Below are positions 1-64,000 of a stretch of DNA of 64,000 bases, piece after piece. The notes below the pieces were generated by a model. It was not told the DNA's origin. It searched no databases and saw only the letters and a list, made by a program, of their open reading frames with translations. The stretch is from the NCBI GenBank assembly GCA_003223555.1, contig QHVM01000085.1:92211-156210 (forward strand). The letters are read 5' to 3'. A program made the translations under genes and the position numbers. The stretch comes from Acidobacteriota bacterium (GTDB lineage: Bacteria; Acidobacteriota; Vicinamibacteria; Fen-336). Each line of letters opens with the position of its first letter. Within the stretch, counting starts at the first letter, position 1.

Positions 1-200
1 TGAACCACGGCGCGGTGCCGCACACGCTGGAGGACCTGGTGAGCGAAGGGCTGGTGGACCGCAGCTACCTGAAGGACCCCTGGGAGCGGCCCTTCCACTA
101 CGCGCTCACCGAGAGCGGCTACCTGCTGAGCGGAGTGGACGATACCGGCCGGACCACGCCGCCCGTGATCGAGAGGGTGCTTCCTCCCGAGAAGCCCTAG
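1..200 (+). CDS. 3' end of a type II secretion / type IV pilin-like pseudopilin (GspG-like); gene starts upstream of the window
   Basis: The frame is open to the window edge. The C-terminal motif LKDPWERPFHY...G.Y.L.S.G.D..G is typical of GspG pseudopilin C-termini. Stop TAG at 198-200. Confidence 0.55.
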   Translation, partial: NHGAVPHTLEDLVSEGLVDRSYLKDPWERPFHYALTESGYLLSGVDDTGRTTPPVIERVLPPEKP

Positions 201-213
201 AGGCCATCGCCCG

Positions 214-1149
214 ATGCAGGTGGTGCGCCTCGACTCCCTGGAGCCGCGCGGCTGGCCGGCGGCCGCGCTTGCGGTGGGGAACTTCGACGGTGTCCACCGT
301 GGCCATCAGGCGCTCGTGGCGCTGGCGGTGCGCGACGCGCGCGCGGCCGGCGGGACGGCGGTGGTGCTGACCTTCGACCCTCATCCTTCCCGGGTCCTCA
401 GCCCCGATCGCGCCCCCGCGAGCCTCATGACCCTCGGGCAGAAGGCGGAGGTCCTTTCGGGTCTCGGGGTCGACCGGCTGGCGGTGCTGCCCTTCACGGT
501 CGAGCTGTCCCGTCAGGAGCCGGAGGAGTTTGCCCGTCAGGTTCTGCAGTGCGCCCTGGGGGCGCGGGTGGTCGTGGTCGGGTCCAGCTTCCGCTTCGGC
601 CGGGGACGCGCCGGCGACCTCTCGACCCTGAGGCGGCTGGGTGACGAGCTGGTCTTCCGGGTCCACGGCCTGCGCCCGGTGATCGCCCTCGGCGGCCCGA
701 TCAGCAGCACCCGGATCCGGGAGGCGCTGTCGCGCGGCGCGGTCGATGCGGCCCGCGACTTCCTGGGCCGCCGGTTCTTCGTCGACGGCGTCGTGGTGAA
801 GGGAGAGGGCCGGGGCCGCCGGCTCGGGATCCCCACCGCCAACCTCGAGCTCCTCAACGAGACAGTGCCGGGGGGCGGGGTCTACGCGTGCTGGTGCCGC
901 GTGCTCGGCGACGCCTCGGCCGCGCGTGCGGCGGCGGTCAACGTCGGCCGCCGGCCCACCTTCGGGGGGGGCGAGATGACGGTCGAGGCCCACCTGCTGG
1001 AATACGAAGGGGACCTCTACGGGCGTACGCTCCGCGTGGAGTTCGAGCAGCGCCTGCGGGAGGAACGCGCCTTCCCCGGCCCCGAGGCCCTGGTGGCGCA
1101 GATCCGCAGCGACCTCGGCGAGGCGCGGCGGGTGCTGGGGTCGCCTTGA
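214..1149 (+). CDS. ribF: bifunctional riboflavin kinase / FMN adenylyltransferase
   Basis: N-terminal nucleotidyltransferase motif GNFDGVHRGHQ and C-terminal riboflavin kinase region (GRRLGIPTANL ... PTFGG ... EAHLL) over the full 311-aa length. Confidence 0.9.
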   Translation: MQVVRLDSLEPRGWPAAALAVGNFDGVHRGHQALVALAVRDARAAGGTAVVLTFDPHPSRVLSPDRAPASLMTLGQKAEVLSGLGVDRLAVLPFTVELSRQEPEEFARQVLQCALGARVVVVGSSFRFGRGRAGDLSTLRRLGDELVFRVHGLRPVIALGGPISSTRIREALSRGAVDAARDFLGRRFFVDGVVVKGEGRGRRLGIPTANLELLNETVPGGGVYACWCRVLGDASAARAAAVNVGRRPTFGGGEMTVEAHLLEYEGDLYGRTLRVEFEQRLREERAFPGPEALVAQIRSDLGEARRVLGSP

Positions 1150-1189
1150 CGCGTTATAGTCGCCCCATGCCGCATCCCTGGCCTCTCCG

Positions 1190-1555
1190 GTGAGCGAGCT
1201 GACCGTGGAGACGCGCGACGTCGAGGGGGTGACGCTCCTCTACCCCAGGGGCTTCATCAACGCCCACACCGTCCGCCAGTTCGAGGGGGAGATCCAGAAG
1301 GCGCTGGCGCAGGGCCACTTCAAGATCGTGGTCAGCTGCTCGGGCCTGGCCTACATCGCCAGCGCGGGCCTGGGCGCACTCATGGGAGCCATCGAGGAGA
1401 TCCGGGGCAACGGCGGCGACCTCCGCCTGGCCAACCTCAACGAGACCGTCCGCAACATCTTCGAGATCCTGGGCTTCAACCACCTCTATCGCATCTATCC
1501 TTCGGAGGTGGAGGCCATCACCAGCTTCCGCTCCGCGGGAGCGGCGGGGTGCTGA
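1190..1555 (+). CDS. STAS-domain anti-sigma-factor antagonist (SpoIIAA/RsbV-like)
   Basis: A 121-aa protein of STAS fold size with the SCSGLAYIASAGLGALMG motif. It sits immediately upstream of an RsbW-like kinase gene. Confidence 0.75.
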   Translation: MSELTVETRDVEGVTLLYPRGFINAHTVRQFEGEIQKALAQGHFKIVVSCSGLAYIASAGLGALMGAIEEIRGNGGDLRLANLNETVRNIFEILGFNHLYRIYPSEVEAITSFRSAGAAGC

Positions 1556-2055
1556 GGCCGGTGGCCCGCCGCGCGCCGCGCCGGTCGAACGTCGGAGAAG
1601 GAGCGGCGCCCGCCCCGCGCTCCGTCAAGGCCAGCCTCCGGCTGTCGATCCCGAGCCAGACGTCGTTCCTGGGCGTGGTGCGGGAGATCACGAAGAAGAT
1701 GGCGGAGTCGGCCGGCTTCTCGGCCGGCACCGCGGACCGGCTGGCCCTGGCGGTGGACGAGGCCGTCACCAACGTCATCGAGCACGCCTACCACGGCGCC
1801 GCGGACCGGGAGGTCGAGCTGCGCATCGAGGACCGGGGAGACGAGTTCCGGGTGGAGGTCGTCGACAGCGGGGCGTCGGTGGACCCCCGCGCCGTGCCGC
1901 GGGTGGACCTGCCGCGCTACGTCAGCGAGCGCCGCACCGGCGGCCTGGGCGTCCACCTGATGGAGAAGATCATGGACTCGGTGACGTTCCGGCGCTCGGC
2001 CCGGCGCAACGTCTGCTGCCTCGTCAAGCGCAAGGACTCGCCACCGGCCCGGTGA
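1549..2055 (+). CDS. anti-sigma regulatory factor, Ser-protein kinase (RsbW/SpoIIAB-like HATPase_c)
   Basis: Motifs AVDEAVTNVIEHAY and GGLGVHLM of the GHKL ATPase family. Overlaps the STAS gene stop. Exact start uncertain (GTG 1549 or 1561). Confidence 0.75.
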   Translation: MLRPVARRAPRRSNVGEGAAPAPRSVKASLRLSIPSQTSFLGVVREITKKMAESAGFSAGTADRLALAVDEAVTNVIEHAYHGAADREVELRIEDRGDEFRVEVVDSGASVDPRAVPRVDLPRYVSERRTGGLGVHLMEKIMDSVTFRRSARRNVCCLVKRKDSPPAR

Positions 2056-3824
2056 CCGTGAATACCCCCGTCGTCTACCAGTACCAGCGGGCCCTCGACG
2101 CCTTCCGACGCGAGGGAGGATCCTCGCCGCTGCTCAAGCGGATGTCGGAGCTCATCTCGCTGCTGGACCTCACCACCACGCTCAACTCCAGCCTTTCGGG
2201 GGCCGAGATCCTCGACGCCGCGCTCCTGATCGTGATGGGGGAGCTGCAAGCCACGCGCGGCGTTCTCCTCGTGCGGGCCGAGAGCGGGAGCTTCCGCGTC
2301 CAGGCCTCGCGGGGGCTGCCTCCGGGGGCGCCCGCTCAGGTGGAGCTGGGTCCGCTGGCGAGTCCGGAGGTGATCTTCCGCCGCCGGGGCGCGCACGAGG
2401 GGGTGTTCGAGGCCTGCGGCCTGGAGGTGCTCTGTCCCATCTTCAAGGCCGACCGGCCGATCGCCGTCCTGGGGCTGGGGCCACGCGCCGACGGCCGGCC
2501 CTTCGACGTGGAGGAGTCCTCCTTCCTGCAGAGCGTCGCCGCCTGCGCCGCCACTCCCATCGAGAACGGCCTCATCTACCACGAGCTGAAACGCGTGAAC
2601 CAGCGGCTGTCGGTCAAGGTCTTCCAGCTCCACAACCTCTTCGACCTCAGCCGCGAGCTGACCTCGAGCTTCGACGAAGAGGCGATCGAGACCCTCGTCG
2701 CCACGACGCTCATGGGCCACCTCATGGTCTCGCGCTGCGCCCTCTACCGGGCCGCCGAGGGCGGCCTGGTCGTCGCCCATGCGCGCGGCCTGCGCGGCGA
2801 CGAACTGGACCGCTCCATCCCGGCCGCCGAAGCCCGCGTGCTGCTCGGAGCGCTCCGCTCGCCTCTCCGGGTGGCCGAGCTGCCGCCGGGCGCTGCCCGC
2901 GAGCGGCTGGCCGCGGCGCGCATGGCCCTCCTGGTCCCGCTGGCGGCGGGGGAGTCGGTGCAGGGCTTCCTGGCCCTGGGCGAGCGCGTGTCGGGCCTGC
3001 CCTTCAGCGAAGAGGACCTCGAGTTCGCACTGACGCTGGCCCGCCAGGCGCTGGCCGCCCTCGAGAGCGTGCGGCTGCACCGGGTGCGCCTGGAGCAGCA
3101 ACGGCGCGACCGCGAGATGCAGATCGCGCGCGAGATCCAGCAGAGCCTCTTCCCCCGGTCGCGGCCCCCGGTCGCCGGCTTCGACCTGGCCGCGCTCAGC
3201 GATCCATGCCAGGAGGTGGGGGGCGACCATTACGATTTCATCCCCCTCGACGGCGGCCGGCTGGCCCTGGCGGTGGCGGACGTGTCGGGAAAGGGCGCCC
3301 CGGCGAGCATCCTGATGGCCTCGGTCCACGCCTCGCTGCGGGCCATGGCCGGATCGAGCCCGCCGGCGGCGCTGGTGGGGCGGCTCAACCGCTTCCTCCT
3401 CGCCAGCACCCAGGAGAACAAGTACGTGACGCTCTTCTACGCCGAGCTGGACCCGGCCGCCCGCCGCCTCGTCTACGTGAACGGCGGCCACGTGCCGCCC
3501 TGCCGGATCAGCGCCGATGGAGCGTGCGAGCGGCTGCTCGCCGGCGGGCCGGCCCTGGGCCTGCTCGAGCGCGCAGATTACGAAGCCGGCGTGACGGAGA
3601 TGGGAACGGGAGACGTGATGACGGTGGTGACCGACGGGGTGACCGAAGCCGCCTCTCCCGACGACCGTGAGTTCGGCGAGGAGGGGCTGCTTCGGGTGGT
3701 GCGCGCGAGCCGCCAGGAGGGAGCCGAGGCCATCCTGAACGCCCTCGTGCGGGCCGTGCACGCGTGGACGGGACCGGCCGGGTGCTCGGACGACCTGACC
3801 GCCCTCGTGCTGAAGGCCTCCTGA
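2052..3824 (+). CDS. GAF-domain PP2C-type Ser phosphatase (RsbU/SpoIIE family)
   Basis: N-terminal GAF-like regions and a C-terminal PP2C/SpoIIE core (GGDHYDFIPLDGGRLALAVADVSGKG ... VTDGVTEA). Completes a partner-switching trio with the two genes upstream. Confidence 0.8.
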   Translation: MTVNTPVVYQYQRALDAFRREGGSSPLLKRMSELISLLDLTTTLNSSLSGAEILDAALLIVMGELQATRGVLLVRAESGSFRVQASRGLPPGAPAQVELGPLASPEVIFRRRGAHEGVFEACGLEVLCPIFKADRPIAVLGLGPRADGRPFDVEESSFLQSVAACAATPIENGLIYHELKRVNQRLSVKVFQLHNLFDLSRELTSSFDEEAIETLVATTLMGHLMVSRCALYRAAEGGLVVAHARGLRGDELDRSIPAAEARVLLGALRSPLRVAELPPGAARERLAAARMALLVPLAAGESVQGFLALGERVSGLPFSEEDLEFALTLARQALAALESVRLHRVRLEQQRRDREMQIAREIQQSLFPRSRPPVAGFDLAALSDPCQEVGGDHYDFIPLDGGRLALAVADVSGKGAPASILMASVHASLRAMAGSSPPAALVGRLNRFLLASTQENKYVTLFYAELDPAARRLVYVNGGHVPPCRISADGACERLLAGGPALGLLERADYEAGVTEMGTGDVMTVVTDGVTEAASPDDREFGEEGLLRVVRASRQEGAEAILNALVRAVHAWTGPAGCSDDLTALVLKAS

Positions 3825-3827
3825 GGC

Positions 3828-5194
3828 ATGATCCTGCACAACACCCTCACCGGCCGGACCGAGCCCTTCGCCCCCGCCCTCCCGCCCCAAGTCCGGATGT
3901 ACGTCTGCGGCCTGACCGTGTACGGCCGGGGCCACATCGGCAACTACCGGTCCCTGGTCGCTACGGACCTCCTGCGCCGCACCCTGCGGTACAAGGGATG
4001 GCGGGTGAAGGAGGTCATGAACATCACCGACGTCGACGACCGGATCATCCAGCTCGGGAAGGCGTCCGGCAAGGACCTGCGCGGCTTCACCGCGGAGCAC
4101 ATCCGCTCCTTCGACGAGGACAGCGCCACGCTGCGCATGGAGCGGCCCGAGGTGGTCCCGCGGGCCACCGACCACATCCCGGACATGATCGGCCTCGTCG
4201 AGCGCCTCATCACCCGCGGCCACACCTACACCGCCGAGGGAAGCGTCTACTTCAAGATCGCGACCTTCCCCGAGTACGGCCGCCTGTCCCGCCTCGACGT
4301 GTCGGGGATCAAGGCCGGGGCGCGGGTGGACACCGACAAGTACGAAAAGGAGGACGCCCGGGACTTCGTCCTGTGGAAGGCCAAGGAGGACGAGCCGGAG
4401 TGGGCGCACTGGGACGCGCCCTTCGGCCGCGGCCGACCGGGGTGGCACCTCGAGTGCTCGGCGATGAGCATGAAGTACCTGGGCGAGACCTTCGACCTGC
4501 ATTGCGGCGGCGTCGACCTCATCTTCCCGCACCACGAGAACGAGATCGCCCAGAGCACCTGCGCCACGGGCAAACCCTTCGTGCGCCACTGGATGCACGT
4601 GACGCACCTGCTCGTCGACAACGAGACGATGTCGAAGAGCAAGGGAAACTTCTACACGATCCCGGACCTGCTGCAGCGCGGCCATCGGCCGGATGCGATC
4701 CGCTACCTGATCTGCGCGGCGCATTACCGCAAGCCCCTCAACTTCACGTGATCGACAAGGTCCACGGCTTCGTGCGCCGTCTGGACGAGATCGACCAGGA
4801 GGGTCCCCCGGCGCCGGCCGTCGAGAGCGCGGTGGCGAAGGCGCGCGAGGCCTTCGACCGCGCGCTGGAGGACGACCTGAACACGCCGGAGGCCCTGGCC
4901 GCCGTGCACGAGCTGGTCAACGAAGGCAACCGCCTGCTCGCGGAGGGCGCCCTGACGCGCGAGGGGGCGGCCCGGGTGCGCTCCCGGCTCGAGGCGATGG
5001 ATCAGGTCTTCGCGGTGCTTCTCCCGGGGGAGGACCGGCTCTCTCCAGAGGAGCAGGCCCTCTTCGACGCTCGCCAGGAGGCGCGGCGCAAGCGGGAGTT
5101 CCAGAAGGCCGACGAGCGCCGGAACGAACTGGAGGAGATGGGAGTGATCCTCGAGGACACGCCGAAGGGAACGCGGTGGCGGCGGAAGCACTGA
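3828..5194 (+). CDS. cysS: cysteinyl-tRNA synthetase, apparently interrupted by a 1-nt frameshift near 4749-4752
   Basis: The N-terminal two thirds (HIGN motif, class I catalytic core, KMSKS-like TMSKSKGN) are in the frame that stops at 4749-4751. The C-terminal anticodon-binding domain (DDLNTPEAL ... GVILEDTPKGTRWRR) continues in a second frame, represented by ORF 3764..5194. The junction is consistent with a single missing base. Confidence 0.85.
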
Positions 5195-5583
5195 AGGCGC
5201 TCGTCTCGCGCCTGGGCCGGGGCCCGCGCTCCGGTGGGCCGGGAGAGACGCTGGCCTGCCGCCACCTGGAAGGCCAGGGCTTCGTGATCCTGGCCCGGAA
5301 CTACCGCTGCCGGTCGGGCGAGGTCGACGTGGTGGCCCGCCACGGCGAGGCCACCGTCTTCGTGGAGGTGAAGGAGCGCCACGGCGCGTCGCACGGCGCG
5401 GGTTGCGACAGCGTGACCTTCGGCAAGCGCCGCCGCATCGTCCGCGCCGCGCGCTTGTACGCCGTGGCCCACGGCCTCGACGAGGCGCCGCTGCGCTTCG
5501 ACGTGGTGTCCATCGACTGGACGCAGGCCGGCGGGCCGCAGATCCGCCACGACCAGGGCGCCTTCAACGTCGACGGAGGCTGA
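5176..5583 (+). CDS. yraN: YraN-family (UPF0102) endonuclease
   Basis: Motif GEVDVVARHGEATVFVEVKER typical of YraN. GTG start overlapping the cysS end. Confidence 0.7.
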   Translation: MAAEALKALVSRLGRGPRSGGPGETLACRHLEGQGFVILARNYRCRSGEVDVVARHGEATVFVEVKERHGASHGAGCDSVTFGKRRRIVRAARLYAVAHGLDEAPLRFDVVSIDWTQAGGPQIRHDQGAFNVDGG

Positions 5584-5586
5584 GGC

Positions 5587-6153
5587 GTGAGGGAGCCAGT
5601 CTCGGCGGCGGCGCTCGTCGCATCCGCCGTCGCGTGCGCTGCGGTCGGCCTGGCCTGCCACCGCTCGCCGCCGGGCCCCGACGTGCCGGCCCTGCTGGCC
5701 CAGTTGAAGAGCGCCGATCCGGAAGTCCGCGGCAAGGCCAGCCTCGCCCTCATCCCGGTCGGCGAGCCGGCGGTTCCCGGGCTCATCGAGATGCTGAAGA
5801 GCGCCGAGCCCCAGCAGCGCGCAACCGCGGCCTCCACGCTCTTCGGCATGGGGCCCAGGGCCAGGGCGGCGGTGCCGGCCCTCGCGGACGCCCTCTCGGA
5901 TCCTGATCGGGAGATGCGGATGTCGGCCGCGATGGCGCTCGAGTCCATCGGCCCGGACGCGGCGCCGGCGGTCCTCGCGCTGGTGCGGGCCCTCAAGGAC
6001 CCCGAAGGGCTGGTCCGGCAACGGGCGGCCATCGCCCTCGGCAGCATCGGCCCGGGCGCGCGCGAGGCGCTGCCGGCCCTGCGGGAGGCGAGCCGCGTCG
6101 ACATCGTCCGGCCGGCGGCCGAGGAGGCGATCCAGAGGATCCAGGCTCGCTGA
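5587..6153 (+). CDS. HEAT-repeat (PBS-lyase type) lipoprotein
   Basis: Signal peptide with a lipobox-like VGLAC, followed by repeated units of the form ..AL..LKD.D..VR..AA.ALG.IG. Confidence 0.65.
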   Translation: MREPVSAAALVASAVACAAVGLACHRSPPGPDVPALLAQLKSADPEVRGKASLALIPVGEPAVPGLIEMLKSAEPQQRATAASTLFGMGPRARAAVPALADALSDPDREMRMSAAMALESIGPDAAPAVLALVRALKDPEGLVRQRAAIALGSIGPGAREALPALREASRVDIVRPAAEEAIQRIQAR

Positions 6154-6221
6154 GCCCGCGCCATGCACGACCCGTCGCCTGCTTGCGTTTCTCCGGGAGC
6201 AAGCGTACTGAAGGAGGACTG

Positions 6222-7826
6222 ATGCGCAGGCTTCGAGTCGCGATCCTGGACCTGCTGGAGAAGGGTCCCTGCCACTCCCTGTGGGCCCGGGTCATGGCGC
6301 CCAACTTTGCGAGCATCATGCCCCAGGTGATCGGCGTCTGGTGCGAGCAGGCCGGTCACGACGTCACCCTCGTCTGCTACACCGGCCGGGAGGACCTGGC
6401 CCGCGAGCTACCGGACGACACGGATCTGGTCTTCATCGCCTCCTACACGCAGACCGCCCACCTCGCCTACGCGCTGGCCAACGTCTACCGGCAGCGCGGG
6501 GCGGTGACGGCCCTGGGCGGGGCGCACGCGCGCTGCTACCCGCACGACGCGGCCCGGTACTTCGACTACGTCCTCGGGTTCACCGACCGGGCGATCGTCG
6601 ACGAGGTGCTGCGGGACTGCGCGCCCCATCGGCCCGCGGGATTGAGCCTTTCCGCCCGGCGGCAGCCCGCCCAGCTCCCGGGAGTCAGGGAAAGATGGAA
6701 GTTCATCGAGCCCACCATCGCCAGGGGGGCCGCCATCAAGATCATCCCCATGATCGGGAGCCTCGGCTGCCCCTACACCTGCAGCTTCTGCATCGACGCC
6801 ACGGTGGACTACCAGCCCCTGGACGCGGGCCAAATCCGCGACGACCTCCGTTTCCTGCTCGGGAAGCTCAAGCGGCCGATGGTGGGCTGGCACGATCCCA
6901 ACTTCGGCGTGCGGTTCGACGAGATCATGACCACCATCGAGGCCGCCGTCCCCGCCGATCGCATCGACTTCCTCGCCGAGAGCAGCCTGTCCCTACTCTC
7001 CGAGCCCCACCTGCGGCGGCTGCAGCGCAACGGGTTCAAGGCGATCCTGCCCGGGATCGAGTCCTGGTACTCGCTGGGCGGCAAGTCGAAGACCGGAAGC
7101 CTCACGGGCCTCGAGAAGGTGCGGCGGGTCTCGGACCACGTGAACACGATCCTGCGCTACGTGCCCTACGTCCAGGCCAACTTCGTGCTCGGCCTCGACG
7201 ACGACGCGGGCGAGGAGCCCTTCGAGCTGACCAAGCTCTTCGTCGACATGACGCCGGGCGCGTTCCCCGCCTATTCGCTGCTGTCCGCCTTCGGCCAGGC
7301 GGCGCCGCTCAACCTCGACCTGCAGCGCGACGGCCGCGTGCTCCCCACCCCCTTCCACTTCCTCGACAACAACCAGGCGACCAACGTCCGGCCCAAGAAC
7401 TACACCTGGCCCGCGCTCTACGACAACGTCATCGCCCTGCGGCGCCATTCGTTCTCCTGGCGCGTCATCGGGCGGCGGATGCGCGCGAACCGCGTCCCCA
7501 CCGCCCGGTGGATGAACGTCGTGCGGGCCGTGTCGGAGGAAGGCTTCGGCCGCATCCGCCACGACTCCATCGTCCGCCGGCTCCTCGACGACGACCGGTG
7601 CGTGCGCCGCTTCTTCGAGGGCGAGAGCGACGTCCTGCCCGCGTTCTACACGGATCGGGTCCGCAAGGACCTCGGGCCCTGGTGGGACGCCCTTCCCGAG
7701 GGCTCGCTGCGCCACGATCCCAACGCGTACCTCAAGGCATGCCAGGCGGCCCGGCCGCCCGGCCTCGAAGTCGCGCCGCCCCCGCCCGCCGCCCGTCCGC
7801 GCCCACCCCGGCCGTCGGCGCCGTGA
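6222..7826 (+). CDS. B12-binding-domain radical SAM protein (class B) with a long C-terminal extension
   Basis: N-terminal cobalamin-binding-like domain (RVAILDLL...), radical SAM CxxxCxxC (GCPYTCSFC), then about 250 aa of extra C-terminal sequence. Perfect RBS AAGGAGG 5 nt upstream of ATG 6222. Confidence 0.8.
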   Translation: MRRLRVAILDLLEKGPCHSLWARVMAPNFASIMPQVIGVWCEQAGHDVTLVCYTGREDLARELPDDTDLVFIASYTQTAHLAYALANVYRQRGAVTALGGAHARCYPHDAARYFDYVLGFTDRAIVDEVLRDCAPHRPAGLSLSARRQPAQLPGVRERWKFIEPTIARGAAIKIIPMIGSLGCPYTCSFCIDATVDYQPLDAGQIRDDLRFLLGKLKRPMVGWHDPNFGVRFDEIMTTIEAAVPADRIDFLAESSLSLLSEPHLRRLQRNGFKAILPGIESWYSLGGKSKTGSLTGLEKVRRVSDHVNTILRYVPYVQANFVLGLDDDAGEEPFELTKLFVDMTPGAFPAYSLLSAFGQAAPLNLDLQRDGRVLPTPFHFLDNNQATNVRPKNYTWPALYDNVIALRRHSFSWRVIGRRMRANRVPTARWMNVVRAVSEEGFGRIRHDSIVRRLLDDDRCVRRFFEGESDVLPAFYTDRVRKDLGPWWDALPEGSLRHDPNAYLKACQAARPPGLEVAPPPPAARPRPPRPSAP

Positions 7827-8007
7827 TGCCTCGCCGGTGACGGCCCATCCGGTCGCCCGCCACATTCCCCTCCCCACCGAGGGCGACCGCGGGCCTCGAC
7901 GGCGGCCCGCTTGATCACACCTGTCCTGCTCGTCGCCACTCGGGTGGACCCGATTCCAGCGCGCCAGGATCAGAGGCCGCCCAACAACTCCAGGAGGTGC
8001 CACGAGC

Positions 8008-8610
8008 ATGCGCCATCGCTTCGTGCTCTTCTCCATTGCGGTCCTCCACTCGCTCGCGATTCCGCTGCTCGCGCAGGCCCCGCGCCCCTCCCCCAGGCCG
8101 CAGCCCCGTCCTCACGTCATGCGCGTGGACGTCGATCCGCGAACGATCGAGATCGACGACGGCGACTCGGTGGTGATCCACTGGTCCCGGGAAGACTCCG
8201 AGATCGTGCGCATCCTGGGGATCGACACGCCCGAGACGCGGCACCTCGAGCACGACATTCCCTACAGCCAGGAGTTCGGAGAGCAGGCCACCGCCTTCGC
8301 GCGCGGCGCCTTCGCCGTCGCCTCCCAGGTCGAGCTGCTTCGCGCGGCGACGCTCGATCCCTACGGCCGCACGCTCGGGTATCTGTTCCTGAACGGGCGC
8401 AACTACTCGGTGCTGGTGGTGAGGGCCGGGCTGGCGGAGGAGAGCGTGGGCCGTTACGGCGACAACGGCCTGCCGCGCGAGGCCGCCGACGTCCTGGCCG
8501 CGGCGAAGGCCGCCGGCCCGGTGCCGTTCCAGTCTCCCGCCGATTTTCGCAGCCGCATGCGTGATCTCTCGAGCTGGATGAAGGCGCGGGGCATCTACCC
8601 GGATCGATAG
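8008..8610 (+). CDS. secreted thermonuclease (staphylococcal nuclease / SNase-like)
   Basis: Signal peptide, then SNase motifs (GDSVVIHW ... RILGIDTPE ... DPYGRTLGY). Confidence 0.75.
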   Translation: MRHRFVLFSIAVLHSLAIPLLAQAPRPSPRPQPRPHVMRVDVDPRTIEIDDGDSVVIHWSREDSEIVRILGIDTPETRHLEHDIPYSQEFGEQATAFARGAFAVASQVELLRAATLDPYGRTLGYLFLNGRNYSVLVVRAGLAEESVGRYGDNGLPREAADVLAAAKAAGPVPFQSPADFRSRMRDLSSWMKARGIYPDR

Positions 8611-9433
8611 CGGACCCCCCGCTGCCCACACCTCGAGGCAGCGGGCCTCTCCCTTCTCCCGCGGCCGAAATAGCATACCCCCCTATGGGCTGTTCATCGC
8701 CCCGCGCGAGGCGGCCATCAGGTGCGCGGAGCCGGACCACTCTGCCTACACGCCTGAATCCCCTCGGCCGCGTTCATCCACGTCGTGCGGGATCACCGAC
8801 GAATGGCTTGGGGTCGATGACGAGCCACGGCTTCCGCTGCGCCCGAAGCACGTTTAGAGGGCGGAAGGGATGCGCCACGGGTGACCGCCACAGGCGACGC
8901 AGAAGACGTGCGATGACGAGATCCTGCTCTGACTCTGGCCGCGTTCGCAGCGGCGTCCCTGGCTCGCAACGCTCAAGAAGACTGGCGCCGAGGTCGTCGT
9001 CCGCCTCGTAGAGCCGCACCGTCGGGTGTCCGTTCCAGAAACGCAGGCGTCTTGCTGCACGTCATTGCGAGCCTTCGTGGAATGGTCAGCATGCGTTCAT
9101 CGTGACCGGGGCCGTCGCTGGCCGCCAGGAGGGCGCGGCGCCCGGGGATCTCCGACCGCTTCTTTCCTCCCGAAATGCCACTCGAAGCGGCTCTTGAGCA
9201 CGAGCCCCGGCCCTTGCCCTCCGATATCGAACGATGGGACAACACCGCCAAGACGGCGACACCGCAGACCTCGCGCACGCAGATCTCCTCCTGACTGACC
9301 GGGAACGCACCATGAGGTTCTTGTGGGTAACGGTCGAGCTAGAAGGGTGGTGGGGCGTAGCCGGCGCGAGGGCACCCATGGTTGCGGACCGCGTGGATCA
9401 CGCAGCCAATTGGCGGCCGGTGGGCGACCGTCA

Positions 9434-9508
9434 TGGAGCGGGAAACGGGATTCGAACCCGCGACTTCGACCTTGGCAAGGTCGCACTCTACCACTGAGTT
9501 ATTCCCGC
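9434..9508 (-). tRNA. tRNA-Gly (anticodon GCC)
   Basis: Reverse complement reads GCGGGAATAACTCAGTGGTAGAGTGCGACCTTGCCAAGGTCGAAGTCGCGGGTTCGAATCCCGTTTCCCGCTCCA. Cloverleaf with anticodon loop CTTGCCAAG and encoded CCA. Confidence 0.9.
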
Positions 9509-9641
9509 CCTTGCGCATGACCATCTTACGAACGGTGGCCGGACGCGTCAACCCCGTCCCGTCGATACCTGGCCGAGGGAGCGCCTCCCGCCAGAGGATC
9601 TTGATCGACCTTTCGCCTTCTTCTATAGTGGGTTCCTCCGG

Positions 9642-9717
9642 GGCGGCGTAGCCAAGTGGTTAAGGCGGAGGTCTGCAAAACCTCTACTCTCCGGTTCAAG
9701 TCCGGACGCCGCCTCCA
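9642..9717 (+). tRNA. tRNA-Cys (anticodon GCA)
   Basis: GGCGGCGTAGCCAAGTGGTTAAGGCGGAGGTCTGCAAAACCTCTACTCTCCGGTTCAAGTCCGGACGCCGCCTCCA. Acceptor GGCGGCG/CGCCGCC, anticodon loop CTGCAAA, encoded CCA. Confidence 0.9.
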
Positions 9718-9752
9718 GCCCTTCTCATCTTCGTAACACGAGGCGGCCTGCG

Positions 9753-10250
9753 ATGAGCCTGGGTAAGCGCCTGCACGAGCACTATCATCGACAGCTCTCG
9801 CTCCGCCGCCAGATCGCCATCCGCGCGCTGTGCTCCTTCCTCGTGATGTTCTTGATCGCGAGGGCCTACACGTACTCGGTCCACTACCACCTGCTGCCGC
9901 TGCGCGACTTCGTCACCGCGAGTGGCCTGCACATCCACCATCTCTTCTGGGGGATCCTGCTCTTGATCGTGGTTGGCTTCGGGGCGCTGGCCTCGCGCGA
10001 CCCGCGGTGGCACCTCCGCCTGGCGGTGGTCTATGGCGTGGCGCTCGCCCTCACCCTGGACGAGTTCGCGCTATGGCTGCGGCTGGCCGACGTCTACTGG
10101 TCGCCGGAAGGGCGGGAGAGCGTGGAGGCGGTGGCGGTGGCGGCGTCCGGCCTCGCGCTCATGGCCGTCGGCGAGCCGTTCTGGCGGGCGGTCGCCCGTG
10201 AGGTCTGGCCCGCAGCGAGTCCATCGTCGGCGGATGGAGGAACGCCGTGA
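9753..10250 (+). CDS. hypothetical integral membrane protein
   Basis: Four predicted hydrophobic helices and no recognisable motif. Stop overlaps the next gene's start (GTGA). Confidence 0.5.
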   Translation: MSLGKRLHEHYHRQLSLRRQIAIRALCSFLVMFLIARAYTYSVHYHLLPLRDFVTASGLHIHHLFWGILLLIVVGFGALASRDPRWHLRLAVVYGVALALTLDEFALWLRLADVYWSPEGRESVEAVAVAASGLALMAVGEPFWRAVAREVWPAASPSSADGGTP

Positions 10251-11287
10251 AGACGGTCCGGATCGCGATGCTCGGATCGGGCTTCGTGGCGGAGTTCTAC
10301 CTGCAGGGGCTCGCCAATGTGAACGGCTGCGAGGTCCGGGTCAACTACTCCCGTTCCGCGCGCCGCGGCAAGGACTTCGCGGAGCGCTGGCGCATTCCCG
10401 GGACCACGCGCGACCTCGACGAGGTCGTCGCGCGCGGCGACATCGACCTCTTCGTCATCGCGCTGCCGAACGACGCCCACCTCCCGGTGAGCCTGAAGCT
10501 CTCGCGCGCGAAGCGGAACCAGGTCTGCACGAAGCCGCTGGCCCGGAACAGCAAGGAGGCGAGGGCCATGCTGGACGCCGCGCGGAAGTCGGGCGCTCTC
10601 CACGGCTACGCCGAGACCGAGGTCTTCGCCCCCGCGGTGGTGAAGGCGCAGGAGATCGTTCGCTCGGGCGGCATCGGGCGTGTCCTCTGGGTGCGCTCGC
10701 GCGAATCGCATGGCGGGCCGCACAGCGCCCATTTCTGGGACGTGACCCGGACCGGCGGCGGGGCGATGAACGACCTCGCCTGTCACACCATCGCCGCCGC
10801 GCGCTATTTCTTCGGCAAGGACGACCGGATCGTCGAGGCCATGGCCTGGGGCGATCGCCTCGTCCACCACGACAAGACCAGGGGCGAGGACAACGCCCTC
10901 CTCGTCCTCCGGTTCGCCAGCGGGGGGATCGGCCATTGCGAGCTTTCCTGGACCACGAAGGGCGGGCTCGACCTCCGCAACGAGGTCCACGGGAGCGAAG
11001 GCTCGATCTTCACCGACGTCACGCGATCGACGCCCATTGCCGCCTTCACCATGAAGCCCTCCGGCTACGTCGTCGAGAAGGCGGACATCGACTTCGGCTG
11101 GACGAAGCCGCTGCCCGAGGAAGCCTTCACGTACGGCTACCAGGCCGAGATGCGGCATTTCGTCGAATGCGCCCGGGACGGCGCGACGCCGCGCGAGACG
11201 TACGCGGACGGCTACATCGTCAACGTCGTCCTCGACGCCGGATACGAATCGATGAGGACCCGCAAATGGGTGCGCGTGAAGTACTGA
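10247..11287 (+). CDS. Gfo/Idh/MocA-family NAD(P)-dependent oxidoreductase
   Basis: N-terminal Rossmann MKTVRIAMLGSGFVAEFY and a C-terminal Gfo/Idh/MocA alpha/beta domain. Confidence 0.85.
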   Translation: MKTVRIAMLGSGFVAEFYLQGLANVNGCEVRVNYSRSARRGKDFAERWRIPGTTRDLDEVVARGDIDLFVIALPNDAHLPVSLKLSRAKRNQVCTKPLARNSKEARAMLDAARKSGALHGYAETEVFAPAVVKAQEIVRSGGIGRVLWVRSRESHGGPHSAHFWDVTRTGGGAMNDLACHTIAAARYFFGKDDRIVEAMAWGDRLVHHDKTRGEDNALLVLRFASGGIGHCELSWTTKGGLDLRNEVHGSEGSIFTDVTRSTPIAAFTMKPSGYVVEKADIDFGWTKPLPEEAFTYGYQAEMRHFVECARDGATPRETYADGYIVNVVLDAGYESMRTRKWVRVKY

Positions 11288-11370
11288 AAAACGGCGTCGC
11301 GCCACCCGCGAGTAGCCTCTCGACCCGGGGGCATGCTAGGCTTTCGCAACTCTTGCGCAGGAAGTAGTCG

Positions 11371-14007
11371 GTGGGTCTCGCTGCCCCGTGGGTCGGTCCG
11401 TACCGGATCCTGGAGAAGCTCGGAGCCGGGGCGATGGGCGAGGTATACCTGGCCGAGGACCCGCGCCTCCACCGCCGGGTCGCGCTGAAGACGCTCGCCG
11501 ATCCGGTCAACACGGCGCCCGAGGCGCGCCGTCGGCTGCTGCACGAGGCCCGCGCCGCCGCCCGGCTCAACCATCCCAACGTGGCGGCCATCTACGACGT
11601 CGTCGAATCCCCGGACAGCGTGCACCTCGTCATGGAGTACGTCCCGGGCGAGACGCTGGCCGCCCGGCTCCGCGGCGGGCGTTTGGACTCGGCGGCCGTG
11701 GTGGCCATCGGCGTCCAGCTCGCCGACGCGCTGGCCGAGGCGCATGCGATGGGGGTCATCCACCGCGACCTCAAGCCGGGCAACGTCATCGTGACCCCCG
11801 GGGAGCGGGTCAAGGTGCTCGACTTCGGCGTCGCGCGCACGCACGGGGTCCGTCTCGTCGACCCCGATTCGGGCTACAGCTCCAGCTCGCGGGACAAGTC
11901 TTCCGACGTCCGGACGATGGTCGGGACGCCGCCCTACGTCCCGCCCGAATGCTTCCTCGGCCAACCGGCCGACGCCCGAGGCGACATCTACAGCCTCGGG
12001 GTGACGCTCTTCGAGATGCTCACCGGCCGGCGGCCGTTCGCAGGGAAGGACGTGCAGGCCGTGGGTGTCGCCGCCCTCACGGAGGCGACGCCGCGCGCAC
12101 GGGGAGCCAACGACGGCGTGTCGTTCGGCCTCGACGCGATCGTGGCCCGGGCCATGGCGCGCGAGCCGCGGGACCGTTACGGCTCCGCCGCCGAGCTGGC
12201 CGCCGCGCTTCGAGACGAACAGGAGGCGCTGCGTGACGCCTCGACGCTGTCCGGGCCGGGGTGGCGCCTCCCGGACCTGCGTCGCTGGACACGGCCGCGG
12301 TCGGCCTGGGCGCTGATCACGGTCCTGCTGGCCGTCTACTCGTACAGCATCCTGCTCAAGGCTCGGCGCCCTCCGTCGAGCGCCGGCCCGCCCGGCTCCG
12401 CGGTCGTGGCCGTGCTGCCACTGGCCAACGCCACCGGCGATCCCGGCAACGATCACCTCGGCGCCGGCATCGCCGACGTCCTCATCGCCACCCTGGCCCG
12501 GGTCCCGGGCGTCACGATGATCTCGCGCAGCGCGACCCTCCCGTATCGGGAACGAAGGAAGGACGTCGCCTCCATCGCCCGCGAGCTGGGAGCCGACCTG
12601 GTGGTGGACGGGGCCGTGCAGGCCTCGGGGAAGGCGGTGCGGGTCACCCTCAGCCTGCTCCGGCCGCAATCGAACCTCGTCGCCTGGAGCGGCGCTTACG
12701 ACGGCGCGTTCTCCGACCTGTTCACGCTGCAGAACGAGGCGGCGACCGCCCTCAGCCAGGCGCTCCAGGTGACGCTCTCGCCCGAGCAGCGCCGCCGCAT
12801 CGGTCGTCCCCCGACGGCGAACGTCGAGGCGCTGGCGGATTACGTCCAGGCGCGTTCCTTCCTCCAGCGCCCGGACGTCAAGGGCGACAACCTCGAGCAC
12901 AGCATCGGCCTCTTCCAGAGCGCCCTGGCCCGGGACCCGAGATTCGCGGGCGCGCACGCCGGCCTCGGCCAGGCCTATTGGCTGCGGTTCGAGGAGATGC
13001 GGGAGGCGCAGTGGTCGGAGAAGGCCTTCGTCGCCATCACGGAGTCGTTGCGGCTGGACCCCGAGGACGCGGCCGCCCACCAGGCCCTGGCGATCGTCTA
13101 CCAGGGGAAGGGCCGGACCGATCAAGCCGAGGAGGAATTCCGCCGCGCCATCTCCCTCCTGCCCACCAGCGACGAAGCGCACAGCCTGCTCGGCCGGATG
13201 CTCTGCGAGCAGGGACGGCGAGAGGAGGGCATCGCCGAGCTGAAGAAGGCGATCGCGCTGAGGCCGAACTACTGGGGGCACCACTACGAGCTGGCGATCG
13301 CCTACTTCGACAGCGGCCGCTATCCCGAAGCGGCCGCCACCTGCCGGCGCGTCATCGAGCTCCAGCCCGACAGCTCTCGCGGCCTCCTGCTGCTGGGGAC
13401 GGTCTATTACGCCAGCGGCGACAACCGGCGAGCCATCGCCACGCTGCGGCAGGCGAACGCGCTCAGCCCGGACGCGGCCACCTACACCAATCTCGGCGCA
13501 GCGCTCCTGGCCGACCGGCGGTACGCCGAGGCCGCGCAGGCATTCGAGGAGGCGGCCCGGCGGGCGCCCAAGGCGCCGTCCAAGCAGCGGAACCTCGGCG
13601 AGGTGTACGAGCGTCTGGGCCGGGGCGAGGCTGCTCGGCAGGCCTACCGGCGCGCGGTCGAGCTCAGCCAGGAGCAGCTCCGGACCAACCCTCGTGACGC
13701 GCGCACGCTTTCCATGCTGGCCGTCGACGAGGCCAAGCTCGGCCAGTGGCCCGAGGCCCGGCGCCACGCGGACGAGGCCACGGCGCTGAGCCCGCACATG
13801 GCGGATGTCATCTACCGCAAGGCGGTCGTGCTCGCCCTGGCCAGCCGGCCGGACGACAGCCTGGCCGCTTTGGAGCAGGCGATCGCCGAGGGGTTCGGCC
13901 GCGCGCGGGCGGCGGGGGACGAGGACCTCAAGACCCTCCGCGGCCTTCGGGAGTTCCAGAGGCTGATCGGGGACGCGCCGGTCCCCGCGAAAGGAGGCTC
14001 CAAGTGA
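11371..14007 (+). CDS. Ser/Thr protein kinase with a C-terminal TPR-repeat domain
   Basis: Hanks kinase motifs (GAGAMGEVY, HRDLKPGNVIV, DFGVAR, PPYVPPE), a transmembrane segment, then multiple TPR repeats. Confidence 0.9.
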   Translation: MGLAAPWVGPYRILEKLGAGAMGEVYLAEDPRLHRRVALKTLADPVNTAPEARRRLLHEARAAARLNHPNVAAIYDVVESPDSVHLVMEYVPGETLAARLRGGRLDSAAVVAIGVQLADALAEAHAMGVIHRDLKPGNVIVTPGERVKVLDFGVARTHGVRLVDPDSGYSSSSRDKSSDVRTMVGTPPYVPPECFLGQPADARGDIYSLGVTLFEMLTGRRPFAGKDVQAVGVAALTEATPRARGANDGVSFGLDAIVARAMAREPRDRYGSAAELAAALRDEQEALRDASTLSGPGWRLPDLRRWTRPRSAWALITVLLAVYSYSILLKARRPPSSAGPPGSAVVAVLPLANATGDPGNDHLGAGIADVLIATLARVPGVTMISRSATLPYRERRKDVASIARELGADLVVDGAVQASGKAVRVTLSLLRPQSNLVAWSGAYDGAFSDLFTLQNEAATALSQALQVTLSPEQRRRIGRPPTANVEALADYVQARSFLQRPDVKGDNLEHSIGLFQSALARDPRFAGAHAGLGQAYWLRFEEMREAQWSEKAFVAITESLRLDPEDAAAHQALAIVYQGKGRTDQAEEEFRRAISLLPTSDEAHSLLGRMLCEQGRREEGIAELKKAIALRPNYWGHHYELAIAYFDSGRYPEAAATCRRVIELQPDSSRGLLLLGTVYYASGDNRRAIATLRQANALSPDAATYTNLGAALLADRRYAEAAQAFEEAARRAPKAPSKQRNLGEVYERLGRGEAARQAYRRAVELSQEQLRTNPRDARTLSMLAVDEAKLGQWPEARRHADEATALSPHMADVIYRKAVVLALASRPDDSLAALEQAIAEGFGRARAAGDEDLKTLRGLREFQRLIGDAPVPAKGGSK

Positions 14008-14513
14008 AGGGAGCAGCTCGGATCGCGATCACGTCCTGGTTCTCACTGGCCGTCTCGATGGCGCAGCCGGGCGCATCGGAGGTGACCCCCTCGCCTGGTC
14101 CGACCAACCATCCCGTGAAGATTGTCACCAAGGACAAGAACGGGAAATGCAGCGTCGACAGCTGGGGACCGAAGACAAGCCTGAGGGTGTCCGTCTCACG
14201 GAAGGACACCGTGACGTGGCAGTTCCAGAACGACTGCTCGAAGGACATGACCCTGGAGGTCGCGAACTTCCAACCGCACGGACCGTCGGTCAAGCCCGGG
14301 GAGCCCGCGGAGAAGGATCCACTCGACGACAAGTGCGCGCGCAAAGCGGCCGTGAGCCACCGGAAGACCGGCGAATTCAAGTGCGGGTTCAAGCTGACGT
14401 TCAAGGGGCCGAACGCGATCTACCACTACCCCGAGGATGCCCGAACCTACAAGTACGACATCCTGGGTGATGGTCAGCCGCTGCTCGATCCGGAGATCGA
14501 GGTCCGCCCCTGA
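14004..14513 (+). CDS. small secreted protein of unknown function
   Basis: GTG start 7 nt after RBS AAGGAGG, overlapping the kinase stop. Signal peptide KGAARIAITSWFSLAVSMAQP. Lower local GC. No recognised domain. Confidence 0.55.
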   Translation: MKGAARIAITSWFSLAVSMAQPGASEVTPSPGPTNHPVKIVTKDKNGKCSVDSWGPKTSLRVSVSRKDTVTWQFQNDCSKDMTLEVANFQPHGPSVKPGEPAEKDPLDDKCARKAAVSHRKTGEFKCGFKLTFKGPNAIYHYPEDARTYKYDILGDGQPLLDPEIEVRP

Positions 14514-14532
14514 CTCGCCGGCCAGCCCGAAG

Positions 14533-15189
14533 GGGCAGACGGTGAAGGTTCGCTTCGGGGAGTTCCTCTTCGATGACGATACGCGGCAGCTCCTGCGTGG
14601 CGGGGAGGTCGTGGCCCTGTCGCCCAAGAGCTTCGACCTCCTCCGCCACCTGCTGAAGCGACGCCCCGGCGCCGTCTCCAAGGCCGAGCTGCAGGCGCTC
14701 GTCTGGCCCGACACGCACGTGACCGGCGCCAGCCTGGCCAGCGCGGCCAGCGACCTGCGGGCGGCCCTCCAGGACCGGCGGCGCCGGCCCCGTTTCATCC
14801 GCACCGTCCACGGCTTCGGCTACGCCTTCTGCGGCGAGGCCGAGCCGTCGGGGAAGGTGAGCGAGCCGCGGCCGGCCGCAGGACCCGCGTACCGCCTGAT
14901 CTGGAACCGCCGCGAGATCGAGCTGTCCGAGGGCGAGAACGTCCTGGGCCGAGACCACGGCGCCGTGGCCTGGATCGACTCCCCGACCGTCTCCCGCCGG
15001 CATGCGCGCATCGTCGTCTCGGACGAGCAGGCCGTCCTCGAGGACCTGGGCAGCCGCAACGGGACGTGGGTCCGCGGGCGCAGGGTCACCGGCCGGCTAC
15101 GACTGGCCGACCTCGACGAGCTGAAGCTGGGCTCGGTGGTGATGGTCTTCCGGGTCTTCGAGCCGGACGAAACCGACTCCGCTCGCTAG
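14533..15189 (+). CDS. winged-helix (OmpR/CadC-type) DNA-binding domain fused to a C-terminal FHA domain
   Basis: N-terminal trans_reg_C-like region (FLFDDDTRQLLRGGEVVALSPKSFDLLRHL...VW). C-terminal FHA signature (GRDHGA ... SRRHARI ... DLGSRNGTWV). Start set at GTG 14533; the ORF track extends to 14437. Confidence 0.7.
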   Translation, partial: GQTVKVRFGEFLFDDDTRQLLRGGEVVALSPKSFDLLRHLLKRRPGAVSKAELQALVWPDTHVTGASLASAASDLRAALQDRRRRPRFIRTVHGFGYAFCGEAEPSGKVSEPRPAAGPAYRLIWNRREIELSEGENVLGRDHGAVAWIDSPTVSRRHARIVVSDEQAVLEDLGSRNGTWVRGRRVTGRLRLADLDELKLGSVVMVFRVFEPDETDSAR

Positions 15190-16019
15190 TCGGACCCGCG
15201 GGCGATCGGCAACGTGAAGGAGAAGGTCGCCCCGCGGCCCGGCGCGCTCTCGGCCCAGATCCGGCCCCCGTGCGCCTCCACGAGTCCCTTCGCGATCTTG
15301 AGGCCGAGGCCGGCGCCCAGGCGGGCGGTGCGCCTCGCCTGCCAGTAGGGCTCGAACACGTGCTCCAGGTCGCGCTCCGGAATGCCGGGCCCCTGGTCGG
15401 TGACCGCCACGCGGACCTGGCCGCCTTCCCGCCGGCCCGTCAAGGCGATGAGCCCTCCGCGAGGGGTGAACTTGATCGCGTTCCCGATGAGGTTGCCGAG
15501 CACCTGGCCGATCCGGTCCGGATCCGCCCAGACCGCCACGGGCGATTCCGGCAGCTCGCAGCCCACCACCTGCTCCTTGGCGCGGGCCTGGATGTGGAGC
15601 GCCTCGCAGCCCTCGCGCAGGAGCGACGCCAGCTCGACCGCTCGCGGCTCGACTCGGAGCGTGCGGCCGGCGTCGAGACGGCTCAGCTCCTGCAGATCCT
15701 TGATCATGCGCTCCATCCGGCTCGCCGCCCGCTTGATGATCTCCAGCACGTGGATCTTGCTCTCCTCGGGCTGAGCCGCGTCCTCGAGGAGCAGGGTCCC
15801 CATCGAGATGGCGCTGAGCGGCGTCCGCAGGTCATGGGAGACGATGGCAAGCACCTCGCCGCTCCGGCGGGGCGAAAGCCCCAGGACCCGCATCGCCGTA
15901 TGTCGCGCCATGAGCTCCTCCGATCCTCGGCCGGCCCCACGACCCGGCTCGAAGGCATTGACGGCGCCCGTCCAGGAGCGGTTCCCGGAGTCGACAAGCC
16001 TCCAGCAAACGATCAGCAA
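15186..16019 (-). CDS. sensor histidine kinase lacking a recognisable sensor domain
   Basis: HisKA H-box (SHDLRTPL) and HATPase_c N/G-boxes (GNAIKFT, DQGPGIP, GLGLKIA). Only about 50 aa precede the H-box. Start uncertain (15911 or 16019). Confidence 0.8.
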   Translation of the reverse strand: MLIVCWRLVDSGNRSWTGAVNAFEPGRGAGRGSEELMARHTAMRVLGLSPRRSGEVLAIVSHDLRTPLSAISMGTLLLEDAAQPEESKIHVLEIIKRAASRMERMIKDLQELSRLDAGRTLRVEPRAVELASLLREGCEALHIQARAKEQVVGCELPESPVAVWADPDRIGQVLGNLIGNAIKFTPRGGLIALTGRREGGQVRVAVTDQGPGIPERDLEHVFEPYWQARRTARLGAGLGLKIAKGLVEAHGGRIWAESAPGRGATFSFTLPIARGSD

Positions 16020-16105
16020 ACCGCCAGGATCGGGAGGAGAGAGCGGATGTGGGAGGCGCGCAACGGGCGCCCCCCAGCTTCGGGGAACCGGTCCGCGAAC
16101 GAGCG

Positions 16106-17221
16106 TCAGCGGAGGGCGCGCAGGTTCAAGATCTGCGTCAAGAGGCTCGTGAGGATGCTGTAGTTACCGTTGGAATACCGTCCATACTGAGAGCGGCCAT
16201 AGTAACCGTCCTCGTAACCGCGGCGGAAGCCCTCCCGGAAGTAGTAGTTGTACTCGGGCTGGTCGATGTACCGGCCCGTATAGCCGTAATTCGCATCCTG
16301 GTAGGCGTAGGAGCCTTCGGGATCGAAGCGCCAGCCGTCCTGCCGGTCGGCGCGGCCGGCCCGGAAGCCTTCCTCATATCCGTATCGGACCGCCTGCCGG
16401 AGCAGGTCCGCCCCGTACTGGTTCGTCTCGTAGTAGCGCCCGTCATAGGAGTAGCCGTAGCTGGGGGCGGTGTAGAAGTATGGGTCGTTGCTGTAGTCGT
16501 AGGAGCGCGCCAGCGCCAGACGCTGCTGGCGCAGGCGGCCCAGGTACTGCTCCTGGAAGCGGTACTGCGCGAGGCGACGCTGCTGCTCCAGGGCCTGTGC
16601 GCGCTGCTGGGCGAGGTTCAGCTGCTGCTCCAGCCGCTGGTTGTACGCCGCCGCGCGCTGGCGCTGCTGCTCGATGAGCTGCTGCTGGCGCTCCTGCGAG
16701 AGGCGCTGCTGCCGGAGCGGCTGTGCTGATGACACCTGCTGCTGAGCCTGCTGCTCTTGCCGGATCTGTCGCTGCGGCTGCTGTTGTTGGGCCTGTTGCG
16801 CCTGACGGGCCTGACGCTCCTGCTGGCGCTGGTGTTGAGCCTGCGGTTGCTGCTGCGCCTGCTGGGCCTGCCGCTCCTGGCGCTGCGCCTGCTGCCGGCC
16901 CTGCTCTTGCGCCTGTTGCTCCTGCCGGCCCTGCCGCTCCTGCTGGCGCTGCTGTTGAGCCTGCGGTTGCTGCTGTGCCTGCTGGGCCTGGCGCTCCTGC
17001 CGCTGCTGCTGGCGTTGCGCCTGCTGCTGAGCCTGTTGTTGCGCCTGTTGCTCCTGCCGGCCCTGCCGCTCCTGCTGGCGCTGCTGTTGAGCCGGCTGGG
17101 CCCGGCCTTGCTGCGGCTGATCCTGCTTCTTCTCCTTCTTGTCCTGCTCTCCCTGCTTCTGCCCCTCCTGCATCGCACTCACCAGCGCCAAGCTCGCGCG
17201 GTTCCAGCCGGTCATGATCAT
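16106..17221 (-). CDS. secreted Gln/Arg-rich tandem-repeat protein with a Tyr/Gly/Arg-rich C-terminal low-complexity domain
   Basis: Signal peptide MIMTGWNRASLALVSA. About 200 aa of imperfect roughly 40-aa repeats (QQERQGRQEQQAQQQAQQQAQRQQQRQERQAQQAQQQPQAQ...). Non-repetitive Y/G-rich tail (YGYSYDGRYY ... YGRSQYGRYSNGNY). The minus strand was chosen over antisense plus-strand ORFs because of the signal peptide and the complex tail. Confidence 0.55.
   Translation of the reverse strand: MIMTGWNRASLALVSAMQEGQKQGEQDKKEKKQDQPQQGRAQPAQQQRQQERQGRQEQQAQQQAQQQAQRQQQRQERQAQQAQQQPQAQQQRQQERQGRQEQQAQEQGRQQAQRQERQAQQAQQQPQAQHQRQQERQARQAQQAQQQQPQRQIRQEQQAQQQVSSAQPLRQQRLSQERQQQLIEQQRQRAAAYNQRLEQQLNLAQQRAQALEQQRRLAQYRFQEQYLGRLRQQRLALARSYDYSNDPYFYTAPSYGYSYDGRYYETNQYGADLLRQAVRYGYEEGFRAGRADRQDGWRFDPEGSYAYQDANYGYTGRYIDQPEYNYYFREGFRRGYEDGYYGRSQYGRYSNGNYSILTSLLTQILNLRALR
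16780..17110 (-). repeat. in-frame tandem DNA repeats (units of about 120-126 bp) encoding the Q/R-rich repeats
   Basis: Recurrent CTGCTGGCGCTG...GCCTGCTGGGCCTG blocks are visible on the plus strand. They are coding, not a CRISPR array (no spacer structure). Confidence 0.7.
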
Positions 17222-17357
17222 GAAAGCCTCCCGAGTATCACGTCCACGGATGTAACGGAGCAAGAAGCGCGCCAGTCAGGCCGCGCCGTAAACCGCGGGT
17301 TTCGAGGGCTTTGAGTCCCAAGCCGCCTGGGATAGTGTTGCTGCCGGAGGGCAACTC

Positions 17358-18497
17358 ATACCGCAAGAGAGCCCGTCTCGCGACCGCATCCTCGGCGTCG
17401 GGATCAGCGGCATCGGCTGGTGCGCGGCCGAGCACATCAAGGCATTCCTGCGCAACGCTCACGTACGCATCGTGTGGCTGCATGTCCGCGACGAGGCGCG
17501 GGCGCGGGAGAAACTGGCCCGGTACGGGGTGGCCGTGCCCGGCGTCCGTTTCACCCCGCGCTATGAGGACCTCCTGGAGTCGGCCGAGGTGGACATCGTG
17601 TCCATCACGACGCCCAACCACCTCCATGCCGGCCAGGCGGTGGCCGCCGCCCGGGCGGGCAAGCACTTCGTCCTCGAGAAGCCGACCGGCCTCGACACGC
17701 GGGAGCTGGTCCGGATCCGCAACGCGGTGCGCCGGGCGAAGGTCCGCACTATTGTCTCCTTCGAGCTGCACTACAACCCCTACCTCCGTTTCGTCCATTG
17801 GCTGCGCGCGTCGGGCCGCCTGGGCCGCCTCCGGTTCGCCCGGGTCCAGTACCTGTCCCGGGTCACCAACTGGTACTCGGGCTGGGGCTGGGTCCGGACG
17901 CGCAAGAGCGGGGGCAGCCACCTGCTGGCCGCCGGCTGCCACGCCGTCGACGCGCTGCGCTGGTGCTCGGGCCTGGAGGCGGAGGAGGTGAGCGCCTACC
18001 ACACGCGGTTCACGAAGGGCTACGAGTGGCCCACGACCATCGAGGCCAACGTGAAGCTCGGCAAGGGCGCGCTCGGCCACGTGACCAGCTCCACCGACTT
18101 CATGCTGCCCTACACGTTCGGGGTGGAGCTGATGGGCGACCGGGCGACGGTGCGCGACACGCTGATCACCTGGCTGAAGGAACAGCCGCTCGACCTCGAT
18201 GAGCTGAGGCGGGCGAACCCGTTCCCGGACGTCAAGCTCCTCGAGGGCCGCTACGGAAGCGAGAGCCCGGCCGTCCGCATCGAGACGCTCATGCCCGACT
18301 CCGCCGACGTCAGCCATCACCCCTTCCAGGGCGAGATCGACGAGATGGTGGACGCGGTACGCCGGGGCCGGGAGACGCACCTCAGCGTGTTCGACGCGCA
18401 GAAGACCATGGAGCTCTGCCTGGCCGCAGACCTCTCGGCCGAGAAGGGAGGCCGGCCGGTGAGGCTTCCCCTCATACCCGAGCACCGGCGGGACTGA
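17358..18497 (+). CDS. Gfo/Idh/MocA-family oxidoreductase without a canonical start codon
   Basis: The Rossmann motif RILGVGISGIGWCAAEHIKAF is in frame upstream of the ORF-track start (GTG 17472). No in-frame ATG/GTG/TTG lies between the stop at 17289 and the motif. The 5' end is uncertain. Confidence 0.7.
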   Translation: MPQESPSRDRILGVGISGIGWCAAEHIKAFLRNAHVRIVWLHVRDEARAREKLARYGVAVPGVRFTPRYEDLLESAEVDIVSITTPNHLHAGQAVAAARAGKHFVLEKPTGLDTRELVRIRNAVRRAKVRTIVSFELHYNPYLRFVHWLRASGRLGRLRFARVQYLSRVTNWYSGWGWVRTRKSGGSHLLAAGCHAVDALRWCSGLEAEEVSAYHTRFTKGYEWPTTIEANVKLGKGALGHVTSSTDFMLPYTFGVELMGDRATVRDTLITWLKEQPLDLDELRRANPFPDVKLLEGRYGSESPAVRIETLMPDSADVSHHPFQGEIDEMVDAVRRGRETHLSVFDAQKTMELCLAADLSAEKGGRPVRLPLIPEHRRD

Positions 18498-18659
18498 CCG
18501 GCCGCTGGGTCCTGGCGCACAGGTGACGGGCGTCACAGGATAGGCGCGCGGGGGCCCGGCGGTCCGAAGTTCCTGCCCCCGTCGGCTATCCTTTGCTCGA
18601 GCGGCGAGCCTTCCCGCCGATCAGGGGTCGCGTCTTGATCGGAGCGCGCCGCTCGAGGC

Positions 18660-20051
18660 ATGAGCGCGTCACGACTGCGGAACGCGGCCGTCTTCGTAGG
18701 CCTGGCCGGGCTCTACTTCGTGGCCGGCAAGCTCGGCCTGAGGCTGGCGTCCGTGAACGCGAGCGCCACCGCCGTGTGGGCCCCGACGGGCATCGCGCTG
18801 GCCGCCTTCCTGACGCTCGGTTACCGCGTCTGGCCGGCCATCCTCCTGGGCGCTTTCCTGGTGAACGTGACGACGGCCGGCTCGCTGGCCACCTCCGCCA
18901 GCATCGGCGTCGGCAACACCCTGGAAGGGGTCGTCGGGGCGTACCTGGTGAACCGGTTCGCCCGCGGCCGCGACGCCCTGCAGCGCGCGCCCGGCGTCTT
19001 CAGGTTCGCAGTCCTGACGGCGATCGTGAGCACGATGGTGAGCGCCACCTGGGGAGTGACGACCCTCTCGCTGGCCGGGCTCGCCGATTGGGCGAGCTAC
19101 GGGTCCATCTGGTTGACCTGGTGGCTCGGCGACGCCGGCGGGGACCTGGTCGTGGCGCCCTTCGCGATCCTCTGGAGCGCGAGCTCCCGCCTGCGATGGA
19201 GGGGGGCCCGGGCGTTCGAGGCCGCGTTCCTGCTGCTCTCGTTCTGCCTGGTGGGCGCGATCGTGTTCGGCGGGCTCGCGCCCTCGCCGGTCAAGAACGC
19301 CCCGCTGGAGTTCCTGTGCCTCCCGTTGCTCATCTGGGCGGCCTTCCGTTTCGGGCAACGCGAGGTGGCGACCGGGACCGCCATCCTGGCCGGGATCGCC
19401 ACCTGGGGGACGCTGCACGGCCTCGGGCCCTTCGCGCGGAGCGCGCAGAACGAGTCCCTGCTGCTGCTGCAAGCCTTCATGGCGGTGACCTCCGTGACGA
19501 CGCTGGCGCTGGCCGCCGTCGTATCGGAGCGCAAGGACGCCGAGAGGCGGCTGCGGCGCCTCGCGGTGAGCGACTCCCTGACCGGCCTCGGCAACTACCG
19601 CCGCATGATGGCCGCCCTCGCGGCAGAGATCGGGAGGTCGCAGCGCACCGGCCGGCCGTTCGCGGTCCTCTTCTTCGACCTGGACGACCTCAAGGGGATC
19701 AACGACCGTCATGGCCACCTCGCGGGCAACCAGGCGCTGCGCCGGGTGGCGGATGCGCTGCGCGTGTCCTGCCGGTCCATAGACACCGCGGCCCGTTTCG
19801 GGGGCGACGAGTTCGCGCTGGTGCTGCCCGAGACGCGCGAAGCCGCGGCCAGGCTGGTGGCGCGCCGCGTCTCGGACGAGCTGGCGCTGGACCTGGAGCC
19901 GCCGCGCCTGTCCTTGAGCGTGGGCGTCGCCGAGTACCCTCGGGATGGCGGGACGGCCGAAGAGCTGCTGGGAGCCGTCGATCACGCGCTATACCAGGCC
20001 AAGGCCGGCTTGCCGTCTCTCCGCTCCGCCCGGAGACGGTCACGACGCTGA
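18660..20051 (+). CDS. MASE1-domain diguanylate cyclase (GGDEF)
   Basis: N-terminal multi-helix MASE1-like membrane region. C-terminal GGDEF domain (RFGGDEF, LTGLGNYR). Confidence 0.85.
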   Translation: MSASRLRNAAVFVGLAGLYFVAGKLGLRLASVNASATAVWAPTGIALAAFLTLGYRVWPAILLGAFLVNVTTAGSLATSASIGVGNTLEGVVGAYLVNRFARGRDALQRAPGVFRFAVLTAIVSTMVSATWGVTTLSLAGLADWASYGSIWLTWWLGDAGGDLVVAPFAILWSASSRLRWRGARAFEAAFLLLSFCLVGAIVFGGLAPSPVKNAPLEFLCLPLLIWAAFRFGQREVATGTAILAGIATWGTLHGLGPFARSAQNESLLLLQAFMAVTSVTTLALAAVVSERKDAERRLRRLAVSDSLTGLGNYRRMMAALAAEIGRSQRTGRPFAVLFFDLDDLKGINDRHGHLAGNQALRRVADALRVSCRSIDTAARFGGDEFALVLPETREAAARLVARRVSDELALDLEPPRLSLSVGVAEYPRDGGTAEELLGAVDHALYQAKAGLPSLRSARRRSRR

Positions 20052-20098
20052 TCTGCGCCTAGCATCGGACCCCAACCGCGGTAAACTCGGAAACGACC

Positions 20099-20713
20099 AT
20101 GACCGGGCGCGCGCTCACCCGACGCACCGTGCTCCGGACCCTCGGCGCCGGGGCGGCGGCGACGGCCTTCATGCCGTGGCTTTCCGATGAGGGCCTGGCC
20201 GCCTTCGCCCACATCCAGGCCGCGAAGGCACCTCCCCGTCCGCGGGTCCTGTCCGTCCCGCAATACGCCACCGTGGAAGCGCTGGTCGAGGCGATCATCC
20301 CCGCCGACGAGCGCTCTCCGGGCGCCCGGGAGGCGAGGGTCGCCGATTACGTCGACCTCCTGCTGAGCGAGGCGGAGGATGCCGTGAAGCAGGAGTGGCT
20401 GGACGGCCTGACCGCGCTCGACGTGGACGCCACCCGGCGGTTCGGCGCCCCCTTCGTCCGCCTGGACCCCGGGCAGCTCGACGCCCTGCTCGCCGACCTC
20501 AGCCGCAGCGAGCGGACGGCGCAGAAGTCGCCCCTGGAGGCATTCTTCGCGATGACCAAGCAGGCGACGGTCCAGGGCTATTACACCTCCGAGATCGGCA
20601 TCCACAAGGAGCTGCGCTACAAGGGCAACCAGCTCCTGGCCGAGTTCACGGGCTGCCAGACCCAGGACGGCAAGGACTGCCCGTACTGCGGGCAGAAGGC
20701 AGAGGGTCGATGA
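20099..20713 (+). CDS. gluconate 2-dehydrogenase subunit-3-family protein (Tat-signal small subunit of a GMC dehydrogenase)
   Basis: Twin-arginine signal TRRTVLRTLGAGAAATAF and size and composition typical of this family. Stop overlaps the next gene's ATG. Confidence 0.7.
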   Translation: MTGRALTRRTVLRTLGAGAAATAFMPWLSDEGLAAFAHIQAAKAPPRPRVLSVPQYATVEALVEAIIPADERSPGAREARVADYVDLLLSEAEDAVKQEWLDGLTALDVDATRRFGAPFVRLDPGQLDALLADLSRSERTAQKSPLEAFFAMTKQATVQGYYTSEIGIHKELRYKGNQLLAEFTGCQTQDGKDCPYCGQKAEGR

Positions 20714-22527
20714 TGGCCGCCGATCCCACGCTGGACCTCGACCTGGCCGCCGTCACCGACGAGTCGCGGCGCCTGGCCTCATCGATCAAGCCGGGAAGCG
20801 GACCCTGGGACGTCATCATCGTCGGCAGCGGCGCCGCCGGAGGAATGGCCGCCTATCAGCTCGCGACCGCCGGCGTGAAGGTCCTGATGCTCGAAGCGGG
20901 GCGGATGCTGGACTATCCGAAGGAATACCGGACGATGGAGTGGCCCTACCAGTCGATGCGCCGCTCGCGCCTGCCGCCCGACCATCGCCCGATCGCGGTG
21001 GCCGAGTACAGCTTCCTGGACCGCCCCTACGGCAACAACCCGGTCTTCGACAAGTACCGGAAGATCACCTCGTACGCGGGCAACAGCTTCACCCGCAACT
21101 GGGTCGTCAACGAGAAGGAGCACCCGACGACGGGCACGCCCTACTCCTGGGTGCGGGCCCGCGTGCTGGGGGGCAAGACGAACTTCTGGGGCCGGGGCGC
21201 CCTCCGCTACGGCCCTCTCCAGTTCAAGGCGGCCAGCCGCGACGGCTACGACGTCGACTGGCCCATCGCGTACGAAGACGTAGCGCCGTACTACGACAAG
21301 GTGGACGTGCTGCTGGGGTGCTCGGGCACTAAGGAAGGCCTGGTGCAGGTGCCGGACGGCGTCTTCCAGCGGCCCACCAAGCTCAACTGCGTCGAGGTCG
21401 CCTTCCAGCGGGCGATTGCGAAGATGGGCCGCCACTACATCCCGGGCCGGGCCGGGGTGACGACCGAGGGCGTGCTCAACAAGTACCGCGCGCGATGTCT
21501 GGGCCGCGGGCGGTGCGGCCGCGGCTGCGACATCAGCGCCGCGTTCCATTCTCCGACCGCCCTCGTCTTCCCGGCCCGCGACACCGGGCACCTCAGCGTG
21601 CGTCCCTACTCGGTCGTTTCGGAGGTGATCCTCGATGGGACGACGGGGCGGGCGGCCGGGGTGCGGGTGATCGACGCCAACACGCGCGAGGTGATGGAGT
21701 TCAAGGCCCGGGTGGTCGTGCTCGGCGCGGGGACGCTGGACACGACGCGTATCCTGCTCAACTCGAAGTCCTCCCGCCATCCGGAGGGGCTGGGCAACTC
21801 GTCCGGGCGGCTCGGCTGCCACCTGAGCGAGCACGCGATGGGCCCCCGCGGCAGCGGCTTCATCCCCGTCCGCATCGGCACCGAGCCGACCCTCGACGAC
21901 GGCCGTCCCATCACGCCCTACGTCCCGCGGTTCCGCAACGTCACCGACCGCCATCCCGATTTCATCCGTGGATACCACTTCCAGGGCGGGGGCGGCTGCT
22001 ACGAATACCCGGGCCTGGCCCACGACCTTCCCGGCTACGGGAAGGCGTTCAAGTCGTCCGTCCGGAAGTACTACCCGGCGATGATCAGCCTCGGTGGCTT
22101 CGGCGAGGTGCTGCCGCGGCGCGAGAACCGGGTCATGCTCGATTCCGAGGTTAAGGACGCCTGGGGCATCCCGGTGCTACGCTTCGACTACCGATTCGGC
22201 GACAACGAGCTGAAGATGGCGAAGGACATGGCGGACACCGTGGAGGAAATGCTGGCCGCGGCCGGCGCCGAGTCGATCAAGGTGGAGCGGGAGCTGCTGC
22301 CGCCGGGCTGGTCGATCCACGAGATCGGGACCGCGCGCATGGGCGACGATCCGAAGCAATCGGTGACCGACAAGTTCTGCCGGCTGCACGACGTCGACAA
22401 CGTCTACCTGGCCGACGCGAGCCCCTTCGTTTCCGGCGGCACCCAGAACACGACCTGGTCGATCCTGGCCATGTGCTGGCGGACGATGGATCATCTCAAG
22501 GAACAGCTGCGCTCGGGCGAGCTTTGA
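20710..22527 (+). CDS. GMC-family FAD-dependent oxidoreductase (flavoprotein subunit)
   Basis: FAD-binding motif DVIIVGSGAAGGMAAYQLA. GMC C-terminal region with the conserved His/Asn area (IHEIGTARMG). Confidence 0.85.
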   Translation: MMAADPTLDLDLAAVTDESRRLASSIKPGSGPWDVIIVGSGAAGGMAAYQLATAGVKVLMLEAGRMLDYPKEYRTMEWPYQSMRRSRLPPDHRPIAVAEYSFLDRPYGNNPVFDKYRKITSYAGNSFTRNWVVNEKEHPTTGTPYSWVRARVLGGKTNFWGRGALRYGPLQFKAASRDGYDVDWPIAYEDVAPYYDKVDVLLGCSGTKEGLVQVPDGVFQRPTKLNCVEVAFQRAIAKMGRHYIPGRAGVTTEGVLNKYRARCLGRGRCGRGCDISAAFHSPTALVFPARDTGHLSVRPYSVVSEVILDGTTGRAAGVRVIDANTREVMEFKARVVVLGAGTLDTTRILLNSKSSRHPEGLGNSSGRLGCHLSEHAMGPRGSGFIPVRIGTEPTLDDGRPITPYVPRFRNVTDRHPDFIRGYHFQGGGGCYEYPGLAHDLPGYGKAFKSSVRKYYPAMISLGGFGEVLPRRENRVMLDSEVKDAWGIPVLRFDYRFGDNELKMAKDMADTVEEMLAAAGAESIKVERELLPPGWSIHEIGTARMGDDPKQSVTDKFCRLHDVDNVYLADASPFVSGGTQNTTWSILAMCWRTMDHLKEQLRSGEL

Positions 22528-22682
22528 CGCTCGTCGTCCTCGACTGAGGACGTCCGCCCCGCGGAGCTGGAATCATAAGCCCCGGGTTCTCAATCAATTG
22601 CACTCCCGCGGGCGTGGCACCCTTCCTGCTTCACGGCTCAGCGACAGCCGCCGCGGGTGGCGGAGAGACGAAGGAGGACGAG

Positions 22683-23402
22683 ATGGCGCGTCGAGCGATG
22701 GCCGTCCTGACCCTGGGGCTCGTGGCCGCCCTTCCCGCCTCGGCACGGGCCTCCAGCCTCGAGTTGCGGCTCGGCGGTTTCCTGCCGCGGGCCGACAGCA
22801 ACCTCTTCCGCGACGATGCCGACCTTTACGCGGTCACCGGCGAGTCCTGCAATTGCCTGCGAAAGCGCGACTGGGCGGGCTTCACCGGCGGGGCGGAGTT
22901 CACCTTCACGCCCGCGGATCACGTCGAGCTGGGCCTCCACCTCGACGGCTACGGCCGCCGCGTGGACACCAATTACCGTGACTTCACGCGCCCGAGCGGT
23001 GACGAGATCTTCCAGAGCCTGAAGCTCACGCTGGTCCCGTTCGGCGCAACCCTGCGCCTCCTTCCCGCCGACCGCTACGCGACCGTGTCGCCGTACGTCG
23101 GGATCGGCCCGGACATCGTGTTCTACCGTTATGAGGAGTTCGGCGACTTCATCGACTTCCAGAGCGCCAACCTCGACATCGCCTCGGACGACTTCGTGTC
23201 CGACGGCGTCGCGGCCGGCTTCCACGTGACGGGCGGGCTGCGGGTGCGGCTCGGCCACGACTTCAGCTTGCTCGGCGAGGCGCGCTACCTGTGGGCCAGG
23301 ACGAGGCTCGGCGACGATTTCCGGCCGCAGCCGGGGCAGGACGCGCTCCGTCTCGACGCGTCTGGCCTGACCGCGGTCGTGGGGCTGAGCATCCGGTTCT
23401 GA
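22683..23402 (+). CDS. outer-membrane beta-barrel protein (OmpW-like/porin-like)
   Basis: Signal peptide, alternating amphipathic beta-strand pattern, C-terminal Phe (LSIRF). Confidence 0.6.
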   Translation: MARRAMAVLTLGLVAALPASARASSLELRLGGFLPRADSNLFRDDADLYAVTGESCNCLRKRDWAGFTGGAEFTFTPADHVELGLHLDGYGRRVDTNYRDFTRPSGDEIFQSLKLTLVPFGATLRLLPADRYATVSPYVGIGPDIVFYRYEEFGDFIDFQSANLDIASDDFVSDGVAAGFHVTGGLRVRLGHDFSLLGEARYLWARTRLGDDFRPQPGQDALRLDASGLTAVVGLSIRF

Positions 23403-23503
23403 GCCGGGGGGCGGGCGGCGCACCGGCCAGACACCCGCTCCGCCCGCAGCTTTAGCCGCAAGCGGCGCGCGGGGAGTGCTAGGATGGAGCGGTTCCCGCC
23501 ACC

Positions 23504-25176
23504 TTGGCTTCGCGCAGGCCCGCGTCTTACTCCGTCGACCTCGGCCTGATCTTCCTCATCGGCGCGGTCGTCGTCGGCCTCCATCTCGGCCGCTCGTCGC
23601 TGCGGCCCTACGACGCGCCCGAGCTGGACCCGCGGCCGGCGCTCCTGCCCCTTTACCTCCTCTACTCGCTGGCCCGGCTGGCCGTGGCCTACCTCCTCGC
23701 GGTGGGGCTGGCGCTCGTCACCGGCCAGCTCGCCGCCCGCTCGCCTTTCGCCCGCCGGCTGATCCTGCCCACCCTGGACGTCCTGCAGTCGGTCCCGATC
23801 CTCGGCTTCTTCCCCCTGGCGGTGGGGTTCTTCATCGGCATCTTCCACGGCTCGGCCCTCGGCGTGGAGATGGCGGCGGTGTTCCTGATCTTCACCTCGA
23901 TGTTCTGGAACCTCGCCTTCGGCGTCTACGAGAGCCTCATCACGCTGCCGGAGGAGCTGGCGCTGGCCGCCGGCCAGTTCGGCCTGCGCGGCTCGCTGCG
24001 GTGGACGCGGCTCATCCTGCCCGCGGTGGTGCCCAGCCTGCTCTACAACTCGCTGGTGTCGTGGGCCAACGGCTGGTACTTCCTCATCGCGAGCGAGATT
24101 ATCGCCGTGGGCCCGGCCCGCTATACCCTGCCCGGCCTCGGAAGCTACCTGGCCCAGGCCGTGACCGTGGGCCGCAACCACGAGACCGTCCTCGCCCTCG
24201 GGGTCCTGATCGCGACCACGGTCGGCATGCACCTGCTGCTGTGGGGCCCGCTCCAGATCTGGGCCGAGCGCTTCCACTTCGAGGAGAGCGGCGACCGGCC
24301 GCGGACGCCGCGGATGGCCCGGGTGCTTGGCCGCAGCCGCCTGGTGCGCTGGCTGACCCGCACCGTCGTGGCGCCGGCCGGCCAGGAAGCCATCGCCGCG
24401 GCCGGCAAGCTGCTGGGGATGTGGGGAGCCTCCGGCTGGTGGGGCGGGGCCTTCGCCCTCCTGCTGCCCGCCTCCCTGCTCGTCGCCGTCTTCAAGCTGT
24501 ACGGCCTCTTCGTCTCCCGCCCGGCCTCGCCGGAGCTGGCCGGCATCCCGGTGGACCTGTTGCTGAGCCTGGTGCGGGTGGCTCTGGGGGTCGTGGTCTC
24601 CGCGGCGGTGTCGATCCCGCTCGCGTGGGCGCTGGCCCGGAGCACGCGCGTGCGGGGAGCGGCCATGGCCGTCATCCAGATCCTGGCCAGCATCCCGGCC
24701 ACCGCGTTCTTTCCCCTCATCGTCATCCTGCTGCGGTGGGGGATCGGGATGAACGCGGCCGCGGTGCTGCTCGCCCTCACCACGATGTTCTGGTACGTCC
24801 TCTTCAACGTCGCCGGCGCGGCCTACGCCATACCCAAGCAGATGGACGAGGCGGCGCTCGGCCTGGGGTTGCGTGGACGGCGCTACCTGCGGCGGGTGTT
24901 CGTGCCCGCCGTCCTGCCGAGCCTCATCACCGGCTGCGTGACCGCGTGGGGCGCGGGGTGGAACGCGATGATCCTCTGCGAGTACCTGGAGGCAGGCCGC
25001 CGGGTCTATCAGGTGCGGGGGATCGGGGCCACCCTGGACCGCGCGACCTACGTGACCGGCGACATGCAGGTCGTGGCGGCCAGCCTGGCGTCGATGGTGC
25101 TGCTGATCATCCTCGTCAACCGCTCCGTCTGGGATCCCGTCTATCGGCGCGTGGCCGAGCGCTATAAGATGGAGGC

Positions 25177-25180
<4 letters not shown>
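23504..25180 (+). CDS. ABC transporter permease, NitT/TauT (nitrate/sulfonate/bicarbonate) family, duplicated permease domains
   Basis: Two BPD-transporter-like halves, each with the conserved EAA-type loop region. Followed by the cognate ATPase gene. Confidence 0.8.
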
Positions 25181-25959
<779 letters not shown>

Positions 25960-25960
25960 G

Positions 25961-26458
25961 GTGACCCGCATGGCCGAGACCCTGCAGCCGCTGCCCCACG
26001 CGCCGATCGGCATGGTGCTGGGCCTGCTCGAGCACCTGAAGGACACCCCGGGCGGCAAGGAGGACCTCTACAAGCTCGGCGGACCGCTCGGCTACGAGCT
26101 GGACGACCTGCTGCCGGTGACCGAAGCCGCCAAGAGGCTGGGGCTCGTCCGCATAGCGGCGGGGGACATCGAGCTGACGGCGGAGGGGCGCGCGCTGGCC
26201 GCGGCCGAGGAGCCGGAGCGCAAGCAGCGCATGGGCCGGTGCCTCCGCAAGCTCTCGCTCATCGCCGAGATCCGCCGCGCCGTGGAACGCGCGGCGGGCG
26301 GGCGCGCGTCCCGCACGCTGTTCCTGGAGCGGCTGCAGGAGGGCTTCTCGGAGGCGGAGGCCGAGCGGCAGCTCTCGACGGCGCTCGACTGGGCCCGCTA
26401 CGGGGAGGTCTTCGACTTCGATCCCGACGCCGAAGAGTTCTTCCTTCCGCCCGCCTGA
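25961..26458 (+). CDS. stand-alone AAA-associated C-terminal domain protein (a domain usually fused to NitT/TauT ATPases)
   Basis: Similar in size and motifs to the C-terminal extension of nitrate/sulfonate ABC ATPases (LGLLEHL ... LGL ... AEGRAL). Immediately downstream of the ATPase gene. Confidence 0.5.
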   Translation: MTRMAETLQPLPHAPIGMVLGLLEHLKDTPGGKEDLYKLGGPLGYELDDLLPVTEAAKRLGLVRIAAGDIELTAEGRALAAAEEPERKQRMGRCLRKLSLIAEIRRAVERAAGGRASRTLFLERLQEGFSEAEAERQLSTALDWARYGEVFDFDPDAEEFFLPPA

Positions 26459-26472
26459 GGCCGGGGCCCTCC

Positions 26473-27108
26473 ATGCACAAGGTCGTCCTCTGGATCCAGT
26501 CCGTCGTCCTGCCCACGCTGGGGCCGGCCGGCCTCTTCCTGGTCGCCTTCTGCGACTCGTCCTTCCTGAGCCTGCCCGAGATCAACGACATCCTGGTCGT
26601 CACCTCGTCGTCCCTCCGGCCCCATGCCGCCTGGGTCCCCATCACGATGGCCACCCTCGGCTCGCTCGCCGGCTGCAGCCTGCTGTGGGAGATCGGCCGG
26701 CGGGGCGGGGAGCCGCTCCTGGAGCGCAGGTTCGGCAAGGCCCAGGTCGCCCGTACGCGGGCGGCCTTCGAGCGCTGGGACCTGCTCGCGCTGGTGATCC
26801 CCGCGCTGCTGCCGCCCCCGATGCCGTTCAAGATCTTCGTGCTGTCGGCGGGCGTCTTCGGGGTGCCGTGGCGGCGCTTCGCGGGAACGCTGATCGTGGC
26901 CCGCGGCATCCGCTACGTCTTCTGGGGCGCGCTGGGCATCCTGTACGGCGACGAGGCCCTGCAGCTCCTGCGCGCCGTCGACGCCTGGTTCTCCGAATGG
27001 GGCCTCGAGCTGCTGGGCGTGACGGCCGCCGCGGCCCTCGTCGCGCTGGCGATATGGGCCGTGAGACGGCGGTGGTCACGGCCGGCACCCCCGGCGGCCA
27101 AAGCCTAG
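26473..27108 (+). CDS. DedA/YqaA-family membrane protein
   Basis: Four to five transmembrane helices with the YqaA-like motif region (FCDSSFLSLPEINDILVV ... LIVARGIRY). Confidence 0.65.
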   Translation: MHKVVLWIQSVVLPTLGPAGLFLVAFCDSSFLSLPEINDILVVTSSSLRPHAAWVPITMATLGSLAGCSLLWEIGRRGGEPLLERRFGKAQVARTRAAFERWDLLALVIPALLPPPMPFKIFVLSAGVFGVPWRRFAGTLIVARGIRYVFWGALGILYGDEALQLLRAVDAWFSEWGLELLGVTAAAALVALAIWAVRRRWSRPAPPAAKA

Positions 27109-27143
27109 ACTCTGCTATCATCAAGCGGGAGGTCGCCGCCCTG

Positions 27144-28814
27144 ATGAAGAAGCTGACCCGCCTCGGAACCGTGAGCCTGGGGATCGTCGTCGCCTCGACC
27201 GTCGCCGGCGGGCTCTTCGGCGGGCGCGTCCTGGCCGGCACGAGCCGGCTGTCGGACCACCTGCGGATCTACACGGCGATCGTGAGCGCGGTCGAGGACA
27301 ACTACGTCGACGAGGTGAAGAGCGACCGCCTGGTCTCCTCCTCCATCCGGGAGATGCTGCGCACCCTCGACCCCCATTCGAACTTCCTGGAGGTCAAGGA
27401 CTACGCCACGATGCAGGAGCGGCAGCACGGCTCCTACTACGGCCTGGGAATCACGGTGCAGTCGGTCGACGGCAACATCACCGTCGTCTCGCCCTTCGAA
27501 GGGACGCCGGCCCACCGGCTCGGCATCCGGGCCGGGGACGTCATCTCCCGGATCGAGGACGAGGACGCGCGAGGCATGAGCATCGACGACGCGGTGAAGC
27601 GCCTGCGCGGTCCCAAGGGCAGGCCGGTGCGCATCACCATCGTCCGCCAGGGCTACGACCAGCCGCTGGAGTTCACGGTCATCCGGGACGAGATCCCCCT
27701 CCACGCGGTGCCGTTCTCGTTCATGGCGACCAGGAAGACGGGCTACATCCGCCTCGTGGACTTCAACGAGGTCACCGCTTGCCGCCCGGGCGAGGCCCGG
27801 GACTGCGAGCGGGAGCTGGAACGGGCCCTGCGCACGCTCACCCAGGGCGGGGCCACCTCCATCATCCTCGACATCCGCGACAACCCCGGCGGGCTGCTCG
27901 ACCAGGCCTTCGCGGTCTCGAACCTCTTCCTCAAGAAGGGCCAGATGGTGGTGTTCACGCGGGGCCGCAGCAAGCGCGACGAGTCCAGCTACGTGACCGA
28001 GGTGGAGGGCCGCTACGCGGAGGTGCCGCTGGTCCTCCTCGTCTCCAAGCACAGCGCCAGCGCCTCCGAGATCGTGGCCGGCGCGATCCAGGACCACGAC
28101 CGGGCGCTCATCGTGGGAGAGACGACCTTCGGCAAGGGCCTCGTCCAGACGATCATCCCGACCGCCCGTTACTACACGCCGTCGGGCCGCTCGATCCAGC
28201 GGGACTACGCGACGACCGCCCTCGAGGACTACTACGCGATGCCCAAGGAGCGGCGGACCTGCCACCAGTCGGGCGCCGACGCCAAGCTGACCGACGCCGG
28301 CCGCAAGGTCTATGGTGGCGACGGGATCACCCCCGATTATTGCGTGGAGCCGGCCACGCCGTCGAAGTTCGTGGCCTACCTGCAGGCCCGGCAGGCCTTC
28401 ATCGGCTTCTCGCGGAGCTACGCCGCCTCCGAGAGCGCCGGAGTGGCCGAGATCGCCGGCACCGGGTCGCGCTCCGGGGTCAGCTCGGGCAAGATCAAGC
28501 TCATCAGCCGCGACTTCCAGGTCGACGACAAGGTGCTGGCCGACTTCACGGCCTACCTCGACTCCCGCAAGCTGCGGCACTCGGCGGAGGACATCGCCGC
28601 CAACCGCGAGGCCATCTCCCGCCTGCTCCTCGAGGAGGTGCTGCGGCAGGTCTACGGCGAGGGCGAGGTCCGCCGGCGCACGATGGCCTGGGACCCGCAG
28701 GTGCAGAAGGCTCTTTCGCTGGTGCCGAAGGCGGAGGAGCTCCTCAAGGAGCCCCAGCGCTTCATCGCCGAGTACGAGGCGGAAGCGAAGGCGGCCGCTT
28801 CCCGGCCCCAGTAG
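27144..28814 (+). CDS. ctpA: carboxyl-terminal processing peptidase, S41 family (PDZ domain)
   Basis: Signal anchor, PDZ (GLGITVQ...GDVISRIED) and the S41 catalytic region (GGLLD...SASASEIVAGAIQDHDRALIVGETTFGKG). Confidence 0.85.
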   Translation: MKKLTRLGTVSLGIVVASTVAGGLFGGRVLAGTSRLSDHLRIYTAIVSAVEDNYVDEVKSDRLVSSSIREMLRTLDPHSNFLEVKDYATMQERQHGSYYGLGITVQSVDGNITVVSPFEGTPAHRLGIRAGDVISRIEDEDARGMSIDDAVKRLRGPKGRPVRITIVRQGYDQPLEFTVIRDEIPLHAVPFSFMATRKTGYIRLVDFNEVTACRPGEARDCERELERALRTLTQGGATSIILDIRDNPGGLLDQAFAVSNLFLKKGQMVVFTRGRSKRDESSYVTEVEGRYAEVPLVLLVSKHSASASEIVAGAIQDHDRALIVGETTFGKGLVQTIIPTARYYTPSGRSIQRDYATTALEDYYAMPKERRTCHQSGADAKLTDAGRKVYGGDGITPDYCVEPATPSKFVAYLQARQAFIGFSRSYAASESAGVAEIAGTGSRSGVSSGKIKLISRDFQVDDKVLADFTAYLDSRKLRHSAEDIAANREAISRLLLEEVLRQVYGEGEVRRRTMAWDPQVQKALSLVPKAEELLKEPQRFIAEYEAEAKAAASRPQ

Positions 28815-29196
28815 CCGGATCCCCCCACGCGGAGGGAGGGATGGCCTCGCTGATGCGCTGGGCCAGCTCCCGCAGCGTGTAGGGCTTGGCCAGGTGGCTA
28901 CGCACGCCCAGGGCGCCGAGCCGGTTGCGCGTCCGCCGGTCGGTCAGCGCGGTGAGGGCGATGACCGGGATCGCGTGCGTCTCGGGCCGGGAGCGCAGCC
29001 GGTCCAGCATCTCCGGCCCGTCCATGTACGGCATGATCACGTCGGTGAGGATCACGTCGGGGCGGCGGTCCAGGGCGAGGCGCAGGCCCTCGGCTCCGTC
29101 CCGGGCGGCCACGACGTCGTAGCCGAGCGACGAGACCTGATCGACGAGGAGGGCCAGCAGGTCCGGCTCGTCGTCCACGACGAGGATGAGGGCCAA
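28762..29196 (-). CDS. single-domain response regulator (CheY-like receiver)
   Basis: Receiver motifs (VDDEPD ... D52-equivalent in VILTDVIMP ... KP). Overlaps the 3' end of the peptidase gene. Confidence 0.8.
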   Translation of the reverse strand: MALILVVDDEPDLLALLVDQVSSLGYDVVAARDGAEGLRLALDRRPDVILTDVIMPYMDGPEMLDRLRSRPETHAIPVIALTALTDRRTRNRLGALGVRSHLAKPYTLRELAQRISEAIPPSAWGDPATGAGKRPPSLPPRTRR

Positions 29197-29325
29197 GGCG
29201 CCTCCGGGAGGGAGAGCATGGAAGGGGGAGTATAGGAGTTCCGCCCCTCCAGGGTAAAGAGGAAACTTCGGGCTCTTGAGGGCGGGGGGGACGCGTGCTA
29301 TCTTCGCGCCCTCAAGGGGGGCACG

Positions 29326-30063
29326 ATGTTCACCCGCATCGGCCGTTTCTTCAAGGCCGTCTTCAACGCCATCCTGGGCGAGGCGGAAGCCCGGGTGCCG
29401 GTCTCCATGCTGGAGCAGTCGGTGCGGGAGATGCTGGACAACCTCCGCGTCCTCCGCGAGGCGACCGCCACCACCATCGCCTTCGAGACCAAGGCCAAGC
29501 GCGAGCTGGACGCCCAGAACGCCCGGGTCAAGAACCTGGACGCCCAGGCCGAGGAGGCCCTCCGGCAGGGCAACGAGAAGCTCGCCCGCCGCGCGCTGCA
29601 GCTCCAGGTCGAGGCCAAGTCGACGCGGGAGCGCTCCGACCAGGTCTACAAGGCCGCCCGGCTGCGGGCCGACAACGCCCGGAGCAAGCTCAAGATCGAG
29701 GAGGAGCGGGTCGAGGGCAAGATCCGGCAGCTCGGCGAGCTGAAGGCGATCAACGCGATGAATCAGGCCCAGCGCCGTATGCAGGAGATCACCGACGAGT
29801 ACAACATCGACGGCGCGGTGTCGGTGTTCGACAAGACGGCCGGATCAATCCAGGAGCAGGCCGACAAGCTCTCGGCCATGGACACGATCGCCGTCTCGGA
29901 GGGCGAGGAGCTGGACCGGCAGCTCTCGGCGCTGGGCCGCAAGAGCGAGGTCGACTCCGCCCTCGACGCGCTGAAGGCGCGGCTCGGCGAGGCCCCGGCC
30001 GCGAGCTCGGCCGCCCCGGCCAAGGCCAAGGAAAAGGTCTCCTCGGCCTTCGACGAGAAATAG
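29326..30063 (+). CDS. pspA: PspA/IM30-family protein (phage-shock protein A-like)
   Basis: N-terminal [21 protein letters not shown] and the coiled-coil pattern typical of PspA/Vipp1. Confidence 0.85.
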
Positions 30064-30230
30064 CAATCGCCGCGCGCGGCGCGCGATTCACTCGCGCGAA
30101 GCAAACGGGGTTCAAGGGGGCGCGCGACAACTCCGGGCGCTCTCTGCGTCCTCCGCGTTGAACGGCCGGGGTGGTATGATTGGCGGTTGCGTTTTCGCGG
30201 CTGACGGCTGCGTGGGCGCACCCTGATTCC

Positions 30231-33029
30231 ATGGCCGAAGCCATCCTCGCCCGGGGCGTCCGCGTCCACAACCTCAAGAACATCGACCTCGCCATCCCCA
30301 CCCGCCGCCTGGTGGTGGTGACGGGGGTCTCCGGGTCGGGAAAGAGCAGCCTGGCCTTCGACACCCTCTACGCGGAGGGCCAGCGCCGCTACGTGGAAAG
30401 CCTCTCGGCCTACGCCCGGCAGTTCCTGGAGCGGATGGAGAAGCCGGAGGTGGACCTGCTCGACGGGATCTGCCCCGCCATCGCCCTGCGCCAGCGGCCT
30501 CCCTCGCGAAACCCGCGCTCCACGGTCGCCACCGCCACGGAGATCCACGACCACCTGCGGCTGCTCTTTGCCCGCGTGGGCCGCACGATCTGCGACTCGT
30601 GCGGCACCCAGGTGACCAAGGACACTGCCGAGTCGGCGGTCGAGCGGCTGCTGGGCTTGCCCGAGAACACGCGGGTGCTGGTGGGTTTTCCCCTGAGCGT
30701 GGGCGGCACGCCGCTGCCGGACCTCTTCGACCGGCTGCAGAAGCGCGGCTTCACGCGGCTGCTGGTCGGCAACGAGGTGACCAGCCTGGAGTCGCTGACC
30801 GCCGAGGGCCTGACGGGGGTGGAGCGCCGCCTCGGCGACCCCCTCGTCATCGTGGTGGACCGCGTCGCCGTCCGGGTCGACGCGCGCTCGCGCCTGACCG
30901 ACTCCCTCGAGACCGCTTTCGCGGAGGGCGGTGGCCAGGCCCTGGCCCAGGTCGTGGACGGACCGCGTCTGCGCTTCTCGGAGGGTTTCGACTGTGCCCG
31001 GTGCGCCCGGGCCTTCGAGGAGCCCCAGCCGCGGCTGTTCTCCTTCAACAATCCCTACGGCGCCTGCGCGACCTGCCACGGGTTCGGGAACCTGATCGAG
31101 ATCGACCAGGACCTCGTCATCCCCGACAAGGAGCGCTCGCTCGGCCAGGGCGTCATCGAGCCCTGGAACAAGCCCCATTACCGCGGGCTGCTGGCGGAGC
31201 TGAAGCGCTTCGCTCGCCGGCGGGGCATCCCCATGGACGTCCCGTGGTCCCGCCTGGCCGAGGAGCACCGGCGGCTCGTGCTCGAAGGCGACGAGGAGTT
31301 CCACGGCGTGGTGGGCTTCTTCCGGTGGCTGGAGACGAAGAAGTACAAGGTCCAGGTCCGCGTGTTCCTGAGCCGCTACCGCGGCTACCAGCTTTGCCCG
31401 GCCTGCGCGGGCGCCCGGCTGCGGCCGGAGGCGCTGCACGTCAAGGTCGGCGGCAAGAGCATCGACGACGTGTGCGCCCTGCCCGTCCGCGAGGCCCAGG
31501 TCTTCCTGGCCGGGCTCGAGCTGGACGAGCGCGAGGCGAAGATCGCCCGCAAGGTGGTGGCCGAGCTGCAGCGGCGATTGCGCTTCTTCGCCGAGGTCGG
31601 CCTCGACTACCTGACGCTCAACCGGCCCTTCGGCACGCTCTCGGGGGGTGAGGCCCAGCGCATCGCCCTCGCCACCTCGCTCGGCACCGGCCTCGTGGGC
31701 ACGCTCTACGTCCTCGACGAGCCGTCGATCGGGCTGCATCCGCGCGATACCGACCGCCTGGTCCGGATCCTCCAGGCCCTGCGCGACCAGGGCAACACGG
31801 TGGTCGTGGTCGAGCACGACCCCGGCATCATGCGGGTGGCCGACCACATCATCGACCTCGGCCCGGGAGCGGGAGAGCAGGGAGGCCGGGTCGTCTTCCA
31901 GGGCAGCCACGCGGAGCTGCTGGAGGACGGACGGAGCCTGACCGGCAAGTACCTGCGCGGCGAGCTGCAGATCCCGGTCCCGGCCAAGCGGCGCCGCGGC
32001 AACGGCCTCGCGCTCGCGATCCGCGGCGCCCGCGAGCACAACCTCAAGAACGTCGACGTGAAGATCCCCCTGGGGGCCTTCACCTGCGTCACCGGCGTCT
32101 CCGGCTCCGGCAAGTCCACGCTCGTCCACGACGTGCTCTGCGCGTCGCTGCTCCGCCGGCAGGGGCGGTGGGACCGCGGGGTGGGGGATCACGACGACGT
32201 CGAAGGGGCCGGCTACGTGGAAGAGCTGGTGCTCGTCGACCAGTCGCCGATCGGTCGCACGCCGCGCTCGAACCCGGTCACGTACCTGAAGGCCTTCGAC
32301 GGTATCCGGGAGCTCTTCGCCTCGACGCGGGAGGCTCGGGACCGGGGGCTCACCGCCGGCCACTTCTCCTTCAACGTCCCCGGGGGGCGGTGTGAAGCCT
32401 GCGGCGGCGACGGCCAGGTGAAGGTCGACATGCAGTTCCTGGCCGACGTGTACCTCGTGTGCGAGGCCTGCGGCGGGCGGCGTTATCGGCCCCCGGTGCT
32501 GGAGGTGCGCTGGCACGGGCGGACGATCGACGAGGTCCTCGACATGACGGTGCACGAGGCCTTGCACTTCTTCGGGGCGCAGCCCAAGGTGGTGCGGCGC
32601 CTCAGGCTCTTCGCCGAGATCGGCCTCGGCTACCTCCGGCTCGGCCAGCCGGCCACCACGCTCTCGGGGGGCGAGGCCCAGCGGGTGAAGCTGGCCGCCC
32701 ACCTGGCCCGCAAGGCGGGCCAGCGGGTGCTCTACGTCCTCGACGAGCCCACCACCGGCCTCCACATGGGCGACGTGGCCGAGCTGCTCCGCTGCTTCCA
32801 GCGCCTGCTGGAGGCCGGAGCGACGCTCGTCGTCATCGAGCACAACATGGACGTGGTGAAGCAGGCGGACTGGGTGGTCGACCTCGGCCCGGAAGGGGGC
32901 GCGGAGGGGGGCCACGTCGTCTTCCAGGGCACGCCCGAGGCGCTGGCGGCCGGCGGCCGGGGGCTCACCAGCCGCTACCTTCGCGAGGCGCTCGAGGGGG
33001 CGGCCCGCCACGCGGCCCTGCGCGGCTGA
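30231..33029 (+). CDS. uvrA: excinuclease ABC subunit A
   Basis: Two ABC ATPase modules ([14 protein letters not shown] ... ; [11 protein letters not shown]), zinc-finger cysteines, and about 940 aa length. Confidence 0.95.
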
Positions 33030-33058
33030 AAAGGATTGATCGACATTTCGGTTTTGCT

Positions 33059-34369
33059 ATGATCCGAGACGTGCGCGCCGCCGCCGTCTTCCTCCTCCTC
33101 TTCGCGGCTCCGTCGCTCGGCGCGGCCACCCGGCTCAGCTTCGAAGACCTGCTGGCCAACCTGAAGAGCCCCAACACCAGGACCCGGCAGGAGGCGGCCG
33201 AGGCGCTCGGCAAGAGCCGGCGCAAGGAGGCCGTCGCCCACCTGGCGCCCCTCGTCCATGACCCCGAGGCCAGGGTGCGGCTGGAGGTGGTGAAGGCGCT
33301 GCGGGCCCTGCGCGACCCTTCGGGCGTGCCGGCCCTGGTCACCTCGATGGGCGACGGTGACCCCGGCATCCGCGAGGAGGCGATCGGCACGCTGGTCGAG
33401 ATCTACTCCGATCGCGAGCGCGCCTCGCCCGTGAGCCGGTTCCTGGACCTCTTCTCCGACGAGTTCGACCGCTCCTCGATCCCGCCCTACGCCGTCGTCG
33501 AGCCGGCCGTCATCCAGGCCCTGGCCCGCGCGCTGCGCGACGAGGACAAGGACATCCGTGAGGAGGCCGCCCTCGCCCTCGGCATCCTCAACGGCACCGC
33601 GGCCCTGCGCGACCTGACGGCCGCCCTCCAGGACCCGGAGCCGGGCGTGCGGGGCGCCGCGGCCACCGCCATCGGCAAGATCGGCACGCTCCAGGAGGGC
33701 CGGGCCCTCGTCCCGCTCCTGTCCGACCCCGCCTCGTCGGTGCGCAACCGCGCCCTGCAAGCGATCGGCGTGCTGAAGGTGAGGGAGGCGGGCCCCGCGC
33801 TCCGCGAGATGTACGAAGCGAACCGGCGCAAGGAGCTGGGGTTCCGCGTGCTCGACGCGCTCACCCGCGTGGGCGACCCCGCCCAGGCCGACCTCTTCCA
33901 GCAGATCGTGCAGGATCCCGATCCCGAGAAGCGGCGGCTGGCCGTCGAGGGGCTGGGCCGGATCTCCGACGCCTCGCGCCTCGACGCCTTCAAGAAGGAC
34001 TACCAGCGCGAGCGCAGCGACGAGGTGAAGCTCGCCTACAGCTTCGCCCTCGCGCGCATGGGTGACCGCGCGTTCCTGGACAGCATCGTCCTCAGCCTTC
34101 CCTCGCGCAGCCTGGGCCCGCGAGCCCGCGGCTACCTGCTGGAGATGGGCCGCGGCGTGGTCGGCGACCTTTACCAGTACCTGAGCGACCCGGACGCCGA
34201 GGTCCGCGCCGGCCTCTGCGACGTCCTCGGCCAGATCGGCGACGGGGAGACCATCCGGCGCCTGACCCCGCTGCTGGCCGACCCGAGCGGCGGCGTGGTC
34301 GACCGGGCCACCCGCGCCATCGAACGGCTGCGCCGCGCGACCTCGGGCTCGCCTGCTCCTCCCGCGTGA
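33059..34369 (+). CDS. secreted HEAT-repeat (PBS-lyase type) protein
   Basis: Signal peptide, then more than 10 HEAT-like repeats (..D.D..VR..A..ALG.IG...A...L..LL.D). Confidence 0.65.
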   Translation: MIRDVRAAAVFLLLFAAPSLGAATRLSFEDLLANLKSPNTRTRQEAAEALGKSRRKEAVAHLAPLVHDPEARVRLEVVKALRALRDPSGVPALVTSMGDGDPGIREEAIGTLVEIYSDRERASPVSRFLDLFSDEFDRSSIPPYAVVEPAVIQALARALRDEDKDIREEAALALGILNGTAALRDLTAALQDPEPGVRGAAATAIGKIGTLQEGRALVPLLSDPASSVRNRALQAIGVLKVREAGPALREMYEANRRKELGFRVLDALTRVGDPAQADLFQQIVQDPDPEKRRLAVEGLGRISDASRLDAFKKDYQRERSDEVKLAYSFALARMGDRAFLDSIVLSLPSRSLGPRARGYLLEMGRGVVGDLYQYLSDPDAEVRAGLCDVLGQIGDGETIRRLTPLLADPSGGVVDRATRAIERLRRATSGSPAPPA

Positions 34370-35343
34370 GCCGGCGGGCGGGCCGCGCGGTGGCGGGCCT
34401 GCTCCTCCTCCTCTCCGGCGCCCGATGCCAGGCTCGCTCCACCACGTCGGGCGGCTCCGCCACGGCCACGACCCGCGAAGCGGAGGAGGCCCGGGCGCTC
34501 ATCGACAAGGGAGACGCCGACGGCGCCCTCGCCCGCCTGAAGGGCGCCGGTGACCCTGACTCCCTCTACCTGCAGGGCCGGGCGTGGGCGAAGAAAGCCG
34601 AGTCGGCCCCCCTGCCCACCCCCCCGCCTCCGGAGTCGCCGCTGCCGAAGGGCGCCCTGCCGCCCTCGGCGCCGGAGTTCAAGCCGGAGGAGCGCCAGGC
34701 CGTCGAGCTGCTGGAGAAAGCGGCGGCGGCGCGCCCTGACCTGGCCGCGGCGCACCTCACGCTGGGGCAGGTCCTCGCCCCCCACGCCATCCGCCAGCAC
34801 GAGCGCGAGCGTGAGGCCCTGGCGCGCCGACCGGCCGGCCGTCGTTCGCCGGAGCCGCCGCCGACGCCGGAACCCGGCATCGACTATAGCCCCGAGCGCG
34901 TCGTCCGCGAGTACGGCCTGGCCATCCGCGGCGATACGAGCCGGGTCCCGGTGGACGCCATGATCGGCTTCGCCGTGAAGGCCGGCCGCCTGGACGACGC
35001 CGAGGTCGGGTATCAGGAGCTCGTGCGCCGGATCAAGGAAAGCGGGGAGCCCTTCGCGCTCTACGGCGACTTCCTCGCTCAGGAGAAGAAGGACCCGGTG
35101 GCGGCGATCGAGCAGTACAAGCAGGCCCTCATCTGGCGTCCCGACGACGAGGCGACACGGGTCAAGCTGGCCGCCATCTACCTCTCGCGGGGGGTCGCGT
35201 TCTTCGACAAGCGGCAGTATTCGCTGGCCGAGACCCAGTTCACCGAGGCGGCCAAGTACGTGACCGACCGTGGCTCGGAGCAGGGCCGCATCCTCGAGCA
35301 GCACCAGGCGAAGCTGCGCGACATCCGCGGCACGACCCGCTAG
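34366..35343 (+). CDS. secreted TPR-like protein
   Basis: Signal peptide, Pro-rich linker, then TPR-like helical repeats. Overlaps the preceding gene's stop. Confidence 0.5.
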   Translation: MSRRAGRAVAGLLLLLSGARCQARSTTSGGSATATTREAEEARALIDKGDADGALARLKGAGDPDSLYLQGRAWAKKAESAPLPTPPPPESPLPKGALPPSAPEFKPEERQAVELLEKAAAARPDLAAAHLTLGQVLAPHAIRQHEREREALARRPAGRRSPEPPPTPEPGIDYSPERVVREYGLAIRGDTSRVPVDAMIGFAVKAGRLDDAEVGYQELVRRIKESGEPFALYGDFLAQEKKDPVAAIEQYKQALIWRPDDEATRVKLAAIYLSRGVAFFDKRQYSLAETQFTEAAKYVTDRGSEQGRILEQHQAKLRDIRGTTR

Positions 35344-35345
35344 CG

Positions 35346-35765
35346 TCACTCACTGACGCTGGTGAAGTCCCGCAGGACGTCGGCGGAGTCGAAGTAGAGG
35401 AAGTAGATCATGTCGCCGACCTGAACGACCCGGGTCTGCGGCCACTTCGATCCCTTCCGAAGGACCTCGGCGGCCCGGGCGGAGCCCCACCGGGCCGCGG
35501 CCTGGCGAAGGGCCGGCTCGCCGGAAGGAGAACCCAGGAGCTGCCCTCCTTCCGCGCGGAGCCCCTCGAGCACCGGCGCGACCGTCGGGTGCTTCTCCAG
35601 CAAGCGCGTCAGGCGCCCCTCGTGAAGGGACGACCGGCGGTAGTTGTAGGCCCAACCGCCGAGCAGGAGCACGACGAACAGGATCCCCGTCGTGACCAGG
35701 GACGCGGCAAGGGTGAACAGGAACCGCTTTGGAGCTTCTTCGGCCACGGTCTTGGAATTAGACAC
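35346..35765 (-). CDS. membrane-anchored hypothetical protein
   Basis: A single N-terminal transmembrane helix and a 139-aa ORF with plausible codon usage. No recognised motif. Confidence 0.45.
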   Translation of the reverse strand: MSNSKTVAEEAPKRFLFTLAASLVTTGILFVVLLLGGWAYNYRRSSLHEGRLTRLLEKHPTVAPVLEGLRAEGGQLLGSPSGEPALRQAAARWGSARAAEVLRKGSKWPQTRVVQVGDMIYFLYFDSADVLRDFTSVSE

Positions 35766-35880
35766 TCACGCGCGGCCATGGTTCCGGGGGCCGGACGTGG
35801 CGCCGCGCACATGGCTTTCGCGGGGCTGACGCGGCTCTGGCGTACCGTTCCCGTCCGTTTGCGTCTGGGCGGGCCGGCCG

Positions 35881-36369
35881 CTAGGACGGATTGTGCCCGA
35901 ACCCGTTCTCGTCGATGTACACGAACGCGCTCTCGTGGGGGGTGCCCGCGGTGTCGAGGACGGTCACGAAGTCGGTGAGGTTCTGTCCTCCGACGATGAG
36001 GCGGCCCGCCGTGATGCCGCCGAACTCGGTGTCGCGAAGGTAGGGGTCGTAGATCGCCACGACGTAGGGGTCGTCCTTGGGCGGGTAGTTGACGGGCACG
36101 TTGTGGATCACCCCTCGCCAGGCGAAGCCGCTCAGGCGCTGCAGCAGGATGCCCTGGCCGGTCGGCAACCAGCTGGCCAGGAACGCCACGTTGTCGTTGC
36201 AGTTGCTGGAGGAGTAGCAGACGTTCGGCTGCCGGTACTCGACCGTCACGTCCACGAGCGTGGGACGGAGGACCGGGCTGGCGTCCTCGGGCCCGGTCTG
36301 GTGGAAGCTGTAACAGCCGGCCGACAAGAGGCTGCCCGCGAGGAACAGCTTGAACGAGAGTGGTCGCAT
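35881..36369 (-). CDS. lipoprotein of unknown function
   Basis: Signal peptide with lipobox LLSAGC. Only the 3' 489 nt of the 572-aa ORF is used, because the rest is antisense to the sigma-54 activator gene. Confidence 0.55.
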   Translation of the reverse strand: MRPLSFKLFLAGSLLSAGCYSFHQTGPEDASPVLRPTLVDVTVEYRQPNVCYSSSNCNDNVAFLASWLPTGQGILLQRLSGFAWRGVIHNVPVNYPPKDDPYVVAIYDPYLRDTEFGGITAGRLIVGGQNLTDFVTVLDTAGTPHESAFVYIDENGFGHNPS

Positions 36370-36456
36370 ACCTTTGAGACGCACGACTTCCACCGGCGGC
36401 CGCTCGCGGCCGAGCGGTTGCCGCCATTTTCGGCCCGATGATACCATGCGCTGCTC

Positions 36457-37827
36457 ATGCCCCACCGCGACGGCGCCACCCTCATCATCGACGACGACGA
36501 GGCGGTCCGGCGCACCTGTGTGGAGATGCTCCGGGCGCGGGGCCACCAGACGCTGGCCGCCGCCTCGGTCGGCGAGGGTCTCCGGCTCTTCGGGGAGCGG
36601 CACCCGGCGGCGGTGCTCTTGGACCTGAAGCTTCCCGACGGCGCCGGCATCGACGTCCTGCGGGAGCTGCAGCGGCAATCGCCCGGCACCCCGGTCGTGG
36701 TGATCTCCGGCTTCGGCAGCGTCACCGAGGCGGTCGAAGCGATGCGGATGGGCGCCACCGACTACATCGAGAAGCCCATCTCCCGCGACCGGCTGTTCCG
36801 ACTCATGGACCGGATCCTCCAGCGCCCCCTGCCCGGCGGCGAGACCGACCCGGAGACGGTGGCCGACGGCTCGCGCTACGGCATGGTCGGCCGCTCGGAG
36901 CCGATGCGCCGGATCTATCAGCTCGTCGAGATGGCGGCCCCCACGAAATGCCGGGTGTTCATCTCCGGCGAGAGCGGGACGGGCAAGGAGCTGATCGCCC
37001 ATGCCATCCACGCCCGCTCTCCGCGGCGCGAACACCCGTTCATCGAGCTGAACTGCGCCGCCATCCCGGGCGAGCTGATCGAGAGCGAGATGTTCGGCCA
37101 CGTGAAAGGGTCCTTCACGGGGGCGGTGACCGACCGCAAGGGCCGGTTCGAAACGGCCCACGGCGGCACGCTGTTCCTGGACGAGATCGGGGACATGAGC
37201 CTGATGACGCAGGCCAAGCTCCTCCGCGTCCTCCAGGAAGGTGTCGTGACCCCGGTCGGCAGCTCCGAGACCCGCCCGGTGGACGTGCGCATCCTCTGCG
37301 CCACGAGCAAGAATCTCCAGGAAGAGATCGCCCAGGGCCGGTTCCGCGAGGACCTGTACCACCGCATCAACGTCCTCACGATCGCGGTTCCGCCGCTGCG
37401 CTCTCGCCGGGAGGACATCCCCGAGCTGGCCGAGCACTTCCTCCGCCTCTCCAGCGTCGAGAACGGCGTCAAGCCGAAGCGGCTGTCTCCGCGCGCGATG
37501 GATTTCCTCGTCCAGCTCCCCTGGCAGGGCAACGTGCGCGAGCTGCGGAACCTCATGGAGCGCGTCGTCGTGCTCGTCACCAAGGAGGTGGTGGGGCATT
37601 CCGACCTCATGGCGGTGCTCAACATGTCGGCGGCGGCCGCCGAAGAAGGTCCCCTCCCGCTGCGCGAGGCGCGGGCCCGCTTCGAGCGGCAGTACATCCT
37701 CTACCGCCTCTCCGCCAACGGCGGCAACCTGGGCGACACCGCGCGCGAGCTGGGGATCGAGCGGACGAACCTCTACCGGAAGATGAAGCAGCTCGGTATC
37801 CAGACGCGGCCGCGCCCGCGGCAGTGA
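36457..37827 (+). CDS. sigma-54-dependent response regulator (NtrC family)
   Basis: Receiver domain, AAA+ sigma-54 interaction domain (GESGTGKE, GAFTGA-like GSFTGA, ESELFGH-like ESEMFGH) and a C-terminal Fis-type HTH. Confidence 0.9.
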   Translation: MPHRDGATLIIDDDEAVRRTCVEMLRARGHQTLAAASVGEGLRLFGERHPAAVLLDLKLPDGAGIDVLRELQRQSPGTPVVVISGFGSVTEAVEAMRMGATDYIEKPISRDRLFRLMDRILQRPLPGGETDPETVADGSRYGMVGRSEPMRRIYQLVEMAAPTKCRVFISGESGTGKELIAHAIHARSPRREHPFIELNCAAIPGELIESEMFGHVKGSFTGAVTDRKGRFETAHGGTLFLDEIGDMSLMTQAKLLRVLQEGVVTPVGSSETRPVDVRILCATSKNLQEEIAQGRFREDLYHRINVLTIAVPPLRSRREDIPELAEHFLRLSSVENGVKPKRLSPRAMDFLVQLPWQGNVRELRNLMERVVVLVTKEVVGHSDLMAVLNMSAAAAEEGPLPLREARARFERQYILYRLSANGGNLGDTARELGIERTNLYRKMKQLGIQTRPRPRQ

Positions 37828-37941
37828 TGTTGCGCGGATGATAATCGGACGTTGAGCTTACGCATCAATCGTAGCCGCCCCGCGATGGGGCTGCGGCGAA
37901 CAAGCTCAATACATCCAAGTAGTTGCTGCCATTCGGGCTGC

Positions 37942-37958
37942 CTGGCATGGATCCTGCT
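37942..37958 (+). promoter_or_regulatory. candidate sigma-54 (-24/-12) promoter upstream of gmd
   Basis: TGGCATGGATCCTGCT matches TGGCAC-N5-TTGC with correct GG/GC spacing. It lies in a 370-bp gap downstream of the NtrC-family gene and about 250 nt upstream of gmd. Confidence 0.3.
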
Positions 37959-38178
37959 GCCTGTCGTAGTGGACAAGGGATCGCGTAGCCGGACAGCACA
38001 TCGTCGGCGCGTCGGGACCTTCCGCGGTGAACGGCGGGGTTTGGAGGGAGCCACGTCGGGAAGCGCGGGAACGACCGGTCGAGCGACCGGCCGGGGATCT
38101 TCGAGGCGCGGGCGGGTTGTTCGGCAACCGCGGTCCCTTTCCTTTGCTCTATACCTAGCTCCTTCCCAACCTTTTTGA

Positions 38179-40351
<2,173 letters not shown>

Positions 40352-40355
<4 letters not shown>

Positions 40356-41065
40356 GCGCTCACCACCGTGCGGACACGCCGGGCCAGCACCCCCCGGCGC
40401 TCGCGGAGGCGCTTCCGCCTCTCGCGGAGACCCTCCCGGAGGCGCTCGAGCGGCCGCAGCGGCGCCGTCACCACCCTGACCCGTCCGGAACGGATGGCGG
40501 CGAAGACCGCGGGGACCGTCCGGGCCGGCGCTTCCAGGATCGTGTAGGTCGTGCCGAGCTGCCAGAGGCGGTGGCAGTCGGAGGTCCCCACGAGGGGCAG
40601 CTCCATCCGGCGCGCATACTCGACCGCCCTCCGGTTGAAATCCCAGGTACGCGTATAGAAGTGCGAGAACTCGATCGCGTCGAACAGGTCCAGGTTCTCG
40701 CGCAGCTTGCCGTTCAGGCACTTGGGGGCGGGGAAGAAGGGGTGGGGCGCGATGACGAGGCCGCCCTCCTGCTTCAGCTTCCGGACGTGGTCGAAGCTGC
40801 GGACCCGCAGCCGGGAGTACGGCATGTCGAGGAGCAGCGTGTGCTTGCCTTCGATGGCCGCCTCCACGCCGGGGATCAGCAGGATGCCGAGGCCCTCGGC
40901 CCGCCGCCGCAGCTCCTCGGTATGGATCCGCTTGTTGTGGCAGGTGAAGGCCAGGACGTCGAAGCCCTGCCGGGCGGCCTCCTCCAGCAGCTCCAGCGCG
41001 GTGTAGCGGATGAAGTCGTGGGGGTCTTCGCGGGTGTGGATGTGGAAGTCCGCCTTGAGGAGCAC
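40352..41065 (-). CDS. PHP-domain metal-dependent phosphoesterase
   Basis: N-terminal ADFHIHT and later His/Asp PHP motifs (TCHN, DCH). Confidence 0.75.
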
Positions 41066-41093
41066 GCTCCCTCCGGGACAGCGAAACTCCAGT

Positions 41094-42782
41094 CTAACCC
41101 AACTCCTCCAGGGCCTGGACGCCCTTCCGCATCGGGGCCCAGAAGGTCACCGCGCTGAGCCCGACCGCGACGGCGGCGCAGAGGCCCATCCAGAGCCATT
41201 CCCCGGGGGCCAGGGACGTTTCGCGGAAGCGGTGCCAGAAGTAGACCGAGGAGGGCCAGGCCAGCAGGGCGATCATGGCCAGGATGTAGAGGACGGCCAG
41301 GACCATGAACGCGATCCCGCCGTAGGAGGCGGCCACCTGGGTCGTGTTCTCGGCGTTGAAGCGCGGGTACTGCGCCCCCATGCCGGTGGCCAGGCCCACG
41401 AGGGCGAAGCTCATGAAGAAGATCGCCACCGCGCCCACGGCGCGCAGCACCGGATCCGCGCCGAGGAAGTGGTTCGACACCACGGTGAGGGCCTCGGCCA
41501 TCAGCAGGATCGGCACGAGACCGGTCCAGAACTTGGACCACAGGAAGCTGCGCATCGGCACCGGCGCGCTGCGGATGATCCAGAAGGCCGGACCCTCCGC
41601 GGAGACGGCGGGGAAGACGAAGCGGACCGCCACCGCGGAGAGCACGAAGGCGGCCATGCCCAGGTTCACGAAGGCGTAGATGTTCTTGACCATCGCCCCC
41701 ATGTAGGGGATGCGCTCGAGGTCGAGGACCCGGAAGTTGTAGAGGTAGACCAGCACGAGGGCGACGAGCAGCAACAGCTGCGACCACTGCGTCGTGTCGC
41801 GCAGGAAGACCTTCAGGTCTTTCAGGAGGAGGCTCCGGCGCAGGGGGCCTCCGGGCAGGGCGCGGGCCAGGACATCCAGGGCCCGCCCGCGCGTGAAGCG
41901 GGCCTTGCGCGCTTCCTGGGCCTTGGTCCAGCCCGAAAAGTACCAGCGGTCGAAGGCGGCGCGGGCCAGCACGGTCAAGGCCAGCGCCGTCGTCGACAGG
42001 GCGCCGGCGTGCAGCCAGTCGACCCCGCCCCGCAGGGCCGTGAAGACCGTCTCGCCCGCCCAGAATGACGGGAGCAGGGGCGTCACCGGCGACTGCAGCG
42101 TGGCGAAGAACGCGGTGAGGTCGGGCAGGGTTTCGATGCTCAGCAGGCGTTCCGGGCGCAGGAAACGGAGCATCAGGACGAGGCTGACCGCGAAGAGCAG
42201 CCCCATGAGCATGAGGACGTCGCGGGCCCGCCGGGCCGGGAAGACGTTGACGAGGAAGAGCGTGACGACCGACCCGAGCGCCACCGGGATCACCACGAAG
42301 GGGAGCAGGCTCAGCAGGCCGACCGCGTAGTACAGGGGTCCCGCGCAGCGGGCCATGCCGACCGCGAGCAGCACCGGGGGCATGAAGGTCACCACCATCC
42401 ACGACGCCTGGGCCACGGTCTTGACGAAGCAGGAATAGAAGAGCCGGGTCCGGGAGACCGGGGCGGCCACGAGCAGCCGGAGGTCCTCGGAGAGGAAGAA
42501 GGTCGAGAGCGCGGTGACGACCCCGCTGAAGGCCAGGAAGGACAGGAAGGTCAGGAAGAGCCACGAGAGGCCGAGCCGGATCAGGTAGTCGCCGAGCTCC
42601 TCGTAGTAGTCGAGCTGCCAGGTGAGCCAGAAGACGACCGCGAAGATCACGGCCGCCACGCCGAGGCCGATGCCTCCGAAGAGGACCACCCGCGCGGAAT
42701 CACCCGGCTCCCGATGCCGGGCGCGGTTGCGCGCCGCCCACAGCGTGGGCAGGAGCAGGTAGGGAAAAGGCTGGCTCGTCAC
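41094..42782 (-). CDS. ABC-2-type exporter permease (large multi-helix membrane subunit)
   Basis: At least 10 predicted transmembrane helices, immediately downstream (same strand) of an ABC ATPase gene. Confidence 0.6.
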   Translation of the reverse strand: MTSQPFPYLLLPTLWAARNRARHREPGDSARVVLFGGIGLGVAAVIFAVVFWLTWQLDYYEELGDYLIRLGLSWLFLTFLSFLAFSGVVTALSTFFLSEDLRLLVAAPVSRTRLFYSCFVKTVAQASWMVVTFMPPVLLAVGMARCAGPLYYAVGLLSLLPFVVIPVALGSVVTLFLVNVFPARRARDVLMLMGLLFAVSLVLMLRFLRPERLLSIETLPDLTAFFATLQSPVTPLLPSFWAGETVFTALRGGVDWLHAGALSTTALALTVLARAAFDRWYFSGWTKAQEARKARFTRGRALDVLARALPGGPLRRSLLLKDLKVFLRDTTQWSQLLLLVALVLVYLYNFRVLDLERIPYMGAMVKNIYAFVNLGMAAFVLSAVAVRFVFPAVSAEGPAFWIIRSAPVPMRSFLWSKFWTGLVPILLMAEALTVVSNHFLGADPVLRAVGAVAIFFMSFALVGLATGMGAQYPRFNAENTTQVAASYGGIAFMVLAVLYILAMIALLAWPSSVYFWHRFRETSLAPGEWLWMGLCAAVAVGLSAVTFWAPMRKGVQALEELG

Positions 42783-42851
42783 GGTCAGGCGGCCAGCGGG
42801 AAGCAGGAGTACCGCGCGCCCTGGACGTCGAGAGGACGACGTGCCGAGCGC

Positions 42852-43604
42852 TTAGAGGTCTTCATCGATCTCTTGCAGCCCCGCCCCCCCGGTGAGCTTC
42901 AGGAAGACCGGCGTGAGGCGCTCGTCGGCGGTGCCGGCCAGCCGGCCCAGCTCCTCGACCGTGCCCCGGGCGATGATGCGGCCCTTCTGGATGATGCTGA
43001 TGCGGTCGCACATCTCCTGCGCGACCTCGAGGGTATGCGTGCTCATCAGGATGGCCACCCCGCGCCCGCTCATGTGGTGGAAGACCTGCTTGATGAGGCG
43101 CGCTCCCCGGGGGTCCAGCCCCACCATCGGCTCGTCCACCAGCACCGCCCGCGGGCGATGGAGGAAGGCCGCGCACATCACCAGGCGCTGCTTCATGCCG
43201 TGGGAGAAGCTCTCCACCAGCTCGCCCTCCCACCGGGTCAGCTCGAACAGCTCCAGCATCTCGGCGGCTCGGCGGCCGATGCCGTCGCCGTCCATGCCGT
43301 AGAGTCCCCCGTGGAAGCGGAGGAACTCGCTGGCGGTGAGCTTCTCGTAGATGAAGGGGCGGTCGGGGATGAAGCCCAGCGAGGCCTTGGCGGTTTCGGG
43401 GCGGGTGGCCAGGTCCGCGCCGTCGATGACCACCCGGCCGGAGTCGGGCTTGAGCAGCCCGGCGATGATGCGGATGGTCGTCGTCTTGCCCGCCCCGTTG
43501 GGCCCCAGGAAGCCGTGGATCTCGCCCGGCGCCACGTCCAGGCTGACGCCGTCCACGGCAGTGAAGGGGCCGTACTTCTTGACCAGGTCCTCGACGAGGA
43601 TCAT
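42852..43604 (-). CDS. ABC transporter ATP-binding protein (ABC-2 family)
   Basis: Walker A GPNGAGKTT, signature FSHGMKQRL, Walker B VLVDEP. Confidence 0.9.
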   Translation of the reverse strand: MILVEDLVKKYGPFTAVDGVSLDVAPGEIHGFLGPNGAGKTTTIRIIAGLLKPDSGRVVIDGADLATRPETAKASLGFIPDRPFIYEKLTASEFLRFHGGLYGMDGDGIGRRAAEMLELFELTRWEGELVESFSHGMKQRLVMCAAFLHRPRAVLVDEPMVGLDPRGARLIKQVFHHMSGRGVAILMSTHTLEVAQEMCDRISIIQKGRIIARGTVEELGRLAGTADERLTPVFLKLTGGAGLQEIDEDL

Positions 43605-45211
43605 CGGGGCGGCCGCGACCAGCAGCCGTGCCCACCCGCGTCGCGGTGGGGGATCGGGATGTCGATCGGCTTCATGTCGGAGGCGGCGCGTCCCACCAGC
43701 ACCGGCGTGGAGCCCGGCGTCACCTGCAGGTCCAGGATCCTCATGCGCGTCCGGCCGATCATGGGCAGGATCGCGGCCTGACGCTCGAGGCCGCCGCGGG
43801 CGAGCCGGATGTGGGTGGCGTCGGAGGGGAACTGGTTGAGCGTGGGGTCGACCGGGACCCAGGCGCCCCGGCCGCGCGCGGCGTCCTCGAGGTAGACCTC
43901 CGGCCAGGCGTGATAGTAGAAGGCGCCGTGGAGGTGGACGAGGCCGACCGCGATCCGAGCCGGGATGCCGAGCGAGCGGGCCATGGCCACGTAGAGGGCG
44001 GTGTGCTCGTTGCAGTCACCGACCTTGGTCCGCAGCACCTCGCGCGCGGAGGGCAGGCTGACCGTCGGCTTCTTCTCGAGCAGGGCGTTCACGTAGCGGA
44101 CGAGCCGCTCGGCCCGCGCGCGCGGGCCCTCCACTCCCTGCACGGCCTTGGCCGCCTCGGCCCGCACCTCGGGGGCGTCGCTCTCCAGGAACGGCTCGGG
44201 AGCCAGATAGCTCGCGGCGCCGGGGTCGGCCGGACCGGGGGGCAGCGTGCGCGAGTCGCGCACCTCGATCACGTCGCCGCTGGCCGTCTGGCCGGCGCCC
44301 TGCAGGTCCGCCTCGCCCACGCTGATGCCCTCGAGCCGCACGCGGAGCCGCTCGACCGCGGCCGGGTCGTCGATCTTCGGGCCCTCGGGCACCACGGCCG
44401 CCGCCTCCAGCATGTCGGTCTGGACGTCGCCCGGCACCGCCAGCGCGGTGGCCCGGTCGCGGGTCTCCTTCACCACGATGAGGCCCATGGGGCTCTCCTC
44501 GCGCACGACCTCGCCGACGTCGGTGATCCAGGAGGTGGAGACGAGGCCGCCGAACTGCATGCGCACCTTGAAGGCGGGGACGGGGCGTCCGGCCGCGCGC
44601 ACGAGCTCGCGGGCCTGGACGTCGAGCGACATCGGCGCGTTGCGCAGTGTGGCGGGGTCGAAGACCGCCATCTCGCGGTGCTGGCCGGTGGCCAGGCCCT
44701 CCGCGGCCAGGTGCCGCGACAGGTTGAGGGACAGCGCCGGGGGCTCGGCCAGGTCGCGGCTCTCCGTCCGCTTGCCCGAGGGTGTCTCCACCGTGAGGTC
44801 GAGCCGCCGGCCGTCCAGCGTGCCCTCGACCTTCACCGGGCCGCTGCCCGGGTCGAGCGAGAAGACGAACGAGCGCAGGGCGAAGGCCTTGTCGACGCGG
44901 GCGAGCGTGTGGATGCGGGCCGCGGTGGTGGCGCCGAGCAGGGCCATCTGGAGCTGGCCGTCTTCCTGGAGCTCGTAGCCGGCGGCGGTGGGGATCGTCT
45001 GGCCCACCATGAAGCCGATCTTCTCGCCCCGGTAGTAGACCCCCTTCCACTGCGCGGTCGAGCCGTAACGGGCCAGGTCGGCGGCGAGGTTGAGGGAGGA
45101 CGCCTGCAAGTAGGAGCGGTCGAGCAGCAGGCCCATCTGGGCCAGCCACGCCGCCACGATCAGCCAGGACGCGACGCGAGAGAGCGATCGCGGGATGGGG
45201 CGCAGGAACAC
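43601..45211 (-). CDS. membrane-anchored transglutaminase-like domain protein
   Basis: N-terminal transmembrane helix. C-terminal transglutaminase core Cys-His-Asp region (GDCNEHTALYVAMARSLGIPARIAVG ... YHAWPEVYL). Confidence 0.7.
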   Translation of the reverse strand: MFLRPIPRSLSRVASWLIVAAWLAQMGLLLDRSYLQASSLNLAADLARYGSTAQWKGVYYRGEKIGFMVGQTIPTAAGYELQEDGQLQMALLGATTAARIHTLARVDKAFALRSFVFSLDPGSGPVKVEGTLDGRRLDLTVETPSGKRTESRDLAEPPALSLNLSRHLAAEGLATGQHREMAVFDPATLRNAPMSLDVQARELVRAAGRPVPAFKVRMQFGGLVSTSWITDVGEVVREESPMGLIVVKETRDRATALAVPGDVQTDMLEAAAVVPEGPKIDDPAAVERLRVRLEGISVGEADLQGAGQTASGDVIEVRDSRTLPPGPADPGAASYLAPEPFLESDAPEVRAEAAKAVQGVEGPRARAERLVRYVNALLEKKPTVSLPSAREVLRTKVGDCNEHTALYVAMARSLGIPARIAVGLVHLHGAFYYHAWPEVYLEDAARGRGAWVPVDPTLNQFPSDATHIRLARGGLERQAAILPMIGRTRMRILDLQVTPGSTPVLVGRAASDMKPIDIPIPHRDAGGHGCWSRPPR

Positions 45212-45229
45212 GCCGAATTATATACTTTC

Positions 45230-45970
45230 GTGGTGGATCCGGCCGCCGTGGACGTGGTCCTCGTGCGCCCGCGCAACCCCGCCAACGTCGCCGCCGCATG
45301 CCGCGCGCTGAAGAACATGGGGCTGTGGTCGCTGCGCCTGGTGGGGGAGGACCCCGGGCTCGCCCGGCCCGAGGCGCGGAACCTCGCCTACGGCGCCTGG
45401 GACCTGCTCGACGCGGTGGTCTTCTTCCCCACGCTCGCCGACGCGGTGGCCGACGCCGCGCTGGTCGCGGGGACGTCGGGCCGCGACGATCCGGCCGCGT
45501 GGTCCCCCCGGCGGCTGGCCGTGGAGGGCGCAGCGCGAGCCGACGGGGGACGGACCTCGCTCGTGTTCGGTCCGGAGTCGAGCGGGCTCACCGGCGACGA
45601 GCTGGCGCGGTGCCACGTTCGCGTGCGTATCCCGGCCGACGCCGCGCAGCCGTCGCTGAACCTGGCCCAGGCGGTCCTGATCCTGGCCTACGAGGTCCGC
45701 CTCTCCGCGGAACAGGCGGCTCCGGCCGAGTCGGGGCCGCCGCGCGCCGCGGCCGGCGAGCTGGAGGCCGCGCTGCGCGAGCTCCGGGAAGGCCTCGTCG
45801 GAATCGGCTACCTGAGCCCGGCCAACCCGGACGCGATCCTGGCCGAGCTCCGCTTCCTCATCGCGCGCGCGGGCCCTACGCCGAGGGAGGCGGCCCTCCT
45901 GCGCGGCCTCGCCCGCCAGCTCTGCTGGGCGTCCGGCCGCATTGCGGGCAAGGATGAAGAAAACCGATAA
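45230..45970 (+). CDS. SpoU/TrmH-family tRNA/rRNA 2'-O-methyltransferase (TrmJ-like)
   Basis: VVLVRPRNPANVAAACRALKNMG and LVFGPESSGL motifs. GTG start right after the AT-rich TATACT. Confidence 0.75.
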   Translation: MVDPAAVDVVLVRPRNPANVAAACRALKNMGLWSLRLVGEDPGLARPEARNLAYGAWDLLDAVVFFPTLADAVADAALVAGTSGRDDPAAWSPRRLAVEGAARADGGRTSLVFGPESSGLTGDELARCHVRVRIPADAAQPSLNLAQAVLILAYEVRLSAEQAAPAESGPPRAAAGELEAALRELREGLVGIGYLSPANPDAILAELRFLIARAGPTPREAALLRGLARQLCWASGRIAGKDEENR

Positions 45971-46005
45971 TCGGCCACTGGCAGCGAGCTCCCGAGCGAG
46001 CGATC

Positions 46006-46467
46006 ATGACAGAACTTCGTGTCCCGACCGTGGCCATGGCCGCAGAAGTCACCTGCGCCGACGGCCGGACGTTCGCGGGACGCATCTTCGTGCCCGCGGC
46101 CGCCTCCCGCCACAGCGGTCCCACGCGGCCCGACGAGTGGATCAACGAGCCGCTCCCATACTTCCCCTTCCTGCCCGACGACGCGACGGTTCCGGTCATG
46201 CTGAACAAGTACACGGTGCTCGTAGTGACCGTCCAGGAGGACGAGGCGCAGGGCGAAGAGCCCCTCGGCATCCAGCGCCGCATCGCGGTCGAGTGCGGAG
46301 CCAGGCGGCTGGAGGGCATGCTGCAGATCGACATGCCCGAGAACCAGAGGCGAGTGCTCGACTGCTTGAACCGGTTCGAGCTGTTCCTGACCCTCCGGGA
46401 CGGGCCGCGCCGCCACCTCGTGCAGAAGCAGCACATCACCCGGGTGGTCGAGATCCGGGAGGAGTGA
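46006..46467 (+). CDS. hypothetical protein
   Basis: 153-aa ORF with a clean start and coding-like composition. No motif recognised. Confidence 0.5.
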   Translation: MTELRVPTVAMAAEVTCADGRTFAGRIFVPAAASRHSGPTRPDEWINEPLPYFPFLPDDATVPVMLNKYTVLVVTVQEDEAQGEEPLGIQRRIAVECGARRLEGMLQIDMPENQRRVLDCLNRFELFLTLRDGPRRHLVQKQHITRVVEIREE

Positions 46468-46473
46468 ACAAGG

Positions 46474-47031
46474 GTGTCCCTGGACCGGATCCTGCAAGCC
46501 ACCGTCAAGGCCGGCGGCCACGAGGTGCGCCTGGTGCCGGGCCGCCGCATCGTGATCCTCACCCCGGCGGGCGAGCGGGAGGTGCAGGGGCCGGCGCAGA
46601 CCCCCGCCGCCATCGATGATCTCATCGCGCCGCCGTTGACCGCCGACGCCCGCCGAGCGCTGGCCGACGGCCGTGCCGAATGGGCGGTCGAGGTGCCAGG
46701 GGTGGGAGCGGTGCGGGCCCGGGTAGATCGCCGGCCCGACGGCACCGTCGCTTCGCTCGCCGTAGGGCAGGCGCCCGCGGGCCGCCCCGCGGGATCCGCG
46801 GCCGAGATCGAGGAGCTCTTCCGGGCGATGGTGGAGATGAAGGCCTCCGACCTGCACCTCTCGGTGGGCTCGCTCCACACCTCTTCCGCCCCCTCGACGG
46901 TGGACCGGATCATCGACCAGTTCCCGGCCGACCACGCCAAGGCGGTGGACAAGGCGGGCCTGCTGAGCATGTTCAAGAAGGCCGGCATCGACACGTCCTG
47001 GGTGCCCGCCGAGGCCGCCCCCGGCACCTAG
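46474..47031 (+). CDS. stand-alone PilT N-terminal-domain-like protein (no ATPase domain)
   Basis: Residues 1-100 follow the PilT N-domain pattern (..VRL.PG..I....G.....P....A.......L........FEVPGVGA.R..V.....G....R). Residues 113-130 (IEELFRAMVEMKASDLHLSVGS) repeat the canonical start of PilT (..ASDLHL). The protein ends after 185 aa. Confidence 0.5.
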   Translation: MSLDRILQATVKAGGHEVRLVPGRRIVILTPAGEREVQGPAQTPAAIDDLIAPPLTADARRALADGRAEWAVEVPGVGAVRARVDRRPDGTVASLAVGQAPAGRPAGSAAEIEELFRAMVEMKASDLHLSVGSLHTSSAPSTVDRIIDQFPADHAKAVDKAGLLSMFKKAGIDTSWVPAEAAPGT

Positions 47032-47667
47032 TTGGAGCTCGTCGCGGTCGACCCCGAACATCCGGCGGAGGACGTCATCGCGCGCGCGGCGTCCGTGCTG
47101 AACGCGGGGGGGCTGCTGATCTATCCGACCGACACGCTGTACGCCCTCGGCGGCCTGGCCCGGGCACCGGAGGCCGCGCGGAAGGTCCGGGCCGCCAAGG
47201 GACGCGGTGAGGCCAAGCCGCTGCCCCTGATCGCGGGCAGCCTCGAGCAGGCGCGCTCGCTCTGCGCGGCCTGGCCCCCTTCTGCGTCGCGGCTGGCGGG
47301 ACGGTTCTGGCCGGGACCGCTGTCCCTGGTCCTGCCCGCGCAAGCGGCCGTGCCGGCCGAGGTCACCTCCGGCACCGGGAGCGTGGCCGTGCGCGTCCCG
47401 GCCTGCGCGCTGGACCGCCGGTTGTGCGCCACGGCCGGTCCCCTCATCGCCACCTCGGCCAACCGGGCCGGGCAGGACGCGCCGCGGTCGTGCGCGGAGG
47501 CGGTGGCCGCGGTGGGACGTTGGGCCGCGCTGGCCCTGGACGGCGGAGCCGGCCCGGCGGCCGCCTCCACGCTCGTGGACCTCACCGGCGAGTTCCCCCG
47601 CCTGCTGCGGGCCGGCCCCGTGCCGTGGGAGGACGTACTGGCCTCGCTCGGCGCGCGCTCCTGCTAG
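47032..47667 (+). CDS. tsaC: L-threonylcarbamoyladenylate synthase (YrdC/Sua5 family)
   Basis: YrdC motifs (LIYPTDTLYALG, KGRGEAKPLPLIAGS, IATSANRAGQ). Confidence 0.85.
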   Translation: MELVAVDPEHPAEDVIARAASVLNAGGLLIYPTDTLYALGGLARAPEAARKVRAAKGRGEAKPLPLIAGSLEQARSLCAAWPPSASRLAGRFWPGPLSLVLPAQAAVPAEVTSGTGSVAVRVPACALDRRLCATAGPLIATSANRAGQDAPRSCAEAVAAVGRWAALALDGGAGPAAASTLVDLTGEFPRLLRAGPVPWEDVLASLGARSC

Positions 47668-47700
47668 AATCGAGAAGGAAGAGAGAAGGCGAGAGCGACC

Positions 47701-48978
47701 ATCACCGACCGCACCGACCTCACGCCGGGCAACAACCCCGCCGAGAAAGCGCTCCTGGTCGGCGTCGCGAGCGGACCCCGGGCCCGGCTCGAGACCGAGA
47801 CCTCGGTCGAGGAGCTGGGCGCCCTGGCCCGCACCGCGGGGGCCCAGGTCGTGGGCACCATCGTCCAGGAGCGCAAGCGCAAGGACCCGGCGACGCTCAT
47901 CGGCCGCGGCAAGGTGGAGGAGGTGGCGCGGACGGCGGAGGCCAAGCGCGTCGACCTGCTGCTCTTCGACGACGAGCTGTCGCCCGCCCAGCAGCGCAAC
48001 CTCGAGCGCGCGGTGGGCCGCAAGACCCTGGACCGCACCCAGCTCATCCTCGACATCTTCGCCCGGCGGGCCCGGAGCCGTGAGGGCCGGCTGCAGGTGG
48101 AGCTGGCCCAGCTCGACTACCTCCTGCCCCGCCTGACCGGCCGGGGCGCGCTCATGTCGCGGCTGGGCGGCGGCATCGGCACGCGCGGACCGGGGGAGAC
48201 GAAGCTCGAGACGGACCGCCGCCGCATCCGCCACCGGATCCAGGCCGTCAAGCGGGAGATCGAGAAGGTCCGGCGCGACCGCCACACCCGCCGCGAGGCC
48301 CGGCAGCGCACGCAGGCCCCGGTGGTGGCGCTGGTGGGCTACACCAACGCGGGCAAGTCGACGCTGTTCACGGCCCTGACCCGGGCCCGGGCCGAGGTCT
48401 CCGACCAGCTCTTCATGACCCTCGACCCGCTCATCCGCAAGGCCGACTTCGGGCCCGGCCGCGAGGTGCTGGTCGTCGACACCGTGGGCTTCATCCAGAA
48501 GCTGCCCCACGCCCTGGTCGCCGCGTTCCGGGCTACGCTCGAAGAGCTGACCGAGGCCGACCTGCTGCTGCACGTGATCGACGCTTCGGCGGAGGACATG
48601 GAGGAGCGCGAGGCGGCGGTGGAGTCGGTGCTGCGGGAGATCGGCGCGGCGGACCACCCGCGCCTCCCGGTGCTGAACAAGGCCGACCTCGTCCCCCCCG
48701 CGCGCGCCGCGGGACTGCGGGCCGCGCGCCCCGACGCGGTGCTCGTCTCGGCGAGCACGGGTCGGGGGCTCGACGAGCTGGCCGCGGCCCTCAGCCGCCG
48801 CCTGGCCCTGGCGCCCCAGCGGGTCCGGCTGCGATTCCCCTCGCGGGACGCCCGCGCCATCGCCGGCGTGTACGCGGCCGGGAGGGTCGTGGCCCATGAG
48901 GTGCGCGGCGACGAGGTCACGCTCGAGGCGGAGATCCCCGAGCGCCTGCTGGAGCGGTACCGGGAGCATCTCTTGTGA
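47701..48978 (+). CDS. hflX: GTPase HflX; 5' end uncertain, with no canonical start codon
   Basis: The HflX N-domain (ALLVGVASG...SVEELGALARTAGAQVVG) is in frame upstream of the ORF-track GTG at 47851. It continues into the G-domain (GYTNAGKST, DTVGF, NKAD). The only stop upstream is the tsaC TAG, in the same frame. ATC 47701 follows a GAAGG/GAGAAGG RBS-like stretch. Confidence 0.8.
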   Translation: MTDRTDLTPGNNPAEKALLVGVASGPRARLETETSVEELGALARTAGAQVVGTIVQERKRKDPATLIGRGKVEEVARTAEAKRVDLLLFDDELSPAQQRNLERAVGRKTLDRTQLILDIFARRARSREGRLQVELAQLDYLLPRLTGRGALMSRLGGGIGTRGPGETKLETDRRRIRHRIQAVKREIEKVRRDRHTRREARQRTQAPVVALVGYTNAGKSTLFTALTRARAEVSDQLFMTLDPLIRKADFGPGREVLVVDTVGFIQKLPHALVAAFRATLEELTEADLLLHVIDASAEDMEEREAAVESVLREIGAADHPRLPVLNKADLVPPARAAGLRAARPDAVLVSASTGRGLDELAAALSRRLALAPQRVRLRFPSRDARAIAGVYAAGRVVAHEVRGDEVTLEAEIPERLLERYREHLL

Positions 48979-50288
48979 GACCGGACGCCGTCGCGCTGGC
49001 CCTCGCCCTCGGCGGGGCCGCGCTCCTGCCTACTTGCGCCCCTCCGCCGCGGGCGCCGCTGCCGGACACCGACGAATACGTGTTCCCGGCCTCGGCTCCG
49101 GGCCAGCTCTCGCCGTCCGAGTCCCAGCGCCTGCAGAAGGCCTGGGCGCAGATCCTGGCCGGCCGAGCGCTCGAGGCGCAGAAAGACCTCCAGAAGCTCC
49201 TGGCGAAGAGTCCCGGCCTGGTGCCGGCGGAGACGGCCCTGGCCTATGCCCGCCTGCGGGCGGGGCAGCTCGACGATGCGGCACGCAGCTTCGAGAACGT
49301 CATCGGGCGTCGCCCCGATTACGTGCCCGCCCGGGCGGGCGCCGCGGCCACTGCGGTGCGGCGGGGCGAGGCCGAGGCCGCCCTGCGGCTCTACCGCGGG
49401 GCGCTGGAGGCGGAGCCGGGCAGCGGCTTCCTCCGGCAGCGGGTGGCCGAGCTGCGCGTCCAGGTGACCGAGCGCCGCGTGGCCGGGGCCCGCGCCGCCC
49501 AGGCCGCGGGCCGCTTCGAGGAGGCGGTCGCGACCTATCGCCTGGCCCTGGAGGCGGCGCCGGAGGTCGCGGGCCTTCGGCTCGAGCTGGCCAACCTCCT
49601 GGCCTCCGGTGGAGACGTCGAAGCCGCCGTGGGGGTCCTGCGGGCCGACCCGACCGAGGATCGGCAGGTCCTGCTGCGCCTGGCGGACCTCGCGACGCAG
49701 CGCAAGGACTATCCCGGCGCGCTCGAGGCCTACCGCCGGCTCCTGGCCCGCGACCCGCACGACGCGGAGGCGCAGAGGCGCTCGCGGGAGGTCCGGGAGG
49801 CGGTCGAGCTGGAGCAGATGCCCGAGGAGTACCGGCGCATCGCGACCGCGACCGCGATCACGCGCGCGGACCTGGCGGCCCTGGTTGCGGTGAAGGTGAC
49901 CGCGCTTGCCCGCGTGCCCGCCGGCGAGCCCCGGGTGGCGGTGGACATCTCCGGGTCCTGGGCGCGCAGCCACATCATCAAGGCCCTGGCCTACGACATC
50001 GTGACCGTCTACCCCAACCATACCTTCCAGCCGGCCGCCACCGCCCGCCGCGGCGACCTGGCCCGCGCGGTGCAGCGTGTCCTCGACCTGTTGAAGTGGC
50101 CGGCGGGCCCCGCCCCCAACCCCACCGACATGTCGCACAGCAACGTCTACTACTACCCGGCCACCCGCGTGGTGGGGGCAGGGCTCATGGACCTGACGCC
50201 GGCCGGCGGCTTCGAGGCCTGGCGGCCGGCGTCGGGTCCGGAAGCGGTCGCGGTCGTCGAAGAGCTGGTCCGCCTGGTGGGGCCCTAG
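48975..50288 (+). CDS. lipoprotein with TPR repeats and a C-terminal SLH (S-layer homology) domain
   Basis: Signal and lipobox-like LLPTC, TPR-like helices, then an SLH-like region (ITRADLAALVAVKV ... YPNHTFQPAATARRGDLARAV). Confidence 0.6.
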   Translation: MRPDAVALALALGGAALLPTCAPPPRAPLPDTDEYVFPASAPGQLSPSESQRLQKAWAQILAGRALEAQKDLQKLLAKSPGLVPAETALAYARLRAGQLDDAARSFENVIGRRPDYVPARAGAAATAVRRGEAEAALRLYRGALEAEPGSGFLRQRVAELRVQVTERRVAGARAAQAAGRFEEAVATYRLALEAAPEVAGLRLELANLLASGGDVEAAVGVLRADPTEDRQVLLRLADLATQRKDYPGALEAYRRLLARDPHDAEAQRRSREVREAVELEQMPEEYRRIATATAITRADLAALVAVKVTALARVPAGEPRVAVDISGSWARSHIIKALAYDIVTVYPNHTFQPAATARRGDLARAVQRVLDLLKWPAGPAPNPTDMSHSNVYYYPATRVVGAGLMDLTPAGGFEAWRPASGPEAVAVVEELVRLVGP

Positions 50289-50314
50289 AGGCCGTACGAG
50301 ACTGAGCCAAGGCT

Positions 50315-50352
50315 GCGAGCGTAGCGGGATTCACTCCCGCGGAGCGAGCGGG
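50315..50352 (+). repeat. REP-like palindromic element, copy 1 (GCGAGCG-tAGCGGGATTCACTCCCGCgga-GCGAGCG)
   Basis: A hairpin GCGGGA/TCCCGC with a 5-nt loop, flanked by 7-bp direct repeats GCGAGCG. Matches copies at 54417-54454 (reverse orientation) and 57157-57209. Confidence 0.7.
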
Positions 50353-50356
50353 GGGT

Positions 50357-50420
50357 CTGGGGGGCGCGCCGCTAGCGCCCCCCAGCTGGATGAGGAGCGC
50401 GCCGCTAGCGCCCCCCAGCT
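50357..50420 (+). repeat. GC-rich hairpin (GGGGGGCGC-N7-GCGCCCCCC) followed by a 24-bp partial direct repeat
   Basis: CTGGGGGGCGCGCCGCTAGCGCCCCCCAG forms a perfect 9-bp stem. GCGCGCCGCTAGCGCCCCCCAGCT recurs 33 bp later. It lies between the TPR-SLH gene and crp. Confidence 0.6.
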
Positions 50421-50481
50421 CAATAACCGTGCTTGCCGTCCTTGACGGAGGCGTCTAATATCCTCACCGGAGGCCTCACCC

Positions 50482-51156
50482 ATGGACGAGAGGGAGGTCC
50501 TGCGGACCGTTCCCATCTTCTCGGAGCTGTCCGACGAGGACATCACGAGCCTGGCCCACCTGGCCCTCCGCAAGCGCTATCCCAAGGACACCGTCATCTT
50601 CTTCGAGAACGAGGAAGGCGATTTCTTCTTCACGATCCTCGAGGGGCGCGTCAAGGTCACGATCCTGGGCGACGACGGCCGCGAGGTCATCCTGTCCGTC
50701 CTGGGGCCCGGAGACTTCTTCGGCGAGATGGCGCTGCTCGACAACGAGCCGCGGTCGGCCACCGCAATTGCGGTCGAGGAGACGGAGCTGCTGTCGTTGC
50801 ACCGGAACGACTTCCAGACCGTCCTCAACGACAACCGCAGCATAACGACCGCCCTCATCCGCGTCCTCAGCGCGCGGCTGCGCCGGGCCAACCACCAGAT
50901 CTCGACCCTCGCGCTGCTCGACGTCTACGGCCGGGTGGCACGGGTCATCGTCGACATGGCCCGGGAGGAGGGCAAGCGGCTGCGCGACGGCCGCATCGCC
51001 TTCCGCCGCGCCACCCACCAGGAGATCGCCAACCGCATCGGGACGACCCGGGAGACGGTGACCCGCATGCTCAAGGACCTGGAGCGCCAGGGCCTGATCC
51101 ACGTCGAGGGCAAGGAGATCGTGGTCCAGCCCGACTTCGAGAAGGTCTTCGACTAG
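50482..51156 (+). CDS. Crp/Fnr-family transcriptional regulator
   Basis: cNMP-binding domain (GDFFGEMALLDNEPRSATA) and C-terminal HTH (HQEIANRIGTTRETVTRMLKDL). Confidence 0.9.
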   Translation: MDEREVLRTVPIFSELSDEDITSLAHLALRKRYPKDTVIFFENEEGDFFFTILEGRVKVTILGDDGREVILSVLGPGDFFGEMALLDNEPRSATAIAVEETELLSLHRNDFQTVLNDNRSITTALIRVLSARLRRANHQISTLALLDVYGRVARVIVDMAREEGKRLRDGRIAFRRATHQEIANRIGTTRETVTRMLKDLERQGLIHVEGKEIVVQPDFEKVFD

Positions 51157-51302
51157 GGCCTGGACCGGCCCTCCAACGCCGAGGACGCAGAGGAAAACGG
51201 AGAGGTCGCGGAGAACGGAGGGGAAGGATGGGGATCCCTTCTTAATTCCGTCTCTGCGTCCTCTCCGTTCCCCTCCGCGTCCTCTGCGTTAAAAGGCGAC
51301 AT

Positions 51303-52697
51303 CTAGAGCAGGCTCAGGAGGTGGTCCTTGATGCGGGCGCGGACGGCCTCGTCCCGCGTGGCCGTCAGGGCCATCTCCCACATCTCCACCGCCTTGCGCC
51401 AGAACTCCTGTTTCTGGTAGAGCGTGGCGAGGGCGGTGATCGCGTCGTAGAAGTCGGGCGTGATGTGCACCGCCCGCTCGTAGTGGTCGATCGCGTGGAA
51501 GACCATGCCCTTCTTCTCGTAGGCCAGGGCCAGGTAGTAGTGCAGCAGGTCGTTGAACTGGTCGATGGCCAGCCCGCGGCTGAAGGAGGCCACCGCGTCG
51601 TCGAGCCGCTCCTGCTTGAGCGCCACCACGCCTTCCTTGAGCTGCTGGCGCGCAGCCGCCTCCGAGCTGGGTGAGACCGCGGGGGCGCGGACCAGGAGCG
51701 CCTCCACGCGCCGCAGCAGCTCTGACGCTTCGAAGGGCTTCTCGAGATAGTCGTCCGCGCCGTACCTCTCCTTGACGTCGGCGGCGAAGCGCCAGCCGGT
51801 GTGGATCGCGGACACCATGATGACCGGGATGTGCCGGAAGCGCTCGCTCGTCTTGAGCTGGCGGCAGATCTCGAAGCCGTGCACTTCGGGCAGCATGCCG
51901 TCGAGCACGACCAGGTCGGGCGTGACCTCGCGCACCTTGGCCAGGGCCTCGCGCCCGCTGCGCGCGGTGACCACGCGGTACTTGCGGGACTGGAGGACGT
52001 GCTCCATCAGCTGCAGCACGGCCGGATCGTCGTCGACGGCCAGGACCGTCTGCACCTCCTCGACTGCGGGCACGCGCAGGGCGGCCGGGATCGGCACCTG
52101 GCGCAACGGGCTGCCGGCGAGCGTCTCGAAAACCGCGCGCTCCTTCTCCTCCAGCGGCACGATGGGCAGCGGCTTCAGCTCCTCGGGCTCCGGAGGGGGC
52201 GGGGCCGGCTCCGGCGCGCCCTCGCGCGGCCGCTGGACGTTCGGGGTGACGGTCCGCTGGCCGCTCTTCAGGGCCCGGCGCGCCTCGGCGACCGCATTCT
52301 TCACCGCCGACTCGAGCGCGATGAGGGGCGCGAGGCGGACGCCGGTCTTGAACTCGATCTCCGAGATCAGCGCGCGGTCGAGCGGGTCGGCCATCGCCAC
52401 CTGCAGCCGGGTCGCTTCCACCCGCACCGGGAAGACCAGGTGCCGCTCGCACAGCTCCAGGGGCACGATGTCGAGCAGGGACAGCTCGATCTCCGTCTTG
52501 GAGAGGTCGACGTGGGGGACCCCGAGCTGGCGGCCGAGGTAGGTCACCGCGAACTTCTCGGTCAGGATGTGCTGGCGCACCAGCACGCTGGCCAGCCGCT
52601 CCCCGTAGGTGCGCTGGAGCGAGAGGGCTTCGGTGAGCTGGGAAGGGGTGATGAGGTCGGCCTCGCGAAGGATCTCGCCCAGCTCCTTCCTAGGCAC
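51303..52697 (-). CDS. MshEN/GspE-N-terminal-like domain + response-regulator receiver + TPR protein
   Basis: N-terminal T2SSE_N-like region (GEILREADLITPSQLTEALSLQRTYGERLASVLV...VPLELCERHLVFPV). Receiver domain (VLAVDDDPAVL ... LVVLDGMLP ... KP). C-terminal TPR repeats. Confidence 0.7.
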   Translation of the reverse strand: MPRKELGEILREADLITPSQLTEALSLQRTYGERLASVLVRQHILTEKFAVTYLGRQLGVPHVDLSKTEIELSLLDIVPLELCERHLVFPVRVEATRLQVAMADPLDRALISEIEFKTGVRLAPLIALESAVKNAVAEARRALKSGQRTVTPNVQRPREGAPEPAPPPPEPEELKPLPIVPLEEKERAVFETLAGSPLRQVPIPAALRVPAVEEVQTVLAVDDDPAVLQLMEHVLQSRKYRVVTARSGREALAKVREVTPDLVVLDGMLPEVHGFEICRQLKTSERFRHIPVIMVSAIHTGWRFAADVKERYGADDYLEKPFEASELLRRVEALLVRAPAVSPSSEAAARQQLKEGVVALKQERLDDAVASFSRGLAIDQFNDLLHYYLALAYEKKGMVFHAIDHYERAVHITPDFYDAITALATLYQKQEFWRKAVEMWEMALTATRDEAVRARIKDHLLSLL

Positions 52698-53829
52698 CGG
52701 GCGCCGTCTCCTCCACGCTCACGGTGATGTCCAGCCGGCGCCGGCCGCGGGCGACCGTCAAGCGCAGCCGCGATCCGACCGCGGCCCGGGCCAGCTCGTT
52801 GCGGAGCTGGGCGGCGGACTCGACCGGCCGGCCCTCCACCGCCATCACCACGTCTCCCGGCGCGACCCCGGCCCGGTCCGCGGCGCTGCCCCTCAGCAGC
52901 TCCACCACCAGGACGCCTTGCCGCTCCGGCGCTCCCGGCAGCGTGTCCTCGTTGACATCGGCCACGCGGGTGATTCCCACGCTGCCTCGCACCACGCGGC
53001 CGTGGGCCACGATCTGGTCCACCACCTGCCGGGCGAGGTTGGCCGGCACGGCGAAGCCGATGCCCTGGTAGCCGCCGGTCTCCGAGTAGATCGCGGTGTT
53101 GATGCCGATCAGCTCGCCCCGAGCGTCGACGAGGGCGCCCCCGGAGTTGCCGGGGTTGATCGCGGCGTCGGTCTGGATGAAGTCCTCGTAATCCACGATG
53201 CCGATGTTCGACCGTCCGGTCGCGCTGATGATGCCCATCGTCACCGTCTGGTTGAGCTGGAACGGATTGCCCACCGCCACCACGTACTCGCCGACCTCGG
53301 CCCGGGACGAGTCGCCCCACGGGAGGGTGGGCAGCCCGTGGGCGTCCACCTTCACCACCGCGATGTCGGTCACGGGGTCGGTGCCCATCAACATCCCCCG
53401 CAGTCGTTGATGGGCGGCGGTGGTGATGGCGATGCGGCTGGCGTGCTCGATCACGTGGTTGTTCGTCACGATGACGCCGCCCTCGCCGACGATGACGCCC
53501 GACCCGAGGCTGGTCTTGCGCTCCTCCTGGGGGATGCGGAAAGGCAGGTCGCGGCCGAAGAACTCCCGGAAGAACGGGTCGGCGAGGAAGGGCGAGCCTT
53601 CCGTGCGGTACACCTGCAGCGCGGAGATGTTCACGACCGCGGGGGTGGCCCGGCGCGCGATCGCGCGGAAATCGGGGCCGGGAGAGGCGGCCGGCCCCGC
53701 GGCCGCGGGGATGGCCGCCGCGGCCCGCGTCGGCGCCTCGAGGCGGCTGGCGAAGCGCGCGCCGAGCAGCACGCCGGCGATCAGGGACCCCGAGGCCACG
53801 GTCAGCAGCACCGGCCGCCCGTGTCTCAC
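52690..53829 (-). CDS. degP: periplasmic serine endoprotease DegP/HtrA family (trypsin + PDZ)
   Basis: Catalytic triad context (TNNHVI, DIAVVKV, GNSGGAL) and one PDZ domain. GTG start overlapping the hsp20 stop (GTGA). Confidence 0.9.
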   Translation of the reverse strand: MRHGRPVLLTVASGSLIAGVLLGARFASRLEAPTRAAAAIPAAAGPAASPGPDFRAIARRATPAVVNISALQVYRTEGSPFLADPFFREFFGRDLPFRIPQEERKTSLGSGVIVGEGGVIVTNNHVIEHASRIAITTAAHQRLRGMLMGTDPVTDIAVVKVDAHGLPTLPWGDSSRAEVGEYVVAVGNPFQLNQTVTMGIISATGRSNIGIVDYEDFIQTDAAINPGNSGGALVDARGELIGINTAIYSETGGYQGIGFAVPANLARQVVDQIVAHGRVVRGSVGITRVADVNEDTLPGAPERQGVLVVELLRGSAADRAGVAPGDVVMAVEGRPVESAAQLRNELARAAVGSRLRLTVARGRRRLDITVSVEETAPGA

Positions 53830-54266
53830 TCGCGCTCCCGCCGCCAGCCGGCGCGCCCGTGCGTCTTGGGCAGCTCCAGGCGCAGGACGCCGTCGCGGAA
53901 CTGCGCGCTGACGCGCGCCGGGTCGACCTCCTCGGTGAGCTTGAAGGAGCGGAAGAACGGGCCGTGGCTGCGCTCCATGCGGTGGAACCGATCCGGCCGC
54001 TGGCCGAGCGCCCGTCGCTGGCCCTTCACGACCAGGACGTCGCCGTCGACCTGGACCTCGACGTCGTCCTCCTCGATCCCCGGCAACTCGACGTCGACCA
54101 CGAAGCCCTCCGGCATCTCGTAGGCGTCGGCCAGGGGCGTCCAGGTCGCCGAGCCCACCAGGGCCGGCTCCTCCAGCCGGCCGGCGAAGCTCTCCTCGAA
54201 GAGCCGGTTCATCCGCTCCTGCAGGGTCAGCAGGTCCCGCAGGGGATCCCACTTGCGCTCGGTCAC
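53826..54266 (-). CDS. Hsp20/alpha-crystallin-family small heat-shock protein
   Basis: RKWDPLRDLLTLQERMNRLF N-terminus and alpha-crystallin domain (GVLRLELPK). Start set at GTG about 54264. The ORF-track extension to 54383 would run through the hairpin repeats. Confidence 0.8.
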   Translation of the reverse strand: MTERKWDPLRDLLTLQERMNRLFEESFAGRLEEPALVGSATWTPLADAYEMPEGFVVDVELPGIEEDDVEVQVDGDVLVVKGQRRALGQRPDRFHRMERSHGPFFRSFKLTEEVDPARVSAQFRDGVLRLELPKTHGRAGWRRERE

Positions 54267-54324
54267 GGCCGTGCCTTCCGGTGGCAGATCGGCAACGATC
54301 GAGTGTACGGTCGGCGTGTCGTCT

Positions 54325-54427
54325 TGAGCAAGGGGGTGCTGGGGCGCGTCCCTTGAACCCCCGCTCCGCTCCTCATTGAGCAAGGGAGTGCTAGTGGCGC
54401 ACCCCCTTGAACCCCCGCTCGCTGCGC
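54325..54427 (-). repeat. two tandem roughly 51-bp units, each containing a hairpin (CAAGGGGGTGC...GCACCCCCTTG), in the hsp20 5' leader / mutS 3' region
   Basis: TTGAGCAAGGGGGTGCTGGGGCGCGTCCCTTGAACCCCCGCTC and TTGAGCAAGGGAGTGCTAGTGGCGCACCCCCTTGAACCCCCGCTC are direct repeats with internal inverted repeats. Confidence 0.65.
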
Positions 54428-54454
54428 GGGATTGAATCCCGCTCCGCTCGCAGC
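54417..54454 (-). repeat. REP-like palindromic element, copy 2 (reverse orientation)
   Basis: GCTCGCtGCGCGGGATTGAATCCCGCTCCGCTCGC is the reverse complement of the copy-1 pattern, including both 7-bp flanks. It sits 10 nt from the mutS stop. Confidence 0.7.
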
Positions 54455-54464
54455 CGTGGCCAAG

Positions 54465-57116
54465 CTAACCGCTCAGCTTCAGCCGCTTGCGGAGCTCGTC
54501 GAGCAGGGCCAGGGCCTGCAGGGGCGTCAGTTGCTCGAGGTCGAGCCGGCGCAGGTCCTCCAGCACCGACTCCTCCTGGCCGGCGAAGAGGGCGAGCTGG
54601 CGGCCGCCCTCGGCCGGCGCCGCCGGCTGATCGCTGCGGGCCAGGCGGGGCCGTCCTTCGCGGTCGAACTCGGTGCGCTCGAGGTTGCGCAGGATCTCCT
54701 GGGCCCGGGCCACCACCGGCACCGGAAGCCCGGCCAGCCGCGCGACCTGGATGCCGAAGGAGCGATCGGATCCCCCCGGCTCGATCTTCCGCAGGAAGAC
54801 GACGCTGTCCCGCCACTCGCGCGCCGACACGTGCAGGTTGCCGACCCCGGCCAGGTCCGCGGCGAGGTCGGTCAGCTCGTGGTAGTGGGTGGCGAAGAGC
54901 GTCTTGCCCCCCGCCGCGCGGTCGCGCGCGATGTGCTCCGCCACCGCCCACGCGATGGAGAGGCCGTCGAAGGTCGCGGTGCCACGGCCGATCTCGTCGA
55001 GAAGGATGAGGCTGCGCGCGGTCGCCTGGCGGAGGATGTGGGCCGTCTCCTGCATCTCCACCATGAAGGTGGACTGGCCGCGCAGGATGTGGTCGGTCGC
55101 CCCCACGCGGGTGAAGATCCGGTCGACGACGCCGACCTTGGCCTCCCGGGCGGGGACGAAGCAGCCCATCTGGGCCATGACCACGACGAGCGCGGTCTGG
55201 CGGAGGAAGGTCGACTTGCCGCCCATGTTGGGGCCGGTGAGGACGAGGAGCCGCGCCGCCCCGTCGCCCATCTTGAGGTCGTTGGCCACGAACGGCTCGG
55301 GCAGCACGCGCTCCATGACCGGGTGGCGGCCCTCGACGTACAGGAGCTCGTCGCCCGCTCCCACGCGCGGCTTGACGTAGTTGTAGCGCGCCGACACCTC
55401 GGCCATCGTCGCCAGGACGTCGAGGGTGGCCGCGGCGCGCGACGTGCGCTGGACGGCGCGGGCGGCGGCCGCCACCCGGCCGCGCAGGCCGTCGAAGATC
55501 TCCGCTTCCCGCTCCCGGATCCGCTCGTCCGCCCGCAGCACCTTCTCCTCGTACTCCTTCAGCTCGGGGGTGATGAAGCGCTCGCCGCCGGCGATCGTCT
55601 GCTTGCGCACGTAGTCGGGGGGGACGAGGCTTAGGTTGGACCGGCTGACCTCGATGTAGTAGCCGAAGACCCGGTTGAACCGCACCTTGAGCGAGGCGAT
55701 TCCCGTCCGCCCGCGCTCGCGCTCCTCGATGGCGGCGATGGTGGTCCGGCCGCCGTGGCTCATCTGCCGCAGCTCGTCGAGCTCGGCATCGACGCCGTCG
55801 CGCACCAGCCCGCCGTCGCGCACGGCGGCGGGCGGCTCGTCGACGAGGGTCGACTCGACGTCGGCCGCCACTTCCAGGGGGGGATCGAGGTCCTTCAGCT
55901 GGCCGCGCACCAGAGGGGCCGCGCAGCCTTCGGCGGCCGCGGCGGCGTCGGGCAGGGCCCGCAGCGAGCGGGCCAGGGCGACGAGGTCGCGGGGCGAAGC
56001 GGTGCCGAGGGTGATCCGCCCGACGATGCGGTCCAGGTCCTGCACGCCGTGCAGCGCCTCCCGCAGTCGCCCCCGCGCCACGGTGCGGAAGGCCAGCTCC
56101 TCGACCGCGTCGAGGCGGTCCTGGATCGGCTCCACGTGGACGAGGGGCCGGAGGATCCACTCGCGGAGCAGGCGCGATCCCATCGCGGTGGCCGTCTCGT
56201 CGAGCACGTCGAGCAGCGTGCCCCGCCGGCCCCCGTCGGCCAGGTTCTCGACGAGCTCGAGGTTGCGCCGGGTCAGGCCGTCGATGACGAGCCCGTCCTC
56301 CTGGTGACGCGTGCGGAGGGAGGTGACGTGGGCCAGGTCGCGCTTCTGGGTCTCCCGCACGTAGCGGAAGACGGCCCCCGCCGCCGCCGCGGCGCGGGGC
56401 AGCGACTCGCAGCCGAAGGCCTCCAGGCTGGCGACGCCGAAGTGGGCGACGAGGTCGCGGCGCGCGGAGCCCGGGTCGAACGCCGCCACGTCGAGGAGGG
56501 TCCGGGGCAGCGCGCCTTCCGGCTGGGCGGGGTCGGCGAGCCAGCCGGGCAGCTCGGCGCCCCGGGGCACCAGGACCTCGCGGGGGCGGGTGGCGCCCAT
56601 CTCGTCGCGGAGGCGGTCCCACCTTGCCGTCCCGGCCCACTCGCTCACGAAGAAATCACCGGTGGTGGCGTCGAGCCACGCCGCCCCCAGGAGGGCTTCG
56701 CCGGGCGCGAGGGCGAGGACGTAGGAGGTCTCGCCGGCGTCGAGGGCGGAGGCCTCGAGCTGGGTGCCCGGCGTGACCACCCGCACCACCTCCCGGCGCA
56801 CGACGCCCTTGGCGCTCCGGGGGTCCTCCATCTGCTCGCAGAGCGCGACGCGGAAGCCCTGCTTGACGAGGCGGGCCACGTGGGCGGATGCCGCGTGATG
56901 GGGCACCCCGCACATCGGGATGGCGGCGCCGTCCGGGTCCTTGGCGCGGGAGGTGAGCGCGATCTCGAGGGCGCGCGAGGCGACCACCGCGTCCTCGAAG
57001 AACAGCTCGTAGAAGTCACCCATGCGGAAGAAGAGGAGCGCGTCGGGGTGCTCGGCCTTCATCCGGTGATACTGCTGCATGGCCGGCGTGAAGGCAGCAG
57101 GGGTGGCGGCGGACAT
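54465..57116 (-). CDS. mutS: DNA mismatch repair protein MutS
   Basis: N-terminal TPMMQQY-like (TPAMQQYHRMKAEHPDALLFFRMGDFYELF), Walker A GPNMGGKST, 883 aa. Confidence 0.95.
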   Translation of the reverse strand: MSAATPAAFTPAMQQYHRMKAEHPDALLFFRMGDFYELFFEDAVVASRALEIALTSRAKDPDGAAIPMCGVPHHAASAHVARLVKQGFRVALCEQMEDPRSAKGVVRREVVRVVTPGTQLEASALDAGETSYVLALAPGEALLGAAWLDATTGDFFVSEWAGTARWDRLRDEMGATRPREVLVPRGAELPGWLADPAQPEGALPRTLLDVAAFDPGSARRDLVAHFGVASLEAFGCESLPRAAAAAGAVFRYVRETQKRDLAHVTSLRTRHQEDGLVIDGLTRRNLELVENLADGGRRGTLLDVLDETATAMGSRLLREWILRPLVHVEPIQDRLDAVEELAFRTVARGRLREALHGVQDLDRIVGRITLGTASPRDLVALARSLRALPDAAAAAEGCAAPLVRGQLKDLDPPLEVAADVESTLVDEPPAAVRDGGLVRDGVDAELDELRQMSHGGRTTIAAIEERERGRTGIASLKVRFNRVFGYYIEVSRSNLSLVPPDYVRKQTIAGGERFITPELKEYEEKVLRADERIREREAEIFDGLRGRVAAAARAVQRTSRAAATLDVLATMAEVSARYNYVKPRVGAGDELLYVEGRHPVMERVLPEPFVANDLKMGDGAARLLVLTGPNMGGKSTFLRQTALVVVMAQMGCFVPAREAKVGVVDRIFTRVGATDHILRGQSTFMVEMQETAHILRQATARSLILLDEIGRGTATFDGLSIAWAVAEHIARDRAAGGKTLFATHYHELTDLAADLAGVGNLHVSAREWRDSVVFLRKIEPGGSDRSFGIQVARLAGLPVPVVARAQEILRNLERTEFDREGRPRLARSDQPAAPAEGGRQLALFAGQEESVLEDLRRLDLEQLTPLQALALLDELRKRLKLSG

Positions 57117-57144
57117 GGGCTGGACCGGTTACCGTCGCGAGCTA

Positions 57145-57486
57145 TCAGCCACGGCCGCGAGCGGAGCGGGATTCATTCCCCCCGGGCCCGCAGAGCGGAC
57201 CCGCTCGCGACGTGCCGAGAATCGTCCCTCCCTTGGGGAGGATGCCGGTCACGGAGAACGAGGTCAGCGGCTCGACGTCGCCCTCGATCAGCCCCCGGAA
57301 GCCGTTGCGGATCCCCAGCACCTCCATGCTCGAGGACTGCGCGCGGCGCACCACGGCGCGGATCACCGCGTTGAGACCGGGGCAGTCTCCGCCGCCGGTC
57401 AGGATTCCGACTCTCACGAACGGAATTCCGTCACGGGCGAAAGTATAGACTAACCGCATCGTGCGCGTGCTGGCCGTGGACACCAC
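57145..57486 (-). pseudogene. pfkA: 5' fragment of 6-phosphofructokinase (about 95 aa of homology), truncated
   Basis: [26 protein letters not shown]...[12 protein letters not shown]...GGTILGTSR matches the PFK N-terminus. Homology stops at about 57207, exactly at REP-like copy 3, and mutS begins 30 nt further on. Confidence 0.7.
57157..57209 (+). repeat. REP-like palindromic element, copy 3 (degenerate)
   Basis: GCGAGCGGAGCGGGATTCATTCCCCCC...GCTCGCGA shares the 5' flank and hairpin core with copies 1 and 2. Confidence 0.55.
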
Positions 57487-58100
57487 GACCGTGCGGGGCA
57501 GCGTCGCGGTGGCCGAGGACGACGAAGTGCGGGGCGAAGTGCGCGCGGCGCCTCGTGCCCGCCATCGACTTCCTCCTCGCCTCGCTGGGGCTGCACCCGG
57601 TCGACGTGGAGGGCTTCGCCGTGACCACCGGCCCGGGTTCCTTCACCGGCCTCCGCATCGGCCTCAGCACCGTGCAGGGGCTGGCGCTCGCCTCGGACCG
57701 GCGCTGCCTGGGCGTGAGCGCCCTCGACGTGCTGGCGGCGCGCAGCGCGGGCCTCGCACCGGCGATCGTGGCCATGGTCGACGCCTACCGGGGCGAGGTC
57801 TACGGCGCGCTCTACGACGGCGCGGGCCGTCCGGCCGGCGCGGGCGCGGTGGAGCGGCCGGAGGCGCTCCTGGCCCGCGCCCCCGAAGGGGCCGCTTTCG
57901 TCGGCGACGGCGTGCTGCGCTACCGCGAGTTGATCCTCTACCGGCGGCCGAGCGCGCTGTTCCCGCCGCGCAGCCTCTACCTCGCCGGGACGCTGGCCCG
58001 CATGGCGGCTCCCCGCCTCGGCCGCGGGGAAGGCGTCCCGCCCGCGCAGCTCCGGCCGCTCTATCTCCGCGAGCCCGACATCCGCCGGCCGGCGTCATGA
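57461..58100 (+). CDS. tsaB: tRNA threonylcarbamoyladenosine biosynthesis protein TsaB (YeaZ), apparently frameshifted about 30 codons in
   Basis: [29 protein letters not shown] is in one frame. [15 protein letters not shown]...[13 protein letters not shown] continues in another frame (ORF 57555..58100). The junction lies in GCGCGCGGCGCCTCG. Stop overlaps the rimI ATG. Confidence 0.8.
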
Positions 58101-58576
58101 CCGAGCCGGGGCCGCTCCTGGAAGAGGGAGGGGCGGACGACCTCGACGCGCTCGTCGCGCTGGAGCGGGAGTCGTTCAGCCATCCCTGGACGCGGCGGAA
58201 CCTCAAGCATGCGCTGGAGCGCCGTCACCTCGTGGTGCTGCGCACCGCGGGCGTTCCCGGCGACCCGCGCCGCGGAATCGTCGGCTACTGCGTGTTCGAC
58301 GTCGCGGCGGGGGAGCTGCACGTGCACAACCTCGCCGTCGATCCGGGCCGGCGCGGCGAGGGCCTGGGGCGCCGGCTGCTGGAGATCGTGCTCTGGCTGG
58401 GAACGCGGCGCGGCGCCCGGGCTGCGCTGCTGGAGGTGCGGGAGAGCAACTGGCCCGCCTTGCAGCTCTACTACTCGGTCGGCTTCCAGAGCCTGCGGCG
58501 ACGGCGCAACTACTACTCCCATCCGACCGAGGACGCCCTTGAGCTGATCCTTGAATTCCCGGGGCCCGCGTGCTAA
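58097..58576 (+). CDS. rimI: ribosomal-protein-alanine N-acetyltransferase (GNAT)
   Basis: GNAT motifs (VHNLAVDPGRRGEGLGRRLL, ALLEVRESNWPALQLY). Classic tsaB-rimI arrangement. Confidence 0.8.
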   Translation: MTEPGPLLEEGGADDLDALVALERESFSHPWTRRNLKHALERRHLVVLRTAGVPGDPRRGIVGYCVFDVAAGELHVHNLAVDPGRRGEGLGRRLLEIVLWLGTRRGARAALLEVRESNWPALQLYYSVGFQSLRRRRNYYSHPTEDALELILEFPGPAC

Positions 58577-58663
58577 TTTGGCGTCGTGGGGGCTCCCCTC
58601 CCGCAACTCAAGCCACCGCGGCATGCTGTCGTCGCCAACATCCACCCGACCACGGAGGTGCCG

Positions 58664-58900
58664 ATGTCCCAGGACGCGCGCTTTCTCAGGGACCGTCTCC
58701 TTGCCCAGAGCGAGGAGTACCGCCGTCTGGATGAGCAGCACCACGAGTACGAGAGCCGGCTCGTGGCCCTGACCGGGAAGGCGGTCTTGAGCGATGAGGA
58801 ACAGGTCGAGGAGACCACCCTCAAGAAGAAGAAGCTCCAGGTGAACGACCGGATGGAAGCCATCGCCCGGCAGATGCGGGAGCCGGGGGCCCATCCCTAG
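58664..58900 (+). CDS. DUF465 (YdcH-like) small protein
   Basis: LRDRLLAQSEEYRRLDEQHHEYESRL...LSDEE pattern typical of DUF465. RBS GGAGG 5 nt upstream of ATG 58664. Confidence 0.65.
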   Translation: MSQDARFLRDRLLAQSEEYRRLDEQHHEYESRLVALTGKAVLSDEEQVEETTLKKKKLQVNDRMEAIARQMREPGAHP

Positions 58901-58929
58901 CGCCGAGCCCAACCCCGCCGGGCCTCCCG

Positions 58930-59556
58930 ATGTCGATCGCACGTGAAGGCTGGCCCCTCGTCCTCGTTCCCCTCGGGCTGGCCACGGCGCTGTTCCTGTT
59001 GCGCTGGCCCTGGATGGGCGGCGTCTTCCTCCTCCTCGGCCTGTTCATCGCCTTCTTCTTCCGGGATCCCGAACGGCCCGTGCCCGCCGACCCGCGCTTG
59101 GTCCTCTCGCCGGCCGACGGCAAGGTGATCGTGGCCGGACCGGCCCCGGCCGGCAACCCCCTGGGCGAGGACGCCACCCAGGTCTCCATCTTCATGTCGG
59201 TGTTCGACGTCCACGTGAACCGCGCGCCCATGGGCGGCCGCATCAGCCGCGTGGACTACAACCCGGGCGCATTCCTGCCCGCCTTCCAGGACAAGGCATC
59301 GCTCGCCAACGAGCAGAACAGCGTGACGATCGAAGACGGCGGCCACCGCGTGCTGTTCAAGCAGATCGCCGGTCTCATCGCGCGGCGCATCGTCTTCAAG
59401 AAGAAGCCCGGCGATCAGGTGGCGGCCGGCGAGCGGGTCGGGATGATCAAGTTCGGGAGCCGGGTCGACGTCTTCCTGCCGCGCGACGTGCGGCTGCGGG
59501 TGCAGAAGGGCGACCGCGCGGTGGCGGGCGTCACCGTCGTCGGCGAGCGACCGTGA
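58930..59556 (+). CDS. psd: phosphatidylserine decarboxylase family protein (short, archaeal-type)
   Basis: FFRDPER...ADG ... VHVNRAP..G ... GS.V motifs of PSD proenzymes. About 208 aa. Confidence 0.8.
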   Translation: MSIAREGWPLVLVPLGLATALFLLRWPWMGGVFLLLGLFIAFFFRDPERPVPADPRLVLSPADGKVIVAGPAPAGNPLGEDATQVSIFMSVFDVHVNRAPMGGRISRVDYNPGAFLPAFQDKASLANEQNSVTIEDGGHRVLFKQIAGLIARRIVFKKKPGDQVAAGERVGMIKFGSRVDVFLPRDVRLRVQKGDRAVAGVTVVGERP

Positions 59557-60332
59557 GCGAGGCGGTGCGGCCCCGCCGCTTCCGGCGGGGCGCGGCCATC
59601 TTGCCCAGCCTGTTCACGACCGGCAACCTCTTCCTGGGCTTCTGGTCGATCGTCAAGACCCTCCACGGCGAGTACGGCGAGGCGGCGCCGCTCATCGCGT
59701 GGGCCATCGTCCTCGACATGCTCGACGGCCGGATCGCGCGCATGACGGGAACCACGAGCGAGTTCGGCGGGGAGCTGGACAGCCTGGCCGACGTCATCTC
59801 CTTCGGCGTGGCCCCCGCCCTGCTCGCCTACGCCTGGGCCTTCGGCACCATACCCCGGGTGGGCTGGCTGGCCGCCTTCCTCTTCGTGACCTGCGGCGCG
59901 CTGCGGCTGGCCCGGTTCAACGTCCAGCGCCACGTCAGCGACGGCCGCTACTTCGTGGGCCTGCCCATCCCCGCCGCGGCGGCCCAGGTCGCGGTCTGGG
60001 TCCTTGTCGCGCCCCAGCCGCTGGCCGAGAAGGGCCAAGCGCTGGCGGTCCTGGCCTTGCTGGTCACGCTGGCCTTCCTGATGGTCAGCACGCTGCGCTA
60101 CCAGTCGTTCAAGAAGCTCGACCTGCGCAGCCGGCAGAGCTACATCATGGTGCTCGGCATCGCGCTCGCCCTCGTCCTCATCGCCCTCCATCCCAAGTCC
60201 GTGCTGCTTGTGCTGGCGAGCCTGTACTGGCTGTCGGGTCCGACGAGCTACGTGCTCGGCCTCGGTCGCCGGCGCGGCCAGCCGCCGCCGCTGGCGGGAG
60301 GCGAGACCACCGAGCTGTCGCGCCCGGCGTGA
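59553..60332 (+). CDS. pssA: CDP-diacylglycerol--serine O-phosphatidyltransferase (CDP-alcohol phosphatidyltransferase family)
   Basis: CDP-OH P-transferase signature D..DG..AR......G.ELDSLAD......AP, multiple transmembrane helices. Adjacent to psd. Confidence 0.85.
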   Translation: MSEAVRPRRFRRGAAILPSLFTTGNLFLGFWSIVKTLHGEYGEAAPLIAWAIVLDMLDGRIARMTGTTSEFGGELDSLADVISFGVAPALLAYAWAFGTIPRVGWLAAFLFVTCGALRLARFNVQRHVSDGRYFVGLPIPAAAAQVAVWVLVAPQPLAEKGQALAVLALLVTLAFLMVSTLRYQSFKKLDLRSRQSYIMVLGIALALVLIALHPKSVLLVLASLYWLSGPTSYVLGLGRRRGQPPPLAGGETTELSRPA

Positions 60333-60793
60333 GCGGGGTCGATCACCCGGCGGTCGGCGTCGGCGCCGTCCTCATCCATCGCGGGAAGGTGCTGTTGATC
60401 CGCCGGGGCAAGGAGCCCCTGCGCGGCCGGTGGGTCATTCCGGGCGGCACCGTCGAGGTGGGCGAGACGCTGCACGAAGCGCTCGTCCGCGAGATCGAGG
60501 AGGAGACCGGGATCGTCGTGCGGCCGCTCGACGTGGTCACCGTCTTCGATCGCATCGAGCGCGACGCCGGCGCCGTTCGCTACCACTACGTCATCGTCGA
60601 CTACCTCTGCGCGTACGTGTCGGGAGAGCCGCGGGCCGCGTCCGACGCGGAGGCGGTGGCCTTCGTGGCGAAAGGCGAGCTGCCCGCCTACGACCTTCCG
60701 GACAAGGCCCTGGAGGTCGTCCTCGAAGGCTTCCGCCGCGCAGCCAGCGACGGCGGCCGCCGGGGCCTTGCCAGGGCCCCGCGGAAGGGATAG
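60329..60793 (+). CDS. NUDIX hydrolase
   Basis: Nudix box GGTVEVGETLHEALVREIEEETG. GTG start overlapping the pssA stop. Confidence 0.8.
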   Translation: MSGVDHPAVGVGAVLIHRGKVLLIRRGKEPLRGRWVIPGGTVEVGETLHEALVREIEEETGIVVRPLDVVTVFDRIERDAGAVRYHYVIVDYLCAYVSGEPRAASDAEAVAFVAKGELPAYDLPDKALEVVLEGFRRAASDGGRRGLARAPRKG

Positions 60794-60849
60794 CATCTCC
60801 TCAAGTAAAACTTCCACCGCGGGCCGTAAGTTTTTGCCACGGAGGGAAA

Positions 60850-61071
60850 ATGAAGCTCCTGATTGGATCCCTGGCCCTCGCCCTGATCGTCGGCACGGTC
60901 CCGAGCGAGGCACTCTCGCTGCACATCGGCAAGCGGCGCTGCCTGCCGCGGGCCACCGATTGGCCCATCGTGCGACCCCATGTGAAGGAGTCCCACAAGC
61001 CCGGCAACAAGGCGAAGCATCCTCCCGTCTGTTCGCTGGGGGTCGTGGCGCCGTCGATCGCCAGCGCCTGA
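60850..61071 (+). CDS. small secreted Cys-containing protein (73 aa), unknown function
   Basis: Strong RBS GGAGGG 5 nt upstream of ATG 60850. Signal peptide MKLLIGSLALALIVGTVPSEA. Three Cys. AT-richer upstream region. Confidence 0.5.
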   Translation: MKLLIGSLALALIVGTVPSEALSLHIGKRRCLPRATDWPIVRPHVKESHKPGNKAKHPPVCSLGVVAPSIASA

Positions 61072-61096
61072 GCGCCGGGGGGACGTCCTCGACGGT

Positions 61097-63988
61097 CTAG
61101 AGTCCCACCGCCCGCCCGGCCTCGTCCTCGGCCGGGAGCCAGAGGATCGCCCGCGTTCCTTCGCGGCCACCGCTCTCGAGGGACACGCCGCCCCCGTGGT
61201 CCTCGGCGATCTTCTTGACCAGGGCCAGGCCGAGTCCGCTGCCGCTGGTCTTCGTGGAGAAGAACGGCTCGAAGATGCGGCTGCGGATCTCGGGATCCAC
61301 CCCCGGGCCCGAATCGCGCACCTCGATCATCACCCGGCGCCGGCCGTCTTCCGACCGCAACCCCACCCTGATCCAGCCGCGCTCGCCCACCGCCTGCAGC
61401 GCGTTCTCGAGCAGGTTGACGATCCCGCGCTCGAGCAGCCGGCGATCGGCCCGCACGCGCGGGACCCCGGGCTCGATCTCCACCACGAGGTGCACCTCCG
61501 GCGGCAGCGCGGACTGGTAGGGCTCGACGACCTCGGCCACGATCGCGGCCGGGTCGTGGGACTCGAGCCCGGGGGAGGGCGGACGGGCGAAAGCGGAGAA
61601 CTCGGTGACCATGCCCCTCAGGATCCGCACCTGCTTCAGGATCGTCTGGGTGCACCCCTCCAGGGTGGCCGCGAAGTCCTCGCTGCGGTCGCGCCAGACG
61701 CGGCGCAGGTGCTCGGCCGAGAGCTGGATGGGCGTGAGCGGGTTCTTCACCTCATGGGCGACCTGGCGGGCCATCTCGGCCCAGGCCGCCAGGCGGTTGC
61801 TGCGCTCGAGGTCCCGCCGCTGGCGCTCGAGGTCGCCCGCCATCTTGTTGAAGGCCTCGACGAGCCTGCGTAGCTCGTCCTGGCTCCGGGTCTCGACGCG
61901 GGCGCCCAGGTCGCCCCCCGCCACGCGTAGCGTGGCCCGGGTGAGGTCGGAGATGGGCCCGGAGATGCGCCGGGCCACCGAGCGCGCCACCACCGCGGCC
62001 AGGACGAGGAACACGAGCGAGGCCAGGCGCATCGTGCGGTCGAGGTCCTCGAGCGCGGATTCCACCTCCCGCTGGCGCAGGGCGAGGGGGATCGAGAGGA
62101 TCCCCGGCTCGGCGCCGTCGAGGCGCACGGGCACCGAGGCCACGTCGTAGGAGAAGTCCCCGATCCGCTCGGTGCGCAGGGCGGAGGGCTGGCCCTCGAG
62201 GACGAGCGCGCGGTAGACCGGCCCCGACACTCGCGGCGCGAGCAGGCCCGAGGAGTACAGCTCGCGCTTGCTCGAGGCGAGCAGCCGGCCGCGGTCGAAC
62301 AGGTCCAGGTCGTTCCGGATGATGCTCGCCACCCAGACGAGCGCCTCGTCGGTGACCGGCTTCTCGCCCGCCGCCTCCGGCCGCTTGTAGTAGGCGTAGT
62401 CGTCGACGATCTTCTTGGCGAAGGCGGCGCGGTCGAGGGCGTCGTCGGCCGCCTCCCGGCGCAGCCGGTCGGACACGAAGTTGCGGACGACGACCTGGAG
62501 CACGATGAGCGCCACCACCGCCACCGCGATGAAGGCCACGAAGAGCCGGACGGCGAACCGGCGGTTGACCTCGCCGGCGATCGAGGGCAGCGACAGGCGG
62601 GACCGGCGCAGGACGGTACGGACGACGGCGACGGCGAGCAGGGCCGCGAGCGCGATGAGGGTGAGCGACGCCGTCGCTTCGAGCAGGTCGGCGGCGAAGC
62701 GGCCGGCGGTGACGGCGGGGAAGGCGAGCGCGTACACGGCGGCGCCTCCGGCAAAGACGTAGGCGTGGTGGGGGACGTCGTCGACGGCGAGGGTGGTCCA
62801 GAAGCCGGGCCGGTCGCCCAGCCGCGCCAAGGCGGCCGCGGAGTCGACCACCGGCGGCCGGCTGGCGGAGCTGAAGACGACGTCGCGCGAGAACGGGTCG
62901 TAGGCGACCAGCGCCACCGGCCGGTCGCGCACCACGCCCCGGGCGGCGGTCCGGAACAGGACCGAATAGGGGTCGCTGCCGCGGAGGAAGCGCAGGTTCC
63001 AGAAGTCGTCGCCGACATCGACCTGTATCGCCCCGTGGACCTCCCCGTGATAGACGAGCCGGTGCCGCGCCCGCAGCACGGTGTGCTCGTCGCTGGCCAC
63101 CGTCACGCGCTCCGAGGAGACCTCCCACGCGTCGGTGGCGGACAGCGGCCGGGCGGGACCGGCGAGCGACGGCAGGTTGAGGGCGAAGCGGCTGAGCACG
63201 GCGCCGGAGGGCGTCTGGATCTCGATGGCCGAGGAGAAGCCGAAAGAGGCCAGGTCGGTGTGCGACCATACGGCGAAGGCGAGCTCCTCCAGGCCGGGGG
63301 GGGCCGGCCCCGGCGGCGTCTCCTCGAGGACGCTCATGCCGTCGATCTGCCGCTCGGTCTCGCGCAGCACGAACTGCCGCCACTGGCCCTGGCGCACGAC
63401 CGCCGGCGCATAGCTGCGCTCGACCTGCAGACGCGTGCTGCGGGCGGCCAGCGAGACGAGAGCAGGATAGAGGTCGAGGGTCAGAGCCGACACGGCGAGG
63501 ACGGCGAAGGCGGCCCGGGCCTCCAGAGGGCGGGCGGCCAGCCAGCCCCGCCACCGCTCGCGCGTCGCCCCGACCGCGGCGCCCATGGCGAGCAGCGCGA
63601 GAGCGCAGCCCATCGGCGCCGCATCGAGGCCGGGCGGCGGGAGCAACCACGCGAGGAGACCGGCCACCGCCGCCGCGGCCACCAGGCTCCGCCGGCCGCC
63701 GCGTCCGGCCGGCGGGCGCCCGGCCAGCGCGAAGAGGGCCGCCGCCGTCATCGCCGCCGCCGCGAGGACCAGCACGAGCGAGACCTGGATCGTAAGGTGG
63801 GCCGGGCTGCGGGGCCCGAGCGGAACCGCCTCGACGTCGAGCGAGCAGTTGGCCACCGTATCGGCCACGAACGCGAAGGCTCCGGCAACGACGGCGTAGC
63901 CGGCCGCGGCGGCGGCCGCCGGGGCCAGCCACGAGACGACGAGCGGCGCCCGTCGCATGCTGCCCGAGAGCAGGACGGCCGCCGCCAT
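61097..63988 (-). CDS. NtrY-like sensor histidine kinase with a large N-terminal membrane/periplasmic region (may extend past the window edge)
   Basis: HisKA H-box HEVKNPLTPIQLSAEHLRR (NtrY-type), HATPase_c (NLLENALQA, DSGPGVD, GSGLGLALVKKI), HAMP-like linker and multiple N-terminal transmembrane helices. Confidence 0.85.
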   Translation of the reverse strand: MAAAVLLSGSMRRAPLVVSWLAPAAAAAAGYAVVAGAFAFVADTVANCSLDVEAVPLGPRSPAHLTIQVSLVLVLAAAAMTAAALFALAGRPPAGRGGRRSLVAAAAVAGLLAWLLPPPGLDAAPMGCALALLAMGAAVGATRERWRGWLAARPLEARAAFAVLAVSALTLDLYPALVSLAARSTRLQVERSYAPAVVRQGQWRQFVLRETERQIDGMSVLEETPPGPAPPGLEELAFAVWSHTDLASFGFSSAIEIQTPSGAVLSRFALNLPSLAGPARPLSATDAWEVSSERVTVASDEHTVLRARHRLVYHGEVHGAIQVDVGDDFWNLRFLRGSDPYSVLFRTAARGVVRDRPVALVAYDPFSRDVVFSSASRPPVVDSAAALARLGDRPGFWTTLAVDDVPHHAYVFAGGAAVYALAFPAVTAGRFAADLLEATASLTLIALAALLAVAVVRTVLRRSRLSLPSIAGEVNRRFAVRLFVAFIAVAVVALIVLQVVVRNFVSDRLRREAADDALDRAAFAKKIVDDYAYYKRPEAAGEKPVTDEALVWVASIIRNDLDLFDRGRLLASSKRELYSSGLLAPRVSGPVYRALVLEGQPSALRTERIGDFSYDVASVPVRLDGAEPGILSIPLALRQREVESALEDLDRTMRLASLVFLVLAAVVARSVARRISGPISDLTRATLRVAGGDLGARVETRSQDELRRLVEAFNKMAGDLERQRRDLERSNRLAAWAEMARQVAHEVKNPLTPIQLSAEHLRRVWRDRSEDFAATLEGCTQTILKQVRILRGMVTEFSAFARPPSPGLESHDPAAIVAEVVEPYQSALPPEVHLVVEIEPGVPRVRADRRLLERGIVNLLENALQAVGERGWIRVGLRSEDGRRRVMIEVRDSGPGVDPEIRSRIFEPFFSTKTSGSGLGLALVKKIAEDHGGGVSLESGGREGTRAILWLPAEDEAGRAVGL

Positions 63989-64000
63989 CGCGACGACGGA

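What the first reader, a model, noticed from the sequence alone, without database searches (positions are those of the whole stretch)
5587..8610. Class B (B12-binding) radical SAM enzyme with a long C-terminal extension, flanked by a HEAT-repeat lipoprotein and a secreted nuclease
The radical SAM protein (6222-7826, perfect AAGGAGG RBS) carries an N-terminal cobalamin-binding-like domain, a CPYTCSFC cluster motif and about 250 extra C-terminal residues. Its substrate cannot be inferred. Class B radical SAM enzymes typically methylate unreactive carbons in lipids, RiPPs or cofactors. It sits between a HEAT-repeat lipoprotein and, after a 180-bp gap, a signal-peptide SNase-like nuclease. No precursor peptide or obvious pathway partner is seen within 2 kb, so the function is open.
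Basis: partly seen in the sequence, partly recalled or inferred. Interest (0 to 1): 0.5.

Follow-up and report, generated by a model that had tools for sequence, protein, structure and literature searches.

The report
Orphan, highly conserved radical SAM enzyme
This is a real, stand-alone gene for a radical SAM enzyme from a large family, very strongly conserved across many bacterial phyla, in which nothing has been characterised; its two neighbours are unrelated to it, and its substrate, possibly a membrane lipid, is still unknown.

Summary

The radical SAM protein has an N-terminal cobalamin-type Rossmann domain, a barrel with CPYTCSFC, and a conserved basic helical C-terminal domain. Only the last ~24 residues vary.

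It fits no characterised subfamily. Every NCBIfam model is far below cut-off, and the nearest solved structures (AprD4, MgmA, CysS, TsrM, TokK, MiaB/RimO) share only 12-15% identity.

It belongs to a very large orphan family:
- More than 5,900 proteins matched, and more than 586 places in species-representative genomes.
- Members share 57-96% identity across Acidobacteriota, Gemmatimonadota, Nitrospirota, Methylomirabilis, Poribacteria, KSB1, Ignavibacteria, Bacteroidota and Myxococcota.
- Every named member is from a MAG or an enrichment culture.
- There is a paralogous sub-clade (~36% identity) and a divergent clade on virus-like contigs.

A census of 351 neighbouring genes found no conserved partner. 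An 85%-identical relative has entirely different neighbours, so the HEAT and nuclease genes are incidental. No precursor peptide is present.

The only recurring neighbours are lipid genes (PAP2 plus a DAGK-type lipid kinase, ceramidase, PlsC, CdsA, fatty-acid desaturase). My best guess, at low confidence, is modification of a membrane-lipid tail.

The parts
6211..6217 (+). Shine-Dalgarno AAGGAGG, four bases before the start codon
   Evidence: Read directly from the sequence.
6222..7826 (+). Radical SAM enzyme, 534 aa, member of an orphan conserved family (sub-clade 1)
   Evidence: ORF. More than 5,900 homologues, with the top 120 at 69-89% identity over the full length. Model pLDDT 91.2.
6222..6671 (+). 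N-terminal Rossmann domain of the cobalamin-binding type (residues ~1-150), with the invariant GGxHA motif at 99-103
6672..7346 (+). Radical SAM barrel (residues ~151-375)
6768..6791 (+). Codons for C183-x3-C187-x2-C190, the ligands of the [4Fe-4S] cluster that binds SAM
   Evidence: Invariant in alignments A1 and A3; no other cysteine is invariant.
7347..7751 (+). Family-specific, all-helical, basic C-terminal domain (residues ~376-510, pI 10.1)
   Evidence: Helices 396-510 at high pLDDT. Conserved in sub-clades 1 and 2. Charge computed. No Pfam family matches it.
7752..7823 (+). Variable, low-confidence Pro/Ala-rich tail (residues 511-534)
   Evidence: Not conserved in A1. pLDDT 52-63.
5587..6153 (+). 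HEAT-repeat protein with a hydrophobic N-terminus; a neighbour that is not functionally linked
   Evidence: Pfam HEAT_2 at E 1.4e-21. Not among the recurring neighbours in other genomes and absent next to the 85%-identical relative.
8008..8610 (+). SNase-like nuclease with an N-terminal signal-like segment; a neighbour that is not functionally linked
   Evidence: Pfam SNase at 47.9 bits, cut-off 21. Not among the recurring downstream neighbours and absent next to the 85%-identical relative.

Best explanation
The gene encodes a stand-alone enzyme from a large, uncharacterised and very strongly conserved clade of two-domain radical SAM proteins.

Shown here: the architecture, the cluster motif, the family and its distribution, and the lack of any link to the flanking genes.

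Inferred from how the superfamily is known to work: C183, C187 and C190 hold a [4Fe-4S] cluster. The cluster reductively cleaves S-adenosylmethionine to a 5'-deoxyadenosyl radical, which removes a hydrogen atom from an unactivated C-H bond of the substrate.

My committed guess for the rest, at low confidence:
- The conserved N-terminal Rossmann domain holds cobalamin, and the substrate radical is quenched by methyl transfer from methylcobalamin (C-methylation). Desaturation, cyclisation or C-C coupling remain possible outcomes, as in other enzymes of this class.
- The basic helical C-terminal domain caps the barrel and selects the substrate.
- The substrate is the hydrocarbon tail of a membrane glycerolipid or sphingolipid.

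The HEAT-repeat protein and the SNase nuclease are unrelated neighbours.

For: Orphan status. The best NCBIfam hit is 20 bits against a cut-off of 251, and no relative reaches any characterised model. Across three database searches the sources give only generic names.

Conservation. The top 120 homologues are 69-89% identical. The 80 loci kept from species-representative genomes span more than 12 phyla at 57-96% pairwise identity. Mean identity between phyla is 68%, against 70-71% within a phylum.

Stand-alone gene. No partner recurs among 70 upstream, 71 downstream and 112 second neighbours of sub-clade 1, or among 98 neighbours of sub-clade 2. The downstream gene is often convergent. An 85%-identical relative has different neighbours.

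Lipid hint. The only neighbours that recur in more than one lineage or arrangement are lipid genes:
- Gemmatimonadales carry PAP2, a DAGK_cat/YegS-type lipid kinase and the radical SAM gene together. The kinase is adjacent in 9 loci, in two gene orders.
- Ceramidase lies two genes away in L039 and L050.
- A PlsC-type acyltransferase lies next to L058.
- In sub-clade 2, a fatty-acid desaturase is adjacent in three lineages, and PlsC, CdsA, Lnt and an LpxO-like hydroxylase each appear in two or three loci.

Precedent. Cobalamin-type radical SAM enzymes that methylate, cyclise or desaturate lipid tails are known: GDGT ring synthases, GMGT/GDGT methylases, the tetraether desaturase Ted, and the hopanoid methylases HpnP/HpnR (PMC11214058; bioRxiv 10.1101/2025.10.20.683597; PMC13459092).
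Against: The lipid association is weak. It touches roughly 25 of about 160 bacterial loci, it collapses to perhaps ten independent lineages, and I made no formal enrichment test. Most loci show unrelated neighbours.

Cobalamin binding is untested. The nearest relative by both sequence profile and structure is AprD4, which from my own knowledge acts on a sugar without cobalamin.

One virus-like member ends a glycosyltransferase and methyltransferase cluster, which points to sugars instead.

The extreme conservation and the basic C-terminal domain would also suit a protein or RNA substrate.

I could not inspect the model's coordinates for a hydrophobic pocket.
Confidence: 0.35

Rival explanations
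1. The enzyme is cobalamin-independent and works like AprD4. The Rossmann domain is structural only, and the enzyme performs a dehydration or other redox-neutral radical rearrangement on a sugar, a glycan or another polar small molecule.
Against: Identity to AprD4 is only 12-15%, and the sequence match covers only the barrel. The NCBIfam AprD4 model is not matched by the window protein and only weakly by relatives (E 3e-7). No partner reductase or sugar-nucleotide gene recurs next to bacterial members. The N-terminal domain carries many invariant polar residues and GGxHA, which is more than a purely structural domain would need.
Confidence: 0.2
2. The enzyme modifies a conserved macromolecule, either a protein side chain (as MgmA and Mmp10 do) or an RNA base (as MiaB and RlmN do). 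That would explain both the stand-alone gene and the very high conservation.
Against: There is no N-terminal auxiliary-cluster cysteine triad and no TRAM-like beta domain, so it is not a methylthiotransferase. The distribution shows little taxonomic structure, a transposase lies next to one member, and there is a virus-like clade; these features are unusual for enzymes that modify the translation machinery. No ribosomal or tRNA-modification neighbours recur.
Confidence: 0.15
3. The enzyme is a RiPP maturase that acts on a small precursor peptide encoded nearby.
For: Many cobalamin-type radical SAM enzymes methylate RiPPs. A 181-bp gap follows the gene.
Against: The gap holds only a 25-codon GTG ORF. 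No small ORF or any other gene is conserved next to the 160 bacterial loci. Apart from the cluster motif, no cysteine is invariant. Identity of 57-96% across phyla is unlike fast-evolving RiPP systems.
Confidence: 0.03

Closest known systems
AprD4 (radical SAM 1,2-diol dehydratase of apramycin biosynthesis, PDB 6fd2)
   Different: Identity is only 12-15%, and the sequence match is limited to the barrel. AprD4 sits in an aminoglycoside gene cluster with a partner reductase (my own knowledge). This gene stands alone and carries a different, basic helical C-terminal domain.
Cobalamin-dependent radical SAM methylases with solved structures (TokK 7kdx, CysS 9n1b, TsrM 6wte, MgmA 9ccb)
   Different: Identity is 13-15%. 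Those enzymes are 420-660 residues long with other C-terminal domains, and most sit in biosynthetic clusters. Cobalamin binding is untested here.
Lipid-tail-modifying cobalamin-type radical SAM enzymes (HpnP/HpnR, GDGT ring synthases GrsA/B, GMGT/GDGT methylases, tetraether desaturase Ted)
   Same: Same enzyme class, acting on inert hydrocarbon tails (PMC13459092; PMC11214058; bioRxiv 10.1101/2025.10.20.683597). This is the functional analogy that the weak lipid-gene neighbourhood suggests.
   Different: The HpnR and HpnJ models are matched only weakly by relatives (E 3e-8 and 2e-11, far below cut-off) and not at all by the window protein. I could not compare the archaeal enzymes directly, because no sequences were available to me. 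There is no evidence for hopanoid or tetraether genes nearby.
Methylthiotransferases MiaB and RimO
   Different: This protein lacks the second iron-sulfur cluster's cysteines in the N-terminal domain and lacks the TRAM domain.

Membership tests
Radical SAM superfamily | CxxxCxxC motif that binds the [4Fe-4S] cluster | tested here: met
   C183-x3-C187-x2-C190, invariant in 60 diverse relatives.
Radical SAM superfamily | Partial TIM-barrel fold and a match to Pfam PF04055 | tested here: met
Class B (cobalamin-dependent) radical SAM enzymes | N-terminal Rossmann domain of the cobalamin-binding type | tested here: met
   Pfam B12-binding scores 26.5 bits, below the cut-off of 32.1. 24 of 36 relatives match. 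The modelled fold matches TokK, TsrM and CysS.
Class B (cobalamin-dependent) radical SAM enzymes | Actually binds and uses cobalamin | not testable with these tools
   The closest solved relative, AprD4, has the same domain but from my own knowledge does not use cobalamin. This needs purified protein.
Characterised class B subfamilies (HpnP/HpnR, HpnJ, BchE, PhpK, KedN5, ApyD, ladderane-type, TIGR04013, TIGR04295) | Score at or above the curated NCBIfam cut-off | tested here: not met
   The window protein matches only TIGR04013, at 20.1 bits against a cut-off of 251. Relatives reach E 1e-7 to 1e-12 at best.
AprD4 family diol dehydratases (NF033070) | Match to the family model | tested here: not met
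   No hit for the window protein. Ten of 36 relatives hit it, at E 3e-7 or weaker. Structural identity is 12%.
Methylthiotransferases (MiaB/RimO) | Second cluster bound by three N-terminal cysteines, and a C-terminal TRAM domain | tested here: not met
   No N-terminal cysteine is invariant. The C-terminal domain is all-helical.
RiPP-modifying radical SAM enzymes | Adjacent precursor peptide gene; often SPASM/twitch auxiliary cysteines | tested here: not met
   No plausible small ORF, no conserved neighbour and no extra conserved cysteines.
Tetraether synthase Tes / GDGT-MAS | Fold and auxiliary clusters of PDB 7tom | tested here: not met
Anti-phage defence systems (PADLOC) | Match to a defence-system model | not tested
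The neighbours show no enrichment for defence genes.
Staphylococcal nuclease family (the neighbour at 8008-8610) | Pfam PF00565 above the cut-off | tested here: met
   47.9 bits against a cut-off of 21.

The most novel reading that the evidence does not exclude
The two paralogous bacterial sub-clades could be the missing enzymes that build or decorate the bacterial membrane-spanning lipids used as palaeoclimate proxies. They would either methylate the alkyl chains of branched GDGTs (the paralogues might then give the positional isomers) or couple iso-fatty-acid tails to make iso-diabolic acid.

This would fit three things. Most iso-diabolic-acid-producing Acidobacteria, including subdivision 6 (the class Vicinamibacteria, to which this window's closest relatives belong), lack Mss and mostly lack Tes (PMC13159169). 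Branched-GDGT producers outside the Acidobacteria are still unidentified. And the family occurs mostly in uncultured soil and sediment lineages.
Probability: 0.07. Interest if true: 0.85.

Novelty: new variant of a known kind. Interest (0 to 1): 0.4.

Why it matters
Radical SAM enzymes with a cobalamin-type domain carry out some of the hardest reactions in biology on unactivated carbon. Each newly characterised clade has so far revealed new chemistry or a new biomarker pathway.

This clade is unusual in four ways:
- Size: thousands of sequences and more than 586 species-representative genomes.
- Conservation: about 68% identity between phyla.
- It lies in variable gene contexts, with no conserved partner.
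- It is invisible to current annotation, and no cultured or characterised member turned up among those I could name.

That pattern means a strongly constrained function in abundant soil and sediment bacteria is still unknown. If the weak link to lipid genes holds, the enzyme would be a candidate for an unassigned bacterial lipid modification.

On present evidence it is a well-defined target for enzymology, not a surprise.

Tried and rejected
- **Single-sequence structure prediction.** It gave pLDDT 34.8 and was useless. I repeated it with a 60-sequence alignment.
- **PDB sequence search with the single protein.** Nothing significant. The family profile was needed.
- **AlphaFold-database fold search.** The library was not available.
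- **Riboswitch or other RNA element near the gene.** No such element in the window or in 11 related loci; only tRNAs matched. One call failed because the input was too large.
- **Promoter and terminator scan of 5100-8800.** Nothing found.
- **Precursor peptide in the 181-bp gap.** Rejected.
- **Conserved partner gene.** I clustered all six-frame ORFs of 82 and 83 loci and ran Pfam censuses of the neighbours. There is no family-wide partner.
- **HEAT and SNase as partners.** Rejected.
- **A second copy or sub-clade 2 paralogue in the window.** None.
- **Lipid-gene homologues elsewhere in the window.** None of the query panel matched.
- **Cultured carriers.** Two cluster look-ups found only MAGs and Candidatus Methylomirabilis enrichments.
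- **Literature.** No paper links this family to a function.
- **The conserved ~330-aa protein upstream of the virus-like members.** It has no Pfam or PHROG match and no homologue near bacterial members.
Full report
**What is in the sequence**

The window has about 70% G+C. The closest relatives of the central gene are named Vicinamibacteria, a class of Acidobacteriota. On the plus strand lie:
- a YraN-type gene (5176-5583);
- a 188-aa HEAT-repeat protein (5587-6153; Pfam HEAT_2 at E 1.4e-21);
- a 534-aa radical SAM protein (6222-7826);
- after 181 bp, a 200-aa SNase-like protein (8008-8610; 47.9 bits against a cut-off of 21).

AAGGAGG lies at 6211-6217, four bases before the ATG. Homologues start at the same MRRLRV, so the ATG at 6222 is the start.

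**Anatomy of the protein**

Taken alone, the protein matches Pfam B12-binding (26.5 bits) and Radical_SAM (26.1 bits) only below their gathering scores. Its relatives match both models: 24 and 33 of 36 respectively.

An AlphaFold2 model built on a 60-sequence alignment is confident (pLDDT 91.2, pTM 0.89). It shows four parts:
- a Rossmann domain (about 1-150) carrying the invariant GGxHA at 99-103;
- a radical SAM barrel (about 151-375) with C183, C187 and C190;
- an all-helical domain (about 376-510);
- a low-confidence Pro/Ala tail.

The three cluster cysteines are the only invariant cysteines, so there is no auxiliary cluster. The helical domain is basic (pI 10.1) and conserved in all relatives. 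Only the last ~24 residues vary.

**Placement among known families**

No curated NCBIfam model comes close. The best is TIGR04013 at 20 bits against a cut-off of 251. Among 36 diverse relatives the best E-values are 1e-7 to 1e-12, against HpnJ, HpnR, BchE, PhpK, AprD4, ApyD and the ladderane-type model.

A family profile finds AprD4 in the PDB at E 6.4e-13, over the barrel only. TokK and CysS match only around the cluster loop.

So the protein belongs to the group of radical SAM enzymes with a cobalamin-type N-terminal domain, but to none of its characterised subfamilies. Whether it binds cobalamin cannot be decided here. From my own knowledge, AprD4 has the same domain and does not use it.

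**The family**

More than 5,900 proteins match, and the best 120 are 69-89% identical over the full length. A scan of one genome per species found more than 586 places. The best 80 span many groups, all of them MAGs:
- Acidobacteriota (Vicinamibacteria, Blastocatellia, Thermoanaerobaculia, Bryobacterales);
- Gemmatimonadota, Nitrospirota, Poribacteria and KSB1;
- Calditrichaceae, Ignavibacteria, Bacteroidota and Myxococcales;
- Deltaproteobacteria and a Deferribacteres-labelled MAG.

Pairwise identity among them is 57-96%. The mean between phyla (68%) is almost the same as within Gemmatimonadota (70%) or Acidobacteriota (71%). That fits very strong constraint, horizontal spread, or both. The sample is, however, biased toward the query.

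The named members are MAGs or Candidatus Methylomirabilis enrichments, and no isolate appeared.

An exhaustive search of 1.8 billion representatives gave 262 clusters at E 1e-30 or better. Clustering separates three groups:
- sub-clade 1 (this gene);
- sub-clade 2, about 36% identical to it and about 54% identical internally, which also occurs in Vicinamibacterales;
- further clades at 28-35% identity.

**Neighbourhood**

Six-frame ORF clustering of the 80 genome loci found no gene family shared beyond synteny within an order. Pfam censuses of 70 upstream, 71 downstream and 112 second neighbours found no common partner. The same held for 98 neighbours of sub-clade 2 in 80 metagenome loci.

The downstream gene is often on the opposite strand. 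An 85%-identical relative lies after RND efflux genes and before hypothetical genes. Others lie after a restriction-modification system or before a transposase.

HEAT and SNase families are not among the recurring neighbours. The 181-bp gap holds only a 25-codon GTG ORF. No riboswitch, promoter-like or terminator-like site was found. The gene has no conserved partner, and the flanking genes are incidental.

**Hints to the substrate**

The only neighbour families that recur in more than one lineage or arrangement are lipid enzymes.

In sub-clade 1:
- Gemmatimonadales have a PAP2 lipid phosphatase directly followed by a DAGK_cat/YegS-type lipid kinase and then the radical SAM gene.
- The kinase is adjacent in nine loci. 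In two of them it lies downstream instead of upstream.
- A ceramidase lies two genes away in two loci.
- A PlsC-type acyltransferase is adjacent in one locus.

In sub-clade 2:
- A fatty-acid desaturase is adjacent in three lineages, upstream, downstream or on the opposite strand.
- PlsC and CdsA follow the gene in a Nitrospinota genome, and each appears again in another locus.
- Lnt and an LpxO-like hydroxylase each appear twice.

This is suggestive but thin. It covers roughly 25 of about 160 loci and perhaps ten independent events, and I made no formal test.

One observation points the other way. A member on a 174-kb low-GC contig ends a run of glycosyltransferase and methyltransferase genes, and the best structural match, AprD4, acts on a sugar.

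**A virus-like branch**

Members at 30-35% identity lie on contigs of 28-41% G+C. These carry tightly packed co-directional genes, homing endonucleases, BclA_C-type fibre proteins and 7-deazaguanine genes. Two lie on IMG/VR contigs of 115 kb and 340 kb.

Three of them share an unannotated ~330-aa gene immediately upstream. That gene has no homologue near bacterial members.

**Mechanism and verdict**

It is safe to say that this is an enzyme that uses a [4Fe-4S] cluster and SAM to generate a 5'-deoxyadenosyl radical.

My committed but low-confidence reading (0.35) is cobalamin-assisted C-methylation, or another modification, of a membrane-lipid tail. This is by analogy with HpnP/HpnR and the archaeal GDGT-modifying enzymes (PMC13459092; PMC11214058; bioRxiv 10.1101/2025.10.20.683597).

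The rivals are:
- a cobalamin-independent, AprD4-like reaction on a sugar (0.2);
- modification of a protein or RNA (0.15);
- RiPP maturation (0.03).

The most novel reading not excluded concerns bacterial membrane-spanning lipids. Most iso-diabolic-acid-producing Acidobacteria lack Mss and mostly lack Tes (PMC13159169), so this family could supply the missing chemistry (0.07).

The finding is a genuine orphan enzyme family in a known superfamily. It is a good experimental target but not a surprise, so I score interest at 0.4.

Noticed in passing
window 3828-5194 (break at 4746-4751): The cysteinyl-tRNA synthetase gene is split between two frames. One frame ends ...PLNFT-TGA at 4749-4751. The C-terminal part (VIDKVHGFVRRL...DDLNTPEALA...) continues from 4748 in the -1 frame. 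This is either a one-base assembly error or a real frameshift in an essential gene.
   Followed up: partly
L169 4969-7473; L171 5000-7497; L173 6975-9494; L172 6001-7488; L174 7971-9497: A divergent clade of the same radical SAM family (30-35% identity) lies on low-GC, virus-like contigs, two of them IMG/VR contigs of 115 kb and 340 kb. In three of these an unannotated ~330-aa gene sits immediately upstream, after BclA_C-type fibre-like genes. In L172 the gene ends a glycosyltransferase/methyltransferase cluster and is followed by an HNH gene.
   Followed up: partly
L011 4198-7533 and the equivalent regions of L018, L038, L044, L051, L080; order swapped in L055 and L065: Gemmatimonadales keep a PAP2 lipid phosphatase, a DAGK_cat/YegS-type lipid kinase and the radical SAM gene together. 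The kinase stays adjacent even where the gene order is rearranged.
   Followed up: partly
L084 8001-12379 (Nitrospinota); L114, L143, L124, L125, L128, L119: The paralogous sub-clade 2 (about 36% identity) sits before CdsA and PlsC in one genome and next to a fatty-acid desaturase in three lineages.
   Followed up: partly
window 9434-9508 (-) and 9642-9717 (+): Divergent tRNA-Gly(GCC) and tRNA-Cys(GCA) genes lie about 800 bp downstream of the nuclease gene.
   Followed up: no
window 1190-3824: A partner-switching module, judged from reading the ORF translations only (no family search was run on them): a STAS anti-sigma antagonist (1190-1555), an RsbW-like kinase (1549-2055) and a GAF-PP2C phosphatase (2052-3824), directly upstream of cysS.
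   Followed up: no
L003 7633-8781; L167 1-6082: One sub-clade 1 member is followed 40 bp downstream by a Y2-type transposase. The Methylomirabilis-cluster member follows a type I restriction-modification system and RadC. Both fit the weak taxonomic structure of the family and possible horizontal transfer.
   Followed up: no

Follow-up and report, generated by a model that had tools for sequence, protein, structure and literature searches.

In a 64,000-nt stretch of DNA from an Acidobacteriota bacterium, a soil genome (GCA_003223555.1 QHVM01000085.1:92211-156210; this whole stretch is what we call the window), three genes follow one another on the + strand. The first (11371..14007) encodes a membrane Hanks-type Ser/Thr kinase of 878 aa, with Pfam Pkinase and TPR matches, a GC3 of 0.92 and 70% identity with the kinase of a related locus, L168. 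The second (14004..14513) encodes a small, apparently secreted all-beta protein of 169 aa, with a GTG start and signal-peptide-like residues 1-20, and the third (14542..15189) a transcription factor of 215 aa, starting at GTG and ending at TAG, which joins a winged-helix DNA-binding domain (wHTH) to an FHA domain. Running toward them on the - strand (15186..15911) is a gene for a soluble, minimal histidine kinase made of HisKA and HATPase_c (Pfam). The TGA of the Ser/Thr kinase gene and the GTG of the small gene share 4 nt (GTGA), an overlap that a first-pass annotation had pointed out and that is there in the sequence, with AGGAGG, a strong SD sequence, 6 nt upstream of the GTG. The gap between the small gene and the regulator gene is 28 nt, no terminator-like site occurs within the three-gene cluster, and these two features together argue for co-transcription at the window locus.

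That annotation had also called the first gene a membrane Ser/Thr kinase with a long TPR region, which profile matches and hydropathy now bear out. The protein matches Pfam PF00069 (Pkinase) with 155 bits against a cut-off of 31.7 (E=3e-45), and it has all that marks a Hanks-type Ser/Thr kinase, namely the Gly-rich loop, the beta3 Lys, HRD, DFG and an APE-like motif (GAGAMGEV at 18-25, VALK at 37-40, HRDLKPGN at 131-138, DFG at 151-153 and the APE-like motif at 187-193). These fall in a kinase domain of aa 11-286 (11401..12228, + strand), predicted to be cytoplasmic, in which G-loop, VALK Lys, HRD, DFG and PPE are intact. Hydropathy predicts a single transmembrane segment, AWALITVLLAVYSYSILL, at aa 312-329 (12304..12357, + strand), with a peak of 1.85 (Kyte-Doolittle, 19-residue window); one other stretch, at about aa 363-367, rises marginally above 1.5. 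From about aa 490 to 866 (12838..13968, + strand) there is a TPR array that matches Pfam TPR_1/2/8/11/12/16/19 and relatives, all above their cut-offs, and that finishes with a “TPR end-of-group” domain (NCBIfam NF047558, 66.7 bits vs. a cut-off of 32). The predicted topology is thus one membrane crossing with the catalytic domain in the cytoplasm and the TPR-rich region outside. The match of PADLOC models for PD-T4-6, a kinase-based anti-phage system, is confined to the generic kinase domain (aa 8-290), and PADLOC gives no match for the other three proteins of the locus; the setting of membrane, TPRs and FHA regulator, together with synteny of the housekeeping type, argues against a role in defence.

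What, then, is the small protein between the kinase and the regulator? It was said at first reading to contain no known domain, and searches of Pfam, NCBIfam and PADLOC likewise return no match. Its reading frame has a GC3 of 0.85 (0.57 and 0.47 in the other frames) and a dN/dS of 0.27 against the closest homologue, and 25 of 32 members of its family share the signal-peptide-like N-terminus. A cupredoxin was considered and set aside, the conserved type-1 copper ligands (His, Cys, His, Met) being missing. Among 1.84 billion representatives the family accounts for 34 clusters, which makes it extremely sparse, and in all six genomic contexts recovered (the window, L170, L168, the P0158 contig, L117 and L027) the gene lies directly 3' of a TPR kinase gene, four times with a 4-nt start/stop overlap. 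Consistent adjacency in so sparse a family is the pattern of obligate stoichiometric partners, and it fits the earlier suggestion of a periplasmic partner for the kinase. The small protein is probably exported and probably works with the outer region of the kinase, co-sensing with it, carrying a ligand or modulating it. We find it rather unlikely, although worth keeping in mind, that the protein has no part in signalling and is a structural, inhibitor-like or chaperone-like beta-sandwich of the periplasm that is merely co-transcribed. Its family has no conserved set of metal ligands, the kinase ortholog at L100 is present without the small gene, and between the window and L168 the protein has evolved faster than its neighbours (identity 46% vs. 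70-75%; dN/dS 0.42 vs. 0.22-0.25); the invariable position behind a TPR kinase, the overlaps and the sparseness of the family speak the other way.

For the regulator, the proposal of an OmpR/CadC-type winged helix fused to an FHA domain, and lacking the BTAD region, holds in every part. The winged helix (14602..14829, + strand) matches Pfam PF00486 (Trans_reg_C) with 53.9 bits against a cut-off of 26.2 (E=1.9e-14), and its profile matches in the PDB are the DNA-binding domains of OmpR, KdpE, CadC and ToxR (E 5e-14 to 1e-10). After a linker of about 20 variable residues comes the FHA domain (14941..15132, + strand; PF00498, 58.2 bits vs. a cut-off of 20.7, E=1.1e-15), with G136-R137, S151-x-x-H154 and N173-G174 in the 215-aa numbering; its best PDB match is the FHA domain of EmbR (2FEZ; i-E 5.7e-13 for the FHA stretch). 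No BTAD match appears in Pfam at E<=0.01, and neither the regulator nor the histidine kinase has a hydrophobic segment by hydropathy. The regulator is predicted to be a cytoplasmic protein with three working parts: the winged helix of OmpR/CadC type, the FHA domain, which is canonical, and a short threonine-bearing tail. It does not belong to any of three families that one might try first. The EmbR/SARP family fails for want of BTAD and because the EmbR winged helix matches weakly (0.009); the OmpR-family response regulators fail because there is no Response_reg match and hence no receiver domain, the NCBIfam response-regulator matches covering the DNA-binding part only and lying far below cut-offs; and the GarA/OdhI family fails because the NCBIfam OdhI model reaches 35 bits (cut-off 200) over the FHA part only, with the threonine motif at the C-terminus and a wHTH present.

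The tail of the regulator carries an E-T-D-S motif (15169..15180, + strand), whose T211 (nt 15172-15174) we propose as both the phospho-acceptor and the ligand of the FHA domain. Among 217 distinct members of the regulator family, at 37-100% identity, 214 keep this threonine, in surroundings that are acidic, polar and otherwise variable; the next position is E, Q or D in 177 and the one after it S or T in 191, giving a consensus of E-T-[E/D/Q]-[S/T]. The motif resembles the ETTS phospho-switch of GarA/OdhI, a likeness of predicted mechanism and not of membership. Since the threonine stands only some 6-7 residues past the last FHA strand, its binding in trans, giving a dimer, seems likelier than binding in cis, a preference drawn from the length of the linker and from what is generally known of FHA folds. 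One might instead suppose that the FHA domain has nothing to do with a kinase, that it mediates oligomerisation or partner binding independently of phosphate and that the threonine is structural. FHA domains can mediate oligomerisation, as was suggested for that of EspM (PMC7002343), and many orthologs of the regulator have no adjoining kinase. We nevertheless hold this to be very improbable: the canonical pThr contacts are conserved throughout the relatives (G, R, S and H in 217 of 217, N and G in 216 of 217), the residue kept in a variable acidic and polar tail is precisely a threonine in a GarA-like setting, and kinase genes are enriched beside genes of the family. The phosphorylation-controlled switch that was imagined at the outset gains the FHA residues, the tail threonine and the neighbouring kinases in its favour, while phosphorylation itself is something that we infer.

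The three + strand genes look like a so far unstudied relative of the signalling switches known from mycobacteria as EmbR and GarA, and we lean, by no great margin, toward reading them as a Ser/Thr-phosphorylation pathway with a transcription factor at its end. EmbR combines a SARP-type wHTH, BTAD and FHA and is phosphorylated by a membrane Ser/Thr kinase. EmbR-PknH of M. tuberculosis is like our pair in that one protein holds a winged helix and a C-terminal FHA and adjoins a Hanks kinase; the FHA domain of EmbR mediates its phosphorylation by PknH, whereupon DNA binding rises (PMC6213207). The window regulator, however, comes from another phylum, lacks BTAD (at 215 aa it is too short for one), has a wHTH far closer to those of OmpR, KdpE, CadC and ToxR (E ~1e-13) than to that of EmbR, and belongs to a family in which a conserved threonine tail follows the FHA domain, a possible further difference.

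The members of the GarA/OdhI family, known from Actinobacteria, are small FHA proteins with an N-terminal ETTS and no further domain that bind enzymes of the TCA cycle and of glutamate metabolism. They share with our regulator an FHA domain and an E-T-T-S-like threonine motif, but GarA has no DNA-binding domain and acts on enzymes, and it carries the motif at the N-terminus, where a long linker permits cis binding, whereas ours is C-terminal. The ETTS motif of GarA sits in an unstructured extension and its phosphorylation turns GarA off (PMC5448819), and PknG is described as having a TPR domain and a secreted solute-binding protein as partner (PMC5448819, PMC8546545). The likeness of PknG (and GlnH/GlnX) to the TPR kinase and secreted small protein of the window is formal: PknG is cytoplasmic, whereas the TPRs of our kinase lie outside the membrane, and GlnH and the small protein are not related.

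EspM of M. marinum and M. tuberculosis is likewise a stand-alone transcription factor with FHA and DNA-binding domains, and its NCBIfam model matches the FHA part of the regulator weakly (21 bits vs. a cut-off of 550); we know of no kinase partner described for it. Its domains come in the reverse order, with FHA N-terminal and a DNA-binding domain of another type, and its FHA half is required for a supershifted DNA complex, with the FHA domain suggested as what governs oligomerisation on DNA (PMC7002343). With OmpR/PhoB and CadC/ToxR our regulator has a DNA-binding domain of common family (Trans_reg_C), but it has no receiver domain, phospho-Asp or membrane anchor, its wHTH sits at the N-terminus instead of the C-terminus, and its input would come through FHA and the threonine tail. 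In Myxococcus, the FHA histidine kinase EspA and FHA-NtrC-type activators, whose architectures differ from that of the window regulator, use FHA domains to connect Ser/Thr kinases with two-component systems or with transcription; EspA matches our FHA part weakly in NCBIfam, and our regulator too lies constantly beside a histidine kinase gene.

How far does the neighbourhood itself hold together? The regulator family is large in Acidobacteriota and is present in Vicinamibacteria and Thermoanaerobaculia. Hanks kinase genes lie within 500 bp of its members at 0.188/kb as against 0.035/kb at 6.5-10 kb, a 5.4-fold enrichment (binomial p=1.4e-4), and at no fewer than 12 loci a kinase gene follows the family member on its own strand after 42-241 nt. 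Part of this adjacency must be chance, since the background is high in these genomes, about one kinase per 29 kb even at 6.5-10 kb. As for the three genes that the first-pass annotation took to be one cluster, L168 is the sole relative with sizeable flanks to keep their order intact, 4-nt overlap included (identities of 70% for the kinase, 46% for the small protein and 73% for the regulator). Elsewhere the arrangement is rearranged, deleted or missing, and most close orthologs lack it. At L100 the regulator is followed by the histidine kinase and then by the kinase on the other strand; at L117 and L027 (L027/L109) the kinase and then the small gene diverge from a regulator. At L002 most of the kinase gene and half of the small gene are gone and the regulator is kept, so that an adjacent kinase is dispensable there. 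Of ten regulator orthologs whose upstream sequence reaches about 2.9 kb or more, two have the adjacent kinase and small gene, and in a third a different kinase lies 4.9 kb away on the upstream side; in most close orthologs the usual upstream gene is a pseudouridine synthase. The constant neighbour is instead the histidine kinase gene, a convergent gene that lies 3-240 nt beyond the regulator at the loci of nearly all orthologs of 55-100% identity (at least 20 loci).

One may conclude from this that the juxtaposition is lineage-specific, that the regulator and the convergent histidine kinase are the real unit, that kinases elsewhere control the regulator and that the adjacent kinase and small protein are an independent sensor module. 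The scarcity of upstream kinases, the pseudouridine synthase, the remnant at L002 and the constancy of the histidine kinase all favour such a conclusion, which we regard as possible and yet doubtful, because the kinase ortholog stays linked in spite of changed order (L100, L117 and L027), paralogous regulators are strongly enriched for adjacent kinases and the window genes appear to be co-transcribed. The reading that we slightly prefer is that kinase and small protein form an exchangeable input for the regulator; with similarly modest confidence, we suppose that the many orthologs without this module must be served by kinases encoded elsewhere.

The histidine kinase gene, a neighbour that the first-pass annotation did not mention, encodes about 241 aa from an ATG at 15911, a start chosen from alignment and an SD sequence within a reading frame open to 16019; its stop overlaps that of the regulator (CTAG). 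An ECF-sigma-like promoter motif lies before it (15958..15985, - strand; GGAAC, 17 nt, CGTCAA), which presumably follows the ECF-type consensus and is conserved at ortholog loci as GGAACG-N16-18-CGT(C/T). Also upstream of the histidine kinase gene, at 16003..16032, are three 11-nt tandem units (CAGCAAAC-GAT / CAGCAAAC-CGC / CAGGATCG), a direct repeat of 11-nt spacing that is unique in the window and has a homologous block in the same place at 17 other ortholog loci (18 with the window). Between the window and L168 about 5 of 34 positions of the repeat region differ, whereas the flanking genes have a pS of 0.45-0.58. PhoB and OmpR sites are tandem direct repeats with the same spacing, and the repeats are the best candidate for the binding site of the regulator, so that its output may be expression of the histidine kinase. 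The element could also serve another transcription factor, such as the response regulator of the histidine kinase, or the promoter alone.

In the mechanism that we propose, a signal would activate the kinase, which would autophosphorylate; the FHA domain of the regulator would dock on a phosphothreonine of the kinase, as that of EmbR does on PknH; the kinase would then phosphorylate the tail threonine, and the phosphorylated tail would be read by an FHA domain, more likely in trans. The resulting dimer, a counterpart of receiver-domain dimerisation in OmpR/PhoB regulators, would bind tandem direct repeats. More speculatively, and with more doubt than belief, we suggest that wHTH-FHA-Thr-tail proteins are the “response regulators” of a Ser/Thr counterpart of two-component systems, expanded by paralogy in Acidobacteriota, each with its own membrane TPR kinase and some with a periplasmic co-sensor, in which tail phosphorylation would give a domain-swapped FHA-to-tail dimer on 11-nt direct repeats and the output here would be a soluble histidine kinase, making a Ser/Thr-to-His cascade.

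To our knowledge, few bacterial Ser/Thr kinases are known to act on transcription through a dedicated partner, EmbR being the textbook case. The Vicinamibacteria and Thermoanaerobaculia are dominant in soil, poorly understood and equipped with very large sets of kinases, and here is a compact, abundant regulator family whose DNA-binding domain, pThr reader and conserved acceptor threonine can all be read from sequence, often with a kinase alongside. What is new is the conserved tail threonine, the small-protein family, the partial conservation of the neighbourhood and the constant histidine kinase with its repeats. If the model is true, it offers a tractable system for kinase-to-gene wiring in Acidobacteriota, with a concrete phospho-site, a candidate operator and a new family of periplasmic proteins, which may determine what is sensed by a class of TPR sensor kinases. 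Should the model fail, the correct annotation of three genes remains. The regulator had first been placed from 14533, but the codon there is GGG; its homologues (212-221 aa, with N-termini V/M-R-V-R-F-G-E-F) agree with a start at the GTG at 14542, which has GAAGGGG 7-13 nt upstream.

The interval 11371-15189, in a window of about 70% G+C, is occupied by three plus-strand genes, and we regard the trio that they form (kinase, small gene, regulator) as a real feature. The kinase gene (11371-14007, +) encodes 878 aa, with Pfam matches to Pkinase (E = 3e-45) and to many TPR families; its catalytic motifs (GAGAMGEV, VALK, HRDLKPGN, DFG and PPYVPPE) are intact, and its single clear hydrophobic segment, aa 312-329, implies that the kinase domain is cytoplasmic and that aa 330-878 lie on the outer side of the membrane. 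The small gene (14004-14513, +) has a GTG start codon that overlaps the kinase stop within GTGA, with AGGAGG six bases upstream. The first-pass annotation had described this coupling, a small protein without known domain, and a third gene that joins a Trans_reg_C winged helix to an FHA domain and lacks BTAD. All of this is confirmed: the overlap is present, the small protein has no match in Pfam, NCBIfam or PADLOC, both regulator domains score well above their Pfam cut-offs, and Pfam finds no BTAD in the regulator. The one correction concerns the regulator's start, which had been put at 14533 and was dropped because that codon is GGG; GTG at 14542 (gene 14542-15189, +) yields 215 aa, with an N-terminus, (V)KVRFGEF, that agrees with homologues. 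A terminator scan found no terminator-like site inside the cluster, a repeat search found none upstream of the kinase gene, and an Rfam scan of 9000-20000 found two tRNAs and no other RNA. A role in anti-phage defence looks unlikely, the PADLOC PD-T4-6 matches being confined to the generic kinase domain.

What might such a set of genes do? We lean, with a slight preference, toward a phospho-switch driven by the Ser/Thr kinase and acting through the regulator's FHA domain and a Thr in its tail, and we hold the single details of the mechanism with less confidence than this core. A search of 5.8 billion proteins with the regulator returned 5149 matches, single-domain ones included; the best 120 of the 5149 are all two-domain proteins, 175-355 aa long and with few exceptions 205-239. 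Full-length relatives turned up at more than 100 loci when species-representative genomes and metagenomes were scanned. The nearest named relatives are Vicinamibacteria, and all named loci of the family are Acidobacteriota (Vicinamibacteria, Vicinamibacterales or Thermoanaerobaculia). Several loci (L009, L027, L029, L158/L165) have two wHTH-FHA paralogs at most 10 kb apart, and at L009 a separate kinase gene comes immediately after each of them, a layout that suggests tandem duplication of regulator-kinase pairs. When 217 distinct members (37-100% identity) are aligned, the canonical residues of the FHA domain that contact phosphothreonine (G-R, S-x-x-H and N-G) are invariant, and a tail Thr after the FHA domain, T211 in the window (nt 15172-15174), is kept in 214 of 217, a conservation equal to that of the pocket itself. 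The tail positions flanking this Thr vary, the next residue being E/Q/D in 177 members and the one after that S/T in 191. An FHA domain that works without phosphorylation has a precedent in EspM, for which such action has been suggested (PMC7002343); because pocket and Thr motif are so strictly kept here, we rate that reading as very improbable.

By analogy, the regulator would work like EmbR with its kinase PknH, and like the ETTS switch of GarA, yet it is a member of neither family. The FHA domain of EmbR docks on PknH (PMC6213207), and EmbR (2FEZ) is the closest solved structure to the regulator's FHA part. Unlike EmbR, the regulator has no BTAD, and its winged helix is of the OmpR/CadC type, far nearer among solved structures to the DNA-binding domains of OmpR, KdpE, CadC and ToxR than to the SARP-type wHTH of EmbR. 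GarA carries its ETTS phospho-motif in an unstructured extension beside the FHA domain and is switched off when that motif is phosphorylated (PMC5448819). The regulator's tail (E-T-D-S in the window, most commonly E-T-E-S in the family) resembles that motif; it differs in being C-terminal and in accompanying a DNA-binding domain. Nor is the regulator a response regulator, since it has no receiver domain. Its kind, an FHA-bearing transcription factor under a Hanks kinase, is already known. In the literature that we searched, we found no description of a wHTH-FHA protein without BTAD, and four things appear to be undescribed there: the compact wHTH-FHA-Thr-tail architecture, the expansion of its family in Acidobacteriota, the kinase-coupled family of secreted proteins and the regulator's association with a histidine kinase gene preceded by a repeat element.

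As we picture the switch, a signal would be sensed by the TPR region outside the membrane, probably in concert with the small exported protein, and the kinase would autophosphorylate; the regulator's FHA domain would dock on it in the manner of EmbR on PknH, T211 would be phosphorylated, the phospho-tail would be bound by an FHA domain, and DNA binding would be altered. Would that FHA domain belong to the same regulator molecule or to a second one? T211 stands only 6-7 residues past the last FHA strand, and the termini of FHA domains lie opposite the peptide-binding loops, which together favour binding in trans; such binding would dimerise the regulator, as receiver domains do for OmpR/PhoB regulators. 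Binding in cis, a GarA-like autoinhibition, is less favoured.

Is the adjacent kinase the dedicated input of the regulator? The first-pass annotation had looked to conservation of the gene neighbourhood, and this stands for one related locus, L168, where the trio is intact, and falls for other relatives, where it is rearranged, decayed or absent. The order at L168 is kinase, 4-nt overlap, small gene, 24-nt gap and regulator, followed by the same downstream genes as in the window. L170, a contig of 952 nt, gives a partial view (kinase C-terminus and small gene), and at L002, where the regulator shows 77% identity, the stretch corresponding to window 11754-14287 is missing through a clean in-frame deletion. 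The trio is thus ancestral to the sub-lineage and has decayed in places. Farther off, L100 (63%) has no small gene, and its kinase ortholog follows the histidine kinase gene on the opposite strand; in L117 and L027/L109 (51-52%), a kinase gene followed by the small gene diverges from a regulator gene. In most regulator orthologs of 67-74% identity, the upstream gene encodes a pseudouridine synthase, and no kinase gene is seen over distances of up to 10 kb. This variable upstream context and the deletion in L002 speak for a kinase that is not the regulator's dedicated input, against which stands the linkage retained after rearrangement; we find that reading doubtful rather than implausible. Paralogs that are more distant (42-54% identity) often have a kinase gene right beside them: at 12 loci or more it lies 42-241 nt downstream on the same strand, and many of these paralog-adjacent kinases have one extracytoplasmic region in common. 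Where at least 3.5 kb could be seen on both sides, a kinase domain lies within 3.5 kb of the regulator relative in 17 of 26 loci. Kinase domains reach a density of 0.188 per kb within 500 bp; at 6.5-10 kb the figure is 0.035 per kb (binomial p = 1.4e-4). Adjacency and enrichment thus support well a family-level link between wHTH-FHA regulators and Hanks kinases, and the specific trio is a recurrent yet dispensable arrangement.

Some of these loci hold further details. L002 2-499 (P0124) and P0126 are two different chimeric ORFs, each joining an N-terminal stretch of the kinase to a C-terminal stretch of the small protein; P0126 seems to be another fusion remnant, distinct from the first. Both may reflect natural gene decay or be assembly chimeras arising from short contigs. 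Upstream of the regulator ortholog in L005-L007 (57% identity) are a different kinase-TPR protein of 1111 aa, a B12-binding radical SAM enzyme of 702 aa and a Lys/Arg/Gly-rich ORF of 79 aa. We dropped the radical SAM gene as a conserved partner, that copy being 26% identical over the core to the one at window 6183-7826 and not orthologous. The ORF at 2052-3824 (+) has a PP2C/SpoIIE-like phosphatase domain at about 3108-3800. In L168, a 7TMR-DISM-SpoIIE protein is encoded immediately before the kinase; the window ORF shares 34% identity with it and may encode the cognate phosphatase, at a distance of 7.5 kb in the window.

The small gene is a real gene, as its GC3 (0.85 in frame versus 0.57 and 0.47 out of frame) and its dN/dS of 0.27 against the closest homologue indicate. 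Its G+C, 63%, is markedly under that of its neighbours (71-73%), with the coding GC3 signal still present. A word-indexed search found only 2 proteins, an identical one (an "Acidobacteria bacterium" MAG entry) and a homologue at 80% identity, and its profile version found 9; only an exhaustive HMMER search, run over 1.84 billion cluster representatives, brought the number of relatives to 34, almost all of 125-200 aa. The N-terminus is signal-peptide-like or lipoprotein-like in 25 of 32 aligned members (those without one include truncated proteins and gene-fusion remnants), and the family has the motifs GDxVxWxFxNxC, GNFR, DPL, RTYKYDI and LLDPEIEI and several semi-conserved Cys. With the 9-sequence alignment, AlphaFold2 predicts an all-beta sandwich (pLDDT 80, pTM 0.71); from two sequences only, the model had pLDDT 30 and was not usable. 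A cupredoxin reading was dropped because the copper-ligand set is not conserved in the family. In every context recovered, a TPR Ser/Thr kinase lies immediately 5' of the family member, with a 4-nt overlap in the window, L170, L168/L169 and the contig of P0158, and with a gap of about 20 nt and an SD sequence in L117 and L027/L109. The small protein shares 46% identity between window and L168, and the kinase, regulator and histidine kinase 70-75%; such faster evolution under purifying selection would fit an exported partner, without proving one. That the small protein is a bystander we think unlikely.

The most constant neighbour of the regulator is the histidine kinase gene, convergent and 3-240 nt after it in nearly all orthologs at 55-100% identity (at least 20 loci). 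In the window, this minus-strand gene runs from a likely start at ATG 15911, preceded by GGAGGA, to a stop that overlaps the regulator's on the opposite strand in CTAG 15186-15189, and it encodes a minimal, soluble HisKA plus HATPase_c protein with no hydrophobic segment. Two elements upstream of its start are common to 18 of 18 ortholog loci examined. In the window they form a conserved non-coding block, 15958-16032 (GGAACG-N17-CGTCAA on the minus strand plus two or three direct repeats), which is present also in L001, L003, L005, L088, L091, L092, L095, L096, L098-L100, L102-L104, L106, L122 and L168. The first element, GGAACG-N16-18-CGT(C/T) across loci, lies on the histidine kinase strand and resembles ECF-sigma promoters. 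Further upstream are the two or three direct repeats, spaced at 10-11 nt: CAGCAAAC at 16003, CAGCAAAC at 16014 and CAGGATCG at 16025 in the window, and in distant orthologs forms such as CAAGAAATCC, twice. The 22-nt core of the repeats occurs once in the window (chance expectation, none) and a single time at each ortholog locus; elsewhere, 3.46 Mb of sequence yielded one poor match. About 5 of 34 positions of the element differ between the window and L168, versus 45-58% synonymous differences in the flanking genes. Winged helices of the OmpR/PhoB type bind tandem repeats one helical turn apart, which makes this element a candidate operator for the regulator, and the output of the switch may be transcription of the histidine kinase gene; the element could equally be the site of another factor. 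Upstream of the regulator itself, ortholog comparison found nothing beyond a short conserved region with a CATAAT box.

Within the block, repeat units 2 and 3 are separated in L091, L099 and L122 by 22-23 inserted nt, roughly two helical turns. In close relatives, a TG-n-TAGTTT box that lies just ahead of the start codon of a divergent GFO_IDH_MocA gene marks the end of the block. Block and gene adjoin in L001, L003 and L168; in the window, a repetitive Gln/Arg/Glu-rich ORF of 385 aa (16106-17263, -; GC3 0.84, no Pfam match) is inserted between them and parts the GFO_IDH_MocA gene from its own conserved upstream block. All orthologs of the histidine kinase itself keep a Thr or Ser (xTAMR or xxSM) a few residues ahead of the HisKA helix. 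At the N-terminus of the L168 ortholog, six copies of a 9-nt tandem repeat (9897-9968, minus strand coding) encode a Thr/Gln-rich insertion, (T-V-Q-T-A)n, whose composition recalls the regulator tail, S/E-T-E/Q-T/S.

Follow-up and report, generated by a model that had tools for sequence, protein, structure and literature searches.

The locus considered here raises the question of whether a glutamine-rich, tandemly repeated reading frame is a gene at all, on which strand it is read and what kind of protein it would specify. It lies in a 64-kb stretch of DNA from an Acidobacteriota bacterium, referred to as the window, and was originally predicted to be a minus-strand ORF encoding a secreted Gln/Arg-rich repeat protein with a prion-like tail (16106-17263). 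The mechanical ORF at 16106..17263 starts at a TTG at 17263 and comprises 385 amino acids. The frame itself proved to be real; the start, however, is better placed at an ATG at 17221, which is preceded by a GGGAGG motif and is the likelier start codon on sequence grounds, giving a protein of 371 amino acids. The features of the locus are as follows.

16034..17382 (approximate boundaries), no strand assigned: gene-bearing segment with 5' and 3' flanks, about 1.35 kb, absent in syntenic relatives (blastn and alignments)
16106..17221, minus: best gene model, 371 codons plus stop codon (16106-16108), ATG start at 17221
17227..17232, minus: Shine-Dalgarno-like GGGAGG, 5 nt 5' of the ATG, read directly in the sequence
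17171..17221, minus: signal-peptide-like N-terminal segment MIMTGWNRASLALVSAM, with the weakest hydrophobicity among signal-peptide-bearing members
17096..17170, minus: K/E/Q-rich lead-in of the spacer, residues 18-42
16967..17095, minus: tandem repeat unit 1, residues 43-85, 43 aa (TRF)
16847..16966, minus: tandem repeat unit 2, residues 86-125, 40 aa (TRF)
16778..16846, minus: partial repeat unit 3, residues 126-148, 23 aa (TRF)
16712..16777, minus: last, degenerate Q-rich stretch of the spacer, residues 149-170, which holds an internal GTG (V163)
16508..16711, minus: conserved Q/R/L-rich helical hairpin that opens the core, residues 171-238 (AlphaFold2 and conserved columns)
16157..16507, minus: conserved Tyr-rich domain, residues 239-355 (AlphaFold2 models; invariant Y, G and D columns)
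16109..16156, minus: C-terminal amphipathic helix ILTSLLTQILNLRALR, its pattern conserved in the family alignment
16757..17314, plus: antisense Leu-rich ORF, not a gene but a by-product of CAG/CTG complementarity

Long ORFs also run antisense to the gene, as the original prediction had pointed out; three are present on the plus strand (16049-16729, 16723-17217 and 16757-17314), and counterparts of the antisense ORF are miscalled as genes in several relatives (L003-L006, L087, L088 and L090). The reading that the genuine genes are these plus-strand ORFs, the minus-strand ORF being spurious, is nevertheless effectively refuted. Over the conserved core, GC3 is 0.68 in the plus-strand ORF compared with 0.85 in the minus frame, and the GC3 of the ORF at 16757..17314 mirrors that of the sense frame solely inside the CAG-rich tract. 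The Leu-rich ORFs arise because they are the automatic complement of a CAG-rich coding sequence, and the one at 16757..17314 even overruns the ribosome-binding site of the sense gene. By contrast, the minus reading frame is kept in at least 562 species genomes, and its protein is conserved across phyla, with signal peptide, spacer and core in a single ORF. At the three codon positions, the GC content is 0.77/0.39/0.84 over the entire minus-strand ORF and 0.58/0.44/0.85 over its non-repeat C-terminal part. Judged by the GC3 profile and the cross-phylum conservation of the frame, the minus strand is the coding strand, as had been assigned, and the ORF at 16106-17221 is a real gene. No matches to a sigma-70 promoter or an intrinsic terminator and no Rfam elements were found near the gene, and the regions upstream of 66 homologues showed no convincing enrichment of sigma-54, CRP/FNR or EcfG-type boxes.

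Annotation of the family suffers as well. Gene callers mostly shorten the family gene to about 170-210 amino acids and call the antisense Leu-rich ORF instead; the NCBI annotation of the window gene, for example, is a call of 209 amino acids that starts at the internal GTG (V163). The full 371-aa product was found on no record, and a degenerate DNA pattern for the window N-terminus gave no match in metagenome contigs. Three other assemblies are 100% identical to the window copy but break off at or inside the Q-rich repeat tract; they probably derive from the same or sister samples as the window. The family is therefore misrepresented in databases by shortened calls, a bogus antisense ORF and the lack of a Pfam or NCBIfam model.

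The protein is a member of a large family from soil Gram-negative bacteria, which comprises more than 2,187 clusters at 90% identity and 673 clusters at 50% identity and occurs in at least 562 species genomes of Acidobacteriota, Lysobacterales and other soil taxa; Luteimonas saliphila SJ-9 (locus L083) is a carrier in culture. Its members consist of a Sec signal peptide, a hydrophilic spacer of 39-283 amino acids and a C-terminal core of about 200 amino acids. Searches of the full window protein against Pfam (E values up to 10) and NCBIfam gave no meaningful match, which agrees with the earlier view that it lies outside any annotated family, and neither a sequence match nor a fold match for the core was found in the PDB. 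A description of the family was likewise not found in the literature on Gln-rich or Tyr-rich acidobacterial or periplasmic proteins. By these searches, the family appears to be unnamed and undescribed, without a relative in Pfam, NCBIfam or the PDB. Within the 64-kb window the gene occurs only once.

The C-terminal core is predicted to be a folded domain, and no other part of the protein is as strongly conserved. An alignment of 45 homologues shows 49 invariant columns, the window protein retains all 30 of those that are invariant in alignment A1, and the window core is 59-72% identical to that of 47 homologues (55-72% across phyla). An AlphaFold2 prediction of the 209-aa core reached a pLDDT of 85 and a pTM of 0.82, with three of the five models having low mean confidence (52.3, 52.3 and 42.4). 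The full-length prediction gave the same order of secondary structure elements, with a core pLDDT of about 85-97 in the best model and a mean pLDDT of 73-75 in four of the five models. In these models, the hairpin is formed by helices H176-213 and H217-238 (block-mean pLDDT about 80-94), and the Tyr-rich domain is built from two beta-hairpins and two helices bearing the GxxxG-type motifs GYEEGFRAGRAD and FREGFRRGYEDG, for which tight packing of helix against helix is likely. The C-terminal helix is modelled as H358-365, and confidence drops at the extreme end. The Tyr/Gly/Arg/Asp-rich composition noticed at the outset is borne out by residues 239-371, the C-terminal 133 amino acids (19.5% Y, 12% G, 12% R and 7.5% D), whereas the description of this part as a prion-like tail has to be abandoned in view of the invariant columns and the folded model, neither of which fits low-complexity disorder.

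The spacer that precedes the core is of a different kind. Residues 18-170 contain 52% Q, 12% R, 12% A and 8% E, consistent with the Q/R/E/A-rich composition originally described, and a Gln content of about 50% is very rare for an exported bacterial protein. The spacer of the window protein is about 153-155 amino acids long (51-52% Gln); its Q-rich tract is 25% charged (net +10) and only 2% hydrophobic, and the GRAVY value is -2.63 for the spacer and -1.86 for the mature protein. AlphaFold2 models it as long helices, which are confident only in part and are broken at the prolines that open each repeat unit. Tandem repeats are present at the DNA level, as had been claimed: TRF reports a period of 132 bp and 2.4 copies at 16787-17093, with 86% matches, 6% indels and a score of 431. 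The repeats had been described as near-perfect and about 200 residues long; the array proper covers residues 43-148, about 106 amino acids, and contains indels. The remainder of the Q-rich tract is not periodic.

Across the family, spacer lengths differ 7-fold, and the pooled Gln content is 44%, usually about 45-55% together with R, E, K and A; in some members the spacer is Pro-rich or consists of (PQ)n. The spacer sequence is not conserved between members, but its presence and hydrophilicity are kept. In 49 of 66 members it contains in-frame, lineage-specific tandem repeats of its own, with periods of 9-58 amino acids and up to 16 copies, and its length differs by up to 89-95 amino acids between members with near-identical cores. 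The pair L075 and L076, for instance, share cores that are 99% identical and are 355 and 444 amino acids long, which supports the expectation that the repeat tract is length-variable between relatives. The spacer grows and shrinks by in-frame tandem duplication. With repeats expanded to different degrees beside a core that stays constant, the family offers a natural series in which polyQ helices and the evolution of spacers might be studied.

Homologues carry canonical Sec-type signal peptides, on the basis of which the family is predicted to be exported. In about 62 of 66 complete loci, one uninterrupted ORF takes in a canonical signal peptide, the spacer and the core; most members have an AxA-type cleavage motif directly before the spacer ('AYAQQ', 'TNAQQ'), and one member (P0084/L056) has a lipobox variant. 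The signal peptide that had been predicted for the window protein is canonical in its homologues but weak in the window copy itself. The window N-terminus looks about 7-8 amino acids shorter than that of the homologue P0037, 'MHSRNQRTLVLALSAVSLAGSAWA', and its hydrophobic stretch comprises 9 residues ('ASLALVSAM'). Its best 10-aa Kyte-Doolittle mean is 1.40, the lowest value observed, compared with maxima of about 1.75-3.3, mostly above 2.2, in the approximately 62 homologues with a complete signal-peptide-bearing N-terminus. Export of the window copy is only weakly predicted.

An indication of the role of the family comes from its gene neighbourhoods. In 48 of 86 loci, small general- or envelope-stress genes were detected by phmmer, and 28 of the 86 contain at least two such families; after collapsing to lineages at 85% identity, 30 of 58 retain at least one match. 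The families concerned are CsbD, BON/OsmY-like, DUF3309, DUF5670, YtxH, Ysc84/SYLF, Transgly_assoc and entericidin, and about 95 of 101 matches were verified by Pfam. In over half of the loci no more than about 6 kb separates the stress genes from the family gene, and most of them share its strand (DUF3309 15/16, Ysc84 14/14, BON 13/14, YtxH 9/9); BON genes occur in 13 loci by phmmer, and 14 are Pfam-verified. The association is also seen in properly called contexts (L002, L087, L088 and L090). No stress-gene match was found in 498 kb of control loci, which are essentially one syntenic neighbourhood repeated and sample the background rate poorly for that reason, and none in the 64-kb window; the window copy and the Lysobacterales copies lie outside stress islands. 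The immediate neighbours of the family genes are heterogeneous, and neither de novo clustering nor a Pfam census of 149 immediate neighbours revealed a fixed operon partner. The neighbours in the window, a histidine kinase, an FHA/OmpR-type regulator and a Ser/Thr kinase, were considered as partners and rejected, as they are not conserved beside homologues.

At a probability of roughly 45%, the family consists of exported, hydrophilin-like envelope stress proteins, the link to stress being drawn from the gene neighbourhood. The protein would be exported to the cell envelope and protect under stress, for instance when cells dry out, meet osmotic stress or enter stationary phase; the conserved head might dock on an envelope component or self-associate, and the long, hydrated Gln-rich spacer could act as a water-binding brush or shield whose length is free to evolve. 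The criteria of Garay-Arroyo define hydrophilins by a hydrophilicity index above 1, more than 6% Gly and accumulation under water deficit, and signal peptides are present on some bacterial LEA-like proteins (PMC7448490). The window protein has an index of 1.86 and 6.5% Gly, the latter marginally above the limit. Among the 65 family members tested, the index never falls below 1.03 and thus always exceeds 1.0 (median 1.95); the median Gly content is 5.0%, and just 18% of the members exceed both limits. With hydrophilins and LEA-like proteins such as B. subtilis GsiB, E. coli YciG with its KGG repeats and Zmo0994 of Zymomonas, the family has extreme hydrophilicity and a tandem-repeat build in common, and its genes sit beside classical general-stress genes. 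However, it lacks a Pfam LEA or KGG match, is Gln-rich rather than Gly/Lys/Glu-rich, and carries a large conserved C-terminal domain that is predicted to be folded, unlike the wholly disordered classical hydrophilins and LEA proteins, which speaks against a role as a stress protectant. The OsmY/BON-domain periplasmic stress proteins are likewise exported and stress-associated, and BON genes are frequent same-strand neighbours of the family; however, the family has no BON domain and no similarity to these proteins in sequence or fold, and the tie is one of neighbourhood alone.

A further-reaching version of the protectant reading, to which we give little credence, is that the family forms a new, widespread class of exported envelope protectants in soil bacteria and thereby an extracytoplasmic counterpart of LEA proteins and hydrophilins. 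A Tyr-rich head with a novel fold would dock on the envelope, and the polyglutamine-type spacer, tuned by the rapid gain and loss of repeats, would make up a hydrated brush or gel, perhaps even a condensate or glass, either in the periplasm or on the cell surface through cycles of drying and rewetting. Such a class would so far have been hidden because gene finders truncate the gene. If the stress-protectant reading holds, dominant soil phyla, among them the Acidobacteriota, would share an abundant, strongly conserved exported protein tied to stress islands, and the family would be a candidate factor for surviving drying and osmotic shock, a central question of soil microbial ecology.

Two other readings take the spacer or the composition as their starting point. 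FtsN, DamX and DedD possess a Q-rich periplasmic linker followed by a C-terminal SPOR domain, and TonB and TolA span their distance with a Pro-rich rod and a long helix, respectively. The family resembles these proteins in having an N-terminal export or anchor signal, a long, low-complexity Gln- or Pro-rich spacer and a C-terminal globular head, and it could be imagined that the spacer sets the distance of the head across the periplasm, the head binding peptidoglycan, the outer membrane or a partner, and the N-terminus being held in the membrane by an uncleaved signal anchor or a lipid. The conserved presence and hydrophilicity of a spacer whose sequence is not conserved, the TonB-like (PQ)n or Pro-rich spacers, the proline-broken helices and the single lipobox variant are all in line with such a tether, which we nonetheless consider doubtful. 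The homologue N-terminus looks like a cleavable signal peptide and not like the transmembrane anchor of FtsN or DamX, and AxA-type cleavage directly before the spacer would leave the N-terminus free, with nothing to tether. The 7-fold length variation (39-283 amino acids), found even among close relatives, is hard to square with a distance-setting ruler; moreover, no SPOR, TonB_C or TolA domain was detected, and no division or Tol-Pal genes recur around the family genes.

Self-assembly of the Q-rich repeats and the Tyr/Gly/Arg-rich C-terminus into an extracellular gel, condensate or fibre, as implied by the prion-like, amyloid or phase-separating matrix protein envisaged at first, seems quite improbable. 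Condensates typically use Gln, Tyr and Arg as 'sticker' residues, and the spacer is rich in Gln, the C-terminal 133 amino acids in Tyr and Arg; like curli and Fap amyloids and prion-like Q/N-rich domains, the family is exported, Gln-rich and repeat-containing. CsgF is reported as a bacterial precedent for an exported phase-separating protein (PMC10133297). Prion-like Q/N-rich domains have few charged residues and are disordered or prone to aggregate. However, the Tyr-rich part is a conserved, confidently modelled domain, and the Q-rich tract is charged, predicted to be helical and replaced by a Pro-rich or (PQ)n spacer in some members, which argues for a hydrophilic spacer over an amyloid or prion core. 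A relationship to curli or Fap, whose marks are beta-rich repeats and a dedicated secretion operon, was rejected: neither Curlin_rpt nor Fap models matched, AlphaFold2 builds the repeats as helices, and neither csg-/fap-like nor other amyloid-secretion genes recur in the neighbourhoods.

Other identities were considered for individual segments. In the family helices GYEEGFRAGRADRQDG and FREGFRRGYEDGYYG, every fourth residue is Gly, and they resemble FliH/YscL and Yae1-Lto1 at the level of this motif only, which explains the automatic JGI label 'FliH' on some homologues and the weak Yae1_N (GX3 motif) matches obtained with Pfam in 4 of 45 full-length homologues; the same scan otherwise returned low-complexity noise (Ndc1_Nup, PA26 and similar). 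The window protein has no significant Yae1_N match, and an identity as FliH was dismissed, there being no Pfam or NCBIfam FliH match and no flagellar or type III secretion context. PEP-CTERM exosortase substrates, which are common in Acidobacteria, carry a PEP motif followed by a transmembrane helix and a basic tail; the C-terminus NGNYSILTSLLTQILNLRALR lacks a PEP motif, its helix is amphipathic and not hydrophobic, and there is no NCBIfam match, so this assignment was likewise rejected.

The window copy itself is an atypical family member, with a shortened signal peptide and a location outside a stress island, and its export and regulation may therefore differ from those of typical members. 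The gene is missing at this position in all syntenic relatives; in L102, L107, L110, L119 and L120 the gap between the kinase block and the oxidoreductase block is just 29-206 bp. By these comparisons, the copy is a single gene that was recently inserted, with about 1.35 kb of DNA, between the histidine kinase and the oxidoreductase; the insertion appears to have removed the start codon of the latter. Its ends show neither terminal (inverted) repeats nor a target-site duplication. One could take the window copy for a stray, decaying paralogue without function, which was inserted recently, has a damaged signal peptide and has lost its usual regulatory context. The empty site in the relatives, the weakest signal peptide among members having one, the location outside any stress island and the apparent damage to the adjoining oxidoreductase gene fit this picture; it is nevertheless rather unlikely, as the ORF is intact over 371 codons with a GC3 of 0.84 and a good ribosome-binding site, every invariant core residue is kept, and the sequence is identical in four assemblies.

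The minus-strand ORF at 16106-17263 of the window (G+C content approximately 70%) comprises 385 amino acids when counted from a TTG codon. A GGGAGG motif can be read at 17227-17232, five bases 5' of an ATG at 17221, and this ATG is therefore taken as the start of the best gene model (16106-17221 on the minus strand), which encodes 371 amino acids. Residues 18-170 consist of 52% Gln, 12% Arg, 12% Ala and 8% Glu, and the final 133 residues contain 19.5% Tyr, 12% Gly, 12% Arg and 7.5% Asp, as the original prediction of a Gln/Arg-rich and a Tyr/Gly-rich segment had it. The tandem repeat proposed there is real and far beyond chance; however, it spans around 106 rather than 200 residues and is not near-perfect. 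Tandem Repeats Finder detects a period of 132 bp at 16787-17093 (2.4 copies, 86% matches, 6% indels), and in the protein this array corresponds to residues 43-148: two units of 43 and 40 amino acids and a partial one of 23. The strand had been left uncertain. G+C by codon position is 0.77/0.39/0.84 for the whole minus ORF and 0.58/0.44/0.85 for its non-repetitive C-terminal part, which is typical for genes of the window, whereas the plus-strand ORF opposite the same part has a GC3 of only 0.68. Leu-rich plus-strand ORFs extend across the repeat because this strand is the complement of a CAG-rich coding sequence. The decisive evidence for the minus strand is comparative: the minus-frame protein belongs to a large family, and in the reconstructed homologous loci a single open frame joins signal peptide, spacer and core, and the Q-rich tract is therefore translated on this strand. 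The ORF is thus a real minus-strand gene and a family member, and the chance that the plus-strand ORFs are the true coding sequence is negligible.

With the C-terminal 181 amino acids as query and a cutoff of E <= 0.01, at least 2,187 protein clusters were retrieved. Identity to the query ranges from 62 to 100% in the best 120 of these, and lies at 62-73% in all of them once the identical record is set aside. When 50%-identity representatives were scanned exhaustively with HMMER, 673 clusters were found, 133 of them below 1e-30; in nearly all hits that are full-length, the match is C-terminal, in proteins of roughly 200-520 amino acids. The family is encoded in at least 562 species-representative genomes, and its carriers include Terriglobia, Blastocatellia, Vicinamibacteria, Binatia, 'delta proteobacterium' MAGs, Ca. 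Udaeobacter, Steroidobacteraceae and Lysobacterales, among them the isolate Luteimonas saliphila SJ-9. Neither Pfam nor NCBIfam contains a model for it, which agrees with its earlier placement outside the standard annotated families, and no description was found in the literature searched. Databases know the family only as 'hypothetical protein', often truncated: the NCBI record identical to the window protein, 'hypothetical protein DMF80_17130 [Acidobacteria bacterium]', has only 209 amino acids and an annotated start at an internal GTG downstream of the repeats, and the gene-call collection has no entry for the full 371-amino-acid product. Even phyla as far apart as Acidobacteriota, Pseudomonadota/Lysobacterales and Verrucomicrobiota share 54-69% identity in the core. 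For an exported protein outside the housekeeping set, this value is unusually high; it suggests either that the gene spread horizontally among soil bacteria or that a conserved ligand constrains the core very strongly. Two to three paralogues on separate contigs occur in single MAGs (L019, L023 and L058 in one, L029 and L075 in another).

Full ORFs were reconstructed in 80 genome loci, and 66 members are complete. They share the architecture of this widespread, undescribed family, namely a signal peptide, an evolvable hydrophilic spacer and a conserved core. A canonical signal peptide is present in about 62 of the 66 (10-residue hydrophobicity maximum around 1.75-3.3, mostly >2.2) and typically ends in '...AYAQQ' or '...TNAQQ'. 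The spacer that follows comprises 39-283 amino acids (median 158) and contains, when pooled, 44% Gln, 10% Arg, 9% Ala, 7% Glu and 7% Lys. In L003, L087 and L090, the called protein has only 183-191 amino acids and a second ORF is called antisense to the spacer, whereas the true ORFs comprise 391-396 amino acids and encode strong signal peptides. The same kind of antisense call is found in L004-L006 and L088, and public calls of this type shorten the true gene to 171-209 amino acids, a systematic artefact caused by CAG/CTG symmetry.

Antisense ORFs opposite the Gln-rich spacer (no Pfam match; all on the opposite strand to the family gene)
L003, 5500-5964
L004, 2-427
L005, 2-337
L006, 1-180
L087, 7362-7898
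L088, 7270-7542
L090, 7434-7937

L004, L005 and L006 are three other public assemblies, 100% identical to the window, whose contigs stop at 17183, 17093 and 16936 (window coordinates), at or inside the Q-rich repeat tract, which breaks short-read assemblies.

In-frame tandem repeats are found in the spacer DNA of 49 of the 66 complete members, with lineage-specific periods (9-58 amino acids) and copy numbers (up to 15.9). The cores of L075 and L076 are 99% identical, and their lengths of 355 and 444 amino acids differ because a 14-amino-acid unit occurs approximately 13 times in L076; L028 and L031, with almost identical cores, differ by 95 amino acids, although short-read MAGs can collapse repeats in such comparisons. 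Some members carry Pro-rich or other variant spacers:
L089, 7200-8546: (PQ)n Pro-Gln run as spacer
P0124: Pro/Ala/Lys-rich spacer
P0084/L056: lipoprotein-type signal with lipobox ('VISC'), followed by a Cys-rich segment that replaces the Gln tract
Length and hydrophilicity, but not spacer sequence, are therefore kept family-wide.

The mature window protein (approximately 42.6 kDa, pI 9.9) has a GRAVY of -1.86; its spacer has a GRAVY of -2.63, 25% charged residues, a net charge of +10 and 2% hydrophobic residues. Hydrophilins are defined by a hydrophilicity index >1 and a Gly content >6%, and signal peptides are present on some bacterial LEA-like proteins (PMC7448490). The window protein exceeds both thresholds, the second marginally (index 1.86, Gly 6.5%); every family member tested exceeds the first, but only 18% exceed both.

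AlphaFold2 predicted the 209-amino-acid core from 48 sequences with a pLDDT of 85 and a pTM of 0.82, with low mean confidence in three of five models. In the full-length run, four of five models have a mean pLDDT of 73-75, the core reaches approximately 85-97 in the best one, and the order of secondary structures matches the core-only run: a long helical hairpin, a beta-hairpin, a helix with GYEEGFRAGRAD, a helix with FREGFRRGYEDG, a second beta-hairpin and a short amphipathic C-terminal helix. Both of these motif-bearing helices have a Gly at every fourth position, which in the model suggests tight GxxxG-type packing and which accounts for the spurious 'FliH' labels and weak Yae1_N matches of homologues. 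The spacer was modelled as long helices (H44-112, pLDDT up to approximately 90; H127-163, pLDDT 45-65). The modelled core fold is apparently novel, and the family is unusual among exported hydrophilic, stress-associated tandem-repeat proteins in its Gln content of around 50% and in a core without known fold relative.

No fixed neighbour gene was found across the homologue loci. Several well-annotated contexts are nevertheless rich in stress genes:
L087: CsbD, DUF1440, BON, Transgly_assoc and DUF5670, with Ysc84 directly downstream
L088: YflT, DUF3309 (twice), CsbD, DUF5670 and DUF883, with a double-BON protein directly downstream
L090 and L003: CsbD and YtxH
L002: entericidin, M48 peptidase and BON
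The stretch 12346-15376 of L088 and its surroundings form a dense stress island with Fe-superoxide dismutase, VIT1, encapsulin (Linocin_M18) and an encapsulated-ferritin cargo. With the stress genes of these contexts as queries, the six-frame ORFs of 86 non-duplicate loci (932 kb in total) were searched.

Loci with a match, out of 86
CsbD: 19
DUF3309: 15
BON: 13
DUF5670: 13
Ysc84: 13
YtxH: 9
Transgly_assoc: 5
Entericidin: 3

At least one stress family was matched in 48 and at least two in 28 of the 86 loci; among 58 lineages at 85% identity, the numbers are 30 and 19. Pfam confirmed about 95 of the 101 matched ORFs, which mostly share the strand of the family gene. In the 64-kb window the same scan had no match, nor did it have any in 498 kb of control loci, which essentially represent one syntenic neighbourhood and sample the background rate poorly. 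The names of CsbD, YtxH and YflT derive from sigma-B general stress genes in B. subtilis, and OsmY (BON), entericidin and YeaQ/YmgE (Transgly_assoc) of E. coli are RpoS-regulated. Family members are thus often located in stress-gene islands; a stress role deduced from this neighbourhood is guilt by association, not proof.

The family is real and fairly unusual, and its putative stress role is a testable hypothesis. We tentatively propose, with a probability of roughly 45%, that it comprises exported hydrophilin-like envelope stress proteins, in which the core would act as a head that docks or oligomerises and the spacer would form a hydrated brush. A pure periplasmic spacer or tether is considered an unlikely alternative. 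The prion-like, amyloid or condensate protein of the original prediction is very improbable, and its Tyr-rich 'tail' is instead predicted to be a folded domain. For the window copy alone, decay of a stray copy has to be weighed: it lies outside any stress island, and its putative signal peptide is the weakest among members that have one and apparently lacks about 7-8 hydrophobic-core residues compared to P0037. Its frame is open throughout, and it is regarded as a somewhat degenerate family member; outright decay is distinctly unlikely.

The insertion site was compared with 80 metagenome loci fetched with the neighbouring GFO/IDH/MocA oxidoreductase as query, and the family gene is absent from all of them. 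In the syntenic relatives L102, L107, L110, L119 and L120, an FHA/OmpR-type regulator and histidine kinase block lies 29-206 bp from the oxidoreductase, whereas this interval is approximately 1,359 bp in the window. The gene and its flanks (around 16034-17382) therefore probably represent a lineage-specific single-gene insertion; a loss common to all sampled relatives is less likely. No terminal repeats were found at its ends. The adjacent oxidoreductase gene is the following:
17472-18497, plus strand: GFO/IDH/MocA oxidoreductase, GTG start at 17472
The conserved Rossmann N-terminus RILGVGISGIGWCAAEHIKAF (approximately 17382-17444) is still in frame upstream of this GTG, and the oxidoreductases of relatives start with ATG or GTG just ahead of the Rossmann motif. 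From the upstream stop (17289-17291) up to this GTG, no ATG, GTG or TTG occurs, and the oxidoreductase is therefore either truncated with loss of GxGxxG, initiated at a non-standard start codon or a pseudogene; its original start codon was apparently displaced when the Q-rich gene inserted.

The surroundings of the window gene (11371-16019 and 18660-20051) are rich in signalling genes:
878-amino-acid Ser/Thr kinase with TPR repeats
FHA plus OmpR-type DNA-binding protein
soluble HisKA/HATPase kinase, 87 bp downstream of the window gene on the same strand
MASE1-GGDEF diguanylate cyclase
Relatives that lack the Q-rich gene have conserved the block that runs from the FHA/OmpR-type regulator and kinase up to the oxidoreductase. 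The sole Rfam or ARAGORN matches in the window are a divergent tRNA pair:
9434-9508, minus strand: tRNA-Gly(GCC)
9642-9717, plus strand: tRNA-Cys(GCA)

Follow-up and report, generated by a model that had tools for sequence, protein, structure and literature searches.

A probable new REP/BIME-like family of dispersed, two-hairpin intergenic repeats in Vicinamibacteria-type Acidobacteriota

The window analysed here, a stretch of 64,000 nucleotides from an Acidobacteriota bacterium, carries four matches to a covariance model of a repeat, referred to as copies 1 to 4, of which the fourth is diverged. All of them are intergenic, as the initial annotation had stated for the three it recognised. Copy 1 begins 13-18 nt past the stop codon of a TPR gene and its trailing partial unit stops 57 nt before crp; copy 2 begins 0-5 nt past the mutS stop codon and its trailing partial unit stops about 34 nt before hsp20. 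Copy 4 follows a gene stop at about 30053 and precedes uvrA, and copy 3 terminates at the junction with a phosphofructokinase (pfk) gene fragment. Hairpins A and B, named in the following list, are described below.

30058-30166, plus strand: copy 4, diverged (37.5 bits, E 3.8e-7; sequence)
50301-50404, plus strand: copy 1, complete A-B unit (sequence; 92.0 bits over 103/103 model positions; predicted fold; alignment)
50306-50314, plus strand: leader of copy 1
50315-50321, plus strand: lower stem of copy 1, 5' strand GCGAGC(G); 3' strand at 50344-50350
50324-50340, plus strand: inner hairpin of copy 1, GCGGGA-TTCAC-TCCCGC, with internal loops G-T-A (5' side) and G-G-A (3' side)
50350-50355, plus strand: G-run of copy 1; hairpin B at 50357-50385
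50391-50424, plus strand: partial second unit after copy 1, comprising hairpin B loop, 3' arm and tail (GAGCGCGCCGCTAGCGCCCCCCAGCTCAAT) (direct repeat, 93% identity)
54300-54361, minus strand: second unit after copy 2, lacking hairpin A and composed of GAGCGGAGCG, a G-run and a B-type hairpin (alignment, sequence)
54362-54465, minus strand: copy 2, complete A-B unit from the mutS stop codon (sequence; 91.1 bits over 103/103 model positions; 94-nt inverted match to copy 1)
54426-54442, minus strand: inner hairpin of copy 2; lower-stem strands at 54445-54451 and 54416-54422; hairpin B at 54381-54409
57143-57205, plus strand: copy 3, a 5' partial copy (sequence; 20.2 bits with the covariance model; comparison with L020)
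57157-57163, plus strand: GCGAGCG of copy 3, which also has the leader; hairpin A 5' arm, loop and partial 3' arm at 57166-57182
57184-57202, plus strand: extra small hairpin of copy 3, GGGCCCGC-AGA-GCGGACCC, present also in the nested variant of L020
57145-57486, minus strand: ORF encoding an N-terminal piece of a phosphofructokinase (PFK in Pfam, positions 1-73 of 277), likely start 57459

The pattern GCGAGCG-N-AGCGGGATTCANTCCCGC-NNN-GCGAGCG occurs without any mismatch at 50315-50350 (plus) and 54416-54451 (minus), with none expected from 100 shuffles, and the 28-nt left part GCCACGGCYGCGAGCGGAGCGGGATTCA was found at all three initially recognised sites with at most two mismatches (again none expected). 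The architecture first proposed for three copies is therefore exact for copies 1 and 2 but fails for copy 3, the right flank of which (57203-57209) reads CGCTCGC, the inverse complement of GCGAGCG. What copy 3 has in common with the others (57148-57182) is limited to the leader, the left-hand GCGAGCG, and the 5' arm and loop of hairpin A. The repeat also extends well beyond the 36 nt first assigned to it: copies 1 and 2 are 84% identical across at least 94 nt (inverted match) and the model has 103 positions, giving a unit of about 100 nt. In the inner hairpin of copy 4, GCGCGA-TTCAC-TCGCGC, two mismatches compensate each other by turning G-C into C-G; its lower stem, in which GCGCGC faces GCAAAC, is degenerate, and a B-type hairpin comes next. 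A partial covariance-model match covers 54329-54361 of the second unit after copy 2, and the sequence of this unit is consistent with loss of hairpin A by deletion between 6-nt direct repeats AGCGGG.

When species-representative genomes were scanned for a 19-mer core, without conditioning on the flanks, at least 103 loci were obtained, and most of the matches listed belong to Vicinamibacteria-type Acidobacteriota MAGs with the same architecture. Among these listed matches there are 82 distinct oriented copies with a G-run after the core, and the aligned subset shows the full architecture. Copies lie on at least 16 contigs of one MAG (QHVJ01); all genomes scanned are MAG fragments, so that any copy number per genome is an extrapolation. 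The covariance model and nhmmer recovered more copies with differing cores. In a sister family of Gaiellales (Actinomycetota), hairpin A with its GNA/GNA loop is retained and an outer stem again covaries, but the second hairpin is different. No Rfam family was matched at its gathering threshold (chance-level matches only, best E 0.19), and the repeat sequence was absent from the literature searched. The initial proposal of an undescribed, dispersed REP-like family is thus borne out by the wider search.

From 5' to 3', the unit of about 95-100 nt opens with a short leader similar to GCAACGGGCT; hairpin A comes next, followed by a run of six G residues, hairpin B and a short tail. Hairpin A (about 35 nt) is a single long, irregular stem-loop: from its base, the lower stem GCGAGC/GCGAGC leads through the symmetric internal loop GNA/GNA to an inner stem of 6 bp, capped by the loop TTCAC. 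Hairpin B is a GC-rich hairpin of 11 bp with a 7-nt loop, the sequence of which differs by lineage. In the lower stem, two G-C pairs lie on either side of a tandem G.A/A.G, the order being G-C, C-G, G.A, A.G, G-C, C-G. In an alignment test, 89% of the pairing cells were occupied by pairs versus 81% in shuffles, and the covariation score was 0.196 versus 0.066 for shuffled alignments, a value that none of 500 shuffles reached (slid controls at most 0.059). Double changes were found for 8 of the 11 pairs of hairpin B and for all 6 pairs of the lower stem. The central lower-stem positions are G.A/A.G in 43/58 and 50/58 copies, and internal-loop position 22-44 is G.A in 52/58. Watson-Crick replacements of the lower stem occur in L015, L032, L087, L050 and L009, and variant strand pairs are GCACGC/GCGTGC, GCGCGC/GCGCGC, CGCGGC/GCCGCG and GCCCAC/GTGGGC. 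Compensatory variants of the inner stem (GCGCGA/TCGCGC, GCCGAA/TTCGGC, GCGGAA/TTCCGC and GCCGGA/TCCGGC) belong to about eight model-detected variants that carry the inner-stem covariation, this stem being fixed by the search pattern in most copies. The TTCAC loop was invariant in the copies examined, including all these variants. DNA fold z-scores of hairpin A alone ranged from -0.35 to -1.5, a weak thermodynamic support, and it is covariation in the aligned sequences that argues for this predicted hairpin.

As the GCGAGCG flanks change jointly to inverse complements, the apparent direct repeats are the two strands of one stem, the lower stem of hairpin A, and it is solely the central G.A and A.G pairs that make them look like direct repeats. 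The suggestion that these 7-bp flanks are target-site duplications cannot be maintained: they are constant in most copies found independently of the flanks, the conserved element continues beyond them, with the leader to the left and the G-run and hairpin B to the right, and variant flanks turn together into Watson-Crick inverse complements. Similarly, the likeness of the core to a tRNA T-arm is superficial. ARAGORN and the Rfam tRNA model were silent at the repeats and called only two true tRNAs, at 9434-9717. T-loops have 7 nt (T-psi-C-R-A-N-N), are closed by G53-C61 and contain a T54...A58 arrangement; (A)TTCAC(T) has a C at the place of A58 and lacks this arrangement.

With respect to genomic context, 33% of the occupied intergenic regions are convergent versus 11% of the unoccupied regions in the same loci (Fisher p 5e-5), and divergent regions account for 5% of the occupied versus 14% of the unoccupied ones. 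Stop or start codons lie at distances of 0 to about 100 nt, without any apparent conserved ORF. Genes beside the elements are unrelated housekeeping genes, none of which is enriched nearby. Both filled and empty states were encountered when orthologous sites of relatives were compared, as the initial annotation had proposed to do: the nusG-rplK spacer holds a 105-nt element in L048 and measures 25 and 4 nt in L060 and L057, respectively, and a site next to a tRNA carries the element in L048 and L057 but not in L060. No copy was present in any of 80 mutS loci, including those of relatives with a MutS 75% identical. Gain and loss are not distinguishable with certainty at these sites because neither a target duplication nor a defined insertion site was readable. 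Partial units and head-to-tail arrays of identical 78-80 nt units also occur; in such arrays, adjoining units meet within the loop or 3' arm of hairpin B, at a position that varies. Since the segments between cores of these regular arrays are identical as well, with no unique spacers, they are not CRISPR arrays.

A location at gene 3' ends, with a four-fold enrichment in convergent regions, would also be expected if the element were mainly a functional RNA signal, maintained by selection as a terminator lacking a U-tract or as a stabiliser of mRNA 3' ends, and not selfish DNA. The high stability and covariation of hairpin B, its excess of G.T over A.C (10 vs 3), and the compensatory changes by which orthologous copies keep their pairing (L061 and L089; L004 and L051) point in the same direction. 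However, elements between co-directional genes show no orientation bias to transcription (19 sense vs 15 antisense, p 0.6) in spite of a strongly strand-asymmetric hairpin A, no T-run follows hairpin B and no copy scored as an intrinsic terminator in the terminator scan, and copies reside within gene pairs that usually form operons (fusA-tuf in L093; nusG-rplK in L048). Furthermore, the same sites are empty in close relatives, tandem arrays of identical units are unexpected for a terminator, and Rfam offers no matching family. We consider this explanation unlikely, albeit the strongest of the alternatives.

At copy 3, PFK homology stops at GGTILGTSR (about 57205), and the final 19 codons of the ORF are the reverse complement of copy 3. 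The adjacency of copy 3 to a pfk breakpoint noted initially is therefore real, but the junction falls in the extra hairpin module of this variant and not in hairpin A. The pfk fragment begins right against the tsaB start codon, without a spacer, and in the relatives L105, L117, L106 and L112 tsaB and mutS are directly adjacent, with no pfk fragment between them. Both circumstances, and the fact that metagenome assemblies are notoriously prone to break or be mis-joined at repeats of about 100 nt, would be compatible with an assembly chimera formed at the repeat instead of a true rearrangement. Against this, the arrangement recurs in L001, an independent public contig from the same population that is 99.8% identical and differs by two indels, and a mis-join would require two coincident errors because the genes on either side of the insert are still tsaB and mutS, as in relatives; for copy 3, a chimera is thus rather improbable. 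The pfk fragment is lineage-specific, and the event that joined it to copy 3 cannot be reconstructed from these data.

It is very unlikely that the direct repeats form a double-stranded DNA operator for a dimeric regulator, serving as a binding site across a regulon. Loop and flanks are conserved in sequence, and in the window crp, hsp20 and uvrA each have a copy just ahead of them, but the genes beside the elements are unrelated in function, divergent regions, which bear promoters, are underrepresented, covariation keeps pairing rather than sequence, and identical units are arranged in tandem. A MITE-like miniature transposon with GCGAGCG target-site duplications, brought to mind by the identical 7-mers bordering the core of copies 1 and 2 and by a dispersed, polymorphic family, is the least credible proposal, as the supposed duplications are constant, internal to a conserved element and covarying as a stem, filled and empty sites reveal none, and the unrelated leader (GCAACGGGCT...) and tail (...CAGCTCAATGA or ...CAGAAGAGA) are not complementary, leaving no terminal inverted repeats.

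Considering the observed membership, architecture, covarying pairing, genomic context and presence/absence polymorphism, we regard the sites as members of a new, dispersed, non-coding, intergenic repeat family of REP/BIME-like type, with a probability of about 0.75. The elements accumulate downstream of genes, above all between convergent genes and in either orientation, and related species differ by their gain or loss at orthologous sites. Local expansion produces head-to-tail arrays and decay leaves partial units; slippage during replication or a switch of template, at hairpin B and at short direct repeats within the unit, is the most likely cause. Hairpin A may, as a single strand, be the module recognised by a trans-acting spreading factor: we infer this from its loop and the GNA/GNA loop, which are conserved even in the Gaiellales sister family, and from its non-Watson-Crick positions, which are purine-purine on one strand only. 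The most likely candidate for the spreading enzyme, proposed tentatively, would be an HUH/Y1 (RAYT-like) protein acting on single-stranded DNA; a tblastn search of about 2 Mb of loci with three approximate Y1 transposase queries gave no match, and in the loci examined no gene lay between inverted copies in a REPtron-like arrangement. Secondarily, hairpin B would probably function as an RNA 3'-end hairpin.

With intrinsic terminators the family shares a GC-rich hairpin (B, 11-bp stem, 7-nt loop) just past stop codons, and it differs from them by the missing T/U tract, by the sequence-conserved hairpin A and leader and by its occurrence in operons and arrays. BOX elements of Streptococcus pneumoniae and MIRUs of mycobacteria are modular repeats inside or between operons, with one module reiterated head-to-tail in variable number and, to our knowledge, no dedicated transposase. 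The present family resembles them in being modular and intergenic, in its head-to-tail reiteration and in its location in and between operons, whereas sequences and hosts are unrelated and an ORF coupled to flanking genes, of the short kind that MIRUs carry, is not apparent.

REP/BIME elements are GC-rich imperfect palindromes present in many copies and associated with RAYT/TnpA-REP systems (Nunvar 2010, PMC2817692; Bertels and Rainey 2011, PMC3116915; Di Nocera 2013, PMC3733652). Like these, the family is a short, GC-rich, imperfect palindrome that is multicopy (at least 103 loci), with stems covarying between subfamilies, a preference for convergent and co-directional gene pairs, clusters with tandem reiteration and a modular mosaic make-up; some REP stems likewise tolerate unpaired G/A residues, and similar families may exist in distant organisms. 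In contrast to REPs, the unit is longer (about 100 nt) with two unlike hairpins, no RAYT was found in the loci searched, and there is no GTAG/CGTC foot tag: C-G-N-A precedes the inner stem, N being G, A, C or T, and GTAG appears only where N is T, for example in window copy 1. In contrast to REPINs and BIMEs, copies are single or head-to-tail, without head-to-head or tail-to-tail dimers or alternating orientation; all clusters are head-to-tail, and both orientations are found in only 3 sources, with copies at least 2-4 kb apart. The text of Quentin 2018 (PMC6006769) describes class 3 HuH-Y1 proteins of Acidobacteria and Planctomycetes together with their 'atypical secondary structures', including high-copy atypical hairpins, about 600 in Solibacter usitatus, called REP-like rather than IS-like. 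A text search of its supplementary table found no acidobacterial REP sequence resembling our element, and, going by the text description, the CnGA foot of class 3 sets it apart from this family, which lacks it. Nevertheless, what that text describes in the same phylum is a precedent for non-canonical REP systems in Acidobacteria, and the family, though new, is probably a rather unremarkable relative of REP-type repeats known from other bacteria.

In the window (G+C ~71%), the pattern GCGAGCG-N-AGCGGGATTCANTCCCGC-NNN-GCGAGCG (36 nt) occurs with 0 mismatches at 50315-50350 (+) and 54416-54451 (-), while none is expected from shuffled sequence, and its 28-nt left part is common to all three sites reported in the initial annotation. 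The architecture described there, a hairpin between direct repeats of GCGAGCG, is exact in copies 1 and 2 and does not extend to copy 3, in which nothing beyond the leader, the left-hand GCGAGCG and the hairpin's 5' arm and loop is retained; the supposed right flank of this copy is CGCTCGC, the inverse complement of GCGAGCG and not a direct repeat. The repeated unit reaches far beyond 36 nt. The match between copies 1 and 2 spans at least 94 nt at 84% identity; each comprises a leader, the flanked hairpin (hairpin A), a G-run and a GC-rich hairpin B, and is trailed by an additional, partial unit. A covariance model search of the window revealed a fourth, diverged copy at 30058-30166. Copies 1, 2 and 4 lie between the stop codon of the upstream gene and the next start codon, in the same orientation as both neighbours. 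Genes were assigned using Pfam and the public contig L001, which belongs to the same population, comes from a soil metagenome and is 99.8% identical.

Features around copies 1 to 3 (window coordinates, strand)
48975-50288, +, TPR/SLH protein
50301-50404, +, copy 1
50482-51156, +, crp-family regulator
51303-52697, -, response regulator
about 52690-53811, -, HtrA protease
53826-54266, -, hsp20
54362-54465, -, copy 2
54465-57116, -, mutS
57143-57205, +, copy 3 (partial)
57145-57486, -, pfk N-terminal fragment
from 57461, +, tsaB and rimI

Some other features of the window were recorded as well. A lone hairpin at 16050-16079 (GGGAGGCGC-GCAACGG-GCGCCCCCC), directly downstream of the ORF 16106-17263 (-), is 83% identical to the B unit of copy 1 and could represent either a remnant or a terminator-like hairpin of independent origin. 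In the coding stretch 16650-17110, imperfect tandem repeats rich in CTGCTG are numerous (direct-repeat families D1 and D2); they are unrelated to the element. The convergent spacer between the crp-family and response regulator genes is occupied by a 130-nt imperfect palindrome (51168-51297; 47-nt arms, 81% complementary), which looks like a member of a second, different repeat family; its GACGCAGAGGA-type motif is also found after A-B elements in two database loci (L085 and L028) and after copy 4 (30140-30160). Compared to L001, the window lacks 23 nt in tsaB (~57543), causing a frameshift after about 30 codons, and 29 nt near 45597, reflecting either strain variation or an assembly difference.

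When one genome per species (GTDB) was scanned with the 19-nt core alone, leaving the flanks free to vary, at least 103 loci matched, and the proposal of a REP-like family is thereby borne out. Most of the listed loci belong to Acidobacteriota, chiefly Vicinamibacteria MAGs, with at least 16 contigs from a single MAG; the acidobacterial A+B type is also present in a MAG labelled Actinomycetota (L029). Alignment of 58 copies gave the consensus GCAACGGGCT-GCGAGCG-N-AGCGGGATTCACTCCCGCG-N-AGCGAGC-GGGGGG-TCTGGGGGGTGCG-NCGC-AGCACCCCCCAG-CTCAATGA, whose ends are not inverted repeats. Rfam searches in gathering and permissive modes returned no matching family, and in the literature surveyed neither the element sequence nor any account of Vicinamibacteria repeats was found. 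We conclude that this is a real, previously undescribed repeat family, best filed with intergenic hairpin repeats of the REP/BIME kind. Matches in Helicobacter sp. MIT 00-7814 lie inside a coding peptide repeat (EPSGIHSRAGDT) and are coincidental, the single match in viral contigs lacks the family flanks and was judged to be due to chance, and attC-like core sites and a small conserved ORF were weighed from the alignment and dismissed. Two tail subfamilies follow hairpin B, one ending in ...CCAG-CTCAATGA and the other in the purine-rich ...CCAG-AAGAGAGAAAG (many loci, e.g., L048 3974-3990, L093, L041, and L102); the latter often stands immediately before a start codon, like a ribosome-binding site. 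The element's right end falls within a few bases of the stop codon of an antisense gene at some 20 sites.

The 7-bp flanks had been interpreted as target-site duplications. However, variant flanks change jointly to inverse complements, as in GCACGC/GCGTGC (L015), GCGCGC/GCGCGC (L032 and L087), CGCGGC/GCCGCG (L050) and GCCCAC/GTGGGC (L009). Together with the antiparallel reading of GCGAGC against GCGAGC (G-C, C-G, G.A, A.G, G-C, C-G), these changes show that the flanks are the two strands of a stem with a tandem G.A mismatch, and they look like direct repeats only because G.A pairs stand in for Watson-Crick pairs. A symmetric GNA/GNA loop separates the lower from the inner stem, and position 22-44 is G.A in 52 of the 58 copies. 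In the alignment, pairing cells amounted to 89%, as compared to 81% in shuffles, and the covariation score was 0.196, as compared to 0.066 for shuffled alignments and at most 0.059 for slid partners; double changes affected 6/6 pairs of the lower stem and 8/11 pairs of hairpin B. As the search pattern held the inner stem fixed in the alignment, its covariation was assessed from model-detected copies only, in which other cores displayed four kinds of compensatory change around a constant TTCAC loop; copy 4 is among these variants. The suggested resemblance to a tRNA T-arm does not hold.

The two strands of hairpin A are not equivalent. Wherever it departs from Watson-Crick pairing, two purines face each other on the written strand; on the complement, two pyrimidines would do so. 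In agreement with this asymmetry, fold predictions gave an extended hairpin on the written strand, while the complementary strand of copy 1 formed the inner stem only; the hairpin fold energies by themselves are not significant.

Genomic context was determined with a codon-model gene caller checked against public gene calls. Among 55 occupied intergenic regions, 33% were convergent as opposed to 11% of the unoccupied regions of the same loci (p 5e-5), and 5% were divergent as opposed to 14%. Between co-directional genes, 19 elements were sense and 15 antisense, so there is no orientation bias. The neighbouring genes are unrelated housekeeping genes, including fusA-tuf and nusG-rplK.

Since no family member was present among 80 MutS loci, the closest of which stop short of the mutS-hsp20 spacer, filled and empty sites were compared elsewhere, at three sites of L048 and the orthologous DNA of two related MAGs (L060 and L057). 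Between nusG and rplK, L048 carries a 105-nt element, whereas the spacer of L060 consists of 25 nt of unrelated sequence and that of L057 measures 4 nt; at a tRNA-adjacent site, L048 and L057 have the element and L060 lacks it. The compared sites showed no duplication, which likewise speaks against target-site duplications. At the orthologous filled sites of L061 and L089 pairing was kept through compensatory changes. In L004 and L051 the element is far more diverged than its 98%-identical flank, which points to fast turnover or to gene conversion between copies. Head-to-tail arrays of identical 78-80 nt units were found in L071 (four units), L072 and L018 (three each); the spacing had suggested a CRISPR array, which was rejected because the segments between cores are identical. 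Array junctions vary in position within the loop or the 3' arm of hairpin B, which fits slippage or template switching at the hairpin and not site-specific cleavage. In the second unit after copy 2, hairpin A is missing exactly between two AGCGGG repeats, apparently another slippage footprint. The element is thus polymorphic between species and prone to slippage, and its description as recombinogenic is supported as far as slippage, array formation and the gain or loss of copies are meant. In two mutS relatives, the spacer 3' of mutS contains three units of GTACGTGGGGYAGGGCTTCAGCCCTGC in tandem, which likewise have a TTCA loop (L106, 5960-6060), or GAATTCTGAATTCAGAATGCAGA palindromes (L107, 4230-4320); the same spot seems to be filled by different hairpin families in different lineages.

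At copy 3, the 344 nt between mutS and tsaB consist of ~63 nt from the 5' part of the element and ~255 nt of pfk 5' coding sequence. They are lineage-specific, since four relatives whose MutS is 56-75% identical have neither pfk nor an element at this place, the divergent genes tsaB and mutS being direct neighbours 27-190 nt apart. Homology to PFK ends at ...GGTILGTSR, the ORF continuing through the reverse complement of the element, and the pfk fragment adjoins the tsaB start codon without a spacer. The join may be an assembly chimera; however, the independent contig L001 carries the same one. After the A loop, copy 3 forms a small hairpin also found in the nested variant of L020, and homology between the two stops exactly at the start of pfk, which places the breakpoint inside a variant element and fits the idea of elements as fragile sites. 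In L020 (3699-3859, -), L055 (344-476) and L074 (2591-2735), variants were observed in which extra hairpins separate the inner stem of hairpin A from the 3' strand of its lower stem; the L020 insert holds a second A-like hairpin (CGAATTCACTTCG), so that one element is nested in another.

A sister family occurs in Gaiellaceae/Gaiellales MAGs (L003, L026, L036, L052, L062, L063, L067, L078, L098, and L100). It has the same 19-nt hairpin A core and GNA/GNA loop with a covarying Watson-Crick outer stem, and ~35-45 nt further on a covarying second hairpin with a Shine-Dalgarno-like start, AAGGAGGGGGCTC-RYG-GGGGAACC-ATG-GGTTCCCCC-YRY, which differs from acidobacterial hairpin B.

Clustering of 591 predicted proteins from element-bearing loci yielded unrelated housekeeping families only and no partner gene. 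Across about 2 Mb of loci, no Y1 transposase was matched by tblastn with approximate queries of limited sensitivity, and no REPtron-like inverted element pairs enclosing a transposase were found.

The element is a high-copy, structurally constrained and orientation-indifferent repeat at gene 3' ends. Conservation of the loop, the GNA/GNA loop and the stem geometry in the Gaiellales sister family suggests that hairpin A would be a module recognised by a trans-acting system, and strand asymmetry without a bias in transcription orientation points to single-stranded DNA rather than RNA as its acting form. We give a probability of about one in five to the proposal that an undescribed trans-acting system, which would copy or process the elements and use hairpin A as its recognition module, is common to Vicinamibacteria and Gaiellales, presumably through horizontal transfer, with each lineage adding its own second hairpin. 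Such a system might employ an HUH-type enzyme acting on single-stranded DNA or another kind of protein, and the features defining its module would be the invariant TTCAC loop with its inner stem, the GNA/GNA loop and the lower stem zipped by tandem G.A pairs, each of them well formed on one strand only. An HUH-type enzyme is the leading candidate for a mobiliser but is less probable than not, the case being weakened by the failed search for the enzyme and by the absence of both defining marks of RAYT-mobilised REPs, the GTAG tag and inverted dimers. For hairpin B, which has no U-tract, a secondary RNA role at transcript 3' ends is plausible.

Vicinamibacteria, which are abundant in soil, are known almost solely from fragmented MAGs, and a 100-nt repeat whose copy number per genome is, by extrapolation, of order 100 is likely to cause contig breaks and mis-joins in these assemblies. 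The element could also serve as a marker for strain typing, and hairpin A offers a concrete bait for finding the partner protein. For annotation, the lesson is that tandem G.A mismatches give a stem the appearance of a direct repeat, and that such a stem may be taken for a target-site duplication. To our knowledge, REP-type elements are well studied only in Proteobacteria. The element is of a kind that was to be expected, and its phylum is understudied; its G.A-zipped hairpin, common to two phyla, is unusual. Recognition of a single-stranded DNA hairpin would follow the logic of the REP/RAYT and IS200/IS605 systems, while the architecture, differing from that of known REPs in its lack of tag and inverted dimers, and the recognisable Gaiellales counterpart in another phylum both widen the range of REP-type elements.
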